64,000 bases of DNA, taken from Marsupella aquatica. Its lineage: Eukaryota > Plantae > Marchantiophyta. A model generated the notes under the pieces. That model made no database searches, was not told the DNA's origin, and saw nothing but the letters and a program-made list of their open reading frames with translations. Numbering within the stretch: position 1 is the stretch's first letter; each line of letters opens with the position of its first letter. The translations under genes were made by a program, and so were the position numbers. Below, in pieces: positions 1 through 64,000 of the stretch. The stretch is from contig OZ316898.1 of assembly GCA_973895155.1 (NCBI GenBank), positions 2,331,927 through 2,395,926 of the forward strand. The letters are read 5' to 3'.

Positions 1-311
1 GCCTTCTCAGAACCTCTGCCGCACCATCTGCTAGCAAGCTCCGGGCGAGCTGCCTTCACTTTGTGCGGGATTTGGCAGGCTCGAGCCAATGCCATGCCTC
101 TGGTCCCAATCCTCACCACGGCAACAGCTCCAGCCTCTCGACTACCCCTTCCCCCAAAACTGCTGCCATCCACACCCGAAATTCCTGCCGGTCCGCTGGC
201 GGTAGTCTTGGAGCATCCTCCACAGAGTGTAGTAGCAGGAGCTGCTGATGCTGATGCTGATCCTGCTTGGAGCGAACTCACAGCTCGAACACTCATTGTA
301 GCTGCCATCAT
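1..311 (-). CDS. 5' part of a host gene running off the window; Ser/Ala-rich N-terminus resembling a plastid transit peptide
   Basis: Manual translation from ATG 311 gives MMAATMSVRAVSSLQAGSASASAAPATTLCGG...SRWCGRGSEK, open to position 1, with no recognisable domain inside the window. Confidence 0.5.
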   Translation of the reverse strand, partial: MMAATMSVRAVSSLQAGSASASAAPATTLCGGCSKTTASGPAGISGVDGSSFGGRGSREAGAVAVVRIGTRGMALARACQIPHKVKAARPELASRWCGRGSEK

Positions 312-647
312 CGATCACTTGCTCTACCTGCAGCTAGCTGCAATGTAACGAATTGAATAATGCCTGAATCGAATATTGGGTCTCGCATTCCGATGAATCT
401 ATGGATCTACTAATCGTCATCTCCGAAAGCAGAAGGTTGGGTCTAACAATGAGGCGAATCCCCTTCTGAGGAATGAAATTTCGAGTCTAGGTCTGGGAGA
501 GTGGAGATATAGCTCCGTGATTTCCGCTTTCTGAACGGAGTAGGATGAGTCTTCGAGTACAGTCCAATAGAGGCAGGTGACTGATCTTACGACCCTCCAC
601 ATGCGAGTTGGGTCTTCTTGCATGTGGACGGTCATAAAAAAGCGGGC

Positions 648-930
648 CCTTTACTACTCCCTAATAAATTGCAGGATTTCCTTTACCAGCTCTAAATTGC
701 AGGATCTCCCTTACCACTCTCTAAATTGCAGGATCTCTCTCACCACTCCCTTCTTTTTATCTCTCCCTGAATTCCACCCCCTAAATTGCAGGATGTCCCT
801 TACCACTAAATTCCACTCCCTCCCTTACCACTCCGTGCTTTTTATCTCTCCCTGAATTCCACTCCCTAAACTGCAGGATGTCCCTTACCACTAAATCCAC
901 TCCCTTCCTTACCACTCCCTAAATTGCACT
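648..930. repeat. Degenerate ~29-bp tandem repeat (ccttaccactcyctaaattgcaggatstc)
   Basis: 'taaattgcagga' and 'cttaccact' recur several times upstream of the gene at 1-311. Confidence 0.8.
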
Positions 931-1729
931 AGGGTTGGTCTCAAAACCATTCAAATAATTCAAACTGGAATGGTCATTTCTGAGTTGCTAGTATTTACAC
1001 TAACAGCTACTGTACTGTTTTGGAACTTGTAATGAGTCCTTTGCTTGGATTTTTCCAGTTAATCCATAAGGATCAAGCATTACCTAGTGCTAGTGGTTTT
1101 CCAGACAACGTCGTTTGAAATTCTAATTGATATAAATTATCTTGTCCTTCTATGTGTGAGGTGCACAAGTCCTTTTCTTGACTTTATATCTCATTTTATT
1201 TTTGTCATTTCTTGACAACTTTGTCTGTTTGTTCTGATTTTAAGGGCAGGACCTCAAAGGCTAAAAAGTTTCTTGCCTCCAGTAGTCTCTCACTCAAGTG
1301 CTAAGGGGAAAAATTCTTGAGAGTTGCCCAAATGCAAGTTGGCTTGTAGCAATGACCCTAGCGCTTAGGCACGGAGGTGAGTGCCCTAGACGTACACGAG
1401 CCCTAGATGAAAAAGAAAGGACAGGGATTTAGAACCGCCTTGCATGTGTGAGGTCCTTAGTTTTCAGGCTCTCAACTCCACCAATGACAATAAAATATTG
1501 ACTGAGCATTTTGTGGAAGAACCACCTCTTCAGGCAGGGCTTATGGCATGAAGAGTGGAGAGTCAAGGGCAAGAAACTTTCAGTGACATTGTCACCAAAA
1601 AGTGAGCACAATTTTCTGTTTATGTCATAAAATCAACAAAGTGTTTCAAGGCAAAGTCAATTACAGAGTATGTTACAAAATAAACTAAAAACTGCAATCC
1701 TTCATGTGTGATGACAAAGGATCAGCAAC

Positions 1730-2075
1730 TATGCATGCAATGGGATTCACAATGACCTACAATAGTTGTCACCTGATGTGGTATGTACCAATGTGATATG
1801 TTGTGAGACTTTCAAGCTTTGAGAAGACAGTGGGCCATTTCCAAAAATATACATAAAATGTTGGAAGAAGCATGAAAGATAAGTACCTTGTCAGAATGCA
1901 GCAATGAAGATTCTAAATCTTGTATGCAATGCGGATTCACAATGACCTACAAAAGTTGTGCACTGATGTGCTATGTATTGATGTGATGTGTTGCAAGAAT
2001 GAGCAACTTTGAGAAGTAGGCTGTTTCCAAAATTTTGCATAAAAGTTGGAATGAGCATCAAAGATAAGTATTCTA
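1730..2075. repeat. Diverged ~190-bp direct duplication
   Basis: 'ggattcacaatgacctacaa...ctttgagaag...aaagataagta' occurs at ~1743-1886 and ~1933-2070. Confidence 0.75.
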
Positions 2076-2301
2076 TCAAAAATGTGGCTAGAGGGTCCAT
2101 GGACAGGTGGATGAGTGATGCCAAAGAGTTTGCAATCTTATTCCATGTCTCTAGTTGGGATTCCTAAACAAGGCTATAGTGCTTGCCAAACAGTGGCAGT
2201 ACAAATCACAAGCAGAATTTGACAAAAGTGAATTGTTGCTGTTCATGGAGTTTCAACCAAAATAGCCTTAGTCCAAATATCTACCACATTCAACATATCA
2301 C

Positions 2302-2585
2302 TCAGGGGTTTTTATTTCCATGGAATCCGCACATCACATGTGACAAAGAATATGGTTATTTTATGGGGTTTAAGGGAAGACTTAGAAAGTTTTGTGGAAG
2401 AAGTTTCAGGTCCTTTAAATCCAATTCTGAGTCTTGTAACAACATTTAGTGTACTTTTAATCAAAATTTTGGAATATTTTGGAATATTCTAACTTTATAG
2501 TGGCTAAAAATTTTGCATTTTAGGGATCCAAGGCTTAAAAACATTGCAGGTGATGGGGGGACCTCTACATAGTGAGACCCTCGAG
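2302..2585. mobile_element. Degenerate MITE-sized non-autonomous relative of the P-like transposon at 34370-43901
   Basis: The reverse complement of the right end (ctcgagggtctcactatgtagaggtccccccatcac) aligns to the P-like left end (ctcgggggcctcagtatatagagacccccatatcac). The left ~100 bp align to the reverse complement of the P-like right end, including 'gaagactt..ttttgtkgaagaa'. No intact TSD is visible. Confidence 0.7.
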
Positions 2586-5500
2586 AGTGTATAACTTTCT
2601 ATTCAAACCAGCATCAATTTTAAAATAGTGTCACAACATTACTTATTAAGAGCATCCGCACCAGTACCCAGCATCAGGCATTGGGCCCGCATATGTAATG
2701 TTTCAGGGAAGCAGTCAAAGTAGGGTTGCACCGGCCGCCGCTATCAAGAAAGTTTTCACAGCCAGCGCCTCAATAAGTTTTCCCAACTTCCATATTCCTT
2801 GTTTTTCCAAGTTGCCATTCACTTTTTGGCAGTGCTGCGAAAATGGATATATGCTGGTTCTATTGCCACATGTCTGCATCTGCAATGGGCTCAACATTCC
2901 CTACTTTTTTTTAATGTTGGGATTTGGGCTCCAGGCTCTGGCAACGCGCATTGGAAAGCTCGTTTCTGCCATCGACAGGCCTAACATTGAGCTCAATCGT
3001 TGCTCTCACGTTCTGCTTGTGGGTGACTGATTTGTGGTCCCTATCAGGTACATTTGAACAGTGCACAATGAGCTTGTGCATCAATCGTAGTTGTGTACAA
3101 ATGGCTGCTCAAAGGGGAAGAACTTTGCTCCACCAGAATTGAGACAGTTGTGCTATTCGTACTTGGAAATTTTGTAGGACCCATCTGTTAGTTGGGGACA
3201 GAAAAAGGAGAATTTATGGGAGCGTGTAGGGGAGCACTACGATCTGCGCCTACAATCTCTGCCTCTAGGCAAGAAGCGCAGCCATCTCTAGTCCACTATG
3301 ATGTTCCGATAAATTTGATTGAAAGCTCGTAGGGGCGCGGGCTATGGTGTTCTCTATTTGGAAGAAAAAGAATTTTTTGATTATTTGCACGACATCGACA
3401 ATTTTCACGGTAATTTGTGGGTTCAAACTGCCTGTAGTCATGTTTAACTACAGTAAAGTGTTTTGCTGAGCCTTTTTGCTAGGCACTGGTGCAAGGGTGT
3501 AATTCGATTCAGGCAGGGGAGTGATGCAAGCCATTCGCACCCTGCCAAACTGTCTACGATGCAGGCGTCCAGCCCCAAAATCGATGCGGATGCTCTAGAG
3601 ACAAACACTAATTCTGAGATAAGACCAATTATCACGTAGCAGTGAACAATGTAACTAGTGAGTGGAACTTAGACTCAATAGAGCTACTGTACTTGAGAAA
3701 TATGGAGAGCTTAGTCTATGGAGACTCAATATGGCCAACAAACTTAGAGTCCAATAAAGTTTTTTGTGTATTCCCATGGACGTAGCCTCAAAAAACATGA
3801 ACCACATATTTCCGGTGTTGACTGTTGGTGAGTTAGTTGGATATTGCACATGTGCATGTTGTCTTATGAGTAACGGTTGTTTGCTCACCATAGAGGACAA
3901 ACACCAAATTGGAAAGAAGAAGGCAAATATAATTTCCAAACCTAAAAAGAAGACAAACGAGAAATAAAGATCTACCACTGCAAAGAGTGATGATCTAATG
4001 ATCCTTGTCTAATGTGGGAACTAGTGTCGCAACTAAGTCTGCAAGTCATAGGGAGGCCAATTATGAGAGCAAAATTGGACAATATTGTAGTTGTTGCATG
4101 TAAAGCATTAAACTCTAATTAGCAAAGCCTATTATGGTACCCCAACCCAAACTCACTCTAATTAGTAGTATGCAAAGTCACATGCCCAATTATTGGGTTT
4201 AAGAAGAAAGGTCTTTGTAGTATTTTTGCTTTACCATTGGGAGAAATGTGGGGATAAATTGCCAAGTTGAGGTTCATTTGCCAGATGAAAGACCCTCATC
4301 ATGATTGTCAATAATTTCTTCCACCATTAATGCAAAAGCAAGCTTCCAACTCACCACCATTCCCTCGTAAAAAAATTAAAAATGGCCCACCACCCCCAAT
4401 AACTGGCCTTGCAAGGGCCAAGAGTGCCCTAGCAGCTCTTGCCACCTGTGTCCCTTCAATACCTCCCTCCCTCCTTCATGATCCTGCCAAGGCTCTCATA
4501 CAAGCAGCATTGTACCAGGCTCCCACTGTTGCCCTTCCTCCCTCCTTCACACTCTCTTCGTCACATCTCAAGACTTGCATCAGGAGAGGTTGGTGACCCC
4601 TGGGTCCTCCCTCCTCCCATGTATACACCCTGTCCCTACCCTCCTCACAACTGTCTCCCACAGACTCCACTCGCACTTGTCTCCTCATAAGGGCTACCCC
4701 ACTCACGCCCATCTTCCATACCATGTCGTGTACGTAATTTTGGCAACAAGGCCCAACCATGGCTACCGTACTCTGGGATACACCCCTTGTCCACACCAAT
4801 TTTTATTCAAATATGAGTGTACTGGCCCATTATCTGTGCATTGCAAGATTGTTGTTGCAGCTATGTTAGAATCAGCATGACAATGCCCATGCATTGCCAC
4901 AAAAATGTCAGGTGAGGCAAAGAAGTGCAGGTGAGGCAAGGAAGGGTTGTAGCTTGAGTCATATAACTTGGGTCATGTCATCTGTGTAGTCATGTTGCAT
5001 TTGTGTATGTGCCATCATTTTGGATAGGTATCCATTATTACAAAATGGTTTTGGTCAATATTGGTGTTGCAATTGCCTCATTGTTGGGAAGGCAAGGGTG
5101 TAGGAGGGCAGGGGGATTGCAAGATGGGGTGAAGGCAACCGGCATGCAGTTAGGTCCAGGCATGCTCGTGCAGCCCCAAGAAGTGAACCTTTTTTTTTTT
5201 TCAGCCCTATTTTTTGTCACCTCATATTTTCCCACTTACCCACACCTTCTTCCTTACTGTGAACTATTAGCCTTAACTATTAGTTCTAGTCTCCCTATTA
5301 GAATCCACGAGTGAGGACTCCCAGCACACTGCTGCATCAGATCAATCAGTTCATCCTCCTGGGCAGCTCCTCGTTATAACCCAACCCAACTCTCTTCTAG
5401 ATTGGTTAGGAACACCACTGCTAAGGTTGCTTTACAACTGCGTGGAACCCAGAATGTATTACTTTGAGAGAGGGGCCTACTAGTCATTATAGTAAACGTG

Positions 5501-5743
5501 CCCCACATGTGTTCAACCGGAAGCAAGCTAGAGTTGACAACAATGGAATTGCACCAAGGAGATCATGATTTGTAGGCCCATAATGAGCCTGTCGTAGAGA
5601 ATGTAGAGGCCAATAAAATGCACATCACACTAGACAACTCAGCTCAGCATCCGAACTGATTGCTATCCTCACGTGTATATGTATAATGCCGACTATAGTC
5701 TACTCCTAGAGAAACAAAATTCATCTAACGTGTTGGGTTCCCA

Positions 5744-8700
5744 TCAAACATCGTCATCGGAATCAGCCTCTTGAAACACAGAGCGTTTACCATTTCTAGC
5801 TGTGATGAGTTTACTAATTTTACCGTTATTTTTGGAGCCCAGTTTACTGATATCGTGTTTGCTGTTTTTGTTGCGTTTGGTAGGTTCACTAAGTTTCTCT
5901 GCTTTTTGTAATTTACTTGTTTTGAGTTTCTTGGCTTTGGTCTCGTGAGATGATTTAATGGGCTCAATGGTCTCTAAATTGCCTTCTTCACTAGCTATGT
6001 CATCATCACCGTCATCATCATCACTGCTCATGTCTAGACCAGCCTCCAGAAGTCCATCAGCCTCCTCGTCCTCACTGTCATCATATTCCTCATCCACTTC
6101 TGATCCGTCGAAGTCGTCATCCTTTTCATTCAGCTCAATTTCATCTTCACTCTCGACATCGCCTTCCTCATCACTGTCACCTCCATCATCCATCTCCAAA
6201 TCAGCTTCTTTCTCAAGAAGGAGATCAACTTCTTCATCGTCACTGTCATCTCCTTCAATGACCTCACTCCCAAGTAGACCTCCTGTAATGTCATCCTCAT
6301 CATCGTCCGTTTTCTTCTTCTTTTTGAGCTTGCGCTTGCCAAGAGTTGATTTTGTCACATAAAATTTGTGGAACACAAGGTCTTCAGGGGCAACCTGGTC
6401 TTCTGTCAATAATGAGAACTCCTCTCCGACTGGGCGGGATGATAAAGCTCCCTGGGGACAACAGCCAAGAAAACAGCGTGTCAAGAAAAAGCAAGAATCC
6501 TTCAAAATGCGAATTCAGGTTCACGACAGAAAACTGAACTGGACCACATTGTATTTCCATCTCGCGAGAGCGTTCAAATTCTGCCCAATCAACTTTCGAT
6601 GGTAGGATATAAGCCTCGAATGGTCGTAACAGGTGACCAAGAATAAAGGTTCCCAATTACAAGAAAGGCCTAAAAAACACTGCGTTTACAAGAACTCGAC
6701 ACATACCATTCTGGAAGGCAACGTTAATGACGAGCCATGCCAAGTCCCAGCCTGCTTGACTTTTAAGGGCTTCGGCTTTTTCTCCGCAAATCGATCCAGG
6801 AAAACCCCTAAAGCAAGATCCCTCAGCGGGTCTCCATTGTAAACTATATTAGCCCCTGAAAGCAGGGTACGTGCCATGGTAGCGACTGAAGGATGCACAT
6901 GGCATGCCAACATTGTAAGCTCCCACCAACATGTTCTGTGAGCATTACTGCATTTGGAACGCTAATGCATGGTTAGTCGCAGAATACCACTGAATTGTGA
7001 TGCAACTGTTTAGTAGGTGATGCAACTGTTTAGTAGGTAAAGATGACAGCAACATATGATACCTGGATTCAGTAAATATACTAAACACGATTGTGGAAGG
7101 TGATTTATCAGGCCTCACCAATACAACGGATCTCGATGTTTAGGGTCATAAGAACCTTTCTTAGGCCAAACATCTTCTGCTTCAGTCGGTTTTGATAGCT
7201 TCTGATCCGTATCGTTCCCCATACCGTCGGAATCTAGGTCTTTCACATCTTCAAAATGTTCGTCCTCCTCGTCGTTTTCCTCTGCTTGAAGAACGGAATT
7301 CCTTTACAACAGAGAAAAGAACACATGACTCGTGTCTTGCCCTTATCTCCATAGAATTAAATGACCAACCAAAAGTCACAGAGCAAGGAAAACGTCTCCT
7401 TGCACCCTCCAAGGCGGCCACCACAACAAAACGAAGTAAAAAAACGAGAAAATCGCACAATTTGCAAATTGATGAATTTTGCACTGGTAATACAGTTAAA
7501 ACAGAAAATCTCACAGTTGCAATTTCACACGACATTTCTCACCACCAGGTTTTCCTAGCCAAAATTCATAGCTTCCCAAGACAATAAACTCGTGAGACTA
7601 GAAACTGCCTAAACGTACCAGAGACTAGGTCTCGCTTTGAGAACCTCTGAGAGTAGCAACAGGGAACCACAGGCAAACTGAGGAGGGTGATGCATTGCAA
7701 CCTGAAGAGAAGCACAAACGATCAGTAAACCACTAAAAGAAAAAGAGTCTTCCTCTTAAGACTGAACCCCTGAAGCCATTTAGATAGAGTCCTGAGTTTA
7801 CTGACTATGACATCATAGACTTGAGAGCAATCATTATACCAAGATCCATAGAACTCTCATCAATAGATGGAATACATATCGCCAACCAAATCTAGAACTC
7901 AGCAACTACGAGCTACGGAGAGAATTGGTGCGGTTAGTATAGGTTGAGCAATTCCTTGAGGCCGTGTGTGCATTTTTATGTGTACGACCGATATCAATCT
8001 AGCACTAACGAGCCAAACGAAAATCACTTTGTGGAACTCGCAGTTCATTGCTATGATAAACAAATAATGCTTATCCTGAAGAGACTCCTCAAGTGGTGAA
8101 AAGAGGAGTTGCATTGTAACAAAGGAATGCGTTACAGTAAACTTGTTCTCACCTGTATCAATCGTTTGGCAAAAGCTGAAATCCGTCTGGTATCGACGTC
8201 AGACTTTAAGGCCTTATAAATCAATCCAAGAAACATCTCTGCCTGCATTCAATTCAAACAATGAAAAATTAGTTGCATTCCTTGAATGTTACAACCTGAA
8301 TTTGAAGAGTCCACAGATACCCCGTAAGGAGCCCTGTAAAGCAGTAAGAATGGAGGCTGTACGCCAAGGAGGTGATAGACACTTCAAACTGCATGGTTTG
8401 GAGAATTGCGTGTGGTTCATGTTTCAAACTTGCGTTAGAGACAAAAAAGAAATCATACCTTTGATGACTTGAAAAGGTTTTTAGATAGGAGAACGGAATA
8501 AAGAGCTCGGTAAAATCTGTCACTGATCGCTTGGCTTTTCGTCAACAATTGATGAAGAAGCATCAAGGCTTGCACGGCGACATTGAAATTGGTGGAGTGA
8601 ACCTGTATCATACCACTATGATTTATCAGCTTTGTCATTTAGGTCGAGGGCACGACACAGACTACTATTGGATCTTTGGTTCTATATCAGGAAGTTCCTT

Positions 8701-11700
8701 GCTAACAGATTGCGGACATGAACAACCATAGCACAAGATCGAAATCAGCCACGACTATGGTACAAATGTTCAAGAGAGGAATTCATGGAGTGTACCAGTC
8801 GGAAAAGCACAGTGTTCTCTTGTGTCACAGTATCCAGATCCTCTGCCTTAATATAAGGAAGAGCCCTATTTACACCCTGAAGATTTTCAGTGCAGCAAGT
8901 CAGTTCGCCCTAATAAGCAAGATGAATTCCTCAATTCGAAACGTTGCTTTTTGAATGACATGAGAGCATAGATTTATTGAACAGTAATTCCTTTGAAATC
9001 TCGAAATCCAGCACTGCCACTTAGCTGCAGATTGCCACCAAAGTAACAACAGCTGAATGCCATGTGATTTCTGCTGCATAGGCCGTGCAAATTACGAAGT
9101 AGAAAGAAGCATCAACTTACTGTCAGTAAGGCTGAAAGAAGCCTTGAATCTATTTCCATCATGAAGTTGGCAGCTTTCTCCTTCTCCTTGGCTTTTATAG
9201 AACCATTGTTCAGCCCCTTCCCAAAACCTTTTTTCCGGCCCTTGTCTCCTTTCTTTCTCTTGCTACTTGAGTCATGATCCTCCTCGTCAACTACAGACGT
9301 GACAGCCTGTAAAAATCTCAAACATGTCAACTTGACTACATTTTTGGTACTACTACCTTCCACATTTTCGCCGCACTTCCCCTAGGCCTCCTAATGAACC
9401 GACATTGCAGAACTTGTTTTCTGAATGTTGTGGAGGCTAATAACATTGGACGAAATACGAAGCACCTTCTGTGACATAGAAACTACCCTCACACTGGAAA
9501 CAAGCATAAGGAAAATGAAACTTAAAGGTTAAGGAAGGAGGAGTATACTACCTTAAACAGGGAAAAATAAAGATCAATCAATTGTTTGGCAAGCTTCGGT
9601 CCATCTCCTTTGTTACTGAGCACAATTTGATTCAAAAAGACTGCCTGGTATTCAAAAAGCATTAAAACATAACCAATCAGAAAAAGTTCATTGAAATGGC
9701 TCTCAGCTCTCGCATTTACTAAATTGCCACATGGTGATCATTCTCCATGCGGTTAACGGTATAAAATGTAAAACTTTTAGAAGCCTTCGCAGCAATCCAC
9801 AACACCCAACTTTTTGCACATCGCGCAACCAAGACAAACACTCTATCAAACGAAAGAAGGTAGGTATACCCCATAATAGCTTGCTCGCAAACCAACATGT
9901 GGTCGGAAGACGAACGCTTCAACTTCATCTACGACCACTTTCTGCACCCAAAAGCAACCAACCGAGTCAGAAATAAGCAAGAAGACTCAGCAAACTTCAA
10001 TTGGGGATAGGTCCAGAGCACAAGACACTTCAGTTTCAGGGAGATCCAGCACAATGCATTTTGGCGTGTAGAGTACAACCATATCTGCTTTCCACATACA
10101 TATCCCAATCAGATGACTTGACTATAGAAAACGCTTTGGACAGAAATAGTCCAAGGGGCAAGATCAACGACAAAGCAGGTATACAACCACAGATCCTAGC
10201 TCGTGTCAACAGAATTAGATGACACTGATAATGATACCTTCATATTCGGATGGGCAGTCAAAAGGCTAGATAGCAGGTAGCTTGCGTTTGAGGCCATTTT
10301 CCGCTCAGGATCTCCCAGCTGAACAAGAGAAGTTAACGACTTAAAATGATGCGAGTAACATAATCCATGTACAAAAATTCTCATAAGACGCAAGAAATCA
10401 GCTTAATAACTTGACGATCACGTACAATCCTCTTAGAACTTTACGAATTTCAGGGACCAAACGAGCATAAAAGTACGTACGCGAAGGTTCTGCCTCTTAC
10501 TTTATTCACAAGTGTTGATAGGAGCCGTCTTTCTTGCTCTGGCTTTGACTTTAGTAGCTCATACACTGTCTGCGCTGGGTTTGACAAGATACGAGAAAAT
10601 TAGGAGACACAAATTTGGGGCACAGATCAGCGACAAAAGTCGACATTATTTATCCACAGGGTTGATTCGCATGCCACACAGACAACCATTCTTCCATAGA
10701 AAGAGGAATCAGGGATCTGCACACTTGCTGTAAACTCATTTCCAGCTTTATCATTTAAGCAAGATCAAACACCTGTTCCTAAAACACATTCAACTCATTC
10801 TTAGGAGACAACATCCATGTTAGTTTATTACTTCATCTCATAACGATGACAAATACCACCACTATGGTGAACGAGAGGCATCCCGCAAGAGCAACTGTAC
10901 GGACCTTTAGAGCCTTTTCCTTGAGGAAACTCAGCGTATCCTTTGTGGCTTCTTCCAGAGCAAGAACATATTTCTCATACCTGATCCACAAGATACAATC
11001 GATTCAAATCAGACACGACTGAGCCTAAAATCTCGCCATTTTCCTTGGGCGATCAAATTGTCAATTCAAGGAAACAAGGATTGCTCATCGCGTTCAAACC
11101 TGAGATAATTCCGTGGTTTAATTTCTAAATAATTACGTGGAAAGCTGAATCGAGAGGCAGAAAAAGGATTTGAACCTGCGCCAAGCATGAGTAACAAGAC
11201 TAAGAGCCTCATCCGCAGCTTTTGGCATATTCTTTTTGCATTAGAATCTGCCGCTCTTGAAAATTCATAGCTGAGCGGAATCGAAGAAACAGCTTTCATA
11301 ACAAGGGCGCTCCAGTATACCTGTGTTTCAGGCAGTCCTCCCAGATCCATTCCACCAGTGTGGATGCCCGCTCCTTGTTCTGAGGCAGACTTTCAACAGG
11401 CTGTTGTGCGAAGTACTTGAGTTTCCGGTCTGGCAGAAGACTGATTGGAGACACACAAGCCTATTTATTTGTCAGATGCTAGAAAAATCGCTCTTTAAGC
11501 AAAGCTAATATGTCAAATGCAGAAGTGGGTCACAAAAAAATGACAACTTACTTGAAAACAAATAGCTCCTTCAACGCATCGATGCCAGTTGCTGCATGCC
11601 GTTTGCCTGCCTTTGACGTTAACATACCTGCAGCATGGCAAAATTCAACAGATTAGAATAACCTGGTCTCGGCCCTTCCCACCCACATAGGAATGCAACA

Positions 11701-12881
11701 ATTTCTGCCTGTAAATTTTAAAATTGCGATACCCCATTATTCCTCTTCTATATACGCCCATTGATGAATGAAAGTCGCTTAATTAACTTCGGCAGTGTGG
11801 GCTGTTCATCACTACGCTGCATTACTGAAGGTAGGGCACGATTAAACAAGTGGAAAGTAGGACCCCAATTCCTCGCAGGCCTCCGAGATTTCATTAGGGC
11901 CGCTGGAAATTGCACTTGTAGAAATACGAATTTCCATCGTCAAATGCGGTAATTACGTGCAAATGTTGCCAAAAACGTTGAGATGAGAAACAAGTTCGAG
12001 GTACCTATGAGTGCATCGAGGGTTCGTACGTTGGCTTTGGGATTGTCCTGCAAAATAACAGTCATGGCTGCAACTCTATCTGTCGAGGTACCGGATCGGC
12101 GAGCTTGCATAAGCCACTGTGCGTCACTGTCATGTTGACGAGAGCGATCATACTCCTGGGCAGCCTTATCCAGCAGCTGCTGCGCTTCCTCTCGCAGCTT
12201 TCGGACAGAATCGGCATCGCCAAATCCGAAGAAGCTGCGCTTTAGAGGGAGAGCTTCTCGATGGTCATCCCCCTGTGGATCATTCCAGCTCCCCTTCCGT
12301 TTCTTCGTGTTCTGGAAATCCGTCCCTTCCAAGGCCGCATTCAATACCTCGTGAATTTTGCTCGACCCCGGCTCAGGTTGATTGCCCTTGTTCACACCTC
12401 TACTGGGGCCATCAGCAGCAACCCCATTGCTCTTTTCCTTGTTGACCTTCCTAGGCTTCTCATCATTGTCCTCGCGAGAATCGTCCGTTCCAAATTCGAC
12501 CTTCTTGCTGGAAGATTTGGTCGTCGTCTTCCGAAAGGAGTCCTCGCTCTTCTTCTTCTTATCCTTCCTATCCTTCCTATCCTTCTTCTCCTGTTTAGAT
12601 CCCGCTCTGGCTGCTCCAGGTCCGTCCTCGCCAGCAGGAGATTCCGCAGACGATTTCTGCTTCCCTCCCTTGCGAACTGGCCCTTTCTTCCGAAAATCAG
12701 AGTCATCGAAGCCCCCGGAGGAAATTCCCCCGGCTGCCGAAAGTCCCAGGCTTGCAGCAAAGGATGCGACATCTGCCTGAATTGCCTGCAGGTTCTCTAC
12801 AGGAGCCTTTCGTTTCGTCAACTTCACATTCTTCGCTGCTGCTGGTGCTGCTTCATCTCCAGCAGCAACAACGTCCGCCAT
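5744..12881 (-). CDS. NOC1: Nucleolar complex protein NOC1/MAK21/CEBPZ (CBF domain; SLOW WALKER2-like), ~16 exons
   Basis: Exons reconstructed with GT-AG boundaries, e.g. 12881-12005, 11627-11552 (GMLTSKAGKRHA), 11440-11321 (LLPDRKLKYF..WEDCLK), ~10980-10905, ~10569-10501 (KPEQERRLLSTLVNK). Later exons give LGDPERKMASNASYLL..HPNMK, VVDEVEAFVFRP, IDSRLLSALLT/GVNRALPY, VHSTNFNVAVQALMLL..DRFYRALY, RRISAFAKRL, YDPKHRDPLY, WWEL..HVHPSV..YNGDPLRD..FLDRF, and an acidic tail ending at 5744. Confidence 0.95.
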
Positions 12882-13004
12882 TGAAAAGTCCCGTCAAGCG
12901 ATTCTTCTTCAGATCACCTTCTCTGCCTCATTTCTCTTCGACTCCATCGCTCACAAACATCCCATTCGTCTTGTCACTCTGAAACCCTCGAGTTCTCGAG
13001 CCTA

Positions 13005-13018
13005 AAACCCTAAACCCT
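13005..13018. promoter_or_regulatory. Telo-box (AAACCCTAAACCCT) upstream of NOC1
   Basis: Lies ~125 bp upstream of the ATG. Telo-boxes are typical of plant ribosome-biogenesis gene promoters. Confidence 0.55.
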
Positions 13019-13532
13019 CCGTCTACAGACGAACTCACATTCACATACACAAACTCCCCAATGGTGGATTTCAAAGAGTGCTAGCTGGGATGGGATCTCT
13101 ATCCAAACCTTTGAACTTGGATGGGAACTCAAACTGCTCACAGTAAGGAAGACGTCACATCCACAAACTCCGCAATGGTGGATTTCAGAGAGTGTAAGCT
13201 GGGATGGGTTCTCTATCCAAACCTTTGAGCTTGGACAGTGCACTCAAAATTCAAGGCAAAATTTGCAAAGGGTTGGGGCGTCAGGAAATGGTGCACCATT
13301 ATACTTTTCTTGTTTGGTGTGTTAATGGGATCCCTAAAAGTTGCCTGGAATTCATCCGGGCTCAGAACCTTTCTTATTTAGACCACTAGGCTGGACTCAA
13401 TATGTCATCCAGCGTAAAGATAACCTGTTTGGAACTTTCTTGTGCCAGCCATATGAAGCTCTTAGGAAGGTGAGCAATTTACTCTATATTCATCCCATCC
13501 TAGTTAAAAATACACATCTCACTCTTCTTTAA

Positions 13533-13696
13533 ACCGTCACTAGCCATATAAAAGTGAATCCAAGAGTTCTCCCTTAGTTTTCATTTTACTCTCATTCTTC
13601 TTCTCTCATGTTCCATATTGCTCCACAAATCTAGGAAATGATACTATTTATGGTGAAACCTGCTCTAACCAGGTTTTTGTCATGGCTAGTGGTGGT
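13533..13696. mobile_element. Small TIR element (MITE) flanked by TTAA
   Basis: ttaa|accgtcactagccat ... atggctagtggtggt|ttaa. Confidence 0.6.
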
Positions 13697-14264
13697 TTAA
13701 GTCCATCCCTTAGTGACATTCTATTTGTCTTGCCTTTCTGAAATACTCGAGTTCTCAAACCTGAAACCCTCAACACCAAACTAATGCTGCACCTCGTGCT
13801 ACAAGATTGTTATTATACAGGAGTCCTTATCTTAGAAAAACTCCCCTGTGATATGGATTTCAAAGAGCCATAGCTGGGAATGTCCATCCAAACCTTTCAA
13901 CTTGGACAGGATATGAAAATGGTTGTAGTCAGGAAGGCAAGCAATTTTACTCTAAATTCATCCAATCTAGTTAGAACACACACAGTCCCTTAGCGACATC
14001 CTACGTGTCTTGCCTTTCTGAAATGCTTAAGTTCTTGAACCGAAGACCCTGAACCCCAATGTACAGCTGCACTTGTGCTACAAGATGACATTCTCATCCT
14101 AAATTCCCCTATCATGAATTTAAAAGAGTGATAGCTGGGATGGAATCTCGATCCAAACCTTTTGAACTTGGGCTGATCTCAAAAGGCTCTTATTCAAGAA
14201 AGTGAGCAATTTTACTCTATATTCATGTCATCCTAGCTAAAATACACACTTCATTTCTCTTTAA

Positions 14265-14518
14265 ATCATCACTAGCCATGATAGAAATGGGGTACACCTT
14301 GGGTACACCAAGTTTCACCATAAATAGTATATAAAAAGTGTGTATATTTACATGTTCAAAAAATAAAAAATAAAAAAATAATAATAAAAAAATAAAAAAA
14401 TAAAAAGTATTATTTCCAGAATTTGTGGAGCAATATGGAACACGAGGAGAAGAATGAGAGTAAAGTGAAACATGGAGTAGTCTTAGACATTGCCCACTTT
14501 TATATGGCTAGTGGCTGT
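14265..14518. mobile_element. Second copy of the TTAA-flanked MITE, inverted, with an internal A-rich expansion
   Basis: ttaa|atcatcactagccat ... atggctagtggctgt|ttaa. The internal sequence is the reverse complement of the copy at 13533-13696. Confidence 0.6.
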
Positions 14519-14696
14519 TTAAGTCCATCCCTTAGTCACATCTCACCTGTCTTGCCTTTCTGAAACCCTCGACTTCTAAAACCCAAAACCCTGGACCCGG
14601 ATGGACTGCTGCACTCTTTTTACAAGATTGTTATTCTACAAGAGTCTCTCGTTCTTAAACTCCCCTATGATGGATTGCAAAGAGAGAGAGCTGGGA

Positions 14697-14892
14697 TGGG
14701 ATCTCTGTCAAAACCTTTGAGCTTGGATGGAATCTCAGTCCAAGCCTTTGAACTTGGATGGGATCTCAGTCCAAACCTTTGAGCTTGGATGGAATCTTAG
14801 TCCAAACCTTTGAACTTGGATGGGATCTCAGTCCAAACCTTTGAGCTTGGATGGAATCTCAGTCCAAACCTTTGAGCTTGGGTGGGATCTCA
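14697..14892. repeat. 31-bp tandem minisatellite, ~6 copies (ggRatctcagtccaaacctttgaRcttggat)
   Basis: Near-perfect head-to-tail units with no spacers. Confidence 0.9.
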
Positions 14893-15993
14893 AAACGATC
14901 TTAGTCAGGAAAGCGAGCGAGCGTACTCTGAATTCATGTCTGTGAGTACACCATTCCGTTTGAGACAAATGTTATACGAGTGAGCTATGGAGTCGAAGAG
15001 AAATGAGGTTTAGACGGTGACCCGAAGAAGAATCACTGGAAGGAAACCCTGTCTCTCTACTTTCTACGGAAGGTATGTGTTGATTTTGAGAGAGTAGCCG
15101 GCACAAATCTTGGGGAAGATTTGTCGCAAACTAATCACTAAAAAACCACTGGCCACGACAAGTGACGATGGGAGACTAGAAAGGAAGAAGGGGAAAAAGA
15201 AATGCCTGAAAACTAGAAAAGACTACTCCGTGACATCGATGCGTTTGATTTGAGCTCTGTATGAGCGGACAGAAGTAAGGAGAGGATACAATCCCTCCCC
15301 AGGAAGATCGGATCAGGGAACGAGAGTATGTTCTTTTAGGTGTGCACTAGCGTTACCTCTCGTTGTGCCCTCTCGCCTTGTCCAACACACTCTCGGTGAG
15401 TGTTCGTTTGATTCTTTCAATTTGTTCGCCATTACGTGTAAGCATTTGTCGGAGCTCCGCGCAGCAATGTTAGCTCTACTAAGACTTTGTCTCGTTCATT
15501 TCGATCCCAACTGTTATGGTTAAGTATTTTCTCAAGCTCCGCAAAGAAATCTTTCTCTTGCGAAGACTGTTTGTGCAGGGGTTTTTCGAGTGATCTTCGA
15601 ATTTGACTCTTAATTGCCACTAACTTTTTTGCTTGTGTATTTTAGAGTTGCAGTTTACTTGAACGGTGTGGGGCACCGGGATTCGCGGTTATCGAGATCG
15701 AACAAGCAACTGAAAGGAATCTAAGAATCTAAGTATCTGCATAATCTCCCCCGGTTTCTTCCCCTGCCCTGCGATTTCTCCCTGCGGACAAGGGCCCTGT
15801 TGACGGAGAGACGACAATTTTGGTCGTGAGAGCCCTCACTTTGCTGGGGAATCTTCGTTTTAATAATTTCGGTGTTGGAGGGGCAGCGAACACTTTTGGA
15901 GATCTAGCTGATCAATTACCCAATCACTTGCCTGCCTCGTGATCTATACTTCGCTGGGCTGTTCAGAAAGTGGTTTACTGAACTTCAATCCCT

Positions 15994-18265
15994 ATGTCTG
16001 GCCGTGATGCGGGGAGTGGTCAGGAGGCTCACGAAGAGATGGAATTCTCGCCCACACCTCAACAGCAGGTACCCCTTGAATTGCAATCTCTGATTCTTCT
16101 ATACGATATGGTCTTCTTTTTCCTCGCACAGGTTTCATGGAATCTGTTCCTCCGAATTGAGCCATCTGCGATCGGGACCAACGGGTTGTTTTCTTATTAT
16201 TAAAGATAGTCAGCGATTTGAGAGATTGTGATGCCTCCTGATTCCACATTTTCCCGCTCATGTTTGAAGGGATATGTGTACGAGTTGGGGGAAATGTTCT
16301 TGATTATAGCTAAACGATCGGGATCAGAGCATTAAATTATAAGATTGTAAGCCGGGATCTGCCTAAGCCCTCCAGACTATGATTGTCATCTCCAAACTGT
16401 TTTAGTAATTTTGTTTGGACCCCTTTTTGGATTGAATTCAATTAATTGAATGGTGGCAGTATTGGTTAGGTTTCCCTGTTGCAATCCTCCTTCCCGGACG
16501 TGCGTTTGCGTTGCAATTCTTCTTCCTGGCTTTGCGGTCAGATAACATACACTCTTCAGATGCTGAGATATTGTATCAGGTCTCATTATTCGTCCTGTTT
16601 TGCCATTGAAGGAGGCTATGCTGAAGAAGAAGTATGGCGGTCGAATTCCCAAAAAGCCACCCCTAATTTCAAAGGTACTGCTCTTGCAAATTTACAGTAG
16701 ACAGCCTAGGGTCACGTGTTATTGGCTAGATTTCGTTGCACGTTGAATTACATGAATGGGACTTCACGACTTGCCACTAGGAGCCGGTATTTGTAGAGCT
16801 ACTTCAGACTTCAGTTCCTACCAGTGTCTCTTGCGTCTCACTGAGCGTAATTACAGTTCGATAACGTGGTTTTCCCGGATTTGTCTCTGCAGGATCATGA
16901 GCGTGCATTTTTTGATTCTGCAGACTGGGCTCTTGGGAAGGTTAGCACAGCACTCCGGATCAGGCTGCTCTGAATTCGTGCAGGATATGAAGCTTGTTGT
17001 TGCAGGAACCGCCCCGATAAGTCTGTCACTGAAGTCTCCTCGTAAGCTAGAGAACGACAGCGAGAATGAAAAGAATGGATATCCTGTGACAGGATCTTAT
17101 CAGGGCCATGGAAGTGAGACACCTCCTGAGATGGCTTTAATTAAGAACCGCAGGGTTCCTGCTAATACTTGAAAAGTCAAATGATAGGGAAGAGTGTCTA
17201 TCTTAGAGTCTCAGTGCGTCTTCCGGCTCAATGGTGACTTATCTACACTCTCAGGAGACTTAGATTGATGGCTGACAAGCCAGATGGTACTGAAGCTTTC
17301 ATCTTGCCTGATCATGTACAGCAAGGAGCACCTCCAAACCCCCTCCTTAGCGGTGCCAAACCTCGGAGCTCAATGGAAGCTCTCCGACCCAAGTTGCAGG
17401 TTAGCTTCTGCAGATGAAATGCCTGGTCCGATTTAGTGCAGGTTCCTGCAAATTTTGCTGCATATACTTGTAATCGAAACCTCTGTGGTGCAATGATTCA
17501 ACATCGCAGCTGTTATTTCCTTGTCTCACTGACATTCTTTTGTTCCTGTAGATGCAAGTGAATTTGATGTTACGTGACAAGTCACTGTATGCAGATGTTG
17601 TGTCTAATCTGACCAGTAGGACACTTAATAGGAGTTGCGTTGAGCAGTTTTTGAGCATACATTGTTATTGATGACCTTCGTTTGTATGGTAGCCAACCCC
17701 ACATCAACCACTCCCAGCACGACGATCATCTTACACTGCTCCCGATGGAGAAGGTAAGGAAGTTGGACTGGAATGTAAGCGACTTTCCATCTACTCGTCA
17801 GCTGCGTGCATGCTGAGGGTTATCAGAACAGTGGAATGTCTGGTTGTAAAGTATTAGGAACACATTAAAATCTCACAAAAAATTTGAGGAACAGGCCAGT
17901 TGAAATGAGAAACGTGCTCGGTCCCGCACTGCATCTCACCGGCCAGATTGTGGATGATATTAAGTTATATCAGCTGGAGTAAATTGACCAAATTTAAAGC
18001 TTGACCTTTAATGGGCCCTTGCTGTCATGCATTCCTCACAAACACGACTGTAGTTAGCGAAGTACACCACCTGAGAGAGCATTCCGGAATGGCGGATTTC
18101 ACCTTGTCAACCGTGTCAACCCCAGAGTAGGAGCAATATTATTGTTGGTGGTCTGACATGAAACGAGCAGTGGGTAGAATTAGAGCTGATGGTGTTTGTG
18201 CACAATTGCAATTTGCAGAAGGGGAGCCAGGTTCTGCACCTGAGGGTGAATCTACACCGAACTAG
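15994..18265 (+). CDS. Endosulfine / cAMP-regulated phosphoprotein 19 (ENSA/ARPP19 family), 6 exons, ~123 aa
   Basis: Exons 15994-16068, 16612-16674, 16893-16940, 17322-17399, 17693-17753 and 18219-18265 (all GT-AG, 372 nt) give MSGRD..PTPQQQ-EAMLKKKYGGRIPKKPPLISK-DHERAFFDSADWALGK-..EALRPKLQ-PTPHQ..*. FDSADW is the endosulfine signature. Confidence 0.93.
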
Positions 18266-20369
18266 CTCACCGTGGACAGCTATAGATGCTTTTTACGTTC
18301 GTGATGTTTTAATAATTTCAGCAACAAGGGTGAAGAACATCCGTCTGGGAGATCTAAAGAGTTTGTAGCAAGGGAAAGAGAGAATGCGACAGCGTGGTTT
18401 ATGTGTGAAAAGAAGAAGGAAGCCGAATGGATTTTTGTCTAATGAAGATATTTATTGGAGGCAGTGAAACTTTACAATGATCTTGGCTGGTCCTATCGCC
18501 GCACAAAATGGAGTGGAAAATTGTTAGGGCTGGTCCTCACGACTTCACTGGTTGCAGGGGAGTTTTAAGCCTTTCTGAATTTGCAGCTGGGACTATAATT
18601 TCTCTCGATTAACAGCAGCCGTTCCCATTTTATGGCTGCTTCTAGTCAGATTGAAAACTGCAAGCGAAAGAGGAACACTAGAGAGGTTTCTGGCTCAGTG
18701 GGCAAACACAAATTTATTCTTTGTAGCTTTTTTACGGACAGGGTCGATCCACGCTGTGATTAAACGAGTACGCATGTTGGAGTTCATAAGAGACAGTTCC
18801 GAAGACACTTATGAAATGGTCCGTAGATTTGAAGGAGGAAAACAATTACCCGAAGTTTGGGTTAGGAAAGAACCTCACGATTCCCTGGTTCCGAAGATGA
18901 GAATTGGATCATAATTCTTGATACGGCTGGCTTCACCGGAATTCGATCTGTTACCGCCCTAAGATATCGAGCCGAAAGATTGAGTGTTGGGGAGATTGAG
19001 TGTTGGGGAGATTGTTGGTGGAAAGGACCTCAAAAGAGAGAGAGCATGATCCAGGGAGATCCCCAACCCTCCCCGTCAACAAGTCCACGCCTGAAGGCAT
19101 GATAAACCCCATGACGTACAAAAGCCACTCACATCGCTGTCATGTAACATCCGTTCAATGTTTTTGAACAAAAACAAAGTATGGTAAATCAAGAACGATC
19201 ATTTGAAAGTGTTGAATGAGTCCTTCGAGAGCACGACCTGGCTGCTCCAGGAGTGGCCTCCATGTGCTTTCTCTAATCATATACGAAACGTGTGACTATC
19301 AGCCCTGTGACTGATGAACGAATTTTCTTCAGCGTCTTCAAGCTTTGCCGATACTTCCGCTTGCACAATTTCAACGAGGAGAACTGTTGTGTGGTTGGAA
19401 TCAACATTCCACATGCACAGTCCAGAAGATGGTGACATAGTACTTCTTGGCTCCAATGCTACTGGACTTCACAGTCTGACACTTCTCCTTGTCTGCCTCT
19501 ACAATTAGAGTGCGAACGAGGGAAATCTTCTTCACTCCTAAAGAGGACGTTTCCATGCTGTCATGAAAGCGTGGCACCATTTATTGGCTCAATTGATAGC
19601 TGACACTTGAAGGAAAGAAGGGTTGAATAGCTGAGGAGTCCAGAAGAGGGAGGAGCTGGAGCTGGAGTACCCTTTGCCAGTTTTTCGTTTTATTCCTCAT
19701 GCTTCGACCAGACTCGAGCCAGTGGGAGAGAATCGTTAAGATCAACGCGTCGAAATTCCAGTTGTACCCCACTAATGGAAAATGGATGATGCAAGAGAGA
19801 GGATAAAGAGCTGGGAGAGATAGTTTCCTATTGAGTAAATATAAAATTCTGTCAGTTTGCCACCACGAGTTAGTGCTCCCTAGATGCACAAAGGTGGAAA
19901 CGAGAAAAGAGCACACAAATTAAATTTGGACCCCTTCTAAGTTTAGTTAACTTAAAGTATTCAGAATTTATTTTGGCTCCCCTCATAACTGTTTAATCTT
20001 TTCTTTTCAATCACTCCTTAGTGTATCTTTTCTCATGAGAGTTAAGACAGGACATTATGGATATAGTAGAGGACTTACACACCAGTCACTTTGGTTCTAT
20101 ACCCAATTTAGATACTATACTGGATGTGTGTACTTAATGGAGGTGTGAGAGACGTTCTAAATTCAGAGAGATTGGCAATATCAACACATATTAATGTCAA
20201 AATCTGGTACGGCTAGAGAGATGGCTTCCCACTGCCAGCAGCATTGCCCAACCATAGCAATGATATAATTACACAAAACTAGACCTTGTCTCTATGCGAC
20301 CTTGTCTCTGTGCAGCAGATGCTGGCTCAATGGTAGTAGAGCAAACTTGGGTCCAACAGGTGTGGGGTT

Positions 20370-22780
20370 TGAATCTTCTAAAATTGAACTGTTGCAATTC
20401 TAGCGATATGCTCTCGAAAACTGGTGGCAAAAGAGAAAGCAGCAGAGGTCTCAGTTGCTGTCTTGGTGGCAATATCCGTCTTTCATCGTCTAACACACCC
20501 CTTGGTTCGAATCCTGGTGGTGACGAGTCTGCTGAAGCCCGTAAGACTCTATGGCTTCGCGGTTTAAACTGGAGGCTCGTCAGGTAACTAATTTATTCTC
20601 AGAGTCTTCCATTACAAGCTGTTTATATCATGGCTACTCTGACATCACGTGAACTCTGTTTGAAGTTTGGTACAAAGCAAAACAAATAAGGAAGTGACAA
20701 ATGAAAAATTCATTACACTTACGGTTTGCTTTTGCAGGTGAATGACTCCTTGTATGAGCTCTACAAGCCTGACGGTGATCCCGGGACGCAAATACTATTC
20801 TTTCACGGGCTTGCATTTGGGAAGTGCTCAGAAGTACACCTATCTACCTGGATAAGTGGGGACGGATCTTGTATTTGGCCGAAGGTTTGGTTGGCGAAGG
20901 AGTTCCCTAATGCACACATCCTGGTTGTCTCTTACAATGAAGGCCTCAAACAAGGTTCTGCTGAAAGCTTTGACATTCCAGAAAGCAGTCAAATCATTCG
21001 AGAGAACTTGATCAGTGATCTGATCCAGGCTAACGTTGGTCAGAACGCTAACTGCCCCGTGGTCTTGGTGGGCCATTCTTTTGGGGGTCTGGTCATCAAA
21101 GATATGTGCCTTGATCTGCACAGCATGCTTGTTTCCTCCCCGGACCCCGCCACGGACAAGGCAAAGGTCCAGAAATTTCTTGATAACTTGAGAGGGGTAT
21201 TTTACTATAGTACCCCTCATCGCGGCAGTAAAGATATACGACGAGCAGCAGGTGTCTTGAGCGGCCCCTTGTTGGAGTACTTCACAGTGTTAGGATTTGG
21301 CTGCTCCCGATTGAATTACCTCTTCAATCTATTGTGCAACTCTGACTGTAACTTGAAAATAGGGGGATTGGGGGAAGGGCTCCCTGTAAAATGGGTAAAC
21401 TAAGACGCAGCTGCTATCTTTTCTGCTCATTACTTAATGTCTCTTTCCTTTAGTCAAGTATCAACCCCTGTCATATATGGATTTTGGCATTCATTTACAC
21501 ATTGGCACTGCGGTTGCTTGATTAGCTTGAAGTGGCCGACTGTTGTGTAGAGTAGACATATTTTAAATCTTGTATGAATTCGAACCCGACCGGGTAGCTA
21601 GCGTACATATTGGTATCTTTCGTGCGTTATTCGCGAATTGATTGAGTCCAAGGTCGACGTTTAACCGGCAAAGCGAAGTTGATTGTATCTATTTCGTTTG
21701 CATCAATTTGACTTGTGTGTCGTGGTCGAGCAGGGCATTTTTCAAGGTATTGTCATAGTACCCGAAGAATCAGCCACAGATCGGAGGGAATTTGATGTTG
21801 ACAGTAGCGCAGACCATTTCTCCGTGTGCAGACCAGAGAACACAACCTCAACCAGGTTCAAGGCCCTCACAAGACTCCTTCGCTGGATTTACAACGATTT
21901 AAAGGTTGGTGAACTACAGTTCGACCTTCAGCTGAAGAAGCTACTTAGGTTGTCATTTCATGCAACGTGTGGGGCATCTCTTTGTTTCTCAATACCTGAG
22001 ACCTGTGCCATGTCTCCTTAATTGAAAGCTCGAAATTCACATGGATTAGAAGAATTTAGGATTGCGATTTTTCTAACGGGCTATGTTGTTGCATATGTAG
22101 GATAAAAACGCCATACAAGCAAGCTCTTCTACAGGATATGGAACATCTCCCGAAGCAAATGATCAATAGGGATGGTGTTTTAGAGGAGATCAAATTTGGC
22201 TTAAGAAATCTACAACGCTGGGCTTTGTCGGGAAGACCACTCTTGCAATGGCGGTCTTTAATGAACTGACTCCGGCATATTTTTGAGTACGGTTGTTATG
22301 TCGGGTTGTTATGTCCATAAGTAGAAGTTGATAGCGGGGTTGATTTAGGGTTTAGGACCCTTCTGAGGAACTTGGACGATATTTACGAGGTCCCGTTACT
22401 GGACCATCAAAATGCCCAGAAGCTGTTGCAAAGCCATGCTCTCCCAAACCAAGCAATTTTACCAGCAAACTTGGAAAGGAATATGAAGGCCGTTGTGGCC
22501 AAGTGTGGGGGCCTGCCTCTAACGCTTGAAGCTCTCGGAAGTTACCTAAAACTGAAAAAGGATAGCAAATTTTGGAAAGCAAGCTTTGGAGGTGGCCGAG
22601 GCTATCGAAGACCTTGAGAAGGGGTTGTGGGCAGAGCTGACAGTAAGCTATGTTGGACTTCATGAGGTCAAGTAGCAAATGAATGTTCCTAGAGGCTACA
22701 GCTTTCTTCGGCTGAAGATTCAAGAATGGGTATATATCTTTGCGCAAGGCATAAGCGGCTTGGAGGAAAGCTTCATGCAT
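20370..22780 (+). pseudogene. Truncated hydrolase-NB-ARC NLR pseudogene (paralog of 26228-32824)
   Basis: Hydrolase exon (FFHGL, GHSFGG, STPH) and the ADHFSVCRP exon are retained. The first exon is degraded, the P-loop is collapsed by deletion (gtcgggaagacc), the kinase-2 region is missing, GGLPL is followed by frameshifts and stops, and there is no LRR. Confidence 0.85.
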
Positions 22781-23405
22781 TGGTATCTCTTTTAACTATC
22801 ATCATTTACACTTTGACCATCTTCGACATTGACAGCACTTTCCGGATGTCATGATTCTAGCTTTAATTTGCAAAGATAACAAGGACACATCTACAATCAC
22901 GTACAACAACCACAACAAAATGTGTGCAACGCTTCCAGGGCATATGGCTAGTTATCTTCATAAGATAATTTAAAAAAAATAAATTAGATTAGGATTGCAC
23001 TTGCATGGTATACTCGAAATATACTAAATTCACCCCAGCCATACTGTAAAACACATTTTCCAGTTCCATGGGTGGACTTTGTGGCCCACTGTGGTACCCC
23101 TAAGTCCAAGAAGGCACTTTAAAGGAAGATGGTCACAAGTGGATGCTGGTAGTAGCACCATAAGCTCCCAATCAGAAGCCCCATATATTAACCTTACTAG
23201 AAGTAGCATTGCCACTCCCAATCTTGAGCTCCGGCCATCAACCTGATCATCATGGTGCTAGAAGTAGCATGGCCAACAGAGATAAAGGCCAAAAATAGGA
23301 GACCAAAACTAGTGGGGGGTGACAGGTATCCACAAACCTGTAACCAGAAACATGTAAGAGAGGAGTAGAAGGTCTAAGTACCCTCTCTAAGCCATCAAAT
23401 TGCTG

Positions 23406-23707
23406 TCAGGGTCCTCATTAATTCAGTTTTCCTCTTCCGACCCATTACAAGCAAGCAAGTACATGGTTTCTTATGGTTTTGTAAAAGACTTTAAGATTTT
23501 GTGGAAGAAGTTATGGGCCTTTTCGTTTGAGCATTTAAAGAGAAGACAGCTGAGGGGTATTTTAACAGAGATTGAGAATATTCCTAGAATAGTTTAAAAG
23601 ATAGGGGTAAAACATAAGTTTCAGAAAATTCTTATTTTTTAGAGTGTTTTGACCCAAAACTATTGTGCCTGATGTATGTAGGACCCCTTTAGAGTGAGAC
23701 CCCATGA
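23406..23707. mobile_element. Second degenerate MITE relative of the P-like transposon
   Basis: The left end 'gggtcctca...cttccgacccattac' matches the reverse complement of the P-like right end 'gggtcctca...cttccgacccatcac'. The right end is 'ggacccctttagagtgagacccc'. Possible decayed TSD aattgctg/gactactg (5/8). Confidence 0.65.
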
Positions 23708-26227
23708 GACTACTGTGATCATTTGAGATGTGTAGTTGCTTAATCTAGGTCAATGGGGCCGGGCAGTACCGTTAGGCATTGAGGCATGCTTTCAAGGGGA
23801 TATCTATTATTGCTCTCTGACTCTACACCAGTGAGGCACAGAAAAGCCCATAGGGCAATGATGCATTGATGTATTTAAGGGTAAGAGTTAAGGAATTTGG
23901 TTGGCTTCCCCTAAGAGGTGATCCCGGTGTGTCATCTCTGGGGCATGCCAGGGGTTCCTTTCATTGTTGTCAGTGCAGGGTGGACCATAGCTTGGGATCC
24001 ACATGTGATCTCAAGAAGCAAGTGAATGTGTTACAAAGCAAGACACAGGGGCTATTAGAGAAGAAGGTCAATGAACTCTTGGTTTGGTCCCCGTTTGGGT
24101 TGGCGGCTACTATGGGTTCATTTCGAAGCCAAAGGGAAGGTATTCGGACAGGACTGTAGTTACTTTGGTTGCTATTATTCTAGGTTTTGAAAAGAGTTTA
24201 TAATTCAACACTTACTGCTAAAATTAACTACCTAATGGAGTTTGAGAGAGACCGCAGGATTCAGAACTTTTATGAGCATGTGACTCCAATCCATCGCATG
24301 AAATATTTGCCATTTGGCACACGGCTGGGAAGAATTCAACATTTCAAGAAACCAAGAACTTTTATCCAGCTGACTATCAAAGCTGCTTTTTGAGTTTAAG
24401 CTAATTTACAATCAAGGGCCAGTGACCAAGATAAATTAGAGCAGCTAAGAAGAGAGTAGATTAACAGAAAATGATTCGGAAGATACTGCAGTGTCCCCAT
24501 GCTAATCACAATCAAATCATGGTTGCTTGAGTCTTTCCTAATAACCAACTTCTCTATGATTCTTTGTAATCTTGACACGCATGTCAAAAGCCAGTTTGCT
24601 GCTAAACGTGTCAAGAGTAATTGAAACCTGTCAGCCTCATTTTTTTGTTGACGCAAAGAAAATATATATCACCTCGCCCAAGGGCAAAAAATGCCGAACC
24701 GGGAGACATGATCCCAATGGTAAAACAACCCAATGATCAAAGGGAAGGAAAAGAGGGGAGATCTAGATGCTTCAAGTCAAAAGATAAATTTGTGCAAGAT
24801 AATATTCTGTGATGCATTCATAAATAAAACCTCATTTTTTTTTTACTCAAATAAGGATGATCTGGATGCTTCAATTCGAAAGATAAATTAGTGCAAGATA
24901 ATATTCTGTGACACATTCATAAATAAAAGCAGATTGTGCTTGCTATGGAGATATGGGTTATTGTGTATATACAGTTATGGATGGTTTGCACTTACATATT
25001 TGTCATCTAGTCACGATGTCTTGCACTTATGGGAAGTGCAAGAAAAAGTACAAATACACCTAAACATGCCAAACACTTTTGGGAAGAAGAGAATCGATTA
25101 CATTTAACAAGTTTCTTGCACTTGTATGCAGTGGTACACTGCACAGAAAAGCTGGTCGATGGTTAGATTGCAAGTCTAGTTAAATGTTGGCAAGCTCAGC
25201 ACAATGCTTGATGGTCGACCCTCACAAGCAACAAAGTTCACTTTGGTAAAAAACTGCTTACTTTTGCGGATCTCAGGATTGTTCCTGATGCTTTTGCTTC
25301 AATGTGGACGACTTTCTGCTGTACCGGAGTTGAAGTCGATCCAAGACTGAACGAGCCCGATGACAGATCTTAGACACAGCACTGGATTTCTATTCGGCGC
25401 ATCCCTTCCCAAAAGCGATGCAGGGCCGAGGTTCTCTCTACTGGAACCTCTGCATCGCCACTCACTCCGTCCCTACGTTTCCAGATCTGGAGCTTATCAA
25501 TGTAAGGTGACTGTCATCCTACCAAGGTGCAACAACGATGTCCTCTCGAAATGACCCAAATCTCTCCACTATCGCCACATATTCGAAGGGAAAGGTACGT
25601 GCTCGGTTCTGTTTCCTTCCTTTCCTTCCTTTCCTCCGGTTCAGACTGTTCCGTAGTTTGTGTGAGCTCTCTATGAGCTCTCGTTTGCAGATGCAGATGG
25701 GTTTGATGTGGGTTGGTAAGCAAATGTTACATGCTCCTTAATCGGACTAGTGTTGTGAGCAGGTTATCCGCCGATCGGCGCCGAGTTGAAAATGCTCTGC
25801 TATCTTTGGATTCCTCGCAGCCTTCGCACTTCGGGAGATTGTCGTGCCGTTGAACAGGGTGCTGATGAAGTCCACTGATCTTGATCATCAGGTAGATGTT
25901 ATTCACCGAGCTATCCAGAAGACGAGTAGCGCTTAGCTTAAAACTTTCAAATAGAGAAAGTGTGACCTTCCCGGAACGCGAATGCTTCTTGAGCTGTCAT
26001 CTTCTTGAGGATGGATACATCTGACCAGTTCACCTTTTAGCTCTAGGTGTCAATTTTGGACTCGAAATGCCCAGGACGTGTCTAAACGAATGAAAGGATC
26101 CTGAACTTGTGATATGAAGAGGTGGGATCTCAGTAGTTGACTCATTGTGACTGTGGGTAGGTGCAGGTTTTCCAAAGGGTTCTGACTGATGGCGATGCAT
26201 TCTTGAGCTGTCCTGCGCAACTTAGTC

Positions 26228-29200
26228 ATGGATCCTCTAATTTGGATTGTTGGAATTCTAGCGATCTGTATTCTAACACTGGTGCTCAGAGAGAAAGCAA
26301 CCGAGGTCTGCAATGCTGTCTTTTGGGGACTGTCAGTCTTCCATCGTCGTAACACACTCCTTACTTGGAATCCTGGTCTGTCTTCTAATTCTCGTAAGAC
26401 GTCTCTGTCTTCACGGTTTAAAGTGGATGTTCTTGAGGTAATAAATCTACTCTCACGGTCTTTCATTACGAAATAATTCAATTTTTGACTACTTCAACTC
26501 GCCAGTTGTGAATTGGGGGCGAATATCTTGTGAACTCTGTTTGGAATTCTGTTCAATCCAGATCAAACGGGAAAGATGATACAATGAAAAACAATTACAC
26601 TTACGGTTTGCTTGTGTCAGATGAATGACTCCTTGTACGAGCTCTACAAGCCTGACGGTGATCCCACCATGCAAGTACTATTCTTTCGCGGGCTGTCATT
26701 TGGGGAGTGCTCAGAAGCATACCTATCAACCTGGATAAGTGGGGACGGATCTTGTATTTGGCCGAAGGTCTGGTTGGCGAATGAGTTCCCTAATGCTCAC
26801 ATCCTGGCTGTCTCTTACAAGGACGGCCTCATAGAAGGCTCCGCTGAAAGCTTTGACATGCGCATCATTCGCGAAAACTTGACCAGTGATCTGATCCAGG
26901 CAAATGTTGGTCAGACGGCTAACTGCCCAGTGGTCTTGGTGGGCCACTCTTTTGGGGGTCTGGTCATCAAAGATCTGTGCCTTGAGGCTCACAACACACT
27001 CATTTCCCCCACAGACAATCCGAAGGTTCAGAAATTTCTTGATAACTTGAGAGGGGTATTTTACTACAGTACCCCTCATCACGGCAGTCCTCATATAGGA
27101 CGAGCAGCAAATGTCTTGAGCGGCCCCTTGTTCAAGTACTTCACAGTGTTAAGTACCCAGGCTGCCCGGTTGAATTACGATTTCAATCGTTTGTGCAAGT
27201 CTTACCCTAAGTGGCAAATAGGAGGATTGGGGGAACAGGTCGCTGTAAACACGGTAAGATGAAGCTGTTGTCTTTTCTGATTAGTGCTTCATTATATTGC
27301 TTCAACTCAAGTGACATAGCAACTCTTGTCATGGATTTTGCCGGTCGTTTCCACATTGAGCTCTGGTTGGTAGATGAGCTTGCAGTCTGAAGTTTCCGAC
27401 TCGATTGGCTCGTTCAGTAGGCCTTGTTCTGATGAGCTTTAACCATTTTGATGAATCCTAAGGACACCTGTGGTTTACATACGTGTCGGTACCTTCCCCA
27501 ACTACTTAACTACCGAAGTGTGATTGAGTACAAGGATCACAATTCAGCGGCAAAGCGAAGTTCATGGTGTCATTTTCGTTGCATCAATTTGACTTCTTTG
27601 TTGTCGTTGGGCAGGGCATATTCCAAGGTATTGTCATAGTACCAGAAGCATCTGCCAGAGATGGGGACAATTTTAATCTTGACAGTAGCGCAGACCATTT
27701 CTCCGTGTGCAGACCAGAGAAGACAACCTCAAGAAGGTTCAATGCCCTCACAAGGTTCCTTCGCAACATTTGCGATGACTTGGCTGGCTACGTACTGTAC
27801 AACTTTCAGCTTAAGAAGCTACTTACGTTTCATTTGATGCAACATCTGCGGCATCTCTTTGTTTTGCAGTGACAAGCTCTATCATGTCTCCTTATTGGAA
27901 AGCTCGAAATATTCATGTCTCAGAAGAATGAAGAATTGCAATTTTGCTAACGAGCTCTATGTTGCAAATATAGGATGTAAAAGCCATGGCTCAGAAGCAA
28001 GCTGTTCAACAAAATTTCAAACATCTTCCAAAGCACATGGTCAATATGGATGGACTGCTAGAGGAGGCTAAGAGCCGGCTTAAGAAATTTACAACGCTGG
28101 GCTTTGTGGGGATGGGGGGGATCGGCAAGACCACTCTTGCAATGGCGGTCTTTAATGAACTGAGTCTGGCATTTGAGTACAGTTGTTTTGTGCCTGATGT
28201 GAAGTTGATAACTGGAAATGTTGAGGCGGTGAAAGAGGTACTGTGGAAACATATGCATCGCTTCGGAAGGAAGGTTGGAGACACAGAGGACTTGTCTGAT
28301 TTGATTGGGAATGAACTACTCCTTGTTTTAGATGATATATCAGATGATCGTGATATTAAACTTTTGTCACTTCTGGTTGACGATTTCTCTCCACAAAGTC
28401 GTTTCATTGTTACTTCTCGTGATCGGACCCTTCTGAGGAGCTTGGACGATGTTTACGAGGTCCCGTTCCTGGACCAGCAAAATGCCCAGAAGCTATTTCT
28501 AAGCCATGCTTGCCCAAGCGAGGCAAATTTTCCAGCAAACTTGCAACCTGATATGGTGGCCGTTGTGGACAAGTGTGACGGGCTGCCTCTAACGCTAGAA
28601 GTTCTTGGAAGTTATCTACAGCTGGAAACGGATGGCAAGTTTTGGAAGCAAACTTTGCAAGCTTTAGAGAAGGCCGAGGCTATCCCAGACCTTAATTTGA
28701 GGTTGTGGGCAAAGCTGAGAATCAGCTACGACGGACTTGACGAGGTAGAGAAGAAAATATTCCTAGATGCAACAACTTTCTTTAGCGAAAGTTTGTATGG
28801 GTATTCTTTGCGCGATGCAAAAGCGGCTTGGAGGATAGCTTACAGCACTGAGTATGCGACCCTACATTGGCAAATCTTGGTTGGCAGGTCTCTTGTTTAT
28901 GGTGTGGAAGATGATGAGTGTATCAGGGTGCATGACCAACTTCTAAGTCTGGGGCGAAAGATAGCCTTAGCCCCGAAGTCTAGTCCCGAGTCTAGTGAAA
29001 ATGGCGAGTGTAGGCTACGGGTTGGAAATTGGCTTGCTAGCAACTGATGGAAGACGCGGAAAATCAGGTGAGCTCGTCAGTGATCAAGCAAATTTCCTGG
29101 TTGAGTCGCGTAATTTAAACTTTGAATGTTCAAAGCTTATGACATTGCAGACAGGTGTATGTCAAATAAGTGAAAGAAATGATCAGGAATAACAACTGGT

Positions 29201-32200
29201 TAATTGGGTTTAAACTAGTAGTCTATCTGTGAATTGTGAGTAGTCTATGTCCTCAAGTAGTGATGACTTTATGACTATTCAACTAAATCGTGAGCTGGCG
29301 ATGATTTGATATTCATGCCTTGCGGTTGTCCGTCGAGTGCGCTGGTCACGATCGTGGGACAATTCACATTTCAGGCCATGCTCTTCCCAAACTGAAGGAA
29401 TTGTAGTACCTTGAAGTGGATGGCCCGCTTATCATTGATGGACTTGAGGAAGATATGTCATTCCCGAGTAAACTCGTGCTGCTCAAATGCATTGGACGTC
29501 TTGATACTTTTGACCTTGCCCTTCAAGACCCTCTAGTGCTTTTGCATGTATCGGGTGTGGTGGCCCTTCCCAGCTCTATTGGGCAACTATCAGCTCTTAG
29601 AATCTTTATCGGTAACGGCATACAAGCTGTACCGGATGAATTCTGCAATTTGGCACAGCTGGAATATCTTGAGTTCATGCAGTGTGCATTTCTCCAGAGC
29701 TTGCCTGGTACATTTGGCAACCTATCACAGTTGGAGTCCCTAAAATTCCTTTTCTGCAAGAGTCTCCAGTTGCCCCAGACATTTGGCGGTCTTGCCAACT
29801 TGAAGGATCTTGAATTCACAGGTTGTTCGGGGTCACCTTTTCTTCCTCAATCCTTCGGTGATCTATCTGCCTTTAAATCATCTTGTGCTCAGATGGTGTT
29901 CCGATATGGTTGTCCTGCCCAGTTGCTTCGGTAATTTATCCGCATTAGATCATCTTGTGTTCAGTCGTTGTGACCAATTAGTCGCGCTACCTACTTGGCT
30001 GCCTTGACGCATCTGAAAATCAGTAATTGCCTCGAACTGCATTCCTTGCCTGACTCTTTCGGAAACATGTCTGCCTTGGAGGATCTAAAAATCGGGTATT
30101 GTAAAGAATTGCTTGCCTTGTCTTACTCCTTTGCAGATTTGTCTGCATTAAAACGTCTCAAATTGAGTCACTGAGTTTGAAGCCCTCCCGAATTCCTTCG
30201 GGAATCTCTCCACGTTGAGGCATCTGACGTTGAAATATTGTGGAAATTTAATCTCCATGATTACCTTTGCCAACCTAACCGAATTACAATACTTGGAAAT
30301 CCGTGGAAACCGCAGTCTTATTGAGATGCCCGAGTCTCTTGTAGAACTGACGGCTCTTAATCATCTCGTCCTTGACGGTGTTAGTATAAGGAGCATGCCT
30401 GACTTCATCAGGAGTATGCAGTCTTTGCACACTTTGGAGCTCAAAGGGCTCCCGTACATCAAGGACTTGCCTGCTTGGTTGGGGGATAATGGTGTGATCC
30501 GTCTAGCTCTATCATGCAAGAAGTTTCAGGTACAGGACGGGCGTTTTTCTTTGACAAGTGGGAAGGGCGAAATTTTAACTGCAGAGAATTTGATAGAGGA
30601 GATCCATAAATTTGCGATGGAGAAGGTCGAGGAATTAGGCTGTGAAGGAGCTCTGGCATATCTGTGTCCCGCGAACTTCGGAGTGGTGGAAGCCAAGTTT
30701 GCGAGATTCTTGTTGCAAGAGAGGGGCATAGCAAGACGTTTGACGGGAGATCTCCAAGGAGCCGTGAAAGACCTTACTGCCGCATTGGAAGTATTCTGTG
30801 ATGACGATGATGGGCATTGGAAGTATTCTGTGACTGTTGGAAGCACGGAGGCTATGTAAACTTTTTGTTGGGGACGGTGCAATGGACGGTGCAATGGCTT
30901 CAAAGCACTTGCCTGAGTACAGATGCTATAGATTTGGAAGCTCACCAAGTCTAGGTGAAAGATCAGTAGCATATATGGATTTTAAACTTATTAGAAGGAG
31001 AAGATACGTCGACGAGCTTTGGGAACTAATGGACGTATCGCATTCTCAATTGATGGACAAGGTGCGGGTATCAGACTTCCACGGAGCCCTCGCATGTTGG
31101 AATGTCACGGATGCAAGTGCATACGAGCCAGATCTAAGGATTTTTTTCTTGCAAGAACGTGGGATTTTGAAGCGATTGGATGGAGATCTACGGGGAGCTC
31201 TGGAAGATCTTAGTGCTGCATTGGGAATCTATGGTGAGGCAGATCGTCTACGGCCTTCAGAGACGCAAGATATGAAGTACTGCGCATATAACTGCCTGAG
31301 TACAGGGGCTTCGTGAAATTTCTGTTGGGAGATTTGGATGGTGCAAACCAAGATGGTGCGATGGCCTGGAAGCTCATAAGCTGTGAGTGTTGTTTGCCAA
31401 GTGGAAGGCTGATCTCACCAAATCTAGGGGAAGAATTAATAACCTACTGTATATGCATTTCAACCTGCATCCAACAATACATATTAAGAAGCAGATGAAA
31501 TTAACAAATTTATTTCATAATGATGTGATGGAGAAGGTACGGAACTCAGATTGACAATTTGGGAAGATCTCGATTCCAGGAAAGTGGGCTGTTTTGATCG
31601 GATTTTTTTCCTGCAAGAAAGAGGCGTCTTAAAGCGATTAGCGGGGGATCTCCGGGGAGCTTTGGATGACCTGACTTTCGCAGCCGAAATCCTGGCCGGT
31701 GACGTACATGACCCCTGTTGTGAGTCCGACCGTTGTTGGGAAGAGTACATGTATAATTGTAGGAAGCACCTGGGCTACGTGAATTTCTTGTTGGGGGCTC
31801 TGGGTGGCGCCCAAGATGATGGTGCAAACGCCTTAAAGCTTGTGTGGGACAACTTCAACTGCACTTACTTCTACTACAAACTCAATTACTCTAAAGATAA
31901 GACGTTACCAAGTTTAGGTGACGAATCAGTCACATATTTGAATTTCGCGCTGATTCGAAAGGGAGACCTCTACGCGCAACGAGAGCTAATAATGTCAAGA
32001 CACTCTGAAGTGTTGTGGTGGTGGCGATGTCAGACTTCCCGGGAGCCTTGGCAATCTGGTGTGATTTTGCTGATAGGGTATCACCCTATTATGATCAAGT
32101 TTTCTTCTTGCAAGAGAGGGGGATACTGAGGCGACCTGCCGGGGGCGTTGGAAGACCTGACAGCAGCCTTGGAAATATGGAACTTGGGAATAGAGACGGC

Positions 32201-32824
32201 TCATTATGAGCTTTTCAAACATCGGGGCTATGTGAAGTACTTAATGGGGATGAAAGCGGAGCACGAAGTGATGCAGAAGGATGCGTGGCCATGGAGCCTG
32301 TAGTGGATGGGCGTGAACGTTTGGGAGGATTGCCCGTGGCATTTCTGGAATTCAGACTGAAGGGAAGGAAAACATGTGAGGCAAAATTCTGGGTGTTAGC
32401 ACATGAGGAAGTCAGGGAGAAGGTAAAGAAGACTGATTTCCTGGGAGCCCTGGCAGTCTGGGACGATTTCGACGCCAAAGTGTTTGGCTATTTTCGTCGG
32501 GATTTCTTCTTGTCCGAAAGAGGGATTTTGAGGCGACGGTCGGGCGATCTTTCGGGGGCGTTGGAAGCATCCTTGGAAATTGGCAGGGGGAACTATGATT
32601 GCTTCAAGCACTTGGAAATTGGCAGGGGGAACTATGATTGCTTCAAGCACCGGGCGTACGTGAAGTTCTTACTGGGGGACATAGACGGGGCGCGAGAAGA
32701 TGCCGAAAGATGTTCGGCTACGGGCTTCTTCAGACAGTATACCCGTTTCCACGACATTATTACTACTAGGGGATTCAGGTCTTTGGGAGATGTTGGTTTA
32801 GCATTTCTGGGGTTCGACCTTTAA
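26228..32824 (+). pseudogene. TM-alpha/beta-hydrolase-NB-ARC-LRR-TPR-like NLR (HNL type); N-terminal half intact, LRR/TPR half disrupted
   Basis: Exon 26228-26437 has a hydrophobic N-terminus. Hydrolase 26621-27252 has GHSFGG, and the next exon has DHFSVCRP. The NB-ARC has GMGGIGKT, LLVLDD, SRFIVTSRD, GLPL and VHD. LRRs span 29.4-30.5 kb, followed by five FL[QS]ERGxxxRxxGDLxGA-type repeats. Stops at 29045-29047 and 29404-29406 plus several frameshifts. Confidence 0.85.
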
Positions 32825-33089
32825 ATGGCGCTTTCGCTTCTTCTCCCCATGAATTTTGAGCATGTTTGCCTCGAAAAGAATTTTGAGTATGTTGATCAGC
32901 TGGTTCTCCGTCAATTGTTTTTGGTTTCCAATTTGGTTACTCCGCATGAATTTTGAGTAAGTTGATCAGCTGGATCTGCGACAATTGTTTTTGGTTTCCA
33001 ATTTGGTTATGGGCTGTACTAGCCTGAGTGCCCATTGAATAGAGGTGAGGAGGACGTTCATGTTGGCTCTACCATTGTCAGAGATTCAC

Positions 33090-33209
33090 GGTGCCCACAA
33101 CCTCCGTTGTTCAAATGCACTCCCAACTCCAGTTACTCGGTGCCTTCAACCTCATCCTCCGTTTTCCAAATGCACTCCCAACTTTAGTTACTCGGTGCCC
33201 GCAACCTCA
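33090..33209. repeat. 49-55-bp minisatellite (2.3 units) abutting the retrotransposon 3' end
   Basis: Units start at 33090, 33139 and 33194 (ggtgcc..caacctc..caaatgcactcccaact..agttactc). The third is truncated at the junction. Confidence 0.8.
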
Positions 33210-34954
33210 GTTTTATATATATCAAACTGCCAAAGAGCAGGAGGCGCAGAACCGGGAGACAGGATCCCACAGGCCAAAAAATCCAATCAAGGAGAAACAA
33301 GAAAAAAGGCCAAAAGGTCAAAGAGCAAAAACAAAAAAGACCAGGCACAAGCCCAGCCCAAGGAGAACAAAGGACACATAAACCTAAAGGCTACCCAACG
33401 GCACAGTGAAGGGCCTGATAAAGCTCCGTCGTGAACTGCATAGGGGGGTCAAGCAATGGAATCCGACTAGATGCCCGGACTCCAACCGCCTCGCCTCTAC
33501 GAAGGATAGTGAAGGCCTGTGCACGCTGAAGTGCAATGGACACCCTCTGTCTAAAAAAGGATGTGATAACAGAGACTGGTGGATAAGGCCGCCGCTCGAC
33601 ATAATGAACCACACAGGAGCGCAAGAACTGGTCAAAAGTCGGGTGCAGCGCTCCAAAGACCTCCACGGCAAACGGGTAGAAAAGGTCCCCTGGGTAACGC
33701 GTAGCATAAGCCTTCTCCTTGAGGCGAGCAGCCCTCGTGGCAGCATGACCTGGGATGTGGGCAGCGGACGCCAAATTGGCTCCACTAGTGGGGTCAGCAA
33801 CAACCACATCCCCAAGGGCACGAACACCAGCACGAGAGAAAACCAAATCGGCCCGACGCCTGTCCGGTACTCCATCCCGGGGTGGTAACACATGTCGTTG
33901 CTCCATCATAACATGATACCCGGAATCACGAGCGATGGCGGCAACCACATCCCGGATGTCATCGTGTGTCGCCGTCCGCTCACTACCATGACCACATCGT
34001 AGGATATGGATTCCCCCCCTATCCAAGGGCGCTCCACAAACACATGTGGGTTGCCCAAGGAGGCATGGGTGGGGAAGACCAAGACGGAGGCGCATGGAAG
34101 TGGTGAAGACAAAAGAACTCATACGAAAGGGGGCCCACAATGGGCTCGCAGATAACCAAGCCCCCGAACCAACGCCCGAACCGGATAAAAGACGCGCTCG
34201 AACCAAGTCAGAGGGTGCGTCGGAAAGCATGCTAGAAAGGGTGAATCGGTGCATGCGATCAGAGATCACCTGTTGAACTCGGTCGGGACTGTCCAAAATA
34301 ACTCCCTCAAAAGCAGGGACCACGCTCTGCACATCCTCCGGTAATAAGGACCGGGCATGACGAAGCTGGCTCGGGGGCCTCAGTATATAGAGACCCCCAT
34401 ATCACGCTCGACGTTTTGGACCCTTGCACCCCTAACTTATTAAGTAAAATTTTTATTTCCCCTTCCCTATCATACTTAGAAGAATTCCAAATCCTAACAT
34501 TTTGACCCCTAAAAATAGTTAAGTAAAGTTTTGTTGTGAATTAAACACCCCTTAGTAAGAAAAGAAAAGTTCATTCAAATGCACACCTTATCTGGGTCTT
34601 TGTCAAGCTTATTTGAACCCTAATGTGCTCCTTAGGCATCCATATCTCATGGAAAACTGATAGTATATAGTGTTGATGCTTCCACTAAGAATACCAATTC
34701 TAGTAGAAGCTTCAGCAATATACAGTATAAGTTATTCATATTGCAATCTGCTGTGCTTGTCTGATGTGAAAGGTAGGTATACCAAAAAGGAATTGAGTCA
34801 AGAATCTGAATGGTGAGTGTCCGTGGCAGAGGGGAATTGAACCCCTGATTGAGCAAGAAGCTCAAGTATCCAAATCTGCCACCCCCTAGCCTATTCCCCT
34901 AACCTATCCCCTATACATACTAAAACCACTACCATGACTATTGATGCATGAAAA

Positions 34955-37900
34955 TCATTCAACTCTAGACATGGTCTCCAAATAAGTATCCAAAGCTTGT
35001 TTATCAACTCGATCTATCACATACACTAAACCAATCCCTTGTTTCATGGTTAAAGTAACATTAGTCATCACCATTTCTATATCAATCCATTGTAAATCAG
35101 TTGTATCATAAGTGAATTCAACTTTGCTTGAGCTTGTTGGCTTATACCAATTGAACAAGAACTGACAAATACTCCCTACGTGTCCATGAGGAGGTGTTGG
35201 TCTATCAAGCAAATCAATAGCAGATCTCACTCTAGTCCATTGTCCTTTAACTTTTTGTCTCATCATCATAATCCGACCAAGCCAAAATTCTTTCTTTGCT
35301 TGCACTACTGGCTCTTGAATCCTAGATTTACCTCTTCCCTTACCTTTCCCCTTTTTTGATCTTGTAGAAGGGCTTGCATCATTAGCACTTTCAAATGCTA
35401 CTCCACAATCACTCCCAACATCAACAAAACAAGTCACAGTATTCGGATCACATTGTTTCCTCTTACCAAGATTATAGTATGCCACTTGCTTCACCCTTGT
35501 CAGCCTATCTTTAGACAAATGAGGGTTGCCCACTAGTTGACTCACCAAAGTTGATTTGTAAATTGTTCTGCCCTCATATGTAACTGTAGGCAAAACCTTC
35601 TTCTTTTCCTGTAGAGGGCTCTGAAAAGACTGTGTAAACTCAGCTACAACAGAAGACAGCACATGACGAACCTCATGCCCCAAAGTATCTACCTCCACAG
35701 AATGAGGTTCTGGTATGTCTAACTCAACCCCATCCTGCAAAACATCATCAGGAATGGTTAGCTCATCTGTCAACCATGCATCAATTCGATTTAGATCTTC
35801 CTCAGGGTCTTCAAATTCATGAAAATCTCCTTCTGGACGAGGTCCAATTGGAGATCTGTGCTCTACATGCTCTTCAGAATCGTCAACAATAACTGCCTCT
35901 GCTATTATAGCTGAATCTGGCCATGTCTGAACTTCCACATCCCAAGGGTGAGTCCACCATCGCTTTCTTGCTGCTGGCAGATCACTTCTGGGAGACATTT
36001 GTAACCTTCTAAGAAACTCTCTTGCTTCTTCAAAACCTTCTTTCAAGGCTGCAACCACCAACTCATTAGTTTGCACTTTAGAGTAATCAAAAAGATTAGG
36101 TGCATCTTCACCTTCAAGTAAAGGATAAAGCTTGGCCCATACATGATCTTGCTTTTTATGTGATCGAGCTACTTTCAAGCCCTCTGGTCCACATTCTAAT
36201 CTAGCAAGATGATTTAACCCAACAGCACTGTCCAACAAGGAGCCAAAATCATAATTCCTCTCATGGCCACTCATTCCACCTACTTTGCTGAAAAATATCT
36301 CACAACAATCAGAACCTAACTCATGAAATGGAATACACAAGTGAGAAAACTTATCACGAAATGCACATATAAGCAATACAATAAATTGACATGACATGTT
36401 AACATCATGAAAAGCCTGGATTGAAATCATATTTCTCTCTGTATGTGAAGCAACATTTCCACCTACAGCATGATCACCATACCTCAACCACAACCTCCAC
36501 AATCGAAAGAACCAAGAAACTTTGCCTGCCAGCTTCACTCTAGTCCTCAGGTCATGTCTCTGGGAGTAGAAAATATCAATATAGTCTGCACAAATCTGTA
36601 GATACAACTCTGTCCCCAAACTTCGTTCATGCAACAGATCAATTCTTCCATGCAGATCTGCTAAACAGTCACGCACCTTTTCTGATGCTATCCTTTGGGG
36701 ACCAGCCCAGTTTTGACGGTTGGATCTGTTCACATCATCCCAATTTAATCCATGTTGATAAATTGGATAGTTATTGTACACATTACAAACATGAAATAGG
36801 GAAGCATGTTGGTCTCCAAGTGCCATTACTGAGGACACTCGATCTAGTGGGTTAATCAACTTTTTTCCATTGTGAGGCTGGTCTTGATCACCAAAACCAT
36901 ACAGGTCCCCATTAGGCAATATGGCAACTGAGTAAGGCCATCCTTCCCACCCTACAGAAAACCTAGGGTAAGACCCATTAGCTCCTCTGTAATCTTCTAA
37001 CATCAATTTCCTGCGCCTTGCATCACCATCACTAGCATGCCCAAGCAAAGGACCTACAGAGTCTCTGCAATGCAGATCCCAAGATTCTTTCAATTGCTTC
37101 CAGTGCTCTCTAACCCATTCTGCCTTGAACTTGTTACATGTTGATATAGCACAGAGGGCCAACTTTGGCATTCCAACATGCAATGGATTCACAATGACAA
37201 CTCTAGCATACATTCCCTTGTTAAAATCCTCAAATGTATTTACAATCTTGTTATAGCCATCCTCACCATCACCTACAAGAATTTCTAATCCAAATTCACA
37301 GGTAGGCCCATCCTTATGGCCACAAAAACCAATCAGAGTGTCATATTTGGCCTCCCACCTGCAGAGAGCCAATTTCAAATGAAAACCAAGTCAATTTCAA
37401 AGAATTGGTAAAACTATGCATCACAAATAATCTTCACCTTCAATTGCATCATTATGTGCTATAATATGCAAACATACCTTGGGCTTTCCTTGATCCTAGT
37501 TTCATCCTCTGCAAGCATGACAGGTACATGTCCTTCAATTCCCAACATCTCCTTTGCAGCAGACAGAATTCGAGCCACCTCCTTGAATGTTTCTGGCCTA
37601 ATTCCAGCACGAAATTGAACAAATTTTGCTCTATCTCGTTTTAGTGTCTTCAGGCTTGGCCCAGCTAAGTTCCTTGCAAAAACATGGGCCACCTGCCGGC
37701 CCCCATATTGAAACATAGCCTGAGCTATGGCTTTTGTTTTCTGACTATAACGAAACCCCCTTGCACTTCTCTCCAAATTTCTACCTACATCTTTCAGAAA
37801 ATCCCACAGACCTTCTTTTCCACCAAATGCACCATTCCTATGACCATTGACTATACTCCTTAGGAAAAGTCTCAAATCTTTTCTGTCTGCAGCTACTCCT

Positions 37901-39534
37901 AATAGTTCTTGCAATTTTCTCTTCCTAGTACTAAGGGCACACACTTTCTGAGTTTGTAATGCCAACAACCATCTCTCTTTTCTTCTCTTGACATTGAGAC
38001 CATGCATCTGTGTGGTCAACTCTGGACGTGTCAAGTAGCGTGCATTCAAACCACCCTCTGTGCTTCTTTCCCCTCTCTTTGCTAAAGCCTCCGCTTCCCT
38101 GTGCACCCGTCCACGAAAGTCATCTTCTAGTGTTATAGCATGACATCTACTGCAAGTTAAGTTCAGAAACCCCCCACCATACAAGGACAGCCTACAACAC
38201 TGTTTATGCCTAAATAGTCCTTCTATATGTACAATAGAATTTGTATTAGGATTGTAGACATCAACAGAGACTGTGGCATTTACATCCCATACATGTCCTC
38301 CATGCTGATCCTGTAAGATACCCTTCACAGCATACTTCACATTCTTCCACTCTACATATTCATCCCATATTCCCCAACAGAGCAAACTTAGGCCCATATC
38401 AATGTCTACAGACCCACCTGTGCCAGAGCTGCTGCTTGCATTGGAAGCATCCTCCTTGAAGAATTTTAAAATTGAATTCTGTGAAGGATGTTGATCCCTC
38501 TCATCTGGCTTCCTTGGTCTGCCCCTCTTTCCAGATCTCAATGCAAGTTCAGCAGTATTCTCTCTGGCTTCAACTACATCCAGGTGACCCCGACTGACCA
38601 AGTGTGTCCTCAGGTTGTGATCCAAAGTCCCCTTTTTACAAACCAGATCCATGATTGCCCCACAAACCTTACACCTGACCTTATACAGGAACCACTTGTT
38701 TGCATTATTGGCTAAACCAGGCACAGGGGGCACATGAAATAGCTCATCATCACCTCCACACTCAGCATTCAAATTCTGTACTATCTCTAGGCCAGTTGCT
38801 ATGGCCCCCTCATAATCAAACTCAGGCTTTTGTGCAAGATCTGAGGGCTTCACTCCAATCATAGCAATTCCCCTTCTCCTACAGTAATTGTCTTTGTGTT
38901 TAGCAAAGGCAAGGTGCTTGGTCTTAAAATTGCTAAACAGATTAGCAATTGACTTCTTATCTTGGGAATTGTCTGCCCTCCCATAGATAACTCTGCACTC
39001 AAGACACTCTAAATGGCCTCTCACATCCTGTCCTTCATCCCATGTACGAATTCTCCAATTATGATTTTTATAACCATTCTTTTGAACCCACTTCTCTAGT
39101 CTTATAAATTCATCATTCCAAACTTTGACACCTGCCTTAGACATAAGAATAGACTCAAAAGAAGCTCTCACAGGGGGAGCTTCTTGCAGTTGTTCACCTT
39201 GGGAAGAGTCCACTACAACTGATTGGGTGACAGCAACAGAAACCGATGGGAACTCTGTCCCAACAGTCGGCAAGGATCCAATTTGTTCAATGACAGCAAC
39301 TTTCCCATCCAATTCAGACAGCTCAGTCATTTTCTCACTCTTGACCTTCATTCGACTAGGAAGCCTATAATCCCAGAAATCAAAATCAAAATCAACCAAA
39401 TCAGGAATTCGATTTCGAAAATCAGCTAAAGTTTGACCTTCTTTGAACACCAACACAGCTATTGGTTCTTCATCTTTCCCATCAGTCACCACATCCCTTT
39501 TTTTGTGCAATAGTTTTACAAACTGGGTAGCCAT
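34955..39534 (-). CDS. P-element-like DDE transposase, 2 exons (39534-37478, 37358-34955), ~1486 aa, intact
   Basis: GT-AG intron 37477-37359 joins in frame (KESPR|WEAKYD). Motifs are PSLKTLKR, LAEDETRI..LIGFCG, HASDGD, DQPHNGKKL (DxxH) and SDCCEIFFS. The N-terminus has two CxxC..H..H fingers and the AT-hook KRGRPRK. Confidence 0.8.
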
Positions 39535-39759
39535 TTCAATGAATTGGTTCAAGTAGGTTAAAGTATCAAGGGTTCTAAATACATTCACAGATACATAATG
39601 GACCTGCCATACACAATGAACCTGTCATACAACACAGTAAACAACACAATATGAAGCAAATTAGACATTGTTCAAAAAACCTTTTCAAAACCAGCTTTTA
39701 AGAAGACCCAAACAAAAACTTGCTGGTCATTGTTCACATGTGATTAGTCTAGTGAAACT

Positions 39760-40425
39760 CTAAGAAGTATGAGGCTGCACAGGAACTAGTTCACCCTCAG
39801 CTATTCTATGCCTATGACAATAAATGAAACGCCAGCCTTCCACATCCCAGTGGTCCCTGCCCTTCACACACCTCCTAAGGTGTTTCACTCCCCCAGTTGT
39901 CTCATCATGACACCAACTTCGAGGGCACCTACGACACTGGACAAAGTGCTTAATCCCATCCTTGTACACTTTACAATACTCACAAAAGTGCCTTGGGCAC
40001 ATTAGGCTCTTTGGATTCCCTGGCTGAGACCTTTGAGACAGTGCTGCAACCATAAGCAACACCCTAAGGCAACCAGGGTGGTAATGAGAAAAGCAATCGG
40101 GGTGGGCACAATGGAGCACAAGAGATTCATTTTCTGTGGGGTGCTCAAATCTGCCAATGAGTCCACAAGCAAAGCATCTAGCTTTGCCAGCAGCACATAG
40201 TTGACAAACCCATGGTGCCGTCCAGTCATTGTTTTCAGGCAGTGTGACAGGAGTGCAAGCAGGCCCATGTATACCTTCTCCACCAACAAAGTGAAAATGT
40301 CTACTACAAGGCCCATCACAAAATACCACATCATCTGTCTCATCACAAAAGAAACAACAAGGAGGATCCATGCGGTGGTGCTCCTTGTGGGAAAATATGT
40401 CAATCCTGGGCACATTAGAAGCCAT
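39760..40425 (-). CDS. Stand-alone EDM2-like composite PHD-finger protein (cargo of the P-like element)
   Basis: CFFCDE..VFCDGPCSRHFH..CQLC..RCFAC..CAHPDC..YHPGC..CPRHFCEYC..CRRCPRSW..W..IYCHRHRI..P..H follows the EDM2 PHD skeleton; intronless. Confidence 0.75.
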   Translation of the reverse strand: MASNVPRIDIFSHKEHHRMDPPCCFFCDETDDVVFCDGPCSRHFHFVGGEGIHGPACTPVTLPENNDWTAPWVCQLCAAGKARCFACGLIGRFEHPTENESLVLHCAHPDCFSHYHPGCLRVLLMVAALSQRSQPGNPKSLMCPRHFCEYCKVYKDGIKHFVQCRRCPRSWCHDETTGGVKHLRRCVKGRDHWDVEGWRFIYCHRHRIAEGELVPVQPHTS

Positions 40426-41994
40426 CTCTGCTTGTTGGATAAGTTGCTGGATAGTGGATTTACCTATGCACACCACATTCATTTACTCAGCATCCATGTT
40501 GTAGCCCCTCAACATTCATTAAACACTAAATAGCCAATTGAGGTTATTGGTGCAACTACATAGCATATATCATAAACAAAAGCATACCTTTTATTGATCT
40601 CTTATTTGACTAGCAAGAGCTGCAACAAATGGTGTATCTTGAGGCTTGCTCCTTCCACAAGGTTCACATATAAACCCTGGTATATTGCTGAAGCTTCTGA
40701 GATGCTTTGACTACATCGTAAGCCAATCCATCCTGCAAGAAGCTCAAGCCAATAAATCCCGCAAGCTCGAGTCAAGATCTAGAATAACAATTAAATCCAA
40801 GAAGACCTAACACAAAAGATGCTTCGACTACATCGTAATTAAGCCAATCCATCTGCAAGAAGCTTGAGCCAATCAATCCTGCTAGAGTGAAGATCTATAA
40901 TAACACATCCAAGAAGACCAAACACCAAAGATACAAGGAAGCGGGCAGGGAAGAACTTGAACAAACAGTAATCTTGAGAACTCTGGAAAATAGCGGCATG
41001 ACATGGAAGTCTCACTATAGATCATGAAATGAACTTTCAATTCAACTTCAGCCAGAGCTAGGCCAGAGATAATATACCTTGGCAATTATTGGCTCCAAGC
41101 TATAGACGTGGAACAAATCCTCTTGTTGGATAAGCTGCACATTCAACATAGAGCCATTCAAATGAATGGTATTCAAGATTGCATTGAACAAATACCACTA
41201 TGAACAATCACTGTTGAACAACTTACAGTGAGACTAATCCAATCAATTAATCAGGATTGAAACAGGAGTTGTTGAGGACGCTACTATGGCAAGGGCGCCT
41301 GCAATCCTACTTGCAAGAAGTAAAACACATAAGATAGACTAATCAGGCATGCAAAATCTCCAAGCAAAGAAAAATGTGAAATTGGCAATGGAGTCGATCC
41401 CACTGACATTTTCTCACAATCAGTTCCCTTCCAGCATTTTCAATCCAAATCTCATAGACAAACTGCAGGGAACTCAGAAGTGGACCATTGAGATAGACTA
41501 CAACATTTTCTACCACAGACTACAACAGACAATCGGGCTGACATTGAAAGGACAACATTTTCTACCACAGACTACAATAGACAGTCGAGCTGACATTGAA
41601 AGGACCATGAGACAACTTTCAAAGTTGACACACACAAACAAGACCTGCCCTTACCTTCACCAAGAGCCAACATGCAAGCGCAAATAGAGAACTAAGGACC
41701 AAATGTGATCGACTGTGAAGTTGACAATCAGTTCCTTCACCATTTTTGGGCATGAGACAGAGACAACTTTCACCAGCATCAGCGCAGTATGACAAACGGT
41801 GCCCCCAACAAAGCTTGATCTACCAAGTAATCAAATCACAATGAATCAAAGGAAGCAATTGAAAACTAGCAGGACAATGAAAGAGAACTCCACCACAAGT
41901 ACTTGCAGATCGAATGACAGTGCATCCTACCAAGGTCAATCAGCTCCCTGGTGCCCGGTCCAATCTCAACATGTACAGTCTTGATCGATCGATT

Positions 41995-42980
41995 GACCTT
42001 CAGCTTGATTGATCAATCAGTTGCTCCAACACGGCCGCTACACCAAAGACGACCCTTCAGTTGGATAGATCAGCTAGGAGCTCAAACACAACCGCAGCAC
42101 CCAACGACGACCCTTCAGCTTGATATTTCAGCTGGTTGCTCAAACACAACCGCAGCACCCAGTGGCAACCTTCACCGCAGCACCCAGCAGGACAGCCGCA
42201 GCCGTGACCTTGATCACACTCAGTCGCAACGCCCACGTTCATGCAATTGACTTCAGCCCCAACTTCAGCTACACCTCGATCATAGTTGCAATGCCCAGCT
42301 GAGCGCCCAACTTGAAGCAACATCCACAATTGCCCGATCACTTTCACTCCCAGAATGACTGCAGCTGATCAAAATCGCAGTAGATCACGCTTGCAGCTGA
42401 ACAGACTTGCAGCTGAATAGACTCGCAGCTGCCACCTAAGTTTGATCAACAGAGCCACAATGCCCATCCCATGTGTAAGCATTTCCTTCAAAAAAGCTCG
42501 AAGCAATACCCAGAAATGCCCACCGTGTGCAGCAAGCTCAGTCATTGCCGCAGCACCCAACCTGAGTCTAAGCATTTCCTTCAAGAAAAGATCAAGACCC
42601 TGAGTGCAAACTTTGTCCACTATCTACGAAGGAAGCAACACGATTGAGGAAACAACATGATTGAAGGCAGCAGCTTGCACAAGCAGCTTAAAACGAAGGA
42701 AGCATCACGATTGAAGGGAGCAACTCAATTGAAGGGAGCAGCACGAAAAGCAGGGAAGCACTCGACAAACAAAAAGGGATCAAGGAGGTCAGCCAAGAGG
42801 AAAAGTTCAAAGAAAGGGAGGAATACCTCAGTCTTCAGTTCGACCTGTGGAGTCACGCTTTCGCCCTTCGCCTTCAAGCTTGCCCCGGGCCTTCAAGCTT
42901 GCCCCGACCTTCAAGCTTGCCCCAACGTTCAACTTGCCTTCAATCTCGCCCCTCTCCCTTTGCCTTCAAGCTCGCTCTCT
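41995..42980. repeat. Short tandem repeats in the GC-rich 5' region of the P-like element
   Basis: ~55-60-bp units 'ccttcag.ttg..tg..cag...gctc.aacac' x3 (41995-42170) and ~18-bp 'ccttcaagcttgcccc' x3-5 (42870-42975). Confidence 0.7.
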
Positions 42981-45473
42981 GCCTAGCCTTTTCCAAGTGC
43001 TCCGTAAGGGATCGCAGCACATTGATTGGGAGAACCTCAATCTCCCGAGTTGCCAAAGCCTCCCACTTAGTCGACCTCAATGAGCGCCCACCTCCTTCAA
43101 CTGACCTTGCGCAACCACTGTCACCTCACATCCACCAACCTCAACGCAAGCTTGTGCAGCAGTCAATCGAACTCTCGTTCTAGCTCGCAACTTCCTTCAC
43201 AGAATGCACTACTTTCCTTAAAAAAAAACAGAGGCAGCACCCAACCTTCGATGCGCAACTCATCGCGACTCATCTTGTGCACTCTCGTGTGCACTTCCCT
43301 TTGCAAAGCTAAACCCTACCTCCCATCCAACGGTCCAACATTTGCCCTAAACGGCTCATATTTGCCTTTGCCCTGATCGTTGGATGCCCCTCCAAATGGA
43401 TGGATAGATGGCCCTGCGAGATTCACCCCCTAAACACCCACAGCCATCTACAAAGAATTTGGCAGTTGCACCTGGGAGAATGGATGTCCCCGACACTTCC
43501 TACCCCAACCCTTCCCCTTCCCCCCTTGTGGTCCACCAAACCATCCACGTCCCGCCCAAAAAATTCAAATTTTGTCCCTTAGTGCTCGTCTTAAGGCCAC
43601 CATGAAACCCCCATTAAGCACTATAACCTGTTTACATAAGGATGGGCCACATGGACCAATTAAAAACAGACACGTGTTCCTCATATATGGCCAGGCCAAA
43701 AATTCCCTATCTTCAACTAACAACTTATATTGAAGAAGTGGTGTTTATAATACCCCTAATATTCTTCTAAGTTGCAAGATATATTTTTTAACCCCTATAG
43801 TTCTTCAACAAAAATTCTAAAGTCTTCCGCAAAATTGAATTAAAAAACCCTATACTTTTTCGCGCGTGATGGGTCGGAAGGAAATAAGTGAGGACCCCGG
43901 GGAAGCTGGATCTGAAAAGGGAGAGCTCCGTTCTCCACTCCCATGACCGAGTCAGAGAGGATAGGCCGAAGGTCCACAATGAAACGTGACGCCAAGGCGG
44001 GGGCCACCTGCGTCCAGTTGCCAAGAAACGCACAAGGAGCAGCAACCACAGCCGAGGACACCCCCAAACCACCTCCCGATGGGGGCAGAGACGCCTGCCT
44101 AGCCGCAAAAGAACCATCCTCTCCATCAAGGGCTCCAGGACCGATGAGGTGACCAAAGACCCGCATCACGGTGGTGTCAAAGGAAGAGAGCAAGGACAAA
44201 AACGCTGGGGTGGGGGGGACCGTCCGCAGAAGGTATGATGGTCGGCGAACAAAACACAAAACCAGAATCAAGAAGGCAATCTGGACATCCCCCAAAGCCA
44301 CCAGCTGGTCAAGGTGCGCAACATCCTGGTCCAAGGCAGACTGTAGAAACTCCTGCTCAAAGGCCGTCCCCCCAAATGGCACCCCAAGGACACTAGTAGA
44401 AAACAATGTATTTTATGACCAAAACAATGACTATTAATCAGGTCTTTTTAACAAAACAATGACGCAATTGTTCTCGTCTTTCCAGACACGTCACAACGGA
44501 CATTTTGGTCACGGTCCTTTTGGACAAATGACGCTAAAAACATGTGGTCATTTCATACTATCCTAAATGACCGTTTTTATGATATGGTCATAAATGTTGA
44601 ACGGTCCAAAATGACGACACAAATCACCATCGACGGTCAATTGCCGTTGACCGTCGATGGTCCCCGTACCCAATCACACAACGACACGTGGCAATAAAAA
44701 AACTAATAACATTGGTCATTTTGGACAGTCCAAAATGACGTACATTATATAACAAATCAAATAGTGACACGTGGTTCAAAGAGGATTCACCATTTGGCAA
44801 TATATTTGGGTCATTTTGGACGTGTCCAAAATGACTACAGTATAAACAAGTCATATTGAGACACGTGGTTCAATTGGGAGAAGACACGTAAAGATACACA
44901 TTAGTCATTAATGACATGTCTTGAATGACATAAAGTGAGTCATAGTGGACTTGTTTATAATGACCATGAGAAAGGTCATTGTATATGTCATTCTTTGAAT
45001 CATTTAGTCTATGTCTTTAATGACCAGAGTTGAGTCATATTGGTCACAAAGATAGTTGTGAATAATGACCATTACATCAGTCATTCTAGCTAGTCATTTA
45101 GTCATTCAAGCCAATCATTCAGACGAAGTATTCAATGATTTGGAGAAATTCAAATTTAAGTGATCATGATAGATAAAACTTGATGTCAATCAAAAATCAT
45201 ATATTACAAAGCCATTCAATAGAGTTGCTAAATGAAAACTTAAAGAAACATTCGATATATATCACAAATCCAATTGATATTCATACAAGATACCTTCATA
45301 AGTCTCACGGTAAATATTGAACTCAATGCAAATTTATGAAACAAAATTACATTGACATCAATAATATTAGATTGTCAATTGTTACAACCTGACATACCAA
45401 TCACTCTGCATGTTTATAGAAAAACAGAGTTGTCATTCTATCATGTCTATTGTTTCTTGATAGAGTGCTATTT

Positions 45474-48320
45474 CTATTGCTTCTTAAGCAATCTAGAGTT
45501 CCATAGGGCATTCATCCCTTTCACATCAGATAATTTAGACTGGTTCTCCCCTGAATTGGCAAATGGCAATGCCACATCTACAAACACTTCAATCACACGC
45601 ACTCGCAAGAAAGGGCTTTCAAAATCTGCACAATGAAACTTATCTTCTCCTGGCAGCCCTGTCACCTCACCTTCTGCCACTATCATGGAATTGTCCACAA
45701 CGCTCTTCATCTTCACCAAATCTCCTCTTGCAAACTGTGAACAACACATTTTGTTAAAAATGCAATAAACAGAAATTGAAAGATAGAAGAACACTCAAAT
45801 CAAACACACATTTACCTTTGCAACGGGGTTAGGAGACTGCATTGGTTTCTTCTGTGCAGGTGATGCATTTGCTGAGGATCCTTTCTTCCTTTTCTTCTTT
45901 CCCTTTCTAGTTGATGGAGTGTCATCCTGTTCACTTGGAATGGGAGTTTCTTTTGGCAACTCAGATGATTCTGGGGTTACATCTGGTGTCAACTGAGTCG
46001 ACTTATCCTCTGGCAACTGAAAGACATCTGAAATGGCTTCTTTGGGCAACTTAGATGGCAAAAGGTTCACTTCCAATTCAGTTTGCTTTAGAGTACTGTT
46101 AGCTGTGTCAGTTGGTCTTCCCTGCGACACAGGAGGCTCCCCTAAAGATGCTGTCATAAAACACACACAAAAGAAATGCATAAACAAACATGTATACACC
46201 AGCAACATATAATCACACTAAAAACATGCAAGAACATTATAAACATGCAATGACATATACACATCACAATAATTACATTGAATGGACAGTGTATACATGA
46301 TAGAGAATTTTACCTTCATTATCGCCTGAAAAAGTAAGAGATCGCTTTCTACTACCTTGTTTGGTAGTTGTAGTCAACTTACTGTGACTAGGCACAACTG
46401 TTGGAACTTGTGCATTACTGGGGTGATGTGCCATCCACGTAGTCATCATGTTTGTCAACTCCCTCACAGTGCCTTTCAACTCAGCGACATCCAATTTCAC
46501 AGCCCCAATGGCAGTGATCTCTTCTTTTGAATGTGGGGTCTGTAAATGAACCACAAACCAACACAACAGTCTCACTGTCAAACTTACAAACGACACAACA
46601 CTGGCTCTGTCAAATGGAGAATGATGTACAAATCAAATTGGTATGACAATACTCACAGCTGATCCATGTCTGTTTCCTTGCCCTAGTAAGCTAGCACTTT
46701 TACCCTCCCCACTTGCCAATGATGGGCTCACCTTTGCTCCCACAAAACTACCAGTCTGACCTTCTGCACTTGCCAATGATGGGCTCATTGTCACCTTTGG
46801 CAATGAACCCTGACTACCATGGTTTTCTTTCAGGTCAGATATACCTGGGCTTGATCCTCTCTTCTGCTTCTGTTCAAACACACAATGAATGAGAAATCAC
46901 AGAGTTTGTTTTCATCAAGATTCACAAACAAGACAGAATTGATAGTGAAAATGATAGACAATTTACCATTCTCTTTGCTGCTGCAGCATGCCCTCCCCTT
47001 CCAAAGTGAGAGGTATCTTGCACTCGTGCTCTTTTATCAGTCATCTGTTTACTCAAAGATATCAATGCTGGACTGGTAAAATGAGATACCAAAGCTGCCC
47101 ATTTCTTTGGATCAACACCAGATGGCCCAAGTTTGGTTGGATCCTCATTGCAAACTTTCTTCCAATAAACATGCATTTTATGGCGCTCTCTCTTCAATAT
47201 GCCACGACAATGACTCTGGAATTTGGTGTTAATAAATTCCCCACCCACATACTCCCACTCAGCTGCCATGTTATTCCACACTGTGGTTGTATGAACTTGT
47301 GGATGATCAGTCCATTTTGGCTTTGATACATCAAAGACTCTGAGTACGTTGCCACGAAGTTCCTCCAGCCAGTATTGTTTGTTGCCATCAGAATCATCAA
47401 TATCATTGTCATAAATCTGCATTTCATAGACAATGTCAGATCATAACTCTGGAATTTATGCAGAGTCCAGGTTTTATACACACAACAACAGAGAGGATCA
47501 GATTTGTCTAAATCTACAAACAAGTACAATACTCACTTTAATGTGTTTGGGCACCTCTCCGCAATCCCTTCGTTGTTTGGCAGTATTATCAAACTGCTTC
47601 TTAGCATGCCTTCGTTCCCTGCGCATCTCAGAGGCCCCTCCTGCAATGCACACACATGCATTCAATCAAAAAATATGTACATGATTGAAAAGTTGAGCAA
47701 ATGTACTTGCATATGCAACACGAGCAGATTGTGTATTACCTGAAGATCCTCTGGAATGTAGTACATCAGATTGACCTGATCTGCCTTCAGATGCTGATGG
47801 AACCACTAAACAAACACACAACACCAAAGCACTTCAATTAATTTCATTTCCAAGTAGAATATCAACTTCCAAACACACCTGAAAAGTAGAACAGTACAAT
47901 CCACTCACTTTCATATAAGAGTCCAGTGTCTGGGTCTTTCCAACATCTCACTAGCCCACCTCCACCAGGCCCAGTCTTCTTAGGACCACAATTTTGTTTC
48001 TGTACCTACATCATGGACAACGTAAGCATATCAACATATAATTTGAAAAAGGGACAAGGATCCCTTCCTATTAGGATGATGAAGTTCAAGCATTACCTGT
48101 TGTGCACTCTCTGGTTCTGACCCTCCAATGTCAGAATCCTCAGTGTCATACTCAGAAGGAGAACCATAGCCATCATCACCAAACTCTGCCATGTTCACCT
48201 TGGTAACTTCTGATAGTCTAGAGCTCCTCCTCTTTGGCAATGTTTCAGTTGAAGTACCTTTCACCAAAGCAGGCTTTCCTCTCTCTCGTTGTACATGTGT
48301 GGTTGGGCCTCTAAGGAACA
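45474..48320 (-). CDS. CACTA TnpA-like protein, multi-exon (exon structure approximate)
   Basis: Exon fragments include WAALVSHF..SHFGRGGH (PTTA/Transposase_24-like), a coiled-coil exon, and the C-terminal IVAEGEV..RVRVIEV..DVALPF..ALWNSRLL (Tnp1/En/Spm-like). Confidence 0.7.
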
Positions 48321-48739
48321 AAGCAATCATCAACATACACCAATGCAGATCAAACATACATGCAAAATGAATCTACAACACCATAACACTAGTACTTATG
48401 TACAGGATCCATACTAGTATGAGACCAATCTGGAATATGAAAACAGAACATGAACCTGACAACTCCATCTACTGAATCAAATTTGCAATAGACATATCAA
48501 CACACACATCAGCTTGCAGTCTGGCCCCAGTCCTAGATCACGCATAATTCTGACATTATGCTCTATGTTCCGATTTCGGGCCTCCTCATAAGGATTCACA
48601 GAATGTGACAACCCTTGCAATCTTCCTTTCACAGGCTGCATTCACCAACTGCACAAATGGATAAACCATTAGTCTGATTTCATAAATAGTCCATACATGT
48701 AGTCCATCTATGGACTTCACACACCTAGCTAAAACCTAT

Positions 48740-51700
48740 TCACTGCTTAGGCCTGCCCTTTCTTGCAGATCCCTCTGCATCTCTGCCTCGTTTGGGACCA
48801 GTACTTGGTCCTGGATTTTCTCTGGACCTACAGGCCTTAGCCAATTCGATGTGTAATTTGACATTGTTTTCCATTGTAGCATGGAAATCAACGTCTGTGT
48901 AATCACCTAACACCCTTGTGGACCTGGATTCTTTGTGGAGGATTGTTCTCCATGCTATCCCCTTCTCATTGGGGTGGAAGAAAACCTGCTCCACTTGCTT
49001 TGGGAAAACGTAATCCATTTTCTTGGACACACCCAGTTCTCTATGGAAATTCACCTGCCAAAGACCAGACTTGGTATACCTCATACTGGCAGAGGATTTA
49101 GGAGTCCATGATGGATCTGCCCATTTCCCTTTGAAAAGAATCACCTCTTTCCTCAAGCTGCCATAATTCAGTACCAAGATATCTGTCAAGGCCCCTACAT
49201 ACTGTACAGATTCTTCTATGGTTGCACCAGACCTGTCCACTCGCTTCTCAGTGAATGTAGAAGCCATCCCAGAATCAAAAGTGCTGAAAGCACCAGAATC
49301 ACAATCACTCAAACACCCCAAGGATGGAATAGTCCTCCAATGGTGCCCATAGGCTCTACATGCCCTATACAGTCGTGCCTTCAAACTAGGTGGTGTGGAG
49401 TATGCAGATAGTAATGACCGCTCAGACTCTTTCTCAAAATTATGGGTATTGACTAATGTTTGAAACCATTCCCTGAAAGGTGGCAATTCTTGGCAGTCTA
49501 CGGGAAATTCCACTGGTTTTCTTCGATTGGCAGGCTTCCTCATCCACTCCTTCCGGAAATCCACTCTTCGTTTGGTAACAGTCTCATTGGTAGCATCATA
49601 TATCCTGCATGGCAACAACAACACTGAAGACATTAGTGCACGATCCACCATGAATATACAAACACAATGGGGAAACATAATTATGATCCATATGCCTAAG
49701 GATAGGAGAGTTTCTAGGGTTTATGTACCTATACCATGGAGCCACTGTCTCTTCATTCTCTAATATATAATGATGCATGGCCATCATTTCAGACCAATCC
49801 AAAGTTATCGCCTTTGCAGCCCCTTCCAAAACAATGCCTGCAACGCCAGCATCCTCCTCCAACTCCCAGGTTCGTTTTCCCTCTCCCTTTGCATCAATCA
49901 TGTATTCAGAAAGAAATCCCAAAGACTCATCTAATACATAGCCTTCAGCCATAGAAGCCTCTGGACGTGCCTTGTTTCGTACATAACCCTTCAATACCTT
50001 CAGGTTCCTCTCTATTGGGTACATCCATCTGCCTGTAACTGGGCCACACAAGTCTAATTCCTCCACTAGGTGAATCATTAAATGGGTCATGACATCAAAG
50101 AAGCTTGGTGGAAAATGGATTTCCAAAATGCAGAGAGTGAATGCAACATCCATCATCAAATTCTCATACATTGAAGGGTCCCACACCTTCGTACAGATCT
50201 GGCGATAGATATTGCTCACCCCAGCTATGGCCAAGCGAACCCCTTCATCAAGTAATCCCATTGTTGCCAGAGGGAGAATCTGTTGCATGAGTTGGTGGAA
50301 ATCATGTGATTTCAACCCAGAGAGTTTCTTGGATTTTGTAACACACTTTGCCAAAGAACTTGAAAAACCAGTGGGCCCTTTCAAGGTCAATAAAACCTCC
50401 AAGAACCTTGTTCTTTCCTTCTTGCTCAAGCAATATGGGGCTGGGGGCATCAACAATTTGTCATCCTTACGCTTGGGAGCTGGATTGGGTACAAGCCATA
50501 GGTGTTGGCGCACCTGTAAGAGCTTCATGTCTTCTCTCACAGAAGGAGTGTCCTTGGTCCCAATGATAGTGTGCACAATGTTGTGTGCAAGATTCTTCTC
50601 ACAGTGCATGGGATCTAGACAATGGTTAATGAGTAGTTTCTGCAGTGGACACACAATTCAGAAATTAGGGCATTGAATACAACTTTTGGCATCACTGGGC
50701 AGTAGTTTGTGCAGTGGACACAATTCAGAAATTAGTGCATTGAATACAACAATTACAAAATCTGGGCTACAGGAAGTATATGAAGAGAATATATTTCAAA
50801 GTCATATGAAGAGATTGCAGAAATTCATTGTAGTAGTATGGAGTCTTACATTCCAATAGGGCAACTTGTACAGACCAGTAGCCCTCTTCACTCCATGCAC
50901 CTTTATGGGGCATTTCTCATCCTCAACCTTGGTTCCTCCCTTCTTCAAATATTCTGTTGTCTCGTCTCCCCACTTCTTTCTATCAGAGCTTGTCATTCTA
51001 CACGGTGCAGGTCGACTCTCAATTGCACCATCAAAGTATTGTGCACTATCTGGTCTACGAAAAAGATGCCTTGTTGCTAACCATCGACGGTGGCCACTGT
51101 ACTCTAATTTCTGCAAGTGCTTAGAACCACGTGCCACACATTCTGGCCCACAGATGACACATCCTTTGTATCCAGAGTGTTGTTGTCCAGATATTAAACC
51201 ATATGCAGGGTAATCATTGATTGTCCACAATAGCACAGCCCTAAGGTTGAAGTGTTGAGACAATCCTGGGCGTGGCAATTTGTCAAAGCAGGGCACTCCT
51301 TTCTTCCACAACAGCTCCAACTCCTCATAGAATGGGCCCAATATTATGTCTAGCTGTTCCTCTGTTACTGAATCAGGTCCTGGAATCAGCATAGCTAGCA
51401 TGACAAAGAACTTCTTGGTGGTAAGCCAAGGAGGTAAATTGTAATTCAACAACAGTATTGGCCAGGTAGACCAAGCTGTGGAATTATTCCCAAAGGGATT
51501 CACCCCATCAAGTGCCAACCCAAATCGCACATTCCTTGGTTCAGCTGCAAATTCCCGATCAATATTTGTATCCACATGCTTCCAAGCCTTTGAATCTGCT
51601 GCGTGCCGAACCATGTTGTCTGTGCTTCTATTCTCATGATGCCAAGTCATGAGTTTAGATGTACCAGCAGTGGCATACAATCTCTTCAACCTGGGAATTA

Positions 51701-52733
51701 TAGGGAAATACCGCACTACCTTCCTTGCCTGTAATGAATTCCCCACTCTCTTCATCTTGGGCTGCTGACACACTGAACAGTTTTCTAACTTGGCATTCTC
51801 ACCCCTAAAGAGCATACAACCTTTCTCACAGACAGGGATTCTCTCATAATCCAAGCCAAGCTTTCTCAATAGCTGCTTTGCAGCATATAAGTTCTTGGGC
51901 AGATTATGCTCTGTAGGCATACCATGCTCCCCCATCAAAGACAACAATGCATTCACTCCTTTGTTTGAGAATCCATGGCCATGACAGATGTTCAGCAGAA
52001 GCAACATGAATGACACAACATCTATTTTGCTGCCTGGGAACAAAGGTTGCATTGCTGCATCTAAAGATAACTGTGCAGGATCAGTCTCCACAGGAGTTTT
52101 GGAGGTTTCAAGGGGGTTTACAGGATGGGCACCTCCTTCACTCTCATCATCCCCAAGTACAAAATCCAAGTCAAAACGGTCCTGATCATCTAGCTCATGC
52201 TCAGGGGATTCTTCACTGGTTCTCAGCAACGTTTCTTCCAGTAGAGCCCTGATATGTTCTTCGACATCTATAGTTGGATGTTCTTGAACATCCACAGTTG
52301 GATACTCTGGAACATCCACAGTTGGATACTCTGGAACATCTACAAATAAATGTTCTTCAACATCTACAGTTGGCTGTTGTGCACAGGTTGCCTGCTGAAG
52401 GTTTGCTACCCTCAATGCCTCAGGGCCATGTTGTGACATGTAGTCAGCACCCCACTCTTCATCAGAAGAGTCCTGTCCCTCTCCCACCCACACTCGACAT
52501 GCAGGGTACCGACCATGTTTAATAAGGTGCAGTCTAGCAGTATTCCGATTAGTCCTATAATTCCCTTTGCAGTTCACACAAGGGCAGTACATCTTATGGT
52601 CCCCACTCTTGTGGCAGGCCTTCTGTTCTCGAACCCACAAAGCATCATCACGATGTTGTACTCTAGCTGGATGGAAGAGCGGCAACTTTGGAGTTCTACC
52701 CACACCTAACGTATTCTGTGGCAATTGTGCCAT
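48740..52733 (-). CDS. CACTA TnpD/Tnp2 transposase, 3 exons (52733-50850, 50639-49729, 49604-48740), ~1219 aa, intact
   Basis: Motifs CPCVNC, LALDGVNPF, NYNLPP, LIPGP, WTINDYPAY, DPMHCEKN, GLKSHDFH, FPPSFFDVMTHL..GPV..RWMYPIER and RPEASMAEGY. The GT-AG junctions keep frame (3660 nt). Confidence 0.95.
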
Positions 52734-53330
52734 GCTAGCTTGATTGAAATTGTATTCAAACTATGATTTTCAAACTGAATCAGAGTGACATGCATACAAA
52801 ATTGGGCCTACCGTCACAGTTGTACAACCGATGCCAACCACAGTCCAATTGCTCAAACCCACAGAGCCCAGTTTCTCAAATCCACTGTAGTAGGGCACCT
52901 TCTCCTTGCATACAAATAGAGCATCACATACAGTGTCATCAGAATGATACTATGAACGTAAATCTCTGTGCCTTCATCATTTCCAGTATTTGTTTGCCTA
53001 TTAGGAATGTGAGCAGACAGGTCTGGAATAAGTAACGTTTGTGACACCAGTGACAAATTTACAAGTGAAGTTTAGACATCAATATGGAGGAAAGTCACAC
53101 TCAAAGTACATGCTTGAAAATCAGAATCCTACCCTGGAAAAGATAATAAAGTTGATTTCTCAAAATTAATTGCCTCAATCCGCAATGCACTGTCGTAGAG
53201 TGTGTATACATGAGGAGTTCATCAAACTGCATATAAATAGTCCACATGTTTTAGCACTCTGAAAATTGTTTAAGTCCACGTGAAACCATCAAAAAGCTCT
53301 ATCTCAAGTTTGTGTTCGATCCAGCCTCAA

Positions 53331-53990
53331 TCAAATCCAAGATATGTGGCTCCTAGCAGGAGTGCCTAGTGTAGGGTCAATGTCATGGTCAGGACAGTAA
53401 AACATCCCCTTCTTGGGCTGCCCATGCGCTGAGTGATCCCAAATTGTTCGATCATGGGCAAATCCCCTCTGCTGGATAAACAGCAGGCAGTCTTTGTGCC
53501 ATGCCTTAGGACACCTCATGCACTGAACCAAAAAGCCATTAGCCCCATCATTGGGCCCCTGTCCACAAGTAAGACAAATATGGAGTCCACATGATGCTGT
53601 GCCAGGAACCAAACACTGCCGACAGTAAAACCGGGCACAGAGAGAGTCTGGACATTTTCTTACCTCTTCACCAATTTTTCCAGACACATGGCACTTAAAG
53701 CAAGAATGTTCCTCATTCTTGCAATCAACACAAAGCCATTCTCCAACATGGCCATCAGTGAGGGATATAGTTGGGCATAGCCATTGCTGACCCAAAGGAC
53801 AGGAAACATTCTTATGGAAATGTCGGTGGCAAGGCCCATCACAAACAATGAGATCCCCTCCCTCATCACAAATCGCACATACATGTGGACTATTCTGGTT
53901 AATCTCAATGTCTGAATATAAGGACAATTGAGGTGCTTGAGAGGATTCACCTCTGCAACGATTCATGGCCTTCTGCTTATTGCGAGCCAT
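53331..53990 (-). CDS. Stand-alone EDM2-like composite PHD-finger protein (cargo of the CACTA element)
   Basis: CAICDEGGDLIVCDGPCHRHFH..CVDC..HSCFKC..CGLHICLTC..CMRCPKAWHKDCL..IWD..FYCPDHDIDPTLGTPARSH, including the EDM2-type terminal YCxxHxIDxxLxTPxRxH motif; intronless. Confidence 0.85.
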   Translation of the reverse strand: MARNKQKAMNRCRGESSQAPQLSLYSDIEINQNSPHVCAICDEGGDLIVCDGPCHRHFHKNVSCPLGQQWLCPTISLTDGHVGEWLCVDCKNEEHSCFKCHVSGKIGEEVRKCPDSLCARFYCRQCLVPGTASCGLHICLTCGQGPNDGANGFLVQCMRCPKAWHKDCLLFIQQRGFAHDRTIWDHSAHGQPKKGMFYCPDHDIDPTLGTPARSHISWI

Positions 53991-56360
53991 GGTCCTGCAC
54001 ACTCAGACCCTACATCAGATTGTGAAACAAGAAGGAATAACAGGGTGCAGTATGACACAAAAGAATGAGGGTGCAGCATAAAATATGACATGTAACCACA
54101 AGGGTGCAACATAAACCAATGCTTTATAGATGGCAAAGCATTTAGGACTGAGCAGCGCAAATAACCTTGGCCTAGATGATTGGAAGCAATCACAAATATT
54201 GCAACCTGTATGCCTTTGCTTGCTGTACAGCAGTGCTCACTCACCCTGCCTTTTTAAAATCTGTAAGGGCAACACAGAAAAAATAGCAATTGAGTTTCAG
54301 CAAAGCATTCATTTGGCTCTCAAGTTTTAAAATGGACAGAGCAAACACAACAATGTGCACAACAAAGCACAGAGAGCAACAAAACTCCAGCAAACTGGGA
54401 CTCAGGCAAGAGATACGAATTTTAGCAGCGAAATCAAATCAAGATTCGGACCTGTGAGTTCAACATGCAGTGCTCACTCACCCTGCCCTTTTTTAAATCT
54501 GTAAAAATCAAGTTTTATTGTGTGCCTTCTACATCTTAAGCTGCTGCACACATCTGTTACAGAACCATAAGTTGCTTTACTCTCAACAAGCTGCTGGTCC
54601 ACCCACTTTTTCAAAAGCTGCACCGTACTCTATCTTCGTGCACAAATGACTATACCGGGCTGCTGTCAGAGACCCTTACGAAGGATTTAAAATTGACCAA
54701 GCTGATTTTAGTTTAGTTTTGTCCAGTTTGCAGACCAAAGGAAATCATGTGGCTGTATTCATGGAGTTGTATTCATTGCTGTGTATGGATGTTGTGTGAA
54801 CATCAGACAGTTAGCTGTAAATTACCATAGTTGAAGAGCAAGGCTTGTACAAAAGCCACTAAGGAATTCTCTGAGGTGGCACAGCAGTTGGCAAACCACA
54901 CACGAAACTCTGAAACTTTTTGGCGACAAAATTCTACAGAGTCGCTGCTGGAATCAAGTGAGGATTCACCATACATGCTTGCACTTCTCTTCAGTAAAAA
55001 AAAGAGAAAAGAAAAGGGCTATGATACAGAGGGATGTCAAAAGAAGAGTAAGGAAACCAATTCATTGAGGAACATAGACAGACTAAGGAAAACATCATAC
55101 AATGGAAAACTAAGGACTACATTGTAATAATAAGAGATCAAGCTCACCTTGCACCACAAACATTGTCAGACGACAACAAGACAACAAACTGAATTGAACA
55201 TAGCAGACAAATCCAACAAGTAGCAATCAGAAATCAACAGCAGACAGACAAAGGACAACTTGGTCAGAACTCGGGCACTTGATTCAGTTGTGGTAAATAG
55301 CTGTTCAGGTTCTGGACAAGCAAGAGCAATACGTGAGCAGACTCCAGAAAAATCATCTCTTGAGATTGAGGAGAAAGGCATTTCCCAGCCAGCTTACTTA
55401 TGTCTTGAAAAATGTATCGGACATCGTGGACGCTGGGCCTCAGCTGCTGGCCGCAAGGGAAGATTTTGCCAAAACAAACAATAAAGCTCGAAGATAGTTA
55501 AATTTCTTAGGTCTTTCTAAATGGGGACTGAATTAGCAATTAGAACCAGTAAACCCTGATCTTGGGCAGGCAGAGAGAGAAGAGTCCGCGCCTAATACTT
55601 ATGTCTACCCGAATTTTACTGGGACATATGAGCATTGGGATGCCATTGCAAAGCAGAATTTTGTAGCAGTGGAAGGAATCAACATAGATAGCAGTGGAAG
55701 GTCGCAGTGGAGCTAGCATGGTACAGGGAAGGAAATGCAGGCATTGTGCGAGAAAGTGCAATGGCTAGTTCTATGGGATTTCCTTCTCCAATCCATGACA
55801 GTGCCGACGACACGCACAACTGCTACAATCAGTGCGCGTCCAGGATGCTCCATCGCATCACGTCAGGGAACTCAACATTCTAGACATTCGAAAACTGCAT
55901 TCACATTTCTCTGCAAAGGGAACTCAACATTGTAGACATTCAAAAACTGGTGCAAAACTCAGGCACTTAGAGAGAGAGGGACAGAGAGAGAGCGAGAAAG
56001 AGAGAGCAAATAGTCTCTTAGCAATCGGAGCTTCTCTGTCATTGCCATAAGCATACTAGCAGACACTAAGCAACAGAACAAGAAGGCAACATTGGATTCA
56101 TGGACTGACAGCACATTGGTAGCACATTGGCAAAAGCAAAGCAAAAATGCAGAATGAACAAATGGCCAGAAGGGGAAGAAGCGCAAAATTGCACAACTGA
56201 CCTTCTCGCACCTCAGCCCAAACTCGCTCCCACAGATATAAGTTCTCGCAGCTCCTTGATGGAACCTCCTGTAGGTTCTCGCCGATTGCAACTCCTCACC
56301 CACAGCTTCTTGCCGATTGTAGCTTGCTGCTGATTGCAACTCGTCGCTGATTTGCAGCTC

Positions 56361-56591
56361 GTCCTCCGCTCCTCACCCGCAGCTTATCGCCGATTGTAGG
56401 TCGTCCTCCGCTCCTCGCCCGCAGCTTATCGCTGATTGTAGGTCGTCCTCCGCTCCTCGCCCGCAGCTTATCGCCGATTGTAGGTCGTCCTCCGCTCCTC
56501 GCCCGCAGCTTATCGCCGATTGCAGCTCATCCTCCGCTCCTCACCCGCAGCTTATCGCCGATTGCAGCTCATCCTCCGCTCCTCACCCGCA
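56361..56591. repeat. 42-bp CpG-rich tandem repeat, ~5.5 copies, inside CACTA
   Basis: 'cagcttatcgc' at 56380, 56422, 56464, 56506 and 56548. Confidence 0.92.
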
Positions 56592-57899
56592 ACAATGACA
56601 AATGTAAAGAAGCTATTGCCTTGACCCTGCAATCGGGCACTCCAAAGCCCGAATGTCCTCCAAAGCGCAGGGTCCTCCAAAGAAGCTCCCAAGTCCTACC
56701 GAGGTGCTCCGCCGACCGCGCGCAACAAGCTCAAAAACAATTGTAGCCTGAATGGCTTCGGGTCGGAGCTCCTCCTCTAAACCTTGCAAATGGTCACTAA
56801 AACAATGCCACGTCCAACGCTTCACTCAAACAATGCCTCACCCAATGCTTGCCCGAACAATGCCTCGCCCAACGCTTCGAAGGGTGTCGAAGCTTGGTGG
56901 AATGGAGCACAACGCTGCGCAACCCTAAGCCCTTGCAATGTGCACACAAAGGCATGCCAAGAAATGAGCACATCGAGCGTTGCCCTCTCGATGTTTTTTC
57001 AGGAAAAAGGGCTCCTGTTGGTACGCAAGAACACTTAGCGGGAAAAACCTAATGCTAGACCCCTAAAGCCCGTAAAGGTAAGGTATTCTGTTGGATGGGG
57101 ATGGTGGATATTGTGGGTCATTAATTAGGGTTATATTCTGACAATATCTCTCACATGTCTGGACCCCCCATAAGGCCCTAGGGAAGTTGAGACTAGGTTA
57201 ATAACAATGTAAACCCCCCCCCCATAAGGCCCTAGGGAAATACCAACTATAGAGGTTAATAACAAGGTCCGGACGCCCCCATAAGGCCCTAAGTAGGGAA
57301 GGCAAGGTTAATAACTCATAATGTCACGACCCCCCCCATAAGGTCATGGCTGTTTGTGTAGGTGCCAACAAGAATGTTAAGGACCAATGTTATATATAAA
57401 AAATGATGCTAGCGATATAAAAGGTCCGATATATGCCCGCGATATAAACCCATAACCCGCATGCATGAACACCATTTTGGACTACCTTATTGTCTCACCA
57501 TATGATAGTGATACTCATCCAAATATTAGCATTTAATAGCTCTCCACTCCTGACTCAATTGAGAGAAACCCTCATTCATGACTCAAGCACAATTATAGGG
57601 TCCCTTACATGCTACATGACCACTACATATGAGGCTATGTTGTGTAAGAGTTTTTGAGAGCATTACACCAAAGCATTAATAAGTGAGCCTTCCCATGACT
57701 ATATGACCTCCAATATGCCAACATTAATGGCTTCCAATATGACAGCGTGAGTGACCCCACGTTTAGTCCTCAGATTGAAGCACCATTTAATTCACAAATG
57801 ACCCAATGAACTCCCTTGTACCTCCAAAGAGAACCCCCCAATAGCCTTTGTAAAGACCACATTTCCAGTCATTTGGTACTTCTGACCTCTAGTATGACA

Positions 57900-60800
57900 A
57901 CCAAGATTACCCTAATTTGAGGTGTTTCCATTAATGACACACCATGAGGGACCTCTCTAATGACCACATATGCAGTCAATTGCTCCAAATGACCTCTAAC
58001 TGACTACCAAAATGACCCTTATTGTAGTCATTGACATTAATGACACACATTATGTGAAAATGACCCAATGAAGAGTATACTACCTCTCGGAGTGCCCCTT
58101 TACAATTCCTTTGGAATTTAATAGAATATATCCAAAATCCAAATATTGGCACAAACATGACATAGTTATATAGAAGGACATAGTCTTCCACTAGTATTGC
58201 ACTATATACCTCTTGGAGAGACAAAAACAATTTTTGTATGCATGCCTTAGGATGGTATGCATGCATGGTGACACTTTTGGCAAATCACTCCAAAGTTGTA
58301 TGACTTGGGAGTGATTTCCCCAAGGTTGCATCATCCCTTAAGTAATTGCAAAAACATGGCTCCAAAGTGCTCATGGTGCAACTAGTGGTTGGAGAATAGT
58401 ACGGTGGGTATAGTACCCCGCACCTTGTGGAGAGGTTGCCACCTTCATGTAGAGCCCCATGGCACACTAGGGCCACCTTAAGCTCCTAGACCCAAAAGGG
58501 TCATTTCTGATGGTACGTAATGACACCATGAGGGACCTCTATAATGACCCCATATGGAGTCATTTGGCACAAATGACTTCCAAAAGGACTGCCAAAATGA
58601 CCCTCACTGCAGTCTTTGGCATTAATGACACACTATTCCTCCAAAATGACCCAATGAAGATTACAACACCTACTCACAATGCCTTAAGTCTATTCATATG
58701 CAAAATGGAGTATTCCCCATCCAAACACCGGCACAAACATGACACAATTACATCACAAGATGACAACCTTCCATTGGTGTTGCGCTACTTCTTGGAGAGA
58801 CAAAAAATGGCTCCATTTGCGCTTGGATACGGTGGTATGCATCCATGGTGACACTTTTGGCAAATCACTCCAAAGTTGTATGACTTGGGAGTGATTTCCC
58901 CAAGGTGCATCATGCCTTAAGTAAATGCAAAAACATGTGTCCAAAGTGTTCATGGCACAACTAGTGGTTGGACGATGATGAGTATAGTGTCCCGCACCTA
59001 GTGGAGGGGGTTCTCACCTCTATGTGGGGCCCCATGGCACTCTAGGGCCCACCTCCAGCCCCTAGCCCCAAACTGGTCATTTGTGCTTCTGCTTAATGAT
59101 TGCACAAGGGACCCCTCAAATGACCACAAATCCAGTCATTTGACTTATGTGACAGCCCATATGACAGATTTAATGACCCTACTTGTAGTCATTGGTATTT
59201 ATGACACCAATTTTTTCAGAAATGACTCAATGAAGATTACACTACCTTCTTGAGTGCCCCATCACTATTCATTTGCAAAATAGAATATTCCCCATCCAAA
59301 CACCGGCACAAACATGACACAATTACATGGAACGACAACAGCCTTGCACTACTTCTTGCAGAGACCAAAAAAATGGCTTCATTTCCTTTAGATAGGATGG
59401 TATGCATCAATGGTGACACTTTTGGCAAATCACTCCAAAGTCGTACGACTTGGGAGTGATTTCCCCAAGATTATATCATCCCTTAAGTAAACACAAAAAC
59501 ATGGCTCCAAACTGCTAATGGTGCAACTAGTGGTTGGAGAATAGTAATTATAGTATTTGACACCTAGTGGAGGGGTTGCGAGCTCTATGTGGTGCCACAT
59601 GGCACTCTAGGGCCCACCTCCAGCCCTTAGCTCCAAATTGGTCATTCATGCTTGTCTTCAATGACTGCACTAGAGACCCCTCAAATGACAACAAGTCCAG
59701 TCATTTGAATTATATGACATCCCATATGACCAATTCAATGACCCTACTTGTGGTCATTGACACTTATGACATGACTCTGTTAAAAAATGACCCAAAGAAG
59801 GTCCTAGCACCGCCAGAGAGAGCCCGCTCTACATTCCTTGCAAAAATGGAATAATCGTATACCTTTAAACATCAGACACATCATAGAGGGAAGCACCACT
59901 ACCACACCCATTCCATTGGTGTTGCGCTACCTCTTGGAGAGACAAAAAAGGGCTTCATTTGCGTTTGGAATAGTGGTATGCATCCATGGTGACACTTTTG
60001 GCAAATCACTCCAAAGTCATACGACTTGGGAGTGATTTCCCCAAAGGTGCATCATGCCTTAAGTAAACGCAAAAACATGTGTCCAAGGTGTTTATGTCGC
60101 AACTAGTGGTTGGACAATGATGAGTATAGTGTCCCGCACGCAATGGAGGGGTTCTCACCTCTATGTGGGGTCACATGGCACTCTAGGGCCCACCTCCAGC
60201 CCCTAGCCCCAAACTGGTCATTTGTGCTTTTCCTTAATGACTGCATAAGGGACCCCTCAAATGACCACAAATCCAGTCATTAGACTGATATGACTTTCCA
60301 TATGACAGTTTTAATGACCCTGCTTTTAGTCATTGATATTTATGACGGTCCATTGCTCACATATGACCCAATAAAGGCCCTGGTACCTCCAAAGAGAGCC
60401 CGCTTTAGATTCCTTGCAAGGTTGGAATATTCCTCTTCCCTAAACCCGCACCCACACCATACAGGGAAGCACGACTCCCCTGCCCATTCCATTGGTGCAG
60501 CACCACCTCTTGGAGAACCCAAAAACAACTTTTATTTGCCTTTGTATGTGATGGTGTGCATGCATGGCAACACTTTTGGCAAATCACTCCAAAGTCGTAC
60601 GACTTGGGAGTGATTTCCCCAAAGGTGCATCATGCCTTAAGGAAACACAAAAACTTGTGTCCAAGGTGTTTATGTCGCAACTAGTGGTTGGACAATGATG
60701 AGTATAGTGTCCCGCACGCAATGGAGGGGTTCTCACCTCTATGTGGGGCCCATGGCACTCTAGGGCCCACCTCAAGCCCCTAGCCCCAAAATGGTCATTT

Positions 60801-62520
60801 GTGCTTTTCCTTAATGACTACATAAGGGACCCCTCAAATGACCACAAATCCAGTCATTAGACTGATATGACTCTCCATATGACAATTTTAATGACCCTAC
60901 TTTTAGTCATTGGCATTTATGACGGGCCATTGCTCACATATGACCCAATAAAGGCCCTAGTACCTCCAAAGAGAGCCAGCTTTAGATTCCTTGCAAGGTT
61001 GGAATATTCCTCTTCCCTAAATCTGCACCCACACCATACCCTAAAAGCATGACTCCCCTGCCCATTCCATTTGGGCAGCACTACCTCTTGGAGAACCCAA
61101 AAACAACTTTTATTTGCCTTTGTATGTGATGGTGTGCATGCATGGCAACACTTTTGGAAAATCACTCCAAAGTCGTACGACTTGGGAGTGATTTCCCCAA
61201 AGGTGCATCATGCCTTAAGGAAACACAAAAACATGTGTCCAAAGTGTTTATGTCGCAACTAGTGGTTGGACAATGATGAGTATAGTGTCCCGCACCTCGT
61301 GGAGGGGTTCTCACCTCTATGTGGGGCCCCATGGCACTCTAGGGCGCACCTCCAGCCCCTAGCCCCAAACTGGTCATTTGTGCTTTTCCTTAATGACTGC
61401 ATGAGGGACCCCTCAAATGACAATAATTCAGGTCATTCCACTTATATGACATCCAATGTGACCATTTTAATGACCTTTCTTGTAGTAATTGGCATTTATG
61501 ACGGGCCATTGCTCACATATGACCCAATAAAGGCCCTAGTACCTCCAAAGAGAGCCAGCTTTAGATTCCTTGCAAGGTTGGAATATTCCCAAACCCTAAT
61601 CCCACAGCCACACCATGCTAAGAAGCACGACTCCCCTGCCCATTCCATTCGTGCAGCACTACCTCTTGGAGAACCAAAAAACAGGTTTTATTTGCCTTTG
61701 GATGTGATGGTATACATCCATGGTTGCACTTTTGGCAAATCACTCCAAAGTCGTACGACTTGGGAGTGATTTCCCCAAAGGTGCATCATGCCTTAAGGAA
61801 ACACAAAAACATGTGCCCAAAGTGTTTATGTCGCAACTAGTGGTTGGACAATGATGAGTATAGTGTCCCGCACCTAGTGGAGGGGTTCTCACCTCTATGT
61901 GGGGCCCATGGCACTCTAGGGCCCACCTCAAGCCCCTAGCCCCAAAATGGTCATTTGTGCTTTTCCTTAATGACTACATAAGGGACCCCTCAAATGACCA
62001 CAAATCCAGTCATTAGACTGATATGACTCTCCATATGACAATTTTAATGACCCTACTTTTAGTCATTGGCATTTATGACGGGCCATTGCTCACATATGAC
62101 CCAATAAAGGCCCTAGTACCTCCAAAGAGAGCTAGCTTTAGATTCCTTGCAAGGTTGGAATATTCCTCTTCCCTAAACCTGCACCCACACCATACTGAGA
62201 ATGCACCCACACCATACTGAGAAGCATTACTCCCCTGCCCATTCCATTGGGGCAGCACTACCTCTTGGAGAACCAAAAAACAACTTTTATTTGCCTTTGG
62301 ATGTGATGGTATGCATGCATTTATTTGCAAATTAAAATATTCCCCGTCCAAACACCGGCACAAACATGACACAATTACAACAAAGCATGACAACCTTCCA
62401 TTGGTATTGCCCTACTTCTTGGAGAGACAAAAAGGTTTCATTTGCCCCATGGATACGATAGTATGCGCGCATCCATATATGATGACACTTCTGGAAAATC
62501 ACTCCAAAGGTGTATGACTC
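57900..62520. repeat. ~577-bp tandem satellite, ~8 units, inside CACTA
   Basis: The marker cactt[tc]tgg.aaatcactccaaag occurs at 58272, 58852, 59417, 59993, 60571, 61149, 61727 and 62486. Confidence 0.92.
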
Positions 62521-62584
62521 TACAATTATGATAGGTGTCTGGAATGACTATTGAGTATTTTAATCTTCATATCTCTTGGGTTCT

Positions 62585-63110
62585 TTAATGACTCTATAAG
62601 TAGTCATTTATGTAATAAGTCCATAATGACTGTATGTTATTGTAAACATTGATATATCCTGATTTTTAGATTGCCCTATATTTAGTCATTTATGCGACAA
62701 GTCCATAATGACAGTATGTTGTTGAAAACACCGATATATCCTAATTTCAAGATTGACTGTGGAGTTAGTCATTTATGAGAAAAGTCCATAATGACGGTAT
62801 GTTCTTGTAAACACTGATATGTCCTAATTTCAAGATTGACCCTAGAGTTAGTCATTTATGGCAGAAGTCCATAATGACAATATGTTGTGTAAACACTGAT
62901 ATATTCTCATTTTCAGATTGACCCTAAATTTTGTCATTTATGAGAGAAGTCCATAATGACGGTATGTTCTTGTAAACACTAATATGTCCTAATTTCAAGA
63001 TTGACCCTAGAGTTAGTCATTTATGGCAGAAGTCCATAATGACAATATGTTGTTGTAAACACTGATATATTCTCATTTTCAGATTGACCCTAAATTTTGT
63101 CATTTAACAC
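62585..63110. repeat. ~83-bp subterminal tandem repeat (6-7 units) carrying gtcat/atgac motifs
   Basis: 'gtcatttatg..aagtccataatgac' recurs at ~62601, 62683, 62766, 62849, 62931 and 63014. Confidence 0.88.
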
Positions 63111-64000
63111 CGTTGGTTAAAATGACGATAATACATTTTTTGTCATTTATCACCGTTGTCCAAAATGATGCAAATAGATTTTTGGTCATTTCAGTCATTG
63201 TCCAGAGTGACTATAATGTTGCTAAACACTGATTTATCATTGTTGTTATTAATTGTGTCATTTAAGACATGTGTCTAAATTGACCATTTAGGGAAATTGG
63301 GTCATTTTGGTCGCATCAGTCATTATAGACATTATACAAAATGACGAAAAAATTAACATTTTGTCATTTCAGTCTATTGGTCATTGTGGACAGTCATTCC
63401 CCCGTCATTCTTTTTGTGTCATTAAAACTTTTGGTCATTTATTCATCTCTGTCATTGGGTGATTGGTCATAAAGGGCCCTGTTTTCTTCTAGTGGGACCC
63501 GAATGCCATCATGTCTAATGGGGATATCAAGAGGGGGGAGAATGAGTCCGGGAGAGGAAGACGGGACCAGACCCCACACTTCCTAGGCTGTACTGACAAA
63601 CCAATAATGGCAAGCTGCTGAACAAAATGGATATAGGCATCTCCAAGAAGCAAGGCAGGAGCAACAATGTGAGTGTCGTCAGCAACAGAGGGGAACAGGC
63701 AACCTGGAAAAGCACCGGAAGATGCCCGGATGGCCCGAAGATGAGCCAAGGCAAACAACGCACCACCAAGGGGATCCCCCTGTCGGGTGTCGGACTCTGA
63801 CATAATGGTGGAGTATGTCCCAGACGCCAGAGGGTCAGAGTAGACCAAGGGGGCAGGGGTCCCATAAAAAGCCCAAGCAAAAGGGATGAGGGATGCAATC
63901 TCCCCCCCAGCATCCCAAAGCTCCTCGAAAATCACACGACGGGAGACAGAGTTGAAGGCATTGGCAACATCCACCTGAATGACCCCCCAATCAGGGTGGA

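What the first reader, a model, noticed from the sequence alone, without database searches (positions are those of the whole stretch)
39760..53990. Two unrelated DNA transposons each carry a stand-alone EDM2-like PHD gene directly upstream of the transposase: candidate TE-encoded heterochromatin-reader system
Seen: the P-like element (39760-40425) and the CACTA element (53331-53990) each encode an intact, intronless ~220-aa multi-PHD protein lying 5' of, and co-oriented with, the transposase. The two proteins share the Cys/His skeleton and a few motifs (CDGPCxRHFH, CxRCP, YCxxH) but differ strongly otherwise, so they are not a recent local copy. Established: Arabidopsis EDM2 reads H3K9me2-containing marks through this composite PHD and, with ASI1 and AIPP1, allows full-length transcripts through intragenic heterochromatin (e.g. 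the NLR RPP7). TE-encoded anti-silencing proteins are known (VANC of VANDAL). Inference: these are captured reader-only modules, lacking the other EDM2 domains and kept intact by TE-level selection. They could act as anti-silencing or read-through factors, decoys of the host complex, or adaptors steering insertion into heterochromatin. I do not know of a description of such cargo in two superfamilies.
Basis: partly seen in the sequence, partly recalled or inferred. Interest (0 to 1): 0.92.

Follow-up and report, generated by a model that had tools for sequence, protein, structure and literature searches.

The report
Two transposons carrying histone-reader genes
Two unrelated cut-and-paste transposons lying side by side in this liverwort-type plant genome each carry, just ahead of the transposase gene, a small intact gene that encodes only the histone-tail-reading PHD module of the plant EDM2 family. 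Selection has kept this gene, so these mobile elements seem to bring their own chromatin reader, but what it does is untested.

Summary
ORF 53331-53990(-) lies inside a 19.1-kb CACTA element (44391-63494, CACTA inverted ends, 3-bp target duplication GGA). ORF 39760-40425(-) lies inside a 9.5-kb element (34370-43901, 8-bp duplication GAAGCTGG). The modelled transposase of the second element matches only the Drosophila P-element transposase among solved structures.

Both ORFs encode about 220 residues that consist only of an NSD/EDM2-type triple PHD module. They are 27% identical to each other.

The CACTA gene is old cargo under selection. Four diverged relatives (83, 71, 43 and 41% protein identity) keep an intact ORF of the same size, and three of them have contigs long enough to show the transposase following it. 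dN/dS is 0.11-0.18, and the stop codon is conserved.

The P-type gene has one intact relative (55% identity, dN much lower than dS). Six other relatives of that transposase lack it, so it is specific to one sub-lineage.

In trees, both transposon clades group with short liverwort host proteins (Mp1g03210 and Mp4g03050 type) inside the EDM2 family. One origin or two cannot be told apart.

Expression, splicing and histone binding are untested, because no RNA runs were found. The role proposed here, a chromatin adaptor or an anti-silencing factor, is inference.

I found no paper describing this. This scan has already noted the CACTA cassette many times, and the P-type case twice, elsewhere in the same genome.

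The parts
44391..63494 (-). CACTA (EnSpm) transposon, 19,104 bp. Genes lie on the minus strand.
   Evidence: Inverted ends CACTAGTAGAAAAC... / ...GTTTTCTTCTAGTG (pair I10). They are flanked by GGA at 44388-44390 and at 63495-63497.
53331..53990 (-). PHD-only gene of the CACTA element (219 aa, triple PHD of EDM2/NSD type).
   Evidence: The AF2 model has pLDDT 80 and matches PZP and NSD tandem PHD folds. dN/dS is 0.11-0.18 against L001-L003.
50802..52733 (-). CACTA transposase, first long ORF (Transpos_assoc plus Transposase_21).
   Evidence: Pfam E 4.5e-66.
48740..50654 (-). Continuation of the CACTA transposase gene (ORFs with DUF4218 and DUF4216).
   Evidence: Pfam E 8.7e-36 and 3.1e-05.
57900..62320 (.). 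Array of about 580-bp tandem repeats, with palindromic cores, in the 5' part of the CACTA element.
   Evidence: Self-BLAST and inverted-repeat output.
34370..43901 (-). P-type transposon, 9,532 bp.
   Evidence: 8-bp duplication GAAGCTGG at 34362-34369 and 43902-43909. Ends are CTCGGGGGCCTCA / CCCGGGGTCCTCA. Removing the element restores the host LINE ORF.
39760..40425 (-). PHD-only gene of the P-type element (221 aa).
   Evidence: It is 55% identical to the stand-alone protein P0090, with dN 0.34-0.38 and dS saturated.
37459..39534 (-). P-type transposase, first coding block (zinc-finger-like motifs, AT-hook, ends at the EDET motif).
   Evidence: 55% identical to L004. The start Met-Ala-Thr is shared with L004.
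34955..37378 (-). P-type transposase, second coding block (rest of the catalytic core).
   Evidence: 80 homologues found. The AF2 model has pLDDT 78. The only significant PDB matches are 6p5a and 6pe2, the Drosophila P element transposase.
33391..34369 (-). Host LINE, 3' piece. The same old LINE copy was hit by both transposons.
   Evidence: The ORF becomes continuous with 43910-44390 once the P-type element is removed.
43910..44390 (-). Host LINE, middle piece lying between the two insertions. The two insertion points are 490 bp apart.
63498..63974 (-). Host LINE, reverse-transcriptase piece beyond the CACTA element.

Best explanation
SHOWN. Both ORFs are real protein-coding genes under selection, and each is part of the transposon that surrounds it. 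Each encodes a roughly 220-residue protein that is only an EDM2-family triple PHD module, a fold that binds the histone H3 tail in its solved relatives. In the CACTA lineage the gene is old, and it sits directly ahead of the transposase in the three of four deeply diverged relatives whose contigs are long enough to show it. In the P-type lineage it is confined to one sub-lineage.

INFERRED, the mechanism I commit to. The protein is made together with the transposase and works as the element's chromatin adaptor. It reads the modification state of H3 tails and so couples the transposition machinery to a particular kind of chromatin, most likely repeat or heterochromatin, which is a safe landing site. 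Precedents are the PHD finger of RAG2 for RAG1 and the chromodomain of chromoviral integrases.

The confidence below is for this whole statement. The shown part alone I hold at about 0.85, and the adaptor mechanism at about 0.35-0.4.
For: The genes lie inside verified element borders.

Selection on the CACTA gene:
- dN/dS is 0.11-0.18 at dS 0.6-1.4.
- The ORF length, the start and the C-terminal ...HISW(I/L)-stop are kept down to 41% identity.
- The order PHD then transposase is kept in L001/L002, L009 and L011, where the N-terminal 309 residues of the transposase are only 30% identical in L009.
- Contigs from four public runs show two synonymous changes and one replacement in the ORF and no indel there, while indels occur in the spacer.

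Selection on the P-type gene: against P0090, dN is 0.34-0.38 and dS exceeds 3.

Identity of the module: Pfam, PDB and fold matches. EDM2 family membership of the module.

For the adaptor reading specifically:
- Each gene is immediately upstream of, and in the same orientation as, its transposase.
- Distant members of the same P-type transposase family carry a Tudor reader fused to the transposase C-terminus (P0074 and P0075). This transposase family has therefore joined itself to chromatin readers more than once.
- Both PHD-carrying elements landed 490 bp apart in the same old LINE copy.
Against: There is no expression or splicing evidence, because no RNA run holds the stretch. No binding evidence exists. 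The complex prediction could not be run.

A free-standing adaptor would need a contact surface for two unrelated transposases, and nothing in the 220 residues beyond the PHD module suggests one.

Two insertions in one LINE is a sample of two. It could equally reflect the host tolerating insertions in repeats.

Six other relatives of the P-type transposase do without the gene, so it is not essential for transposition.

The third finger of the P-type protein has an altered ligand pattern.
Confidence: 0.4

Rival explanations
1. Anti-silencing or mark-masking factor acting in trans. The PHD-only protein occupies H3 tails on the element's own chromatin, or competes with host EDM2-family readers. 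This blunts heterochromatin feedback or allows full-length transcription through the long, repeat-rich element. It would work without touching the transposase.
For: - A function that does not depend on the transposase explains most simply why the same module sits in two unrelated superfamilies. The closest precedent is of this kind: TET/JBP genes in seven or more fungal transposon lineages, with transfers between them (PMC12730594).
- The module comes from the EDM2 family, whose Arabidopsis member binds H3K9me2 and controls transposon silencing and full-length transcripts (PMC7529245).
- A related CACTA element carries a BRCT gene beside the PHD gene (L011). Earlier scan notes report F-box genes as well. 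This looks like a kit for dealing with the host.
- Plant DNA transposons are known to encode anti-silencing proteins. VANC is cited in PMC13317346. En/Spm TnpA is from my own knowledge.
Against: A bare reader has no effector or catalytic part. Masking a histone mark across the genome needs high expression, and acting locally needs a way of being recruited. No expression data exist. The nearest host relatives are liverwort proteins of unknown function, not EDM2 itself.
Confidence: 0.3
2. The PHD ORF is not a separate gene. It is the first coding exon of the transposase gene, joined by splicing, so that the transposase itself carries an N-terminal PHD module.
For: - Same strand, with short spacers (about 225 nt and about 600 nt).
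- CACTA elements are known to produce several proteins from one transcription unit by alternative splicing (En/Spm, own knowledge).
- An earlier first-reader note describes a P-type transposase 'fused' to EDM2-type PHD fingers elsewhere in this genome (s1-771422, unchecked).
- Relatives of the P-type transposase carry a fused Tudor domain.
Against: - The protein's last residues and its stop codon are conserved in relatives down to 41% identity. That is not expected if the end of the ORF were intronic.
- The spacer carries several in-frame stop codons and indels among copies.
- The P-type transposase keeps its own conserved start, Met-Ala-Thr, shared with L004, which has no PHD gene.
- Stand-alone proteins of the same size recur in independent assemblies.
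Confidence: 0.12
3. Neutral, Pack-type capture of host gene fragments with no function for the elements.
For: DNA transposons, CACTA included, often pick up host gene pieces. In the P-type lineage the gene is missing from six other relatives.
Against: dN/dS is 0.11-0.18, with intact ORFs across dS up to 1.4 and beyond. Position, start and stop are conserved in at least four diverged CACTA lineages. The P-type gene shows dN far below dS against P0090. Each is a complete domain module, not a fragment.
Confidence: 0.04

Closest known systems
EDM2 (ENHANCED DOWNY MILDEW 2) and EDM2-like proteins of land plants
   Same: The triple PHD module is homologous. Named EDM2 proteins (Cryptomeria, Mangifera) match the profile of the transposon proteins at about 1e-30 over the whole module. 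The transposon clades nest inside the plant EDM2-like radiation.
   Different: The transposon proteins are 219-221 aa and carry only the PHD module. They have no RFD-like N-terminus (PF12047 is seen in P0111) and no ELP/methyltransferase-like or other EDM2 parts (domain list from PMC7529245). Their closest host kin are short liverwort paralogues, not the long EDM2-like Mp2g00350. Both have very long stem branches.
Liverwort host proteins Mp1g03210 (768 aa) and Mp4g03050 (280 aa), with orthologues in Riccia, Calypogeia and Marchantia paleacea
   Same: They form one well-supported clade (98/93) with both transposon PHD clades. Module identity is 27-35%.
   Different: These are host genes found in chromosome-scale assemblies. 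The long ones share an N-terminal 400-500 residues that the transposons lack. Their function is unknown, and no paper mentions them. Whether host or transposon was the donor is not resolved.
TET/JBP dioxygenase genes carried by many DNA-transposon superfamilies in fungi (Kojima 2025, PMC12730594)
   Same: One epigenetics-related host-type gene is carried as separate cargo by unrelated cut-and-paste superfamilies, EnSpm/CACTA among them. Transfer between transposon lineages has been inferred.
   Different: That cargo is an enzyme that removes a silencing mark. Here the cargo is a reader with no catalytic part. The hosts are fungi there and a liverwort-type plant here. P-type elements are not among the fungal carriers listed.
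RAG2-like protein of TransibSU/ProtoRAG transposons (PMC4411706)
   Same: A transposon encodes, beside its transposase, a second separate protein that contains a PHD finger.
   Different: RAG2 is a six-bladed propeller plus a single PHD finger, and it binds RAG1. The proteins here are a triple PHD module only, unrelated in sequence. Contact with a transposase is not shown.
VANC of VANDAL (Mutator-like) elements and TnpA of En/Spm
   Same: These are accessory proteins of plant DNA transposons that counteract epigenetic silencing. VANC is cited. TnpA is from my own knowledge.
   Different: They are sequence-specific DNA binders with no PHD module and no homology to these proteins. An anti-silencing activity of the PHD proteins is untested.
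Chromodomain of chromoviral (Ty3/Gypsy) integrases
   Same: A mobile element carries a histone-mark reader, thought to steer integration into heterochromatin (own knowledge).
   Different: Here it is a separate gene in DNA transposons.

Membership tests
EDM2/NSD-type composite PHD module | Three consecutive Cys/His zinc fingers matching PHD-1st_NSD, PHD_NSD and PHDvar_NSD. | tested here: met
   They are above the cut-off for PHD_NSD in both proteins and for PHDvar_NSD in the CACTA protein, and sub-threshold for PHD-1st_NSD. The zinc ligands are invariant across 27 sequences. In the P-type protein the third finger has an altered His/Cys pattern.
EDM2/NSD-type composite PHD module | The fold is a multi-PHD histone-tail-binding unit. 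| tested here: met
   The AF2 model has pLDDT 80.3. Foldseek matches NSD2/NSD3/NSD1 PHD5-C5HCH at probability 1.00 and TMt 0.55-0.65, and JADE1 PZP at E 1.9e-4 but with TM only about 0.2.
EDM2 protein (orthologue) | The other EDM2 domains are present: RFD-like N-terminus, ELP/N6-adenine-methyltransferase-like domain, PGR, Pro-rich tail. | tested here: not met
   The ORFs are 219-221 aa, and the PHD profile covers them end to end. So they share the EDM2-type module but are not EDM2.
EDM2 protein (orthologue) | Binds H3K9me2-containing H3 tails and acts with ASI1/AIPP1. | not testable with these tools
   This needs peptide arrays, ITC or co-IP.
CACTA / EnSpm superfamily | Inverted ends beginning CACTA, a 3-bp target duplication, and a TNP2 (Transposase_21) transposase. 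| tested here: met
P superfamily | 8-bp target-site duplication and short inverted ends. | tested here: met
   GAAGCTGG is duplicated. The 13-bp ends have 2 mismatches. The host LINE ORF is restored when the element is removed.
P superfamily | [quoted passage not shown] | tested here: met
   Foldseek gives only two significant PDB matches, 6p5a and 6pe2 (probability 1.00, E 1e-4, TMt 0.5, 373-430 columns). The conserved EDET, D..H..KK..N and SDCCE.FFS motifs are. There is no sequence-level Pfam or PDB match.
P superfamily | N-terminal THAP DNA-binding domain. | tested here: not met
   No Pfam match at E up to 0.1 in the 709-aa ORF. CxxC...H...H zinc-finger-like motifs and an AT-hook are seen instead. 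It is therefore a divergent, THAP-less P-type element.
Transposon-encoded anti-silencing factors (VANC type) | Homology to VANC, or a shown loss of methylation on the element's own copies. | not tested
   No VANC sequence was compared here, and Pfam finds only PHD families in these ORFs. The activity itself cannot be tested with these tools.

The most novel reading that the evidence does not exclude
A portable histone-reader gene, born from a liverwort EDM2-family paralogue, has been passed between unrelated DNA-transposon superfamilies (CACTA and P). Each keeps it because it lets the element read host chromatin for itself, either to pick heterochromatic landing sites or to evade silencing. 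This would be a plant counterpart of the TET/JBP cargo of fungal transposons and of RAG2 in the RAG transposon.
Probability: 0.3. Interest if true: 0.8.

Novelty: new variant of a known kind. Interest (0 to 1): 0.66.

Why it matters
Transposons are usually seen as targets of the host's chromatin marks. An element that encodes its own reader of those marks could choose where it lands or resist silencing.

Several things make this case attractive:
- It is under clear purifying selection.
- Near-identical copies of the stretch appear in public runs under three organism labels.
- It sits in two superfamilies with unrelated transposases. This allows a natural comparison: same reader, different enzymes.

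The case is directly testable in Marchantia-type systems, by peptide binding, ChIP or CUT&RUN, and insertion-site profiling with and without the gene. It may also show what the uncharacterised host paralogues (Mp1g03210 and Mp4g03050 type) do. It adds a plant example to the short list of chromatin or epigenetic cargo genes shared among DNA-transposon superfamilies.

Tried and rejected
- **Expression and splicing.** The run search found no RNA run holding the stretch. The four runs I laid were contigs of unknown library type. They showed a few isolated low-support joints, none with clear intron ends and none joining the PHD ORF to the transposase ORF. They cannot show transcripts.
There is no result either way.
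- **Word-index search with the P-type PHD protein** found nothing. The exhaustive profile search later found one relative, P0090. Its contig is only 1.16 kb, so its neighbours are unknown.
- **Metagenome scan** with the alignment of the P-type PHD protein and P0090 found no locus.
- **PHD gene upstream of other P-type transposases** (L004/L005, L006, L007, L012, L013-L019, L020): none by tblastn.
- **The 19-nt perfect inverted repeat** at 34705/40680 was considered as the element ends. I rejected it because it has no target duplication and lies inside the borders verified through the LINE. Its role is unexplained.
- **BRCT or Cys-rich accessory ORFs** in this window's two elements: none found.
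- **Sequence-level matches of the P-type transposase** to Pfam or the PDB: none. Only the fold comparison worked.
- **DNA for P0003** was not available.
- **The join across the putative short intron** between the two P-type transposase ORFs was not built or searched. The two blocks were treated separately, by reference.
- **Depth figures** were not used as copy numbers, as that tool warns against it.


Full report
**1. What is there**

Both match the Pfam families built on the N-terminal PHD fingers of NSD proteins:
- PHD_NSD at 35.7 and 30.3 bits, against a cut-off of 23.9.
- PHDvar_NSD at 31.1 bits, against a cut-off of 27, in the CACTA protein.
- Weaker PHD-1st_NSD matches in both.

The CACTA protein aligns to PHD1-3 of NSD3 in the PDB at E 2.4e-10.

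The two proteins are 27% identical over their whole length, E 9e-17. They share the Cys/His skeleton. They are homologous but old relatives, not a local copy.

**2. Both genes are inside transposons with verified borders**

The CACTA element runs from 44391 to 63494. It has inverted ends CACTAGTAGAAAAC... and the 3-bp duplication GGA on both sides. On the minus strand, downstream of the PHD gene, lie:
- a Transposase_21 ORF (E 4.5e-66);
- ORFs with DUF4218 and DUF4216.

Upstream of the PHD gene lies a 4.4-kb array of about 580-bp repeats.

The second element runs from 34370 to 43901. The 8-bp sequence GAAGCTGG flanks it on both sides, and the ends are imperfect inverted repeats (CTCGGGGGCCTCA / CCCGGGGTCCTCA).

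Both elements sit in one old LINE copy. If I remove the second element and one copy of its duplication, a 514-aa LINE ORF becomes continuous across the junction. This independently confirms the borders. The two insertion points are 490 bp apart.

**3. The second element is P-type**

Its two long ORFs (709 and 807 aa) have no Pfam or PDB sequence match. They are separated by about 80 nt that looks like a short intron. I did not build the join.

The 807-aa ORF has 80 homologues, many of them in the liverworts Riccia sorocarpa and R. fluitans. An alignment of 34 of them shows conserved EDET, D..H..KK..N and SDCCE.FFS motifs.

An AlphaFold model built on that alignment has pLDDT 78. Its only significant PDB matches are the two structures of the Drosophila P element transposase (6p5a and 6pe2; probability 1.00, TM about 0.5 normalised on the target, 373-430 columns).

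Taken with the 8-bp duplication, this supports a divergent P-type element without a THAP domain. The claim of two unrelated superfamilies therefore holds.

**4. The CACTA gene is conserved cargo under selection**

A word-index search found three stand-alone relatives of 213-225 aa, at 83, 71 and 53% identity. Their contigs are co-linear with the window. L001 continues through the spacer into the start of the transposase.

dN/dS against the window copy is 0.11-0.14 for L001 and 0.15-0.18 for L003, at dS 0.6-1.4.

The exhaustive profile search added more distant stand-alone relatives:
- P0084 (43% identical) is followed on its contig by a TNP2 homologue whose N-terminal 309 residues are only 30% identical to the window's.
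- P0088 (41% identical) lies on a 13-kb contig, followed by a BRCT ORF, Transposase_21 and DUF4218.

The ORF start, its length and the C-terminal ...HISW(I/L)-stop are kept throughout. This argues for a real stop codon and a stand-alone protein.

Contigs of four public runs, from three studies and three organism labels, cover the whole stretch at 90-100% likeness. One contig of 1,204 nt spans the PHD gene and its flanks. Relative to these contigs, the window's PHD ORF differs by two synonymous changes and one replacement (T78A). It has no indel, whereas indels occur in the spacer. None of these runs is on record as RNA.

**5. The P-type gene is specific to one sub-lineage**

It has one relative, P0090 (226 aa, 55% identical, stand-alone, on a 1.16-kb metagenome contig). 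The start is shared, dN is 0.34-0.38 and dS is saturated. The protein has therefore been under constraint for a long time.

None of the six other relatives of the transposase that I could read has a PHD module upstream. These are L004/L005 (55-63% identical transposase, 1.18 kb of upstream sequence), two Riccia loci, and L012, L013-L019 and L020, each with up to 10 kb of upstream sequence.

The P-type transposase keeps its own start (Met-Ala-Thr), shared with L004, which has no PHD gene.

Two distant members of the same transposase family (P0074 and P0075) carry a PTM/DIR17-type Tudor domain fused to the C-terminus. Association with chromatin readers has therefore arisen more than once in this family.

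**6. Where the module comes from**

The profile search gave 985 hits. The bulk are proteins of 1,000-1,400 aa with the module at about residues 220-440.
- Sampled members are named ENHANCED DOWNY MILDEW 2 (Cryptomeria, Mangifera) and carry the RFD-like N-terminus.
- The long Marchantia EDM2-like protein is Mp2g00350.

In a careful tree of 38 modules, three groups form one clade (98/93) nested among non-seed-plant EDM2-like proteins:
- the CACTA proteins (10 rows, support 97/100);
- the P-type pair (support 100/100);
- a set of short liverwort host proteins, namely Mp1g03210 (768 aa, module at the C-terminus), its Riccia, Calypogeia and M. paleacea counterparts, and Mp4g03050 (280 aa).

The larger quick tree agrees.

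Inside that clade nothing is resolved. Both transposon stems are very long, at 2.0 and 3.8 changes per site. An AU test does not reject a single transposon clade (p 0.45). One capture followed by exchange between superfamilies, and two separate captures, both remain possible.

The label 'EDM2-like' is right for the module. The immediate source, however, is more likely a liverwort-specific paralogue than EDM2 itself.

**7. Structure**

The model of the CACTA protein has pLDDT 80 and a disordered first 22 residues. Its best-scoring PDB matches are PHD-Zn-knuckle-PHD (PZP) domains (JADE1, AF10, PHF14), though at TM only about 0.2. It also matches the NSD PHD5-C5HCH tandem at probability 1.00. Both types were crystallised with H3 tail peptides. 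This supports a histone-tail reader but says nothing about which marks it reads.

**8. How it most likely works**

*Shown:* a transposon-borne, stand-alone, PHD-only gene under selection, in two superfamilies.

*Inferred:* the protein binds H3 tails.

Beyond that, two models are close.

I lean slightly to a chromatin adaptor for the transposition machinery (about 0.35-0.4), for these reasons:
- the gene is tightly placed ahead of each transposase;
- the P-type transposase family has also fused a Tudor reader to the enzyme itself;
- both PHD-carrying elements landed within 490 bp of each other in an old repeat.

Precedents are RAG2 (PMC4411706) and chromoviral chromodomains.

The rival is a trans-acting anti-silencing or mark-masking factor (about 0.3). 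It is favoured by the module's portability between unrelated transposases, as with TET/JBP in fungi (PMC12730594). It is also favoured by the module's EDM2 ancestry (PMC7529245) and by the BRCT and F-box neighbours seen in related CACTA elements.

A spliced PHD-transposase fusion (about 0.12) is disfavoured by the conserved stop codon and by the transposase's own start. It cannot be excluded without RNA data. Neutral capture is essentially excluded for the CACTA gene.

**9. Novelty**

Eight full-text searches and look-ups in a 2026 atlas of transposon products and a 2026 review of gene capture found no description of an EDM2-type PHD gene in any transposon.

The general kind is known: chromatin or epigenetic accessory genes of DNA transposons, sometimes shared among superfamilies. 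I therefore rate this a new variant of a known kind.

This scan had already found the CACTA cassette on many other pieces of the same genome, with follow-ups that reached the same conclusion. It had found a P-type element with a PHD gene twice. Those notes are not independent evidence. My tests of the CACTA conservation and of the P-type classification were done afresh here.

**10. Limits**

- There is no expression, splicing or binding evidence.
- The linkage test for the P-type gene rests on seven related lineages and on one relative whose context is unknown.
- The depth figures were not used as copy numbers.

Noticed in passing
window 53976-53990 (N-terminus of the CACTA PHD protein); P0001 and P0087: After removal of the first Met, the N-terminus of some CACTA PHD proteins resembles the histone H3 tail. 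P0001 begins ARTKQKAY, identical to H3 residues 1-5. The window copy begins ARNKQKAM, and P0087 begins ARPKKMAK. In a protein built of H3-tail-binding PHD fingers this could be a built-in pseudo-substrate or a self-association motif. It is not conserved in P0002 or P0003, and the region is disordered in the model.
   Followed up: partly
P0074 residues 1160-1217 and P0075 residues 1066-1119 (distant relatives of the P-type transposase): A PTM/DIR17-type Tudor domain is fused to the C-terminus of P-type transposases that are 31-33% identical to the window's. The window's transposase does not share it.
   Followed up: partly
window 34955-35600 (C-terminal 200 residues of the 807-aa transposase ORF): The model shows a confident beta-rich C-terminal domain (strands between residues 598 and 788) after a long disordered linker. 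It has no Pfam match, and I could not search it on its own. It might be another chromatin- or DNA-binding module.
   Followed up: no
L011 3497-4402: A related CACTA element carries a 301-aa ORF with weak BRCT matches between its PHD gene and its transposase. The window's CACTA element has no such ORF.
   Followed up: partly
window 34705-34723 and 40680-40698: A perfect 19-nt inverted repeat brackets the PHD gene plus the transposase inside the P-type element. It has no target duplication. It may be a subterminal binding site or a trace of an inner element. Unexplained.
   Followed up: partly
window 57900-62320: About 580-bp tandem repeats lie inside the CACTA element. Each has a palindrome of about 52 nt (TTTGGCAAATCACTCCAAAGTCGTACGACTTGGGAGTGATTT...).
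   Followed up: no
window 27986-32824 (+): An NB-ARC / LRR gene is followed by several repeated modules of about 150 aa, directly next to the transposon nest. Earlier notes describe similar NLRs just beyond the window.
   Followed up: no
window 48700-54100 laid on runs X1, X2, X3, X5: Contigs 95-100% alike to this CACTA stretch occur in runs filed under three different organism labels and three studies. The labels may be close or cryptic species sharing a young family, or the family may have moved between them.
   Followed up: no
L007 19693-21445: A Peptidase_C48 (Ulp1-like) gene lies near a P-type transposase locus in Riccia sorocarpa. Ulp1-like proteases are known cargo of plant transposons. 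I did not check whether this one belongs to the element.
   Followed up: no
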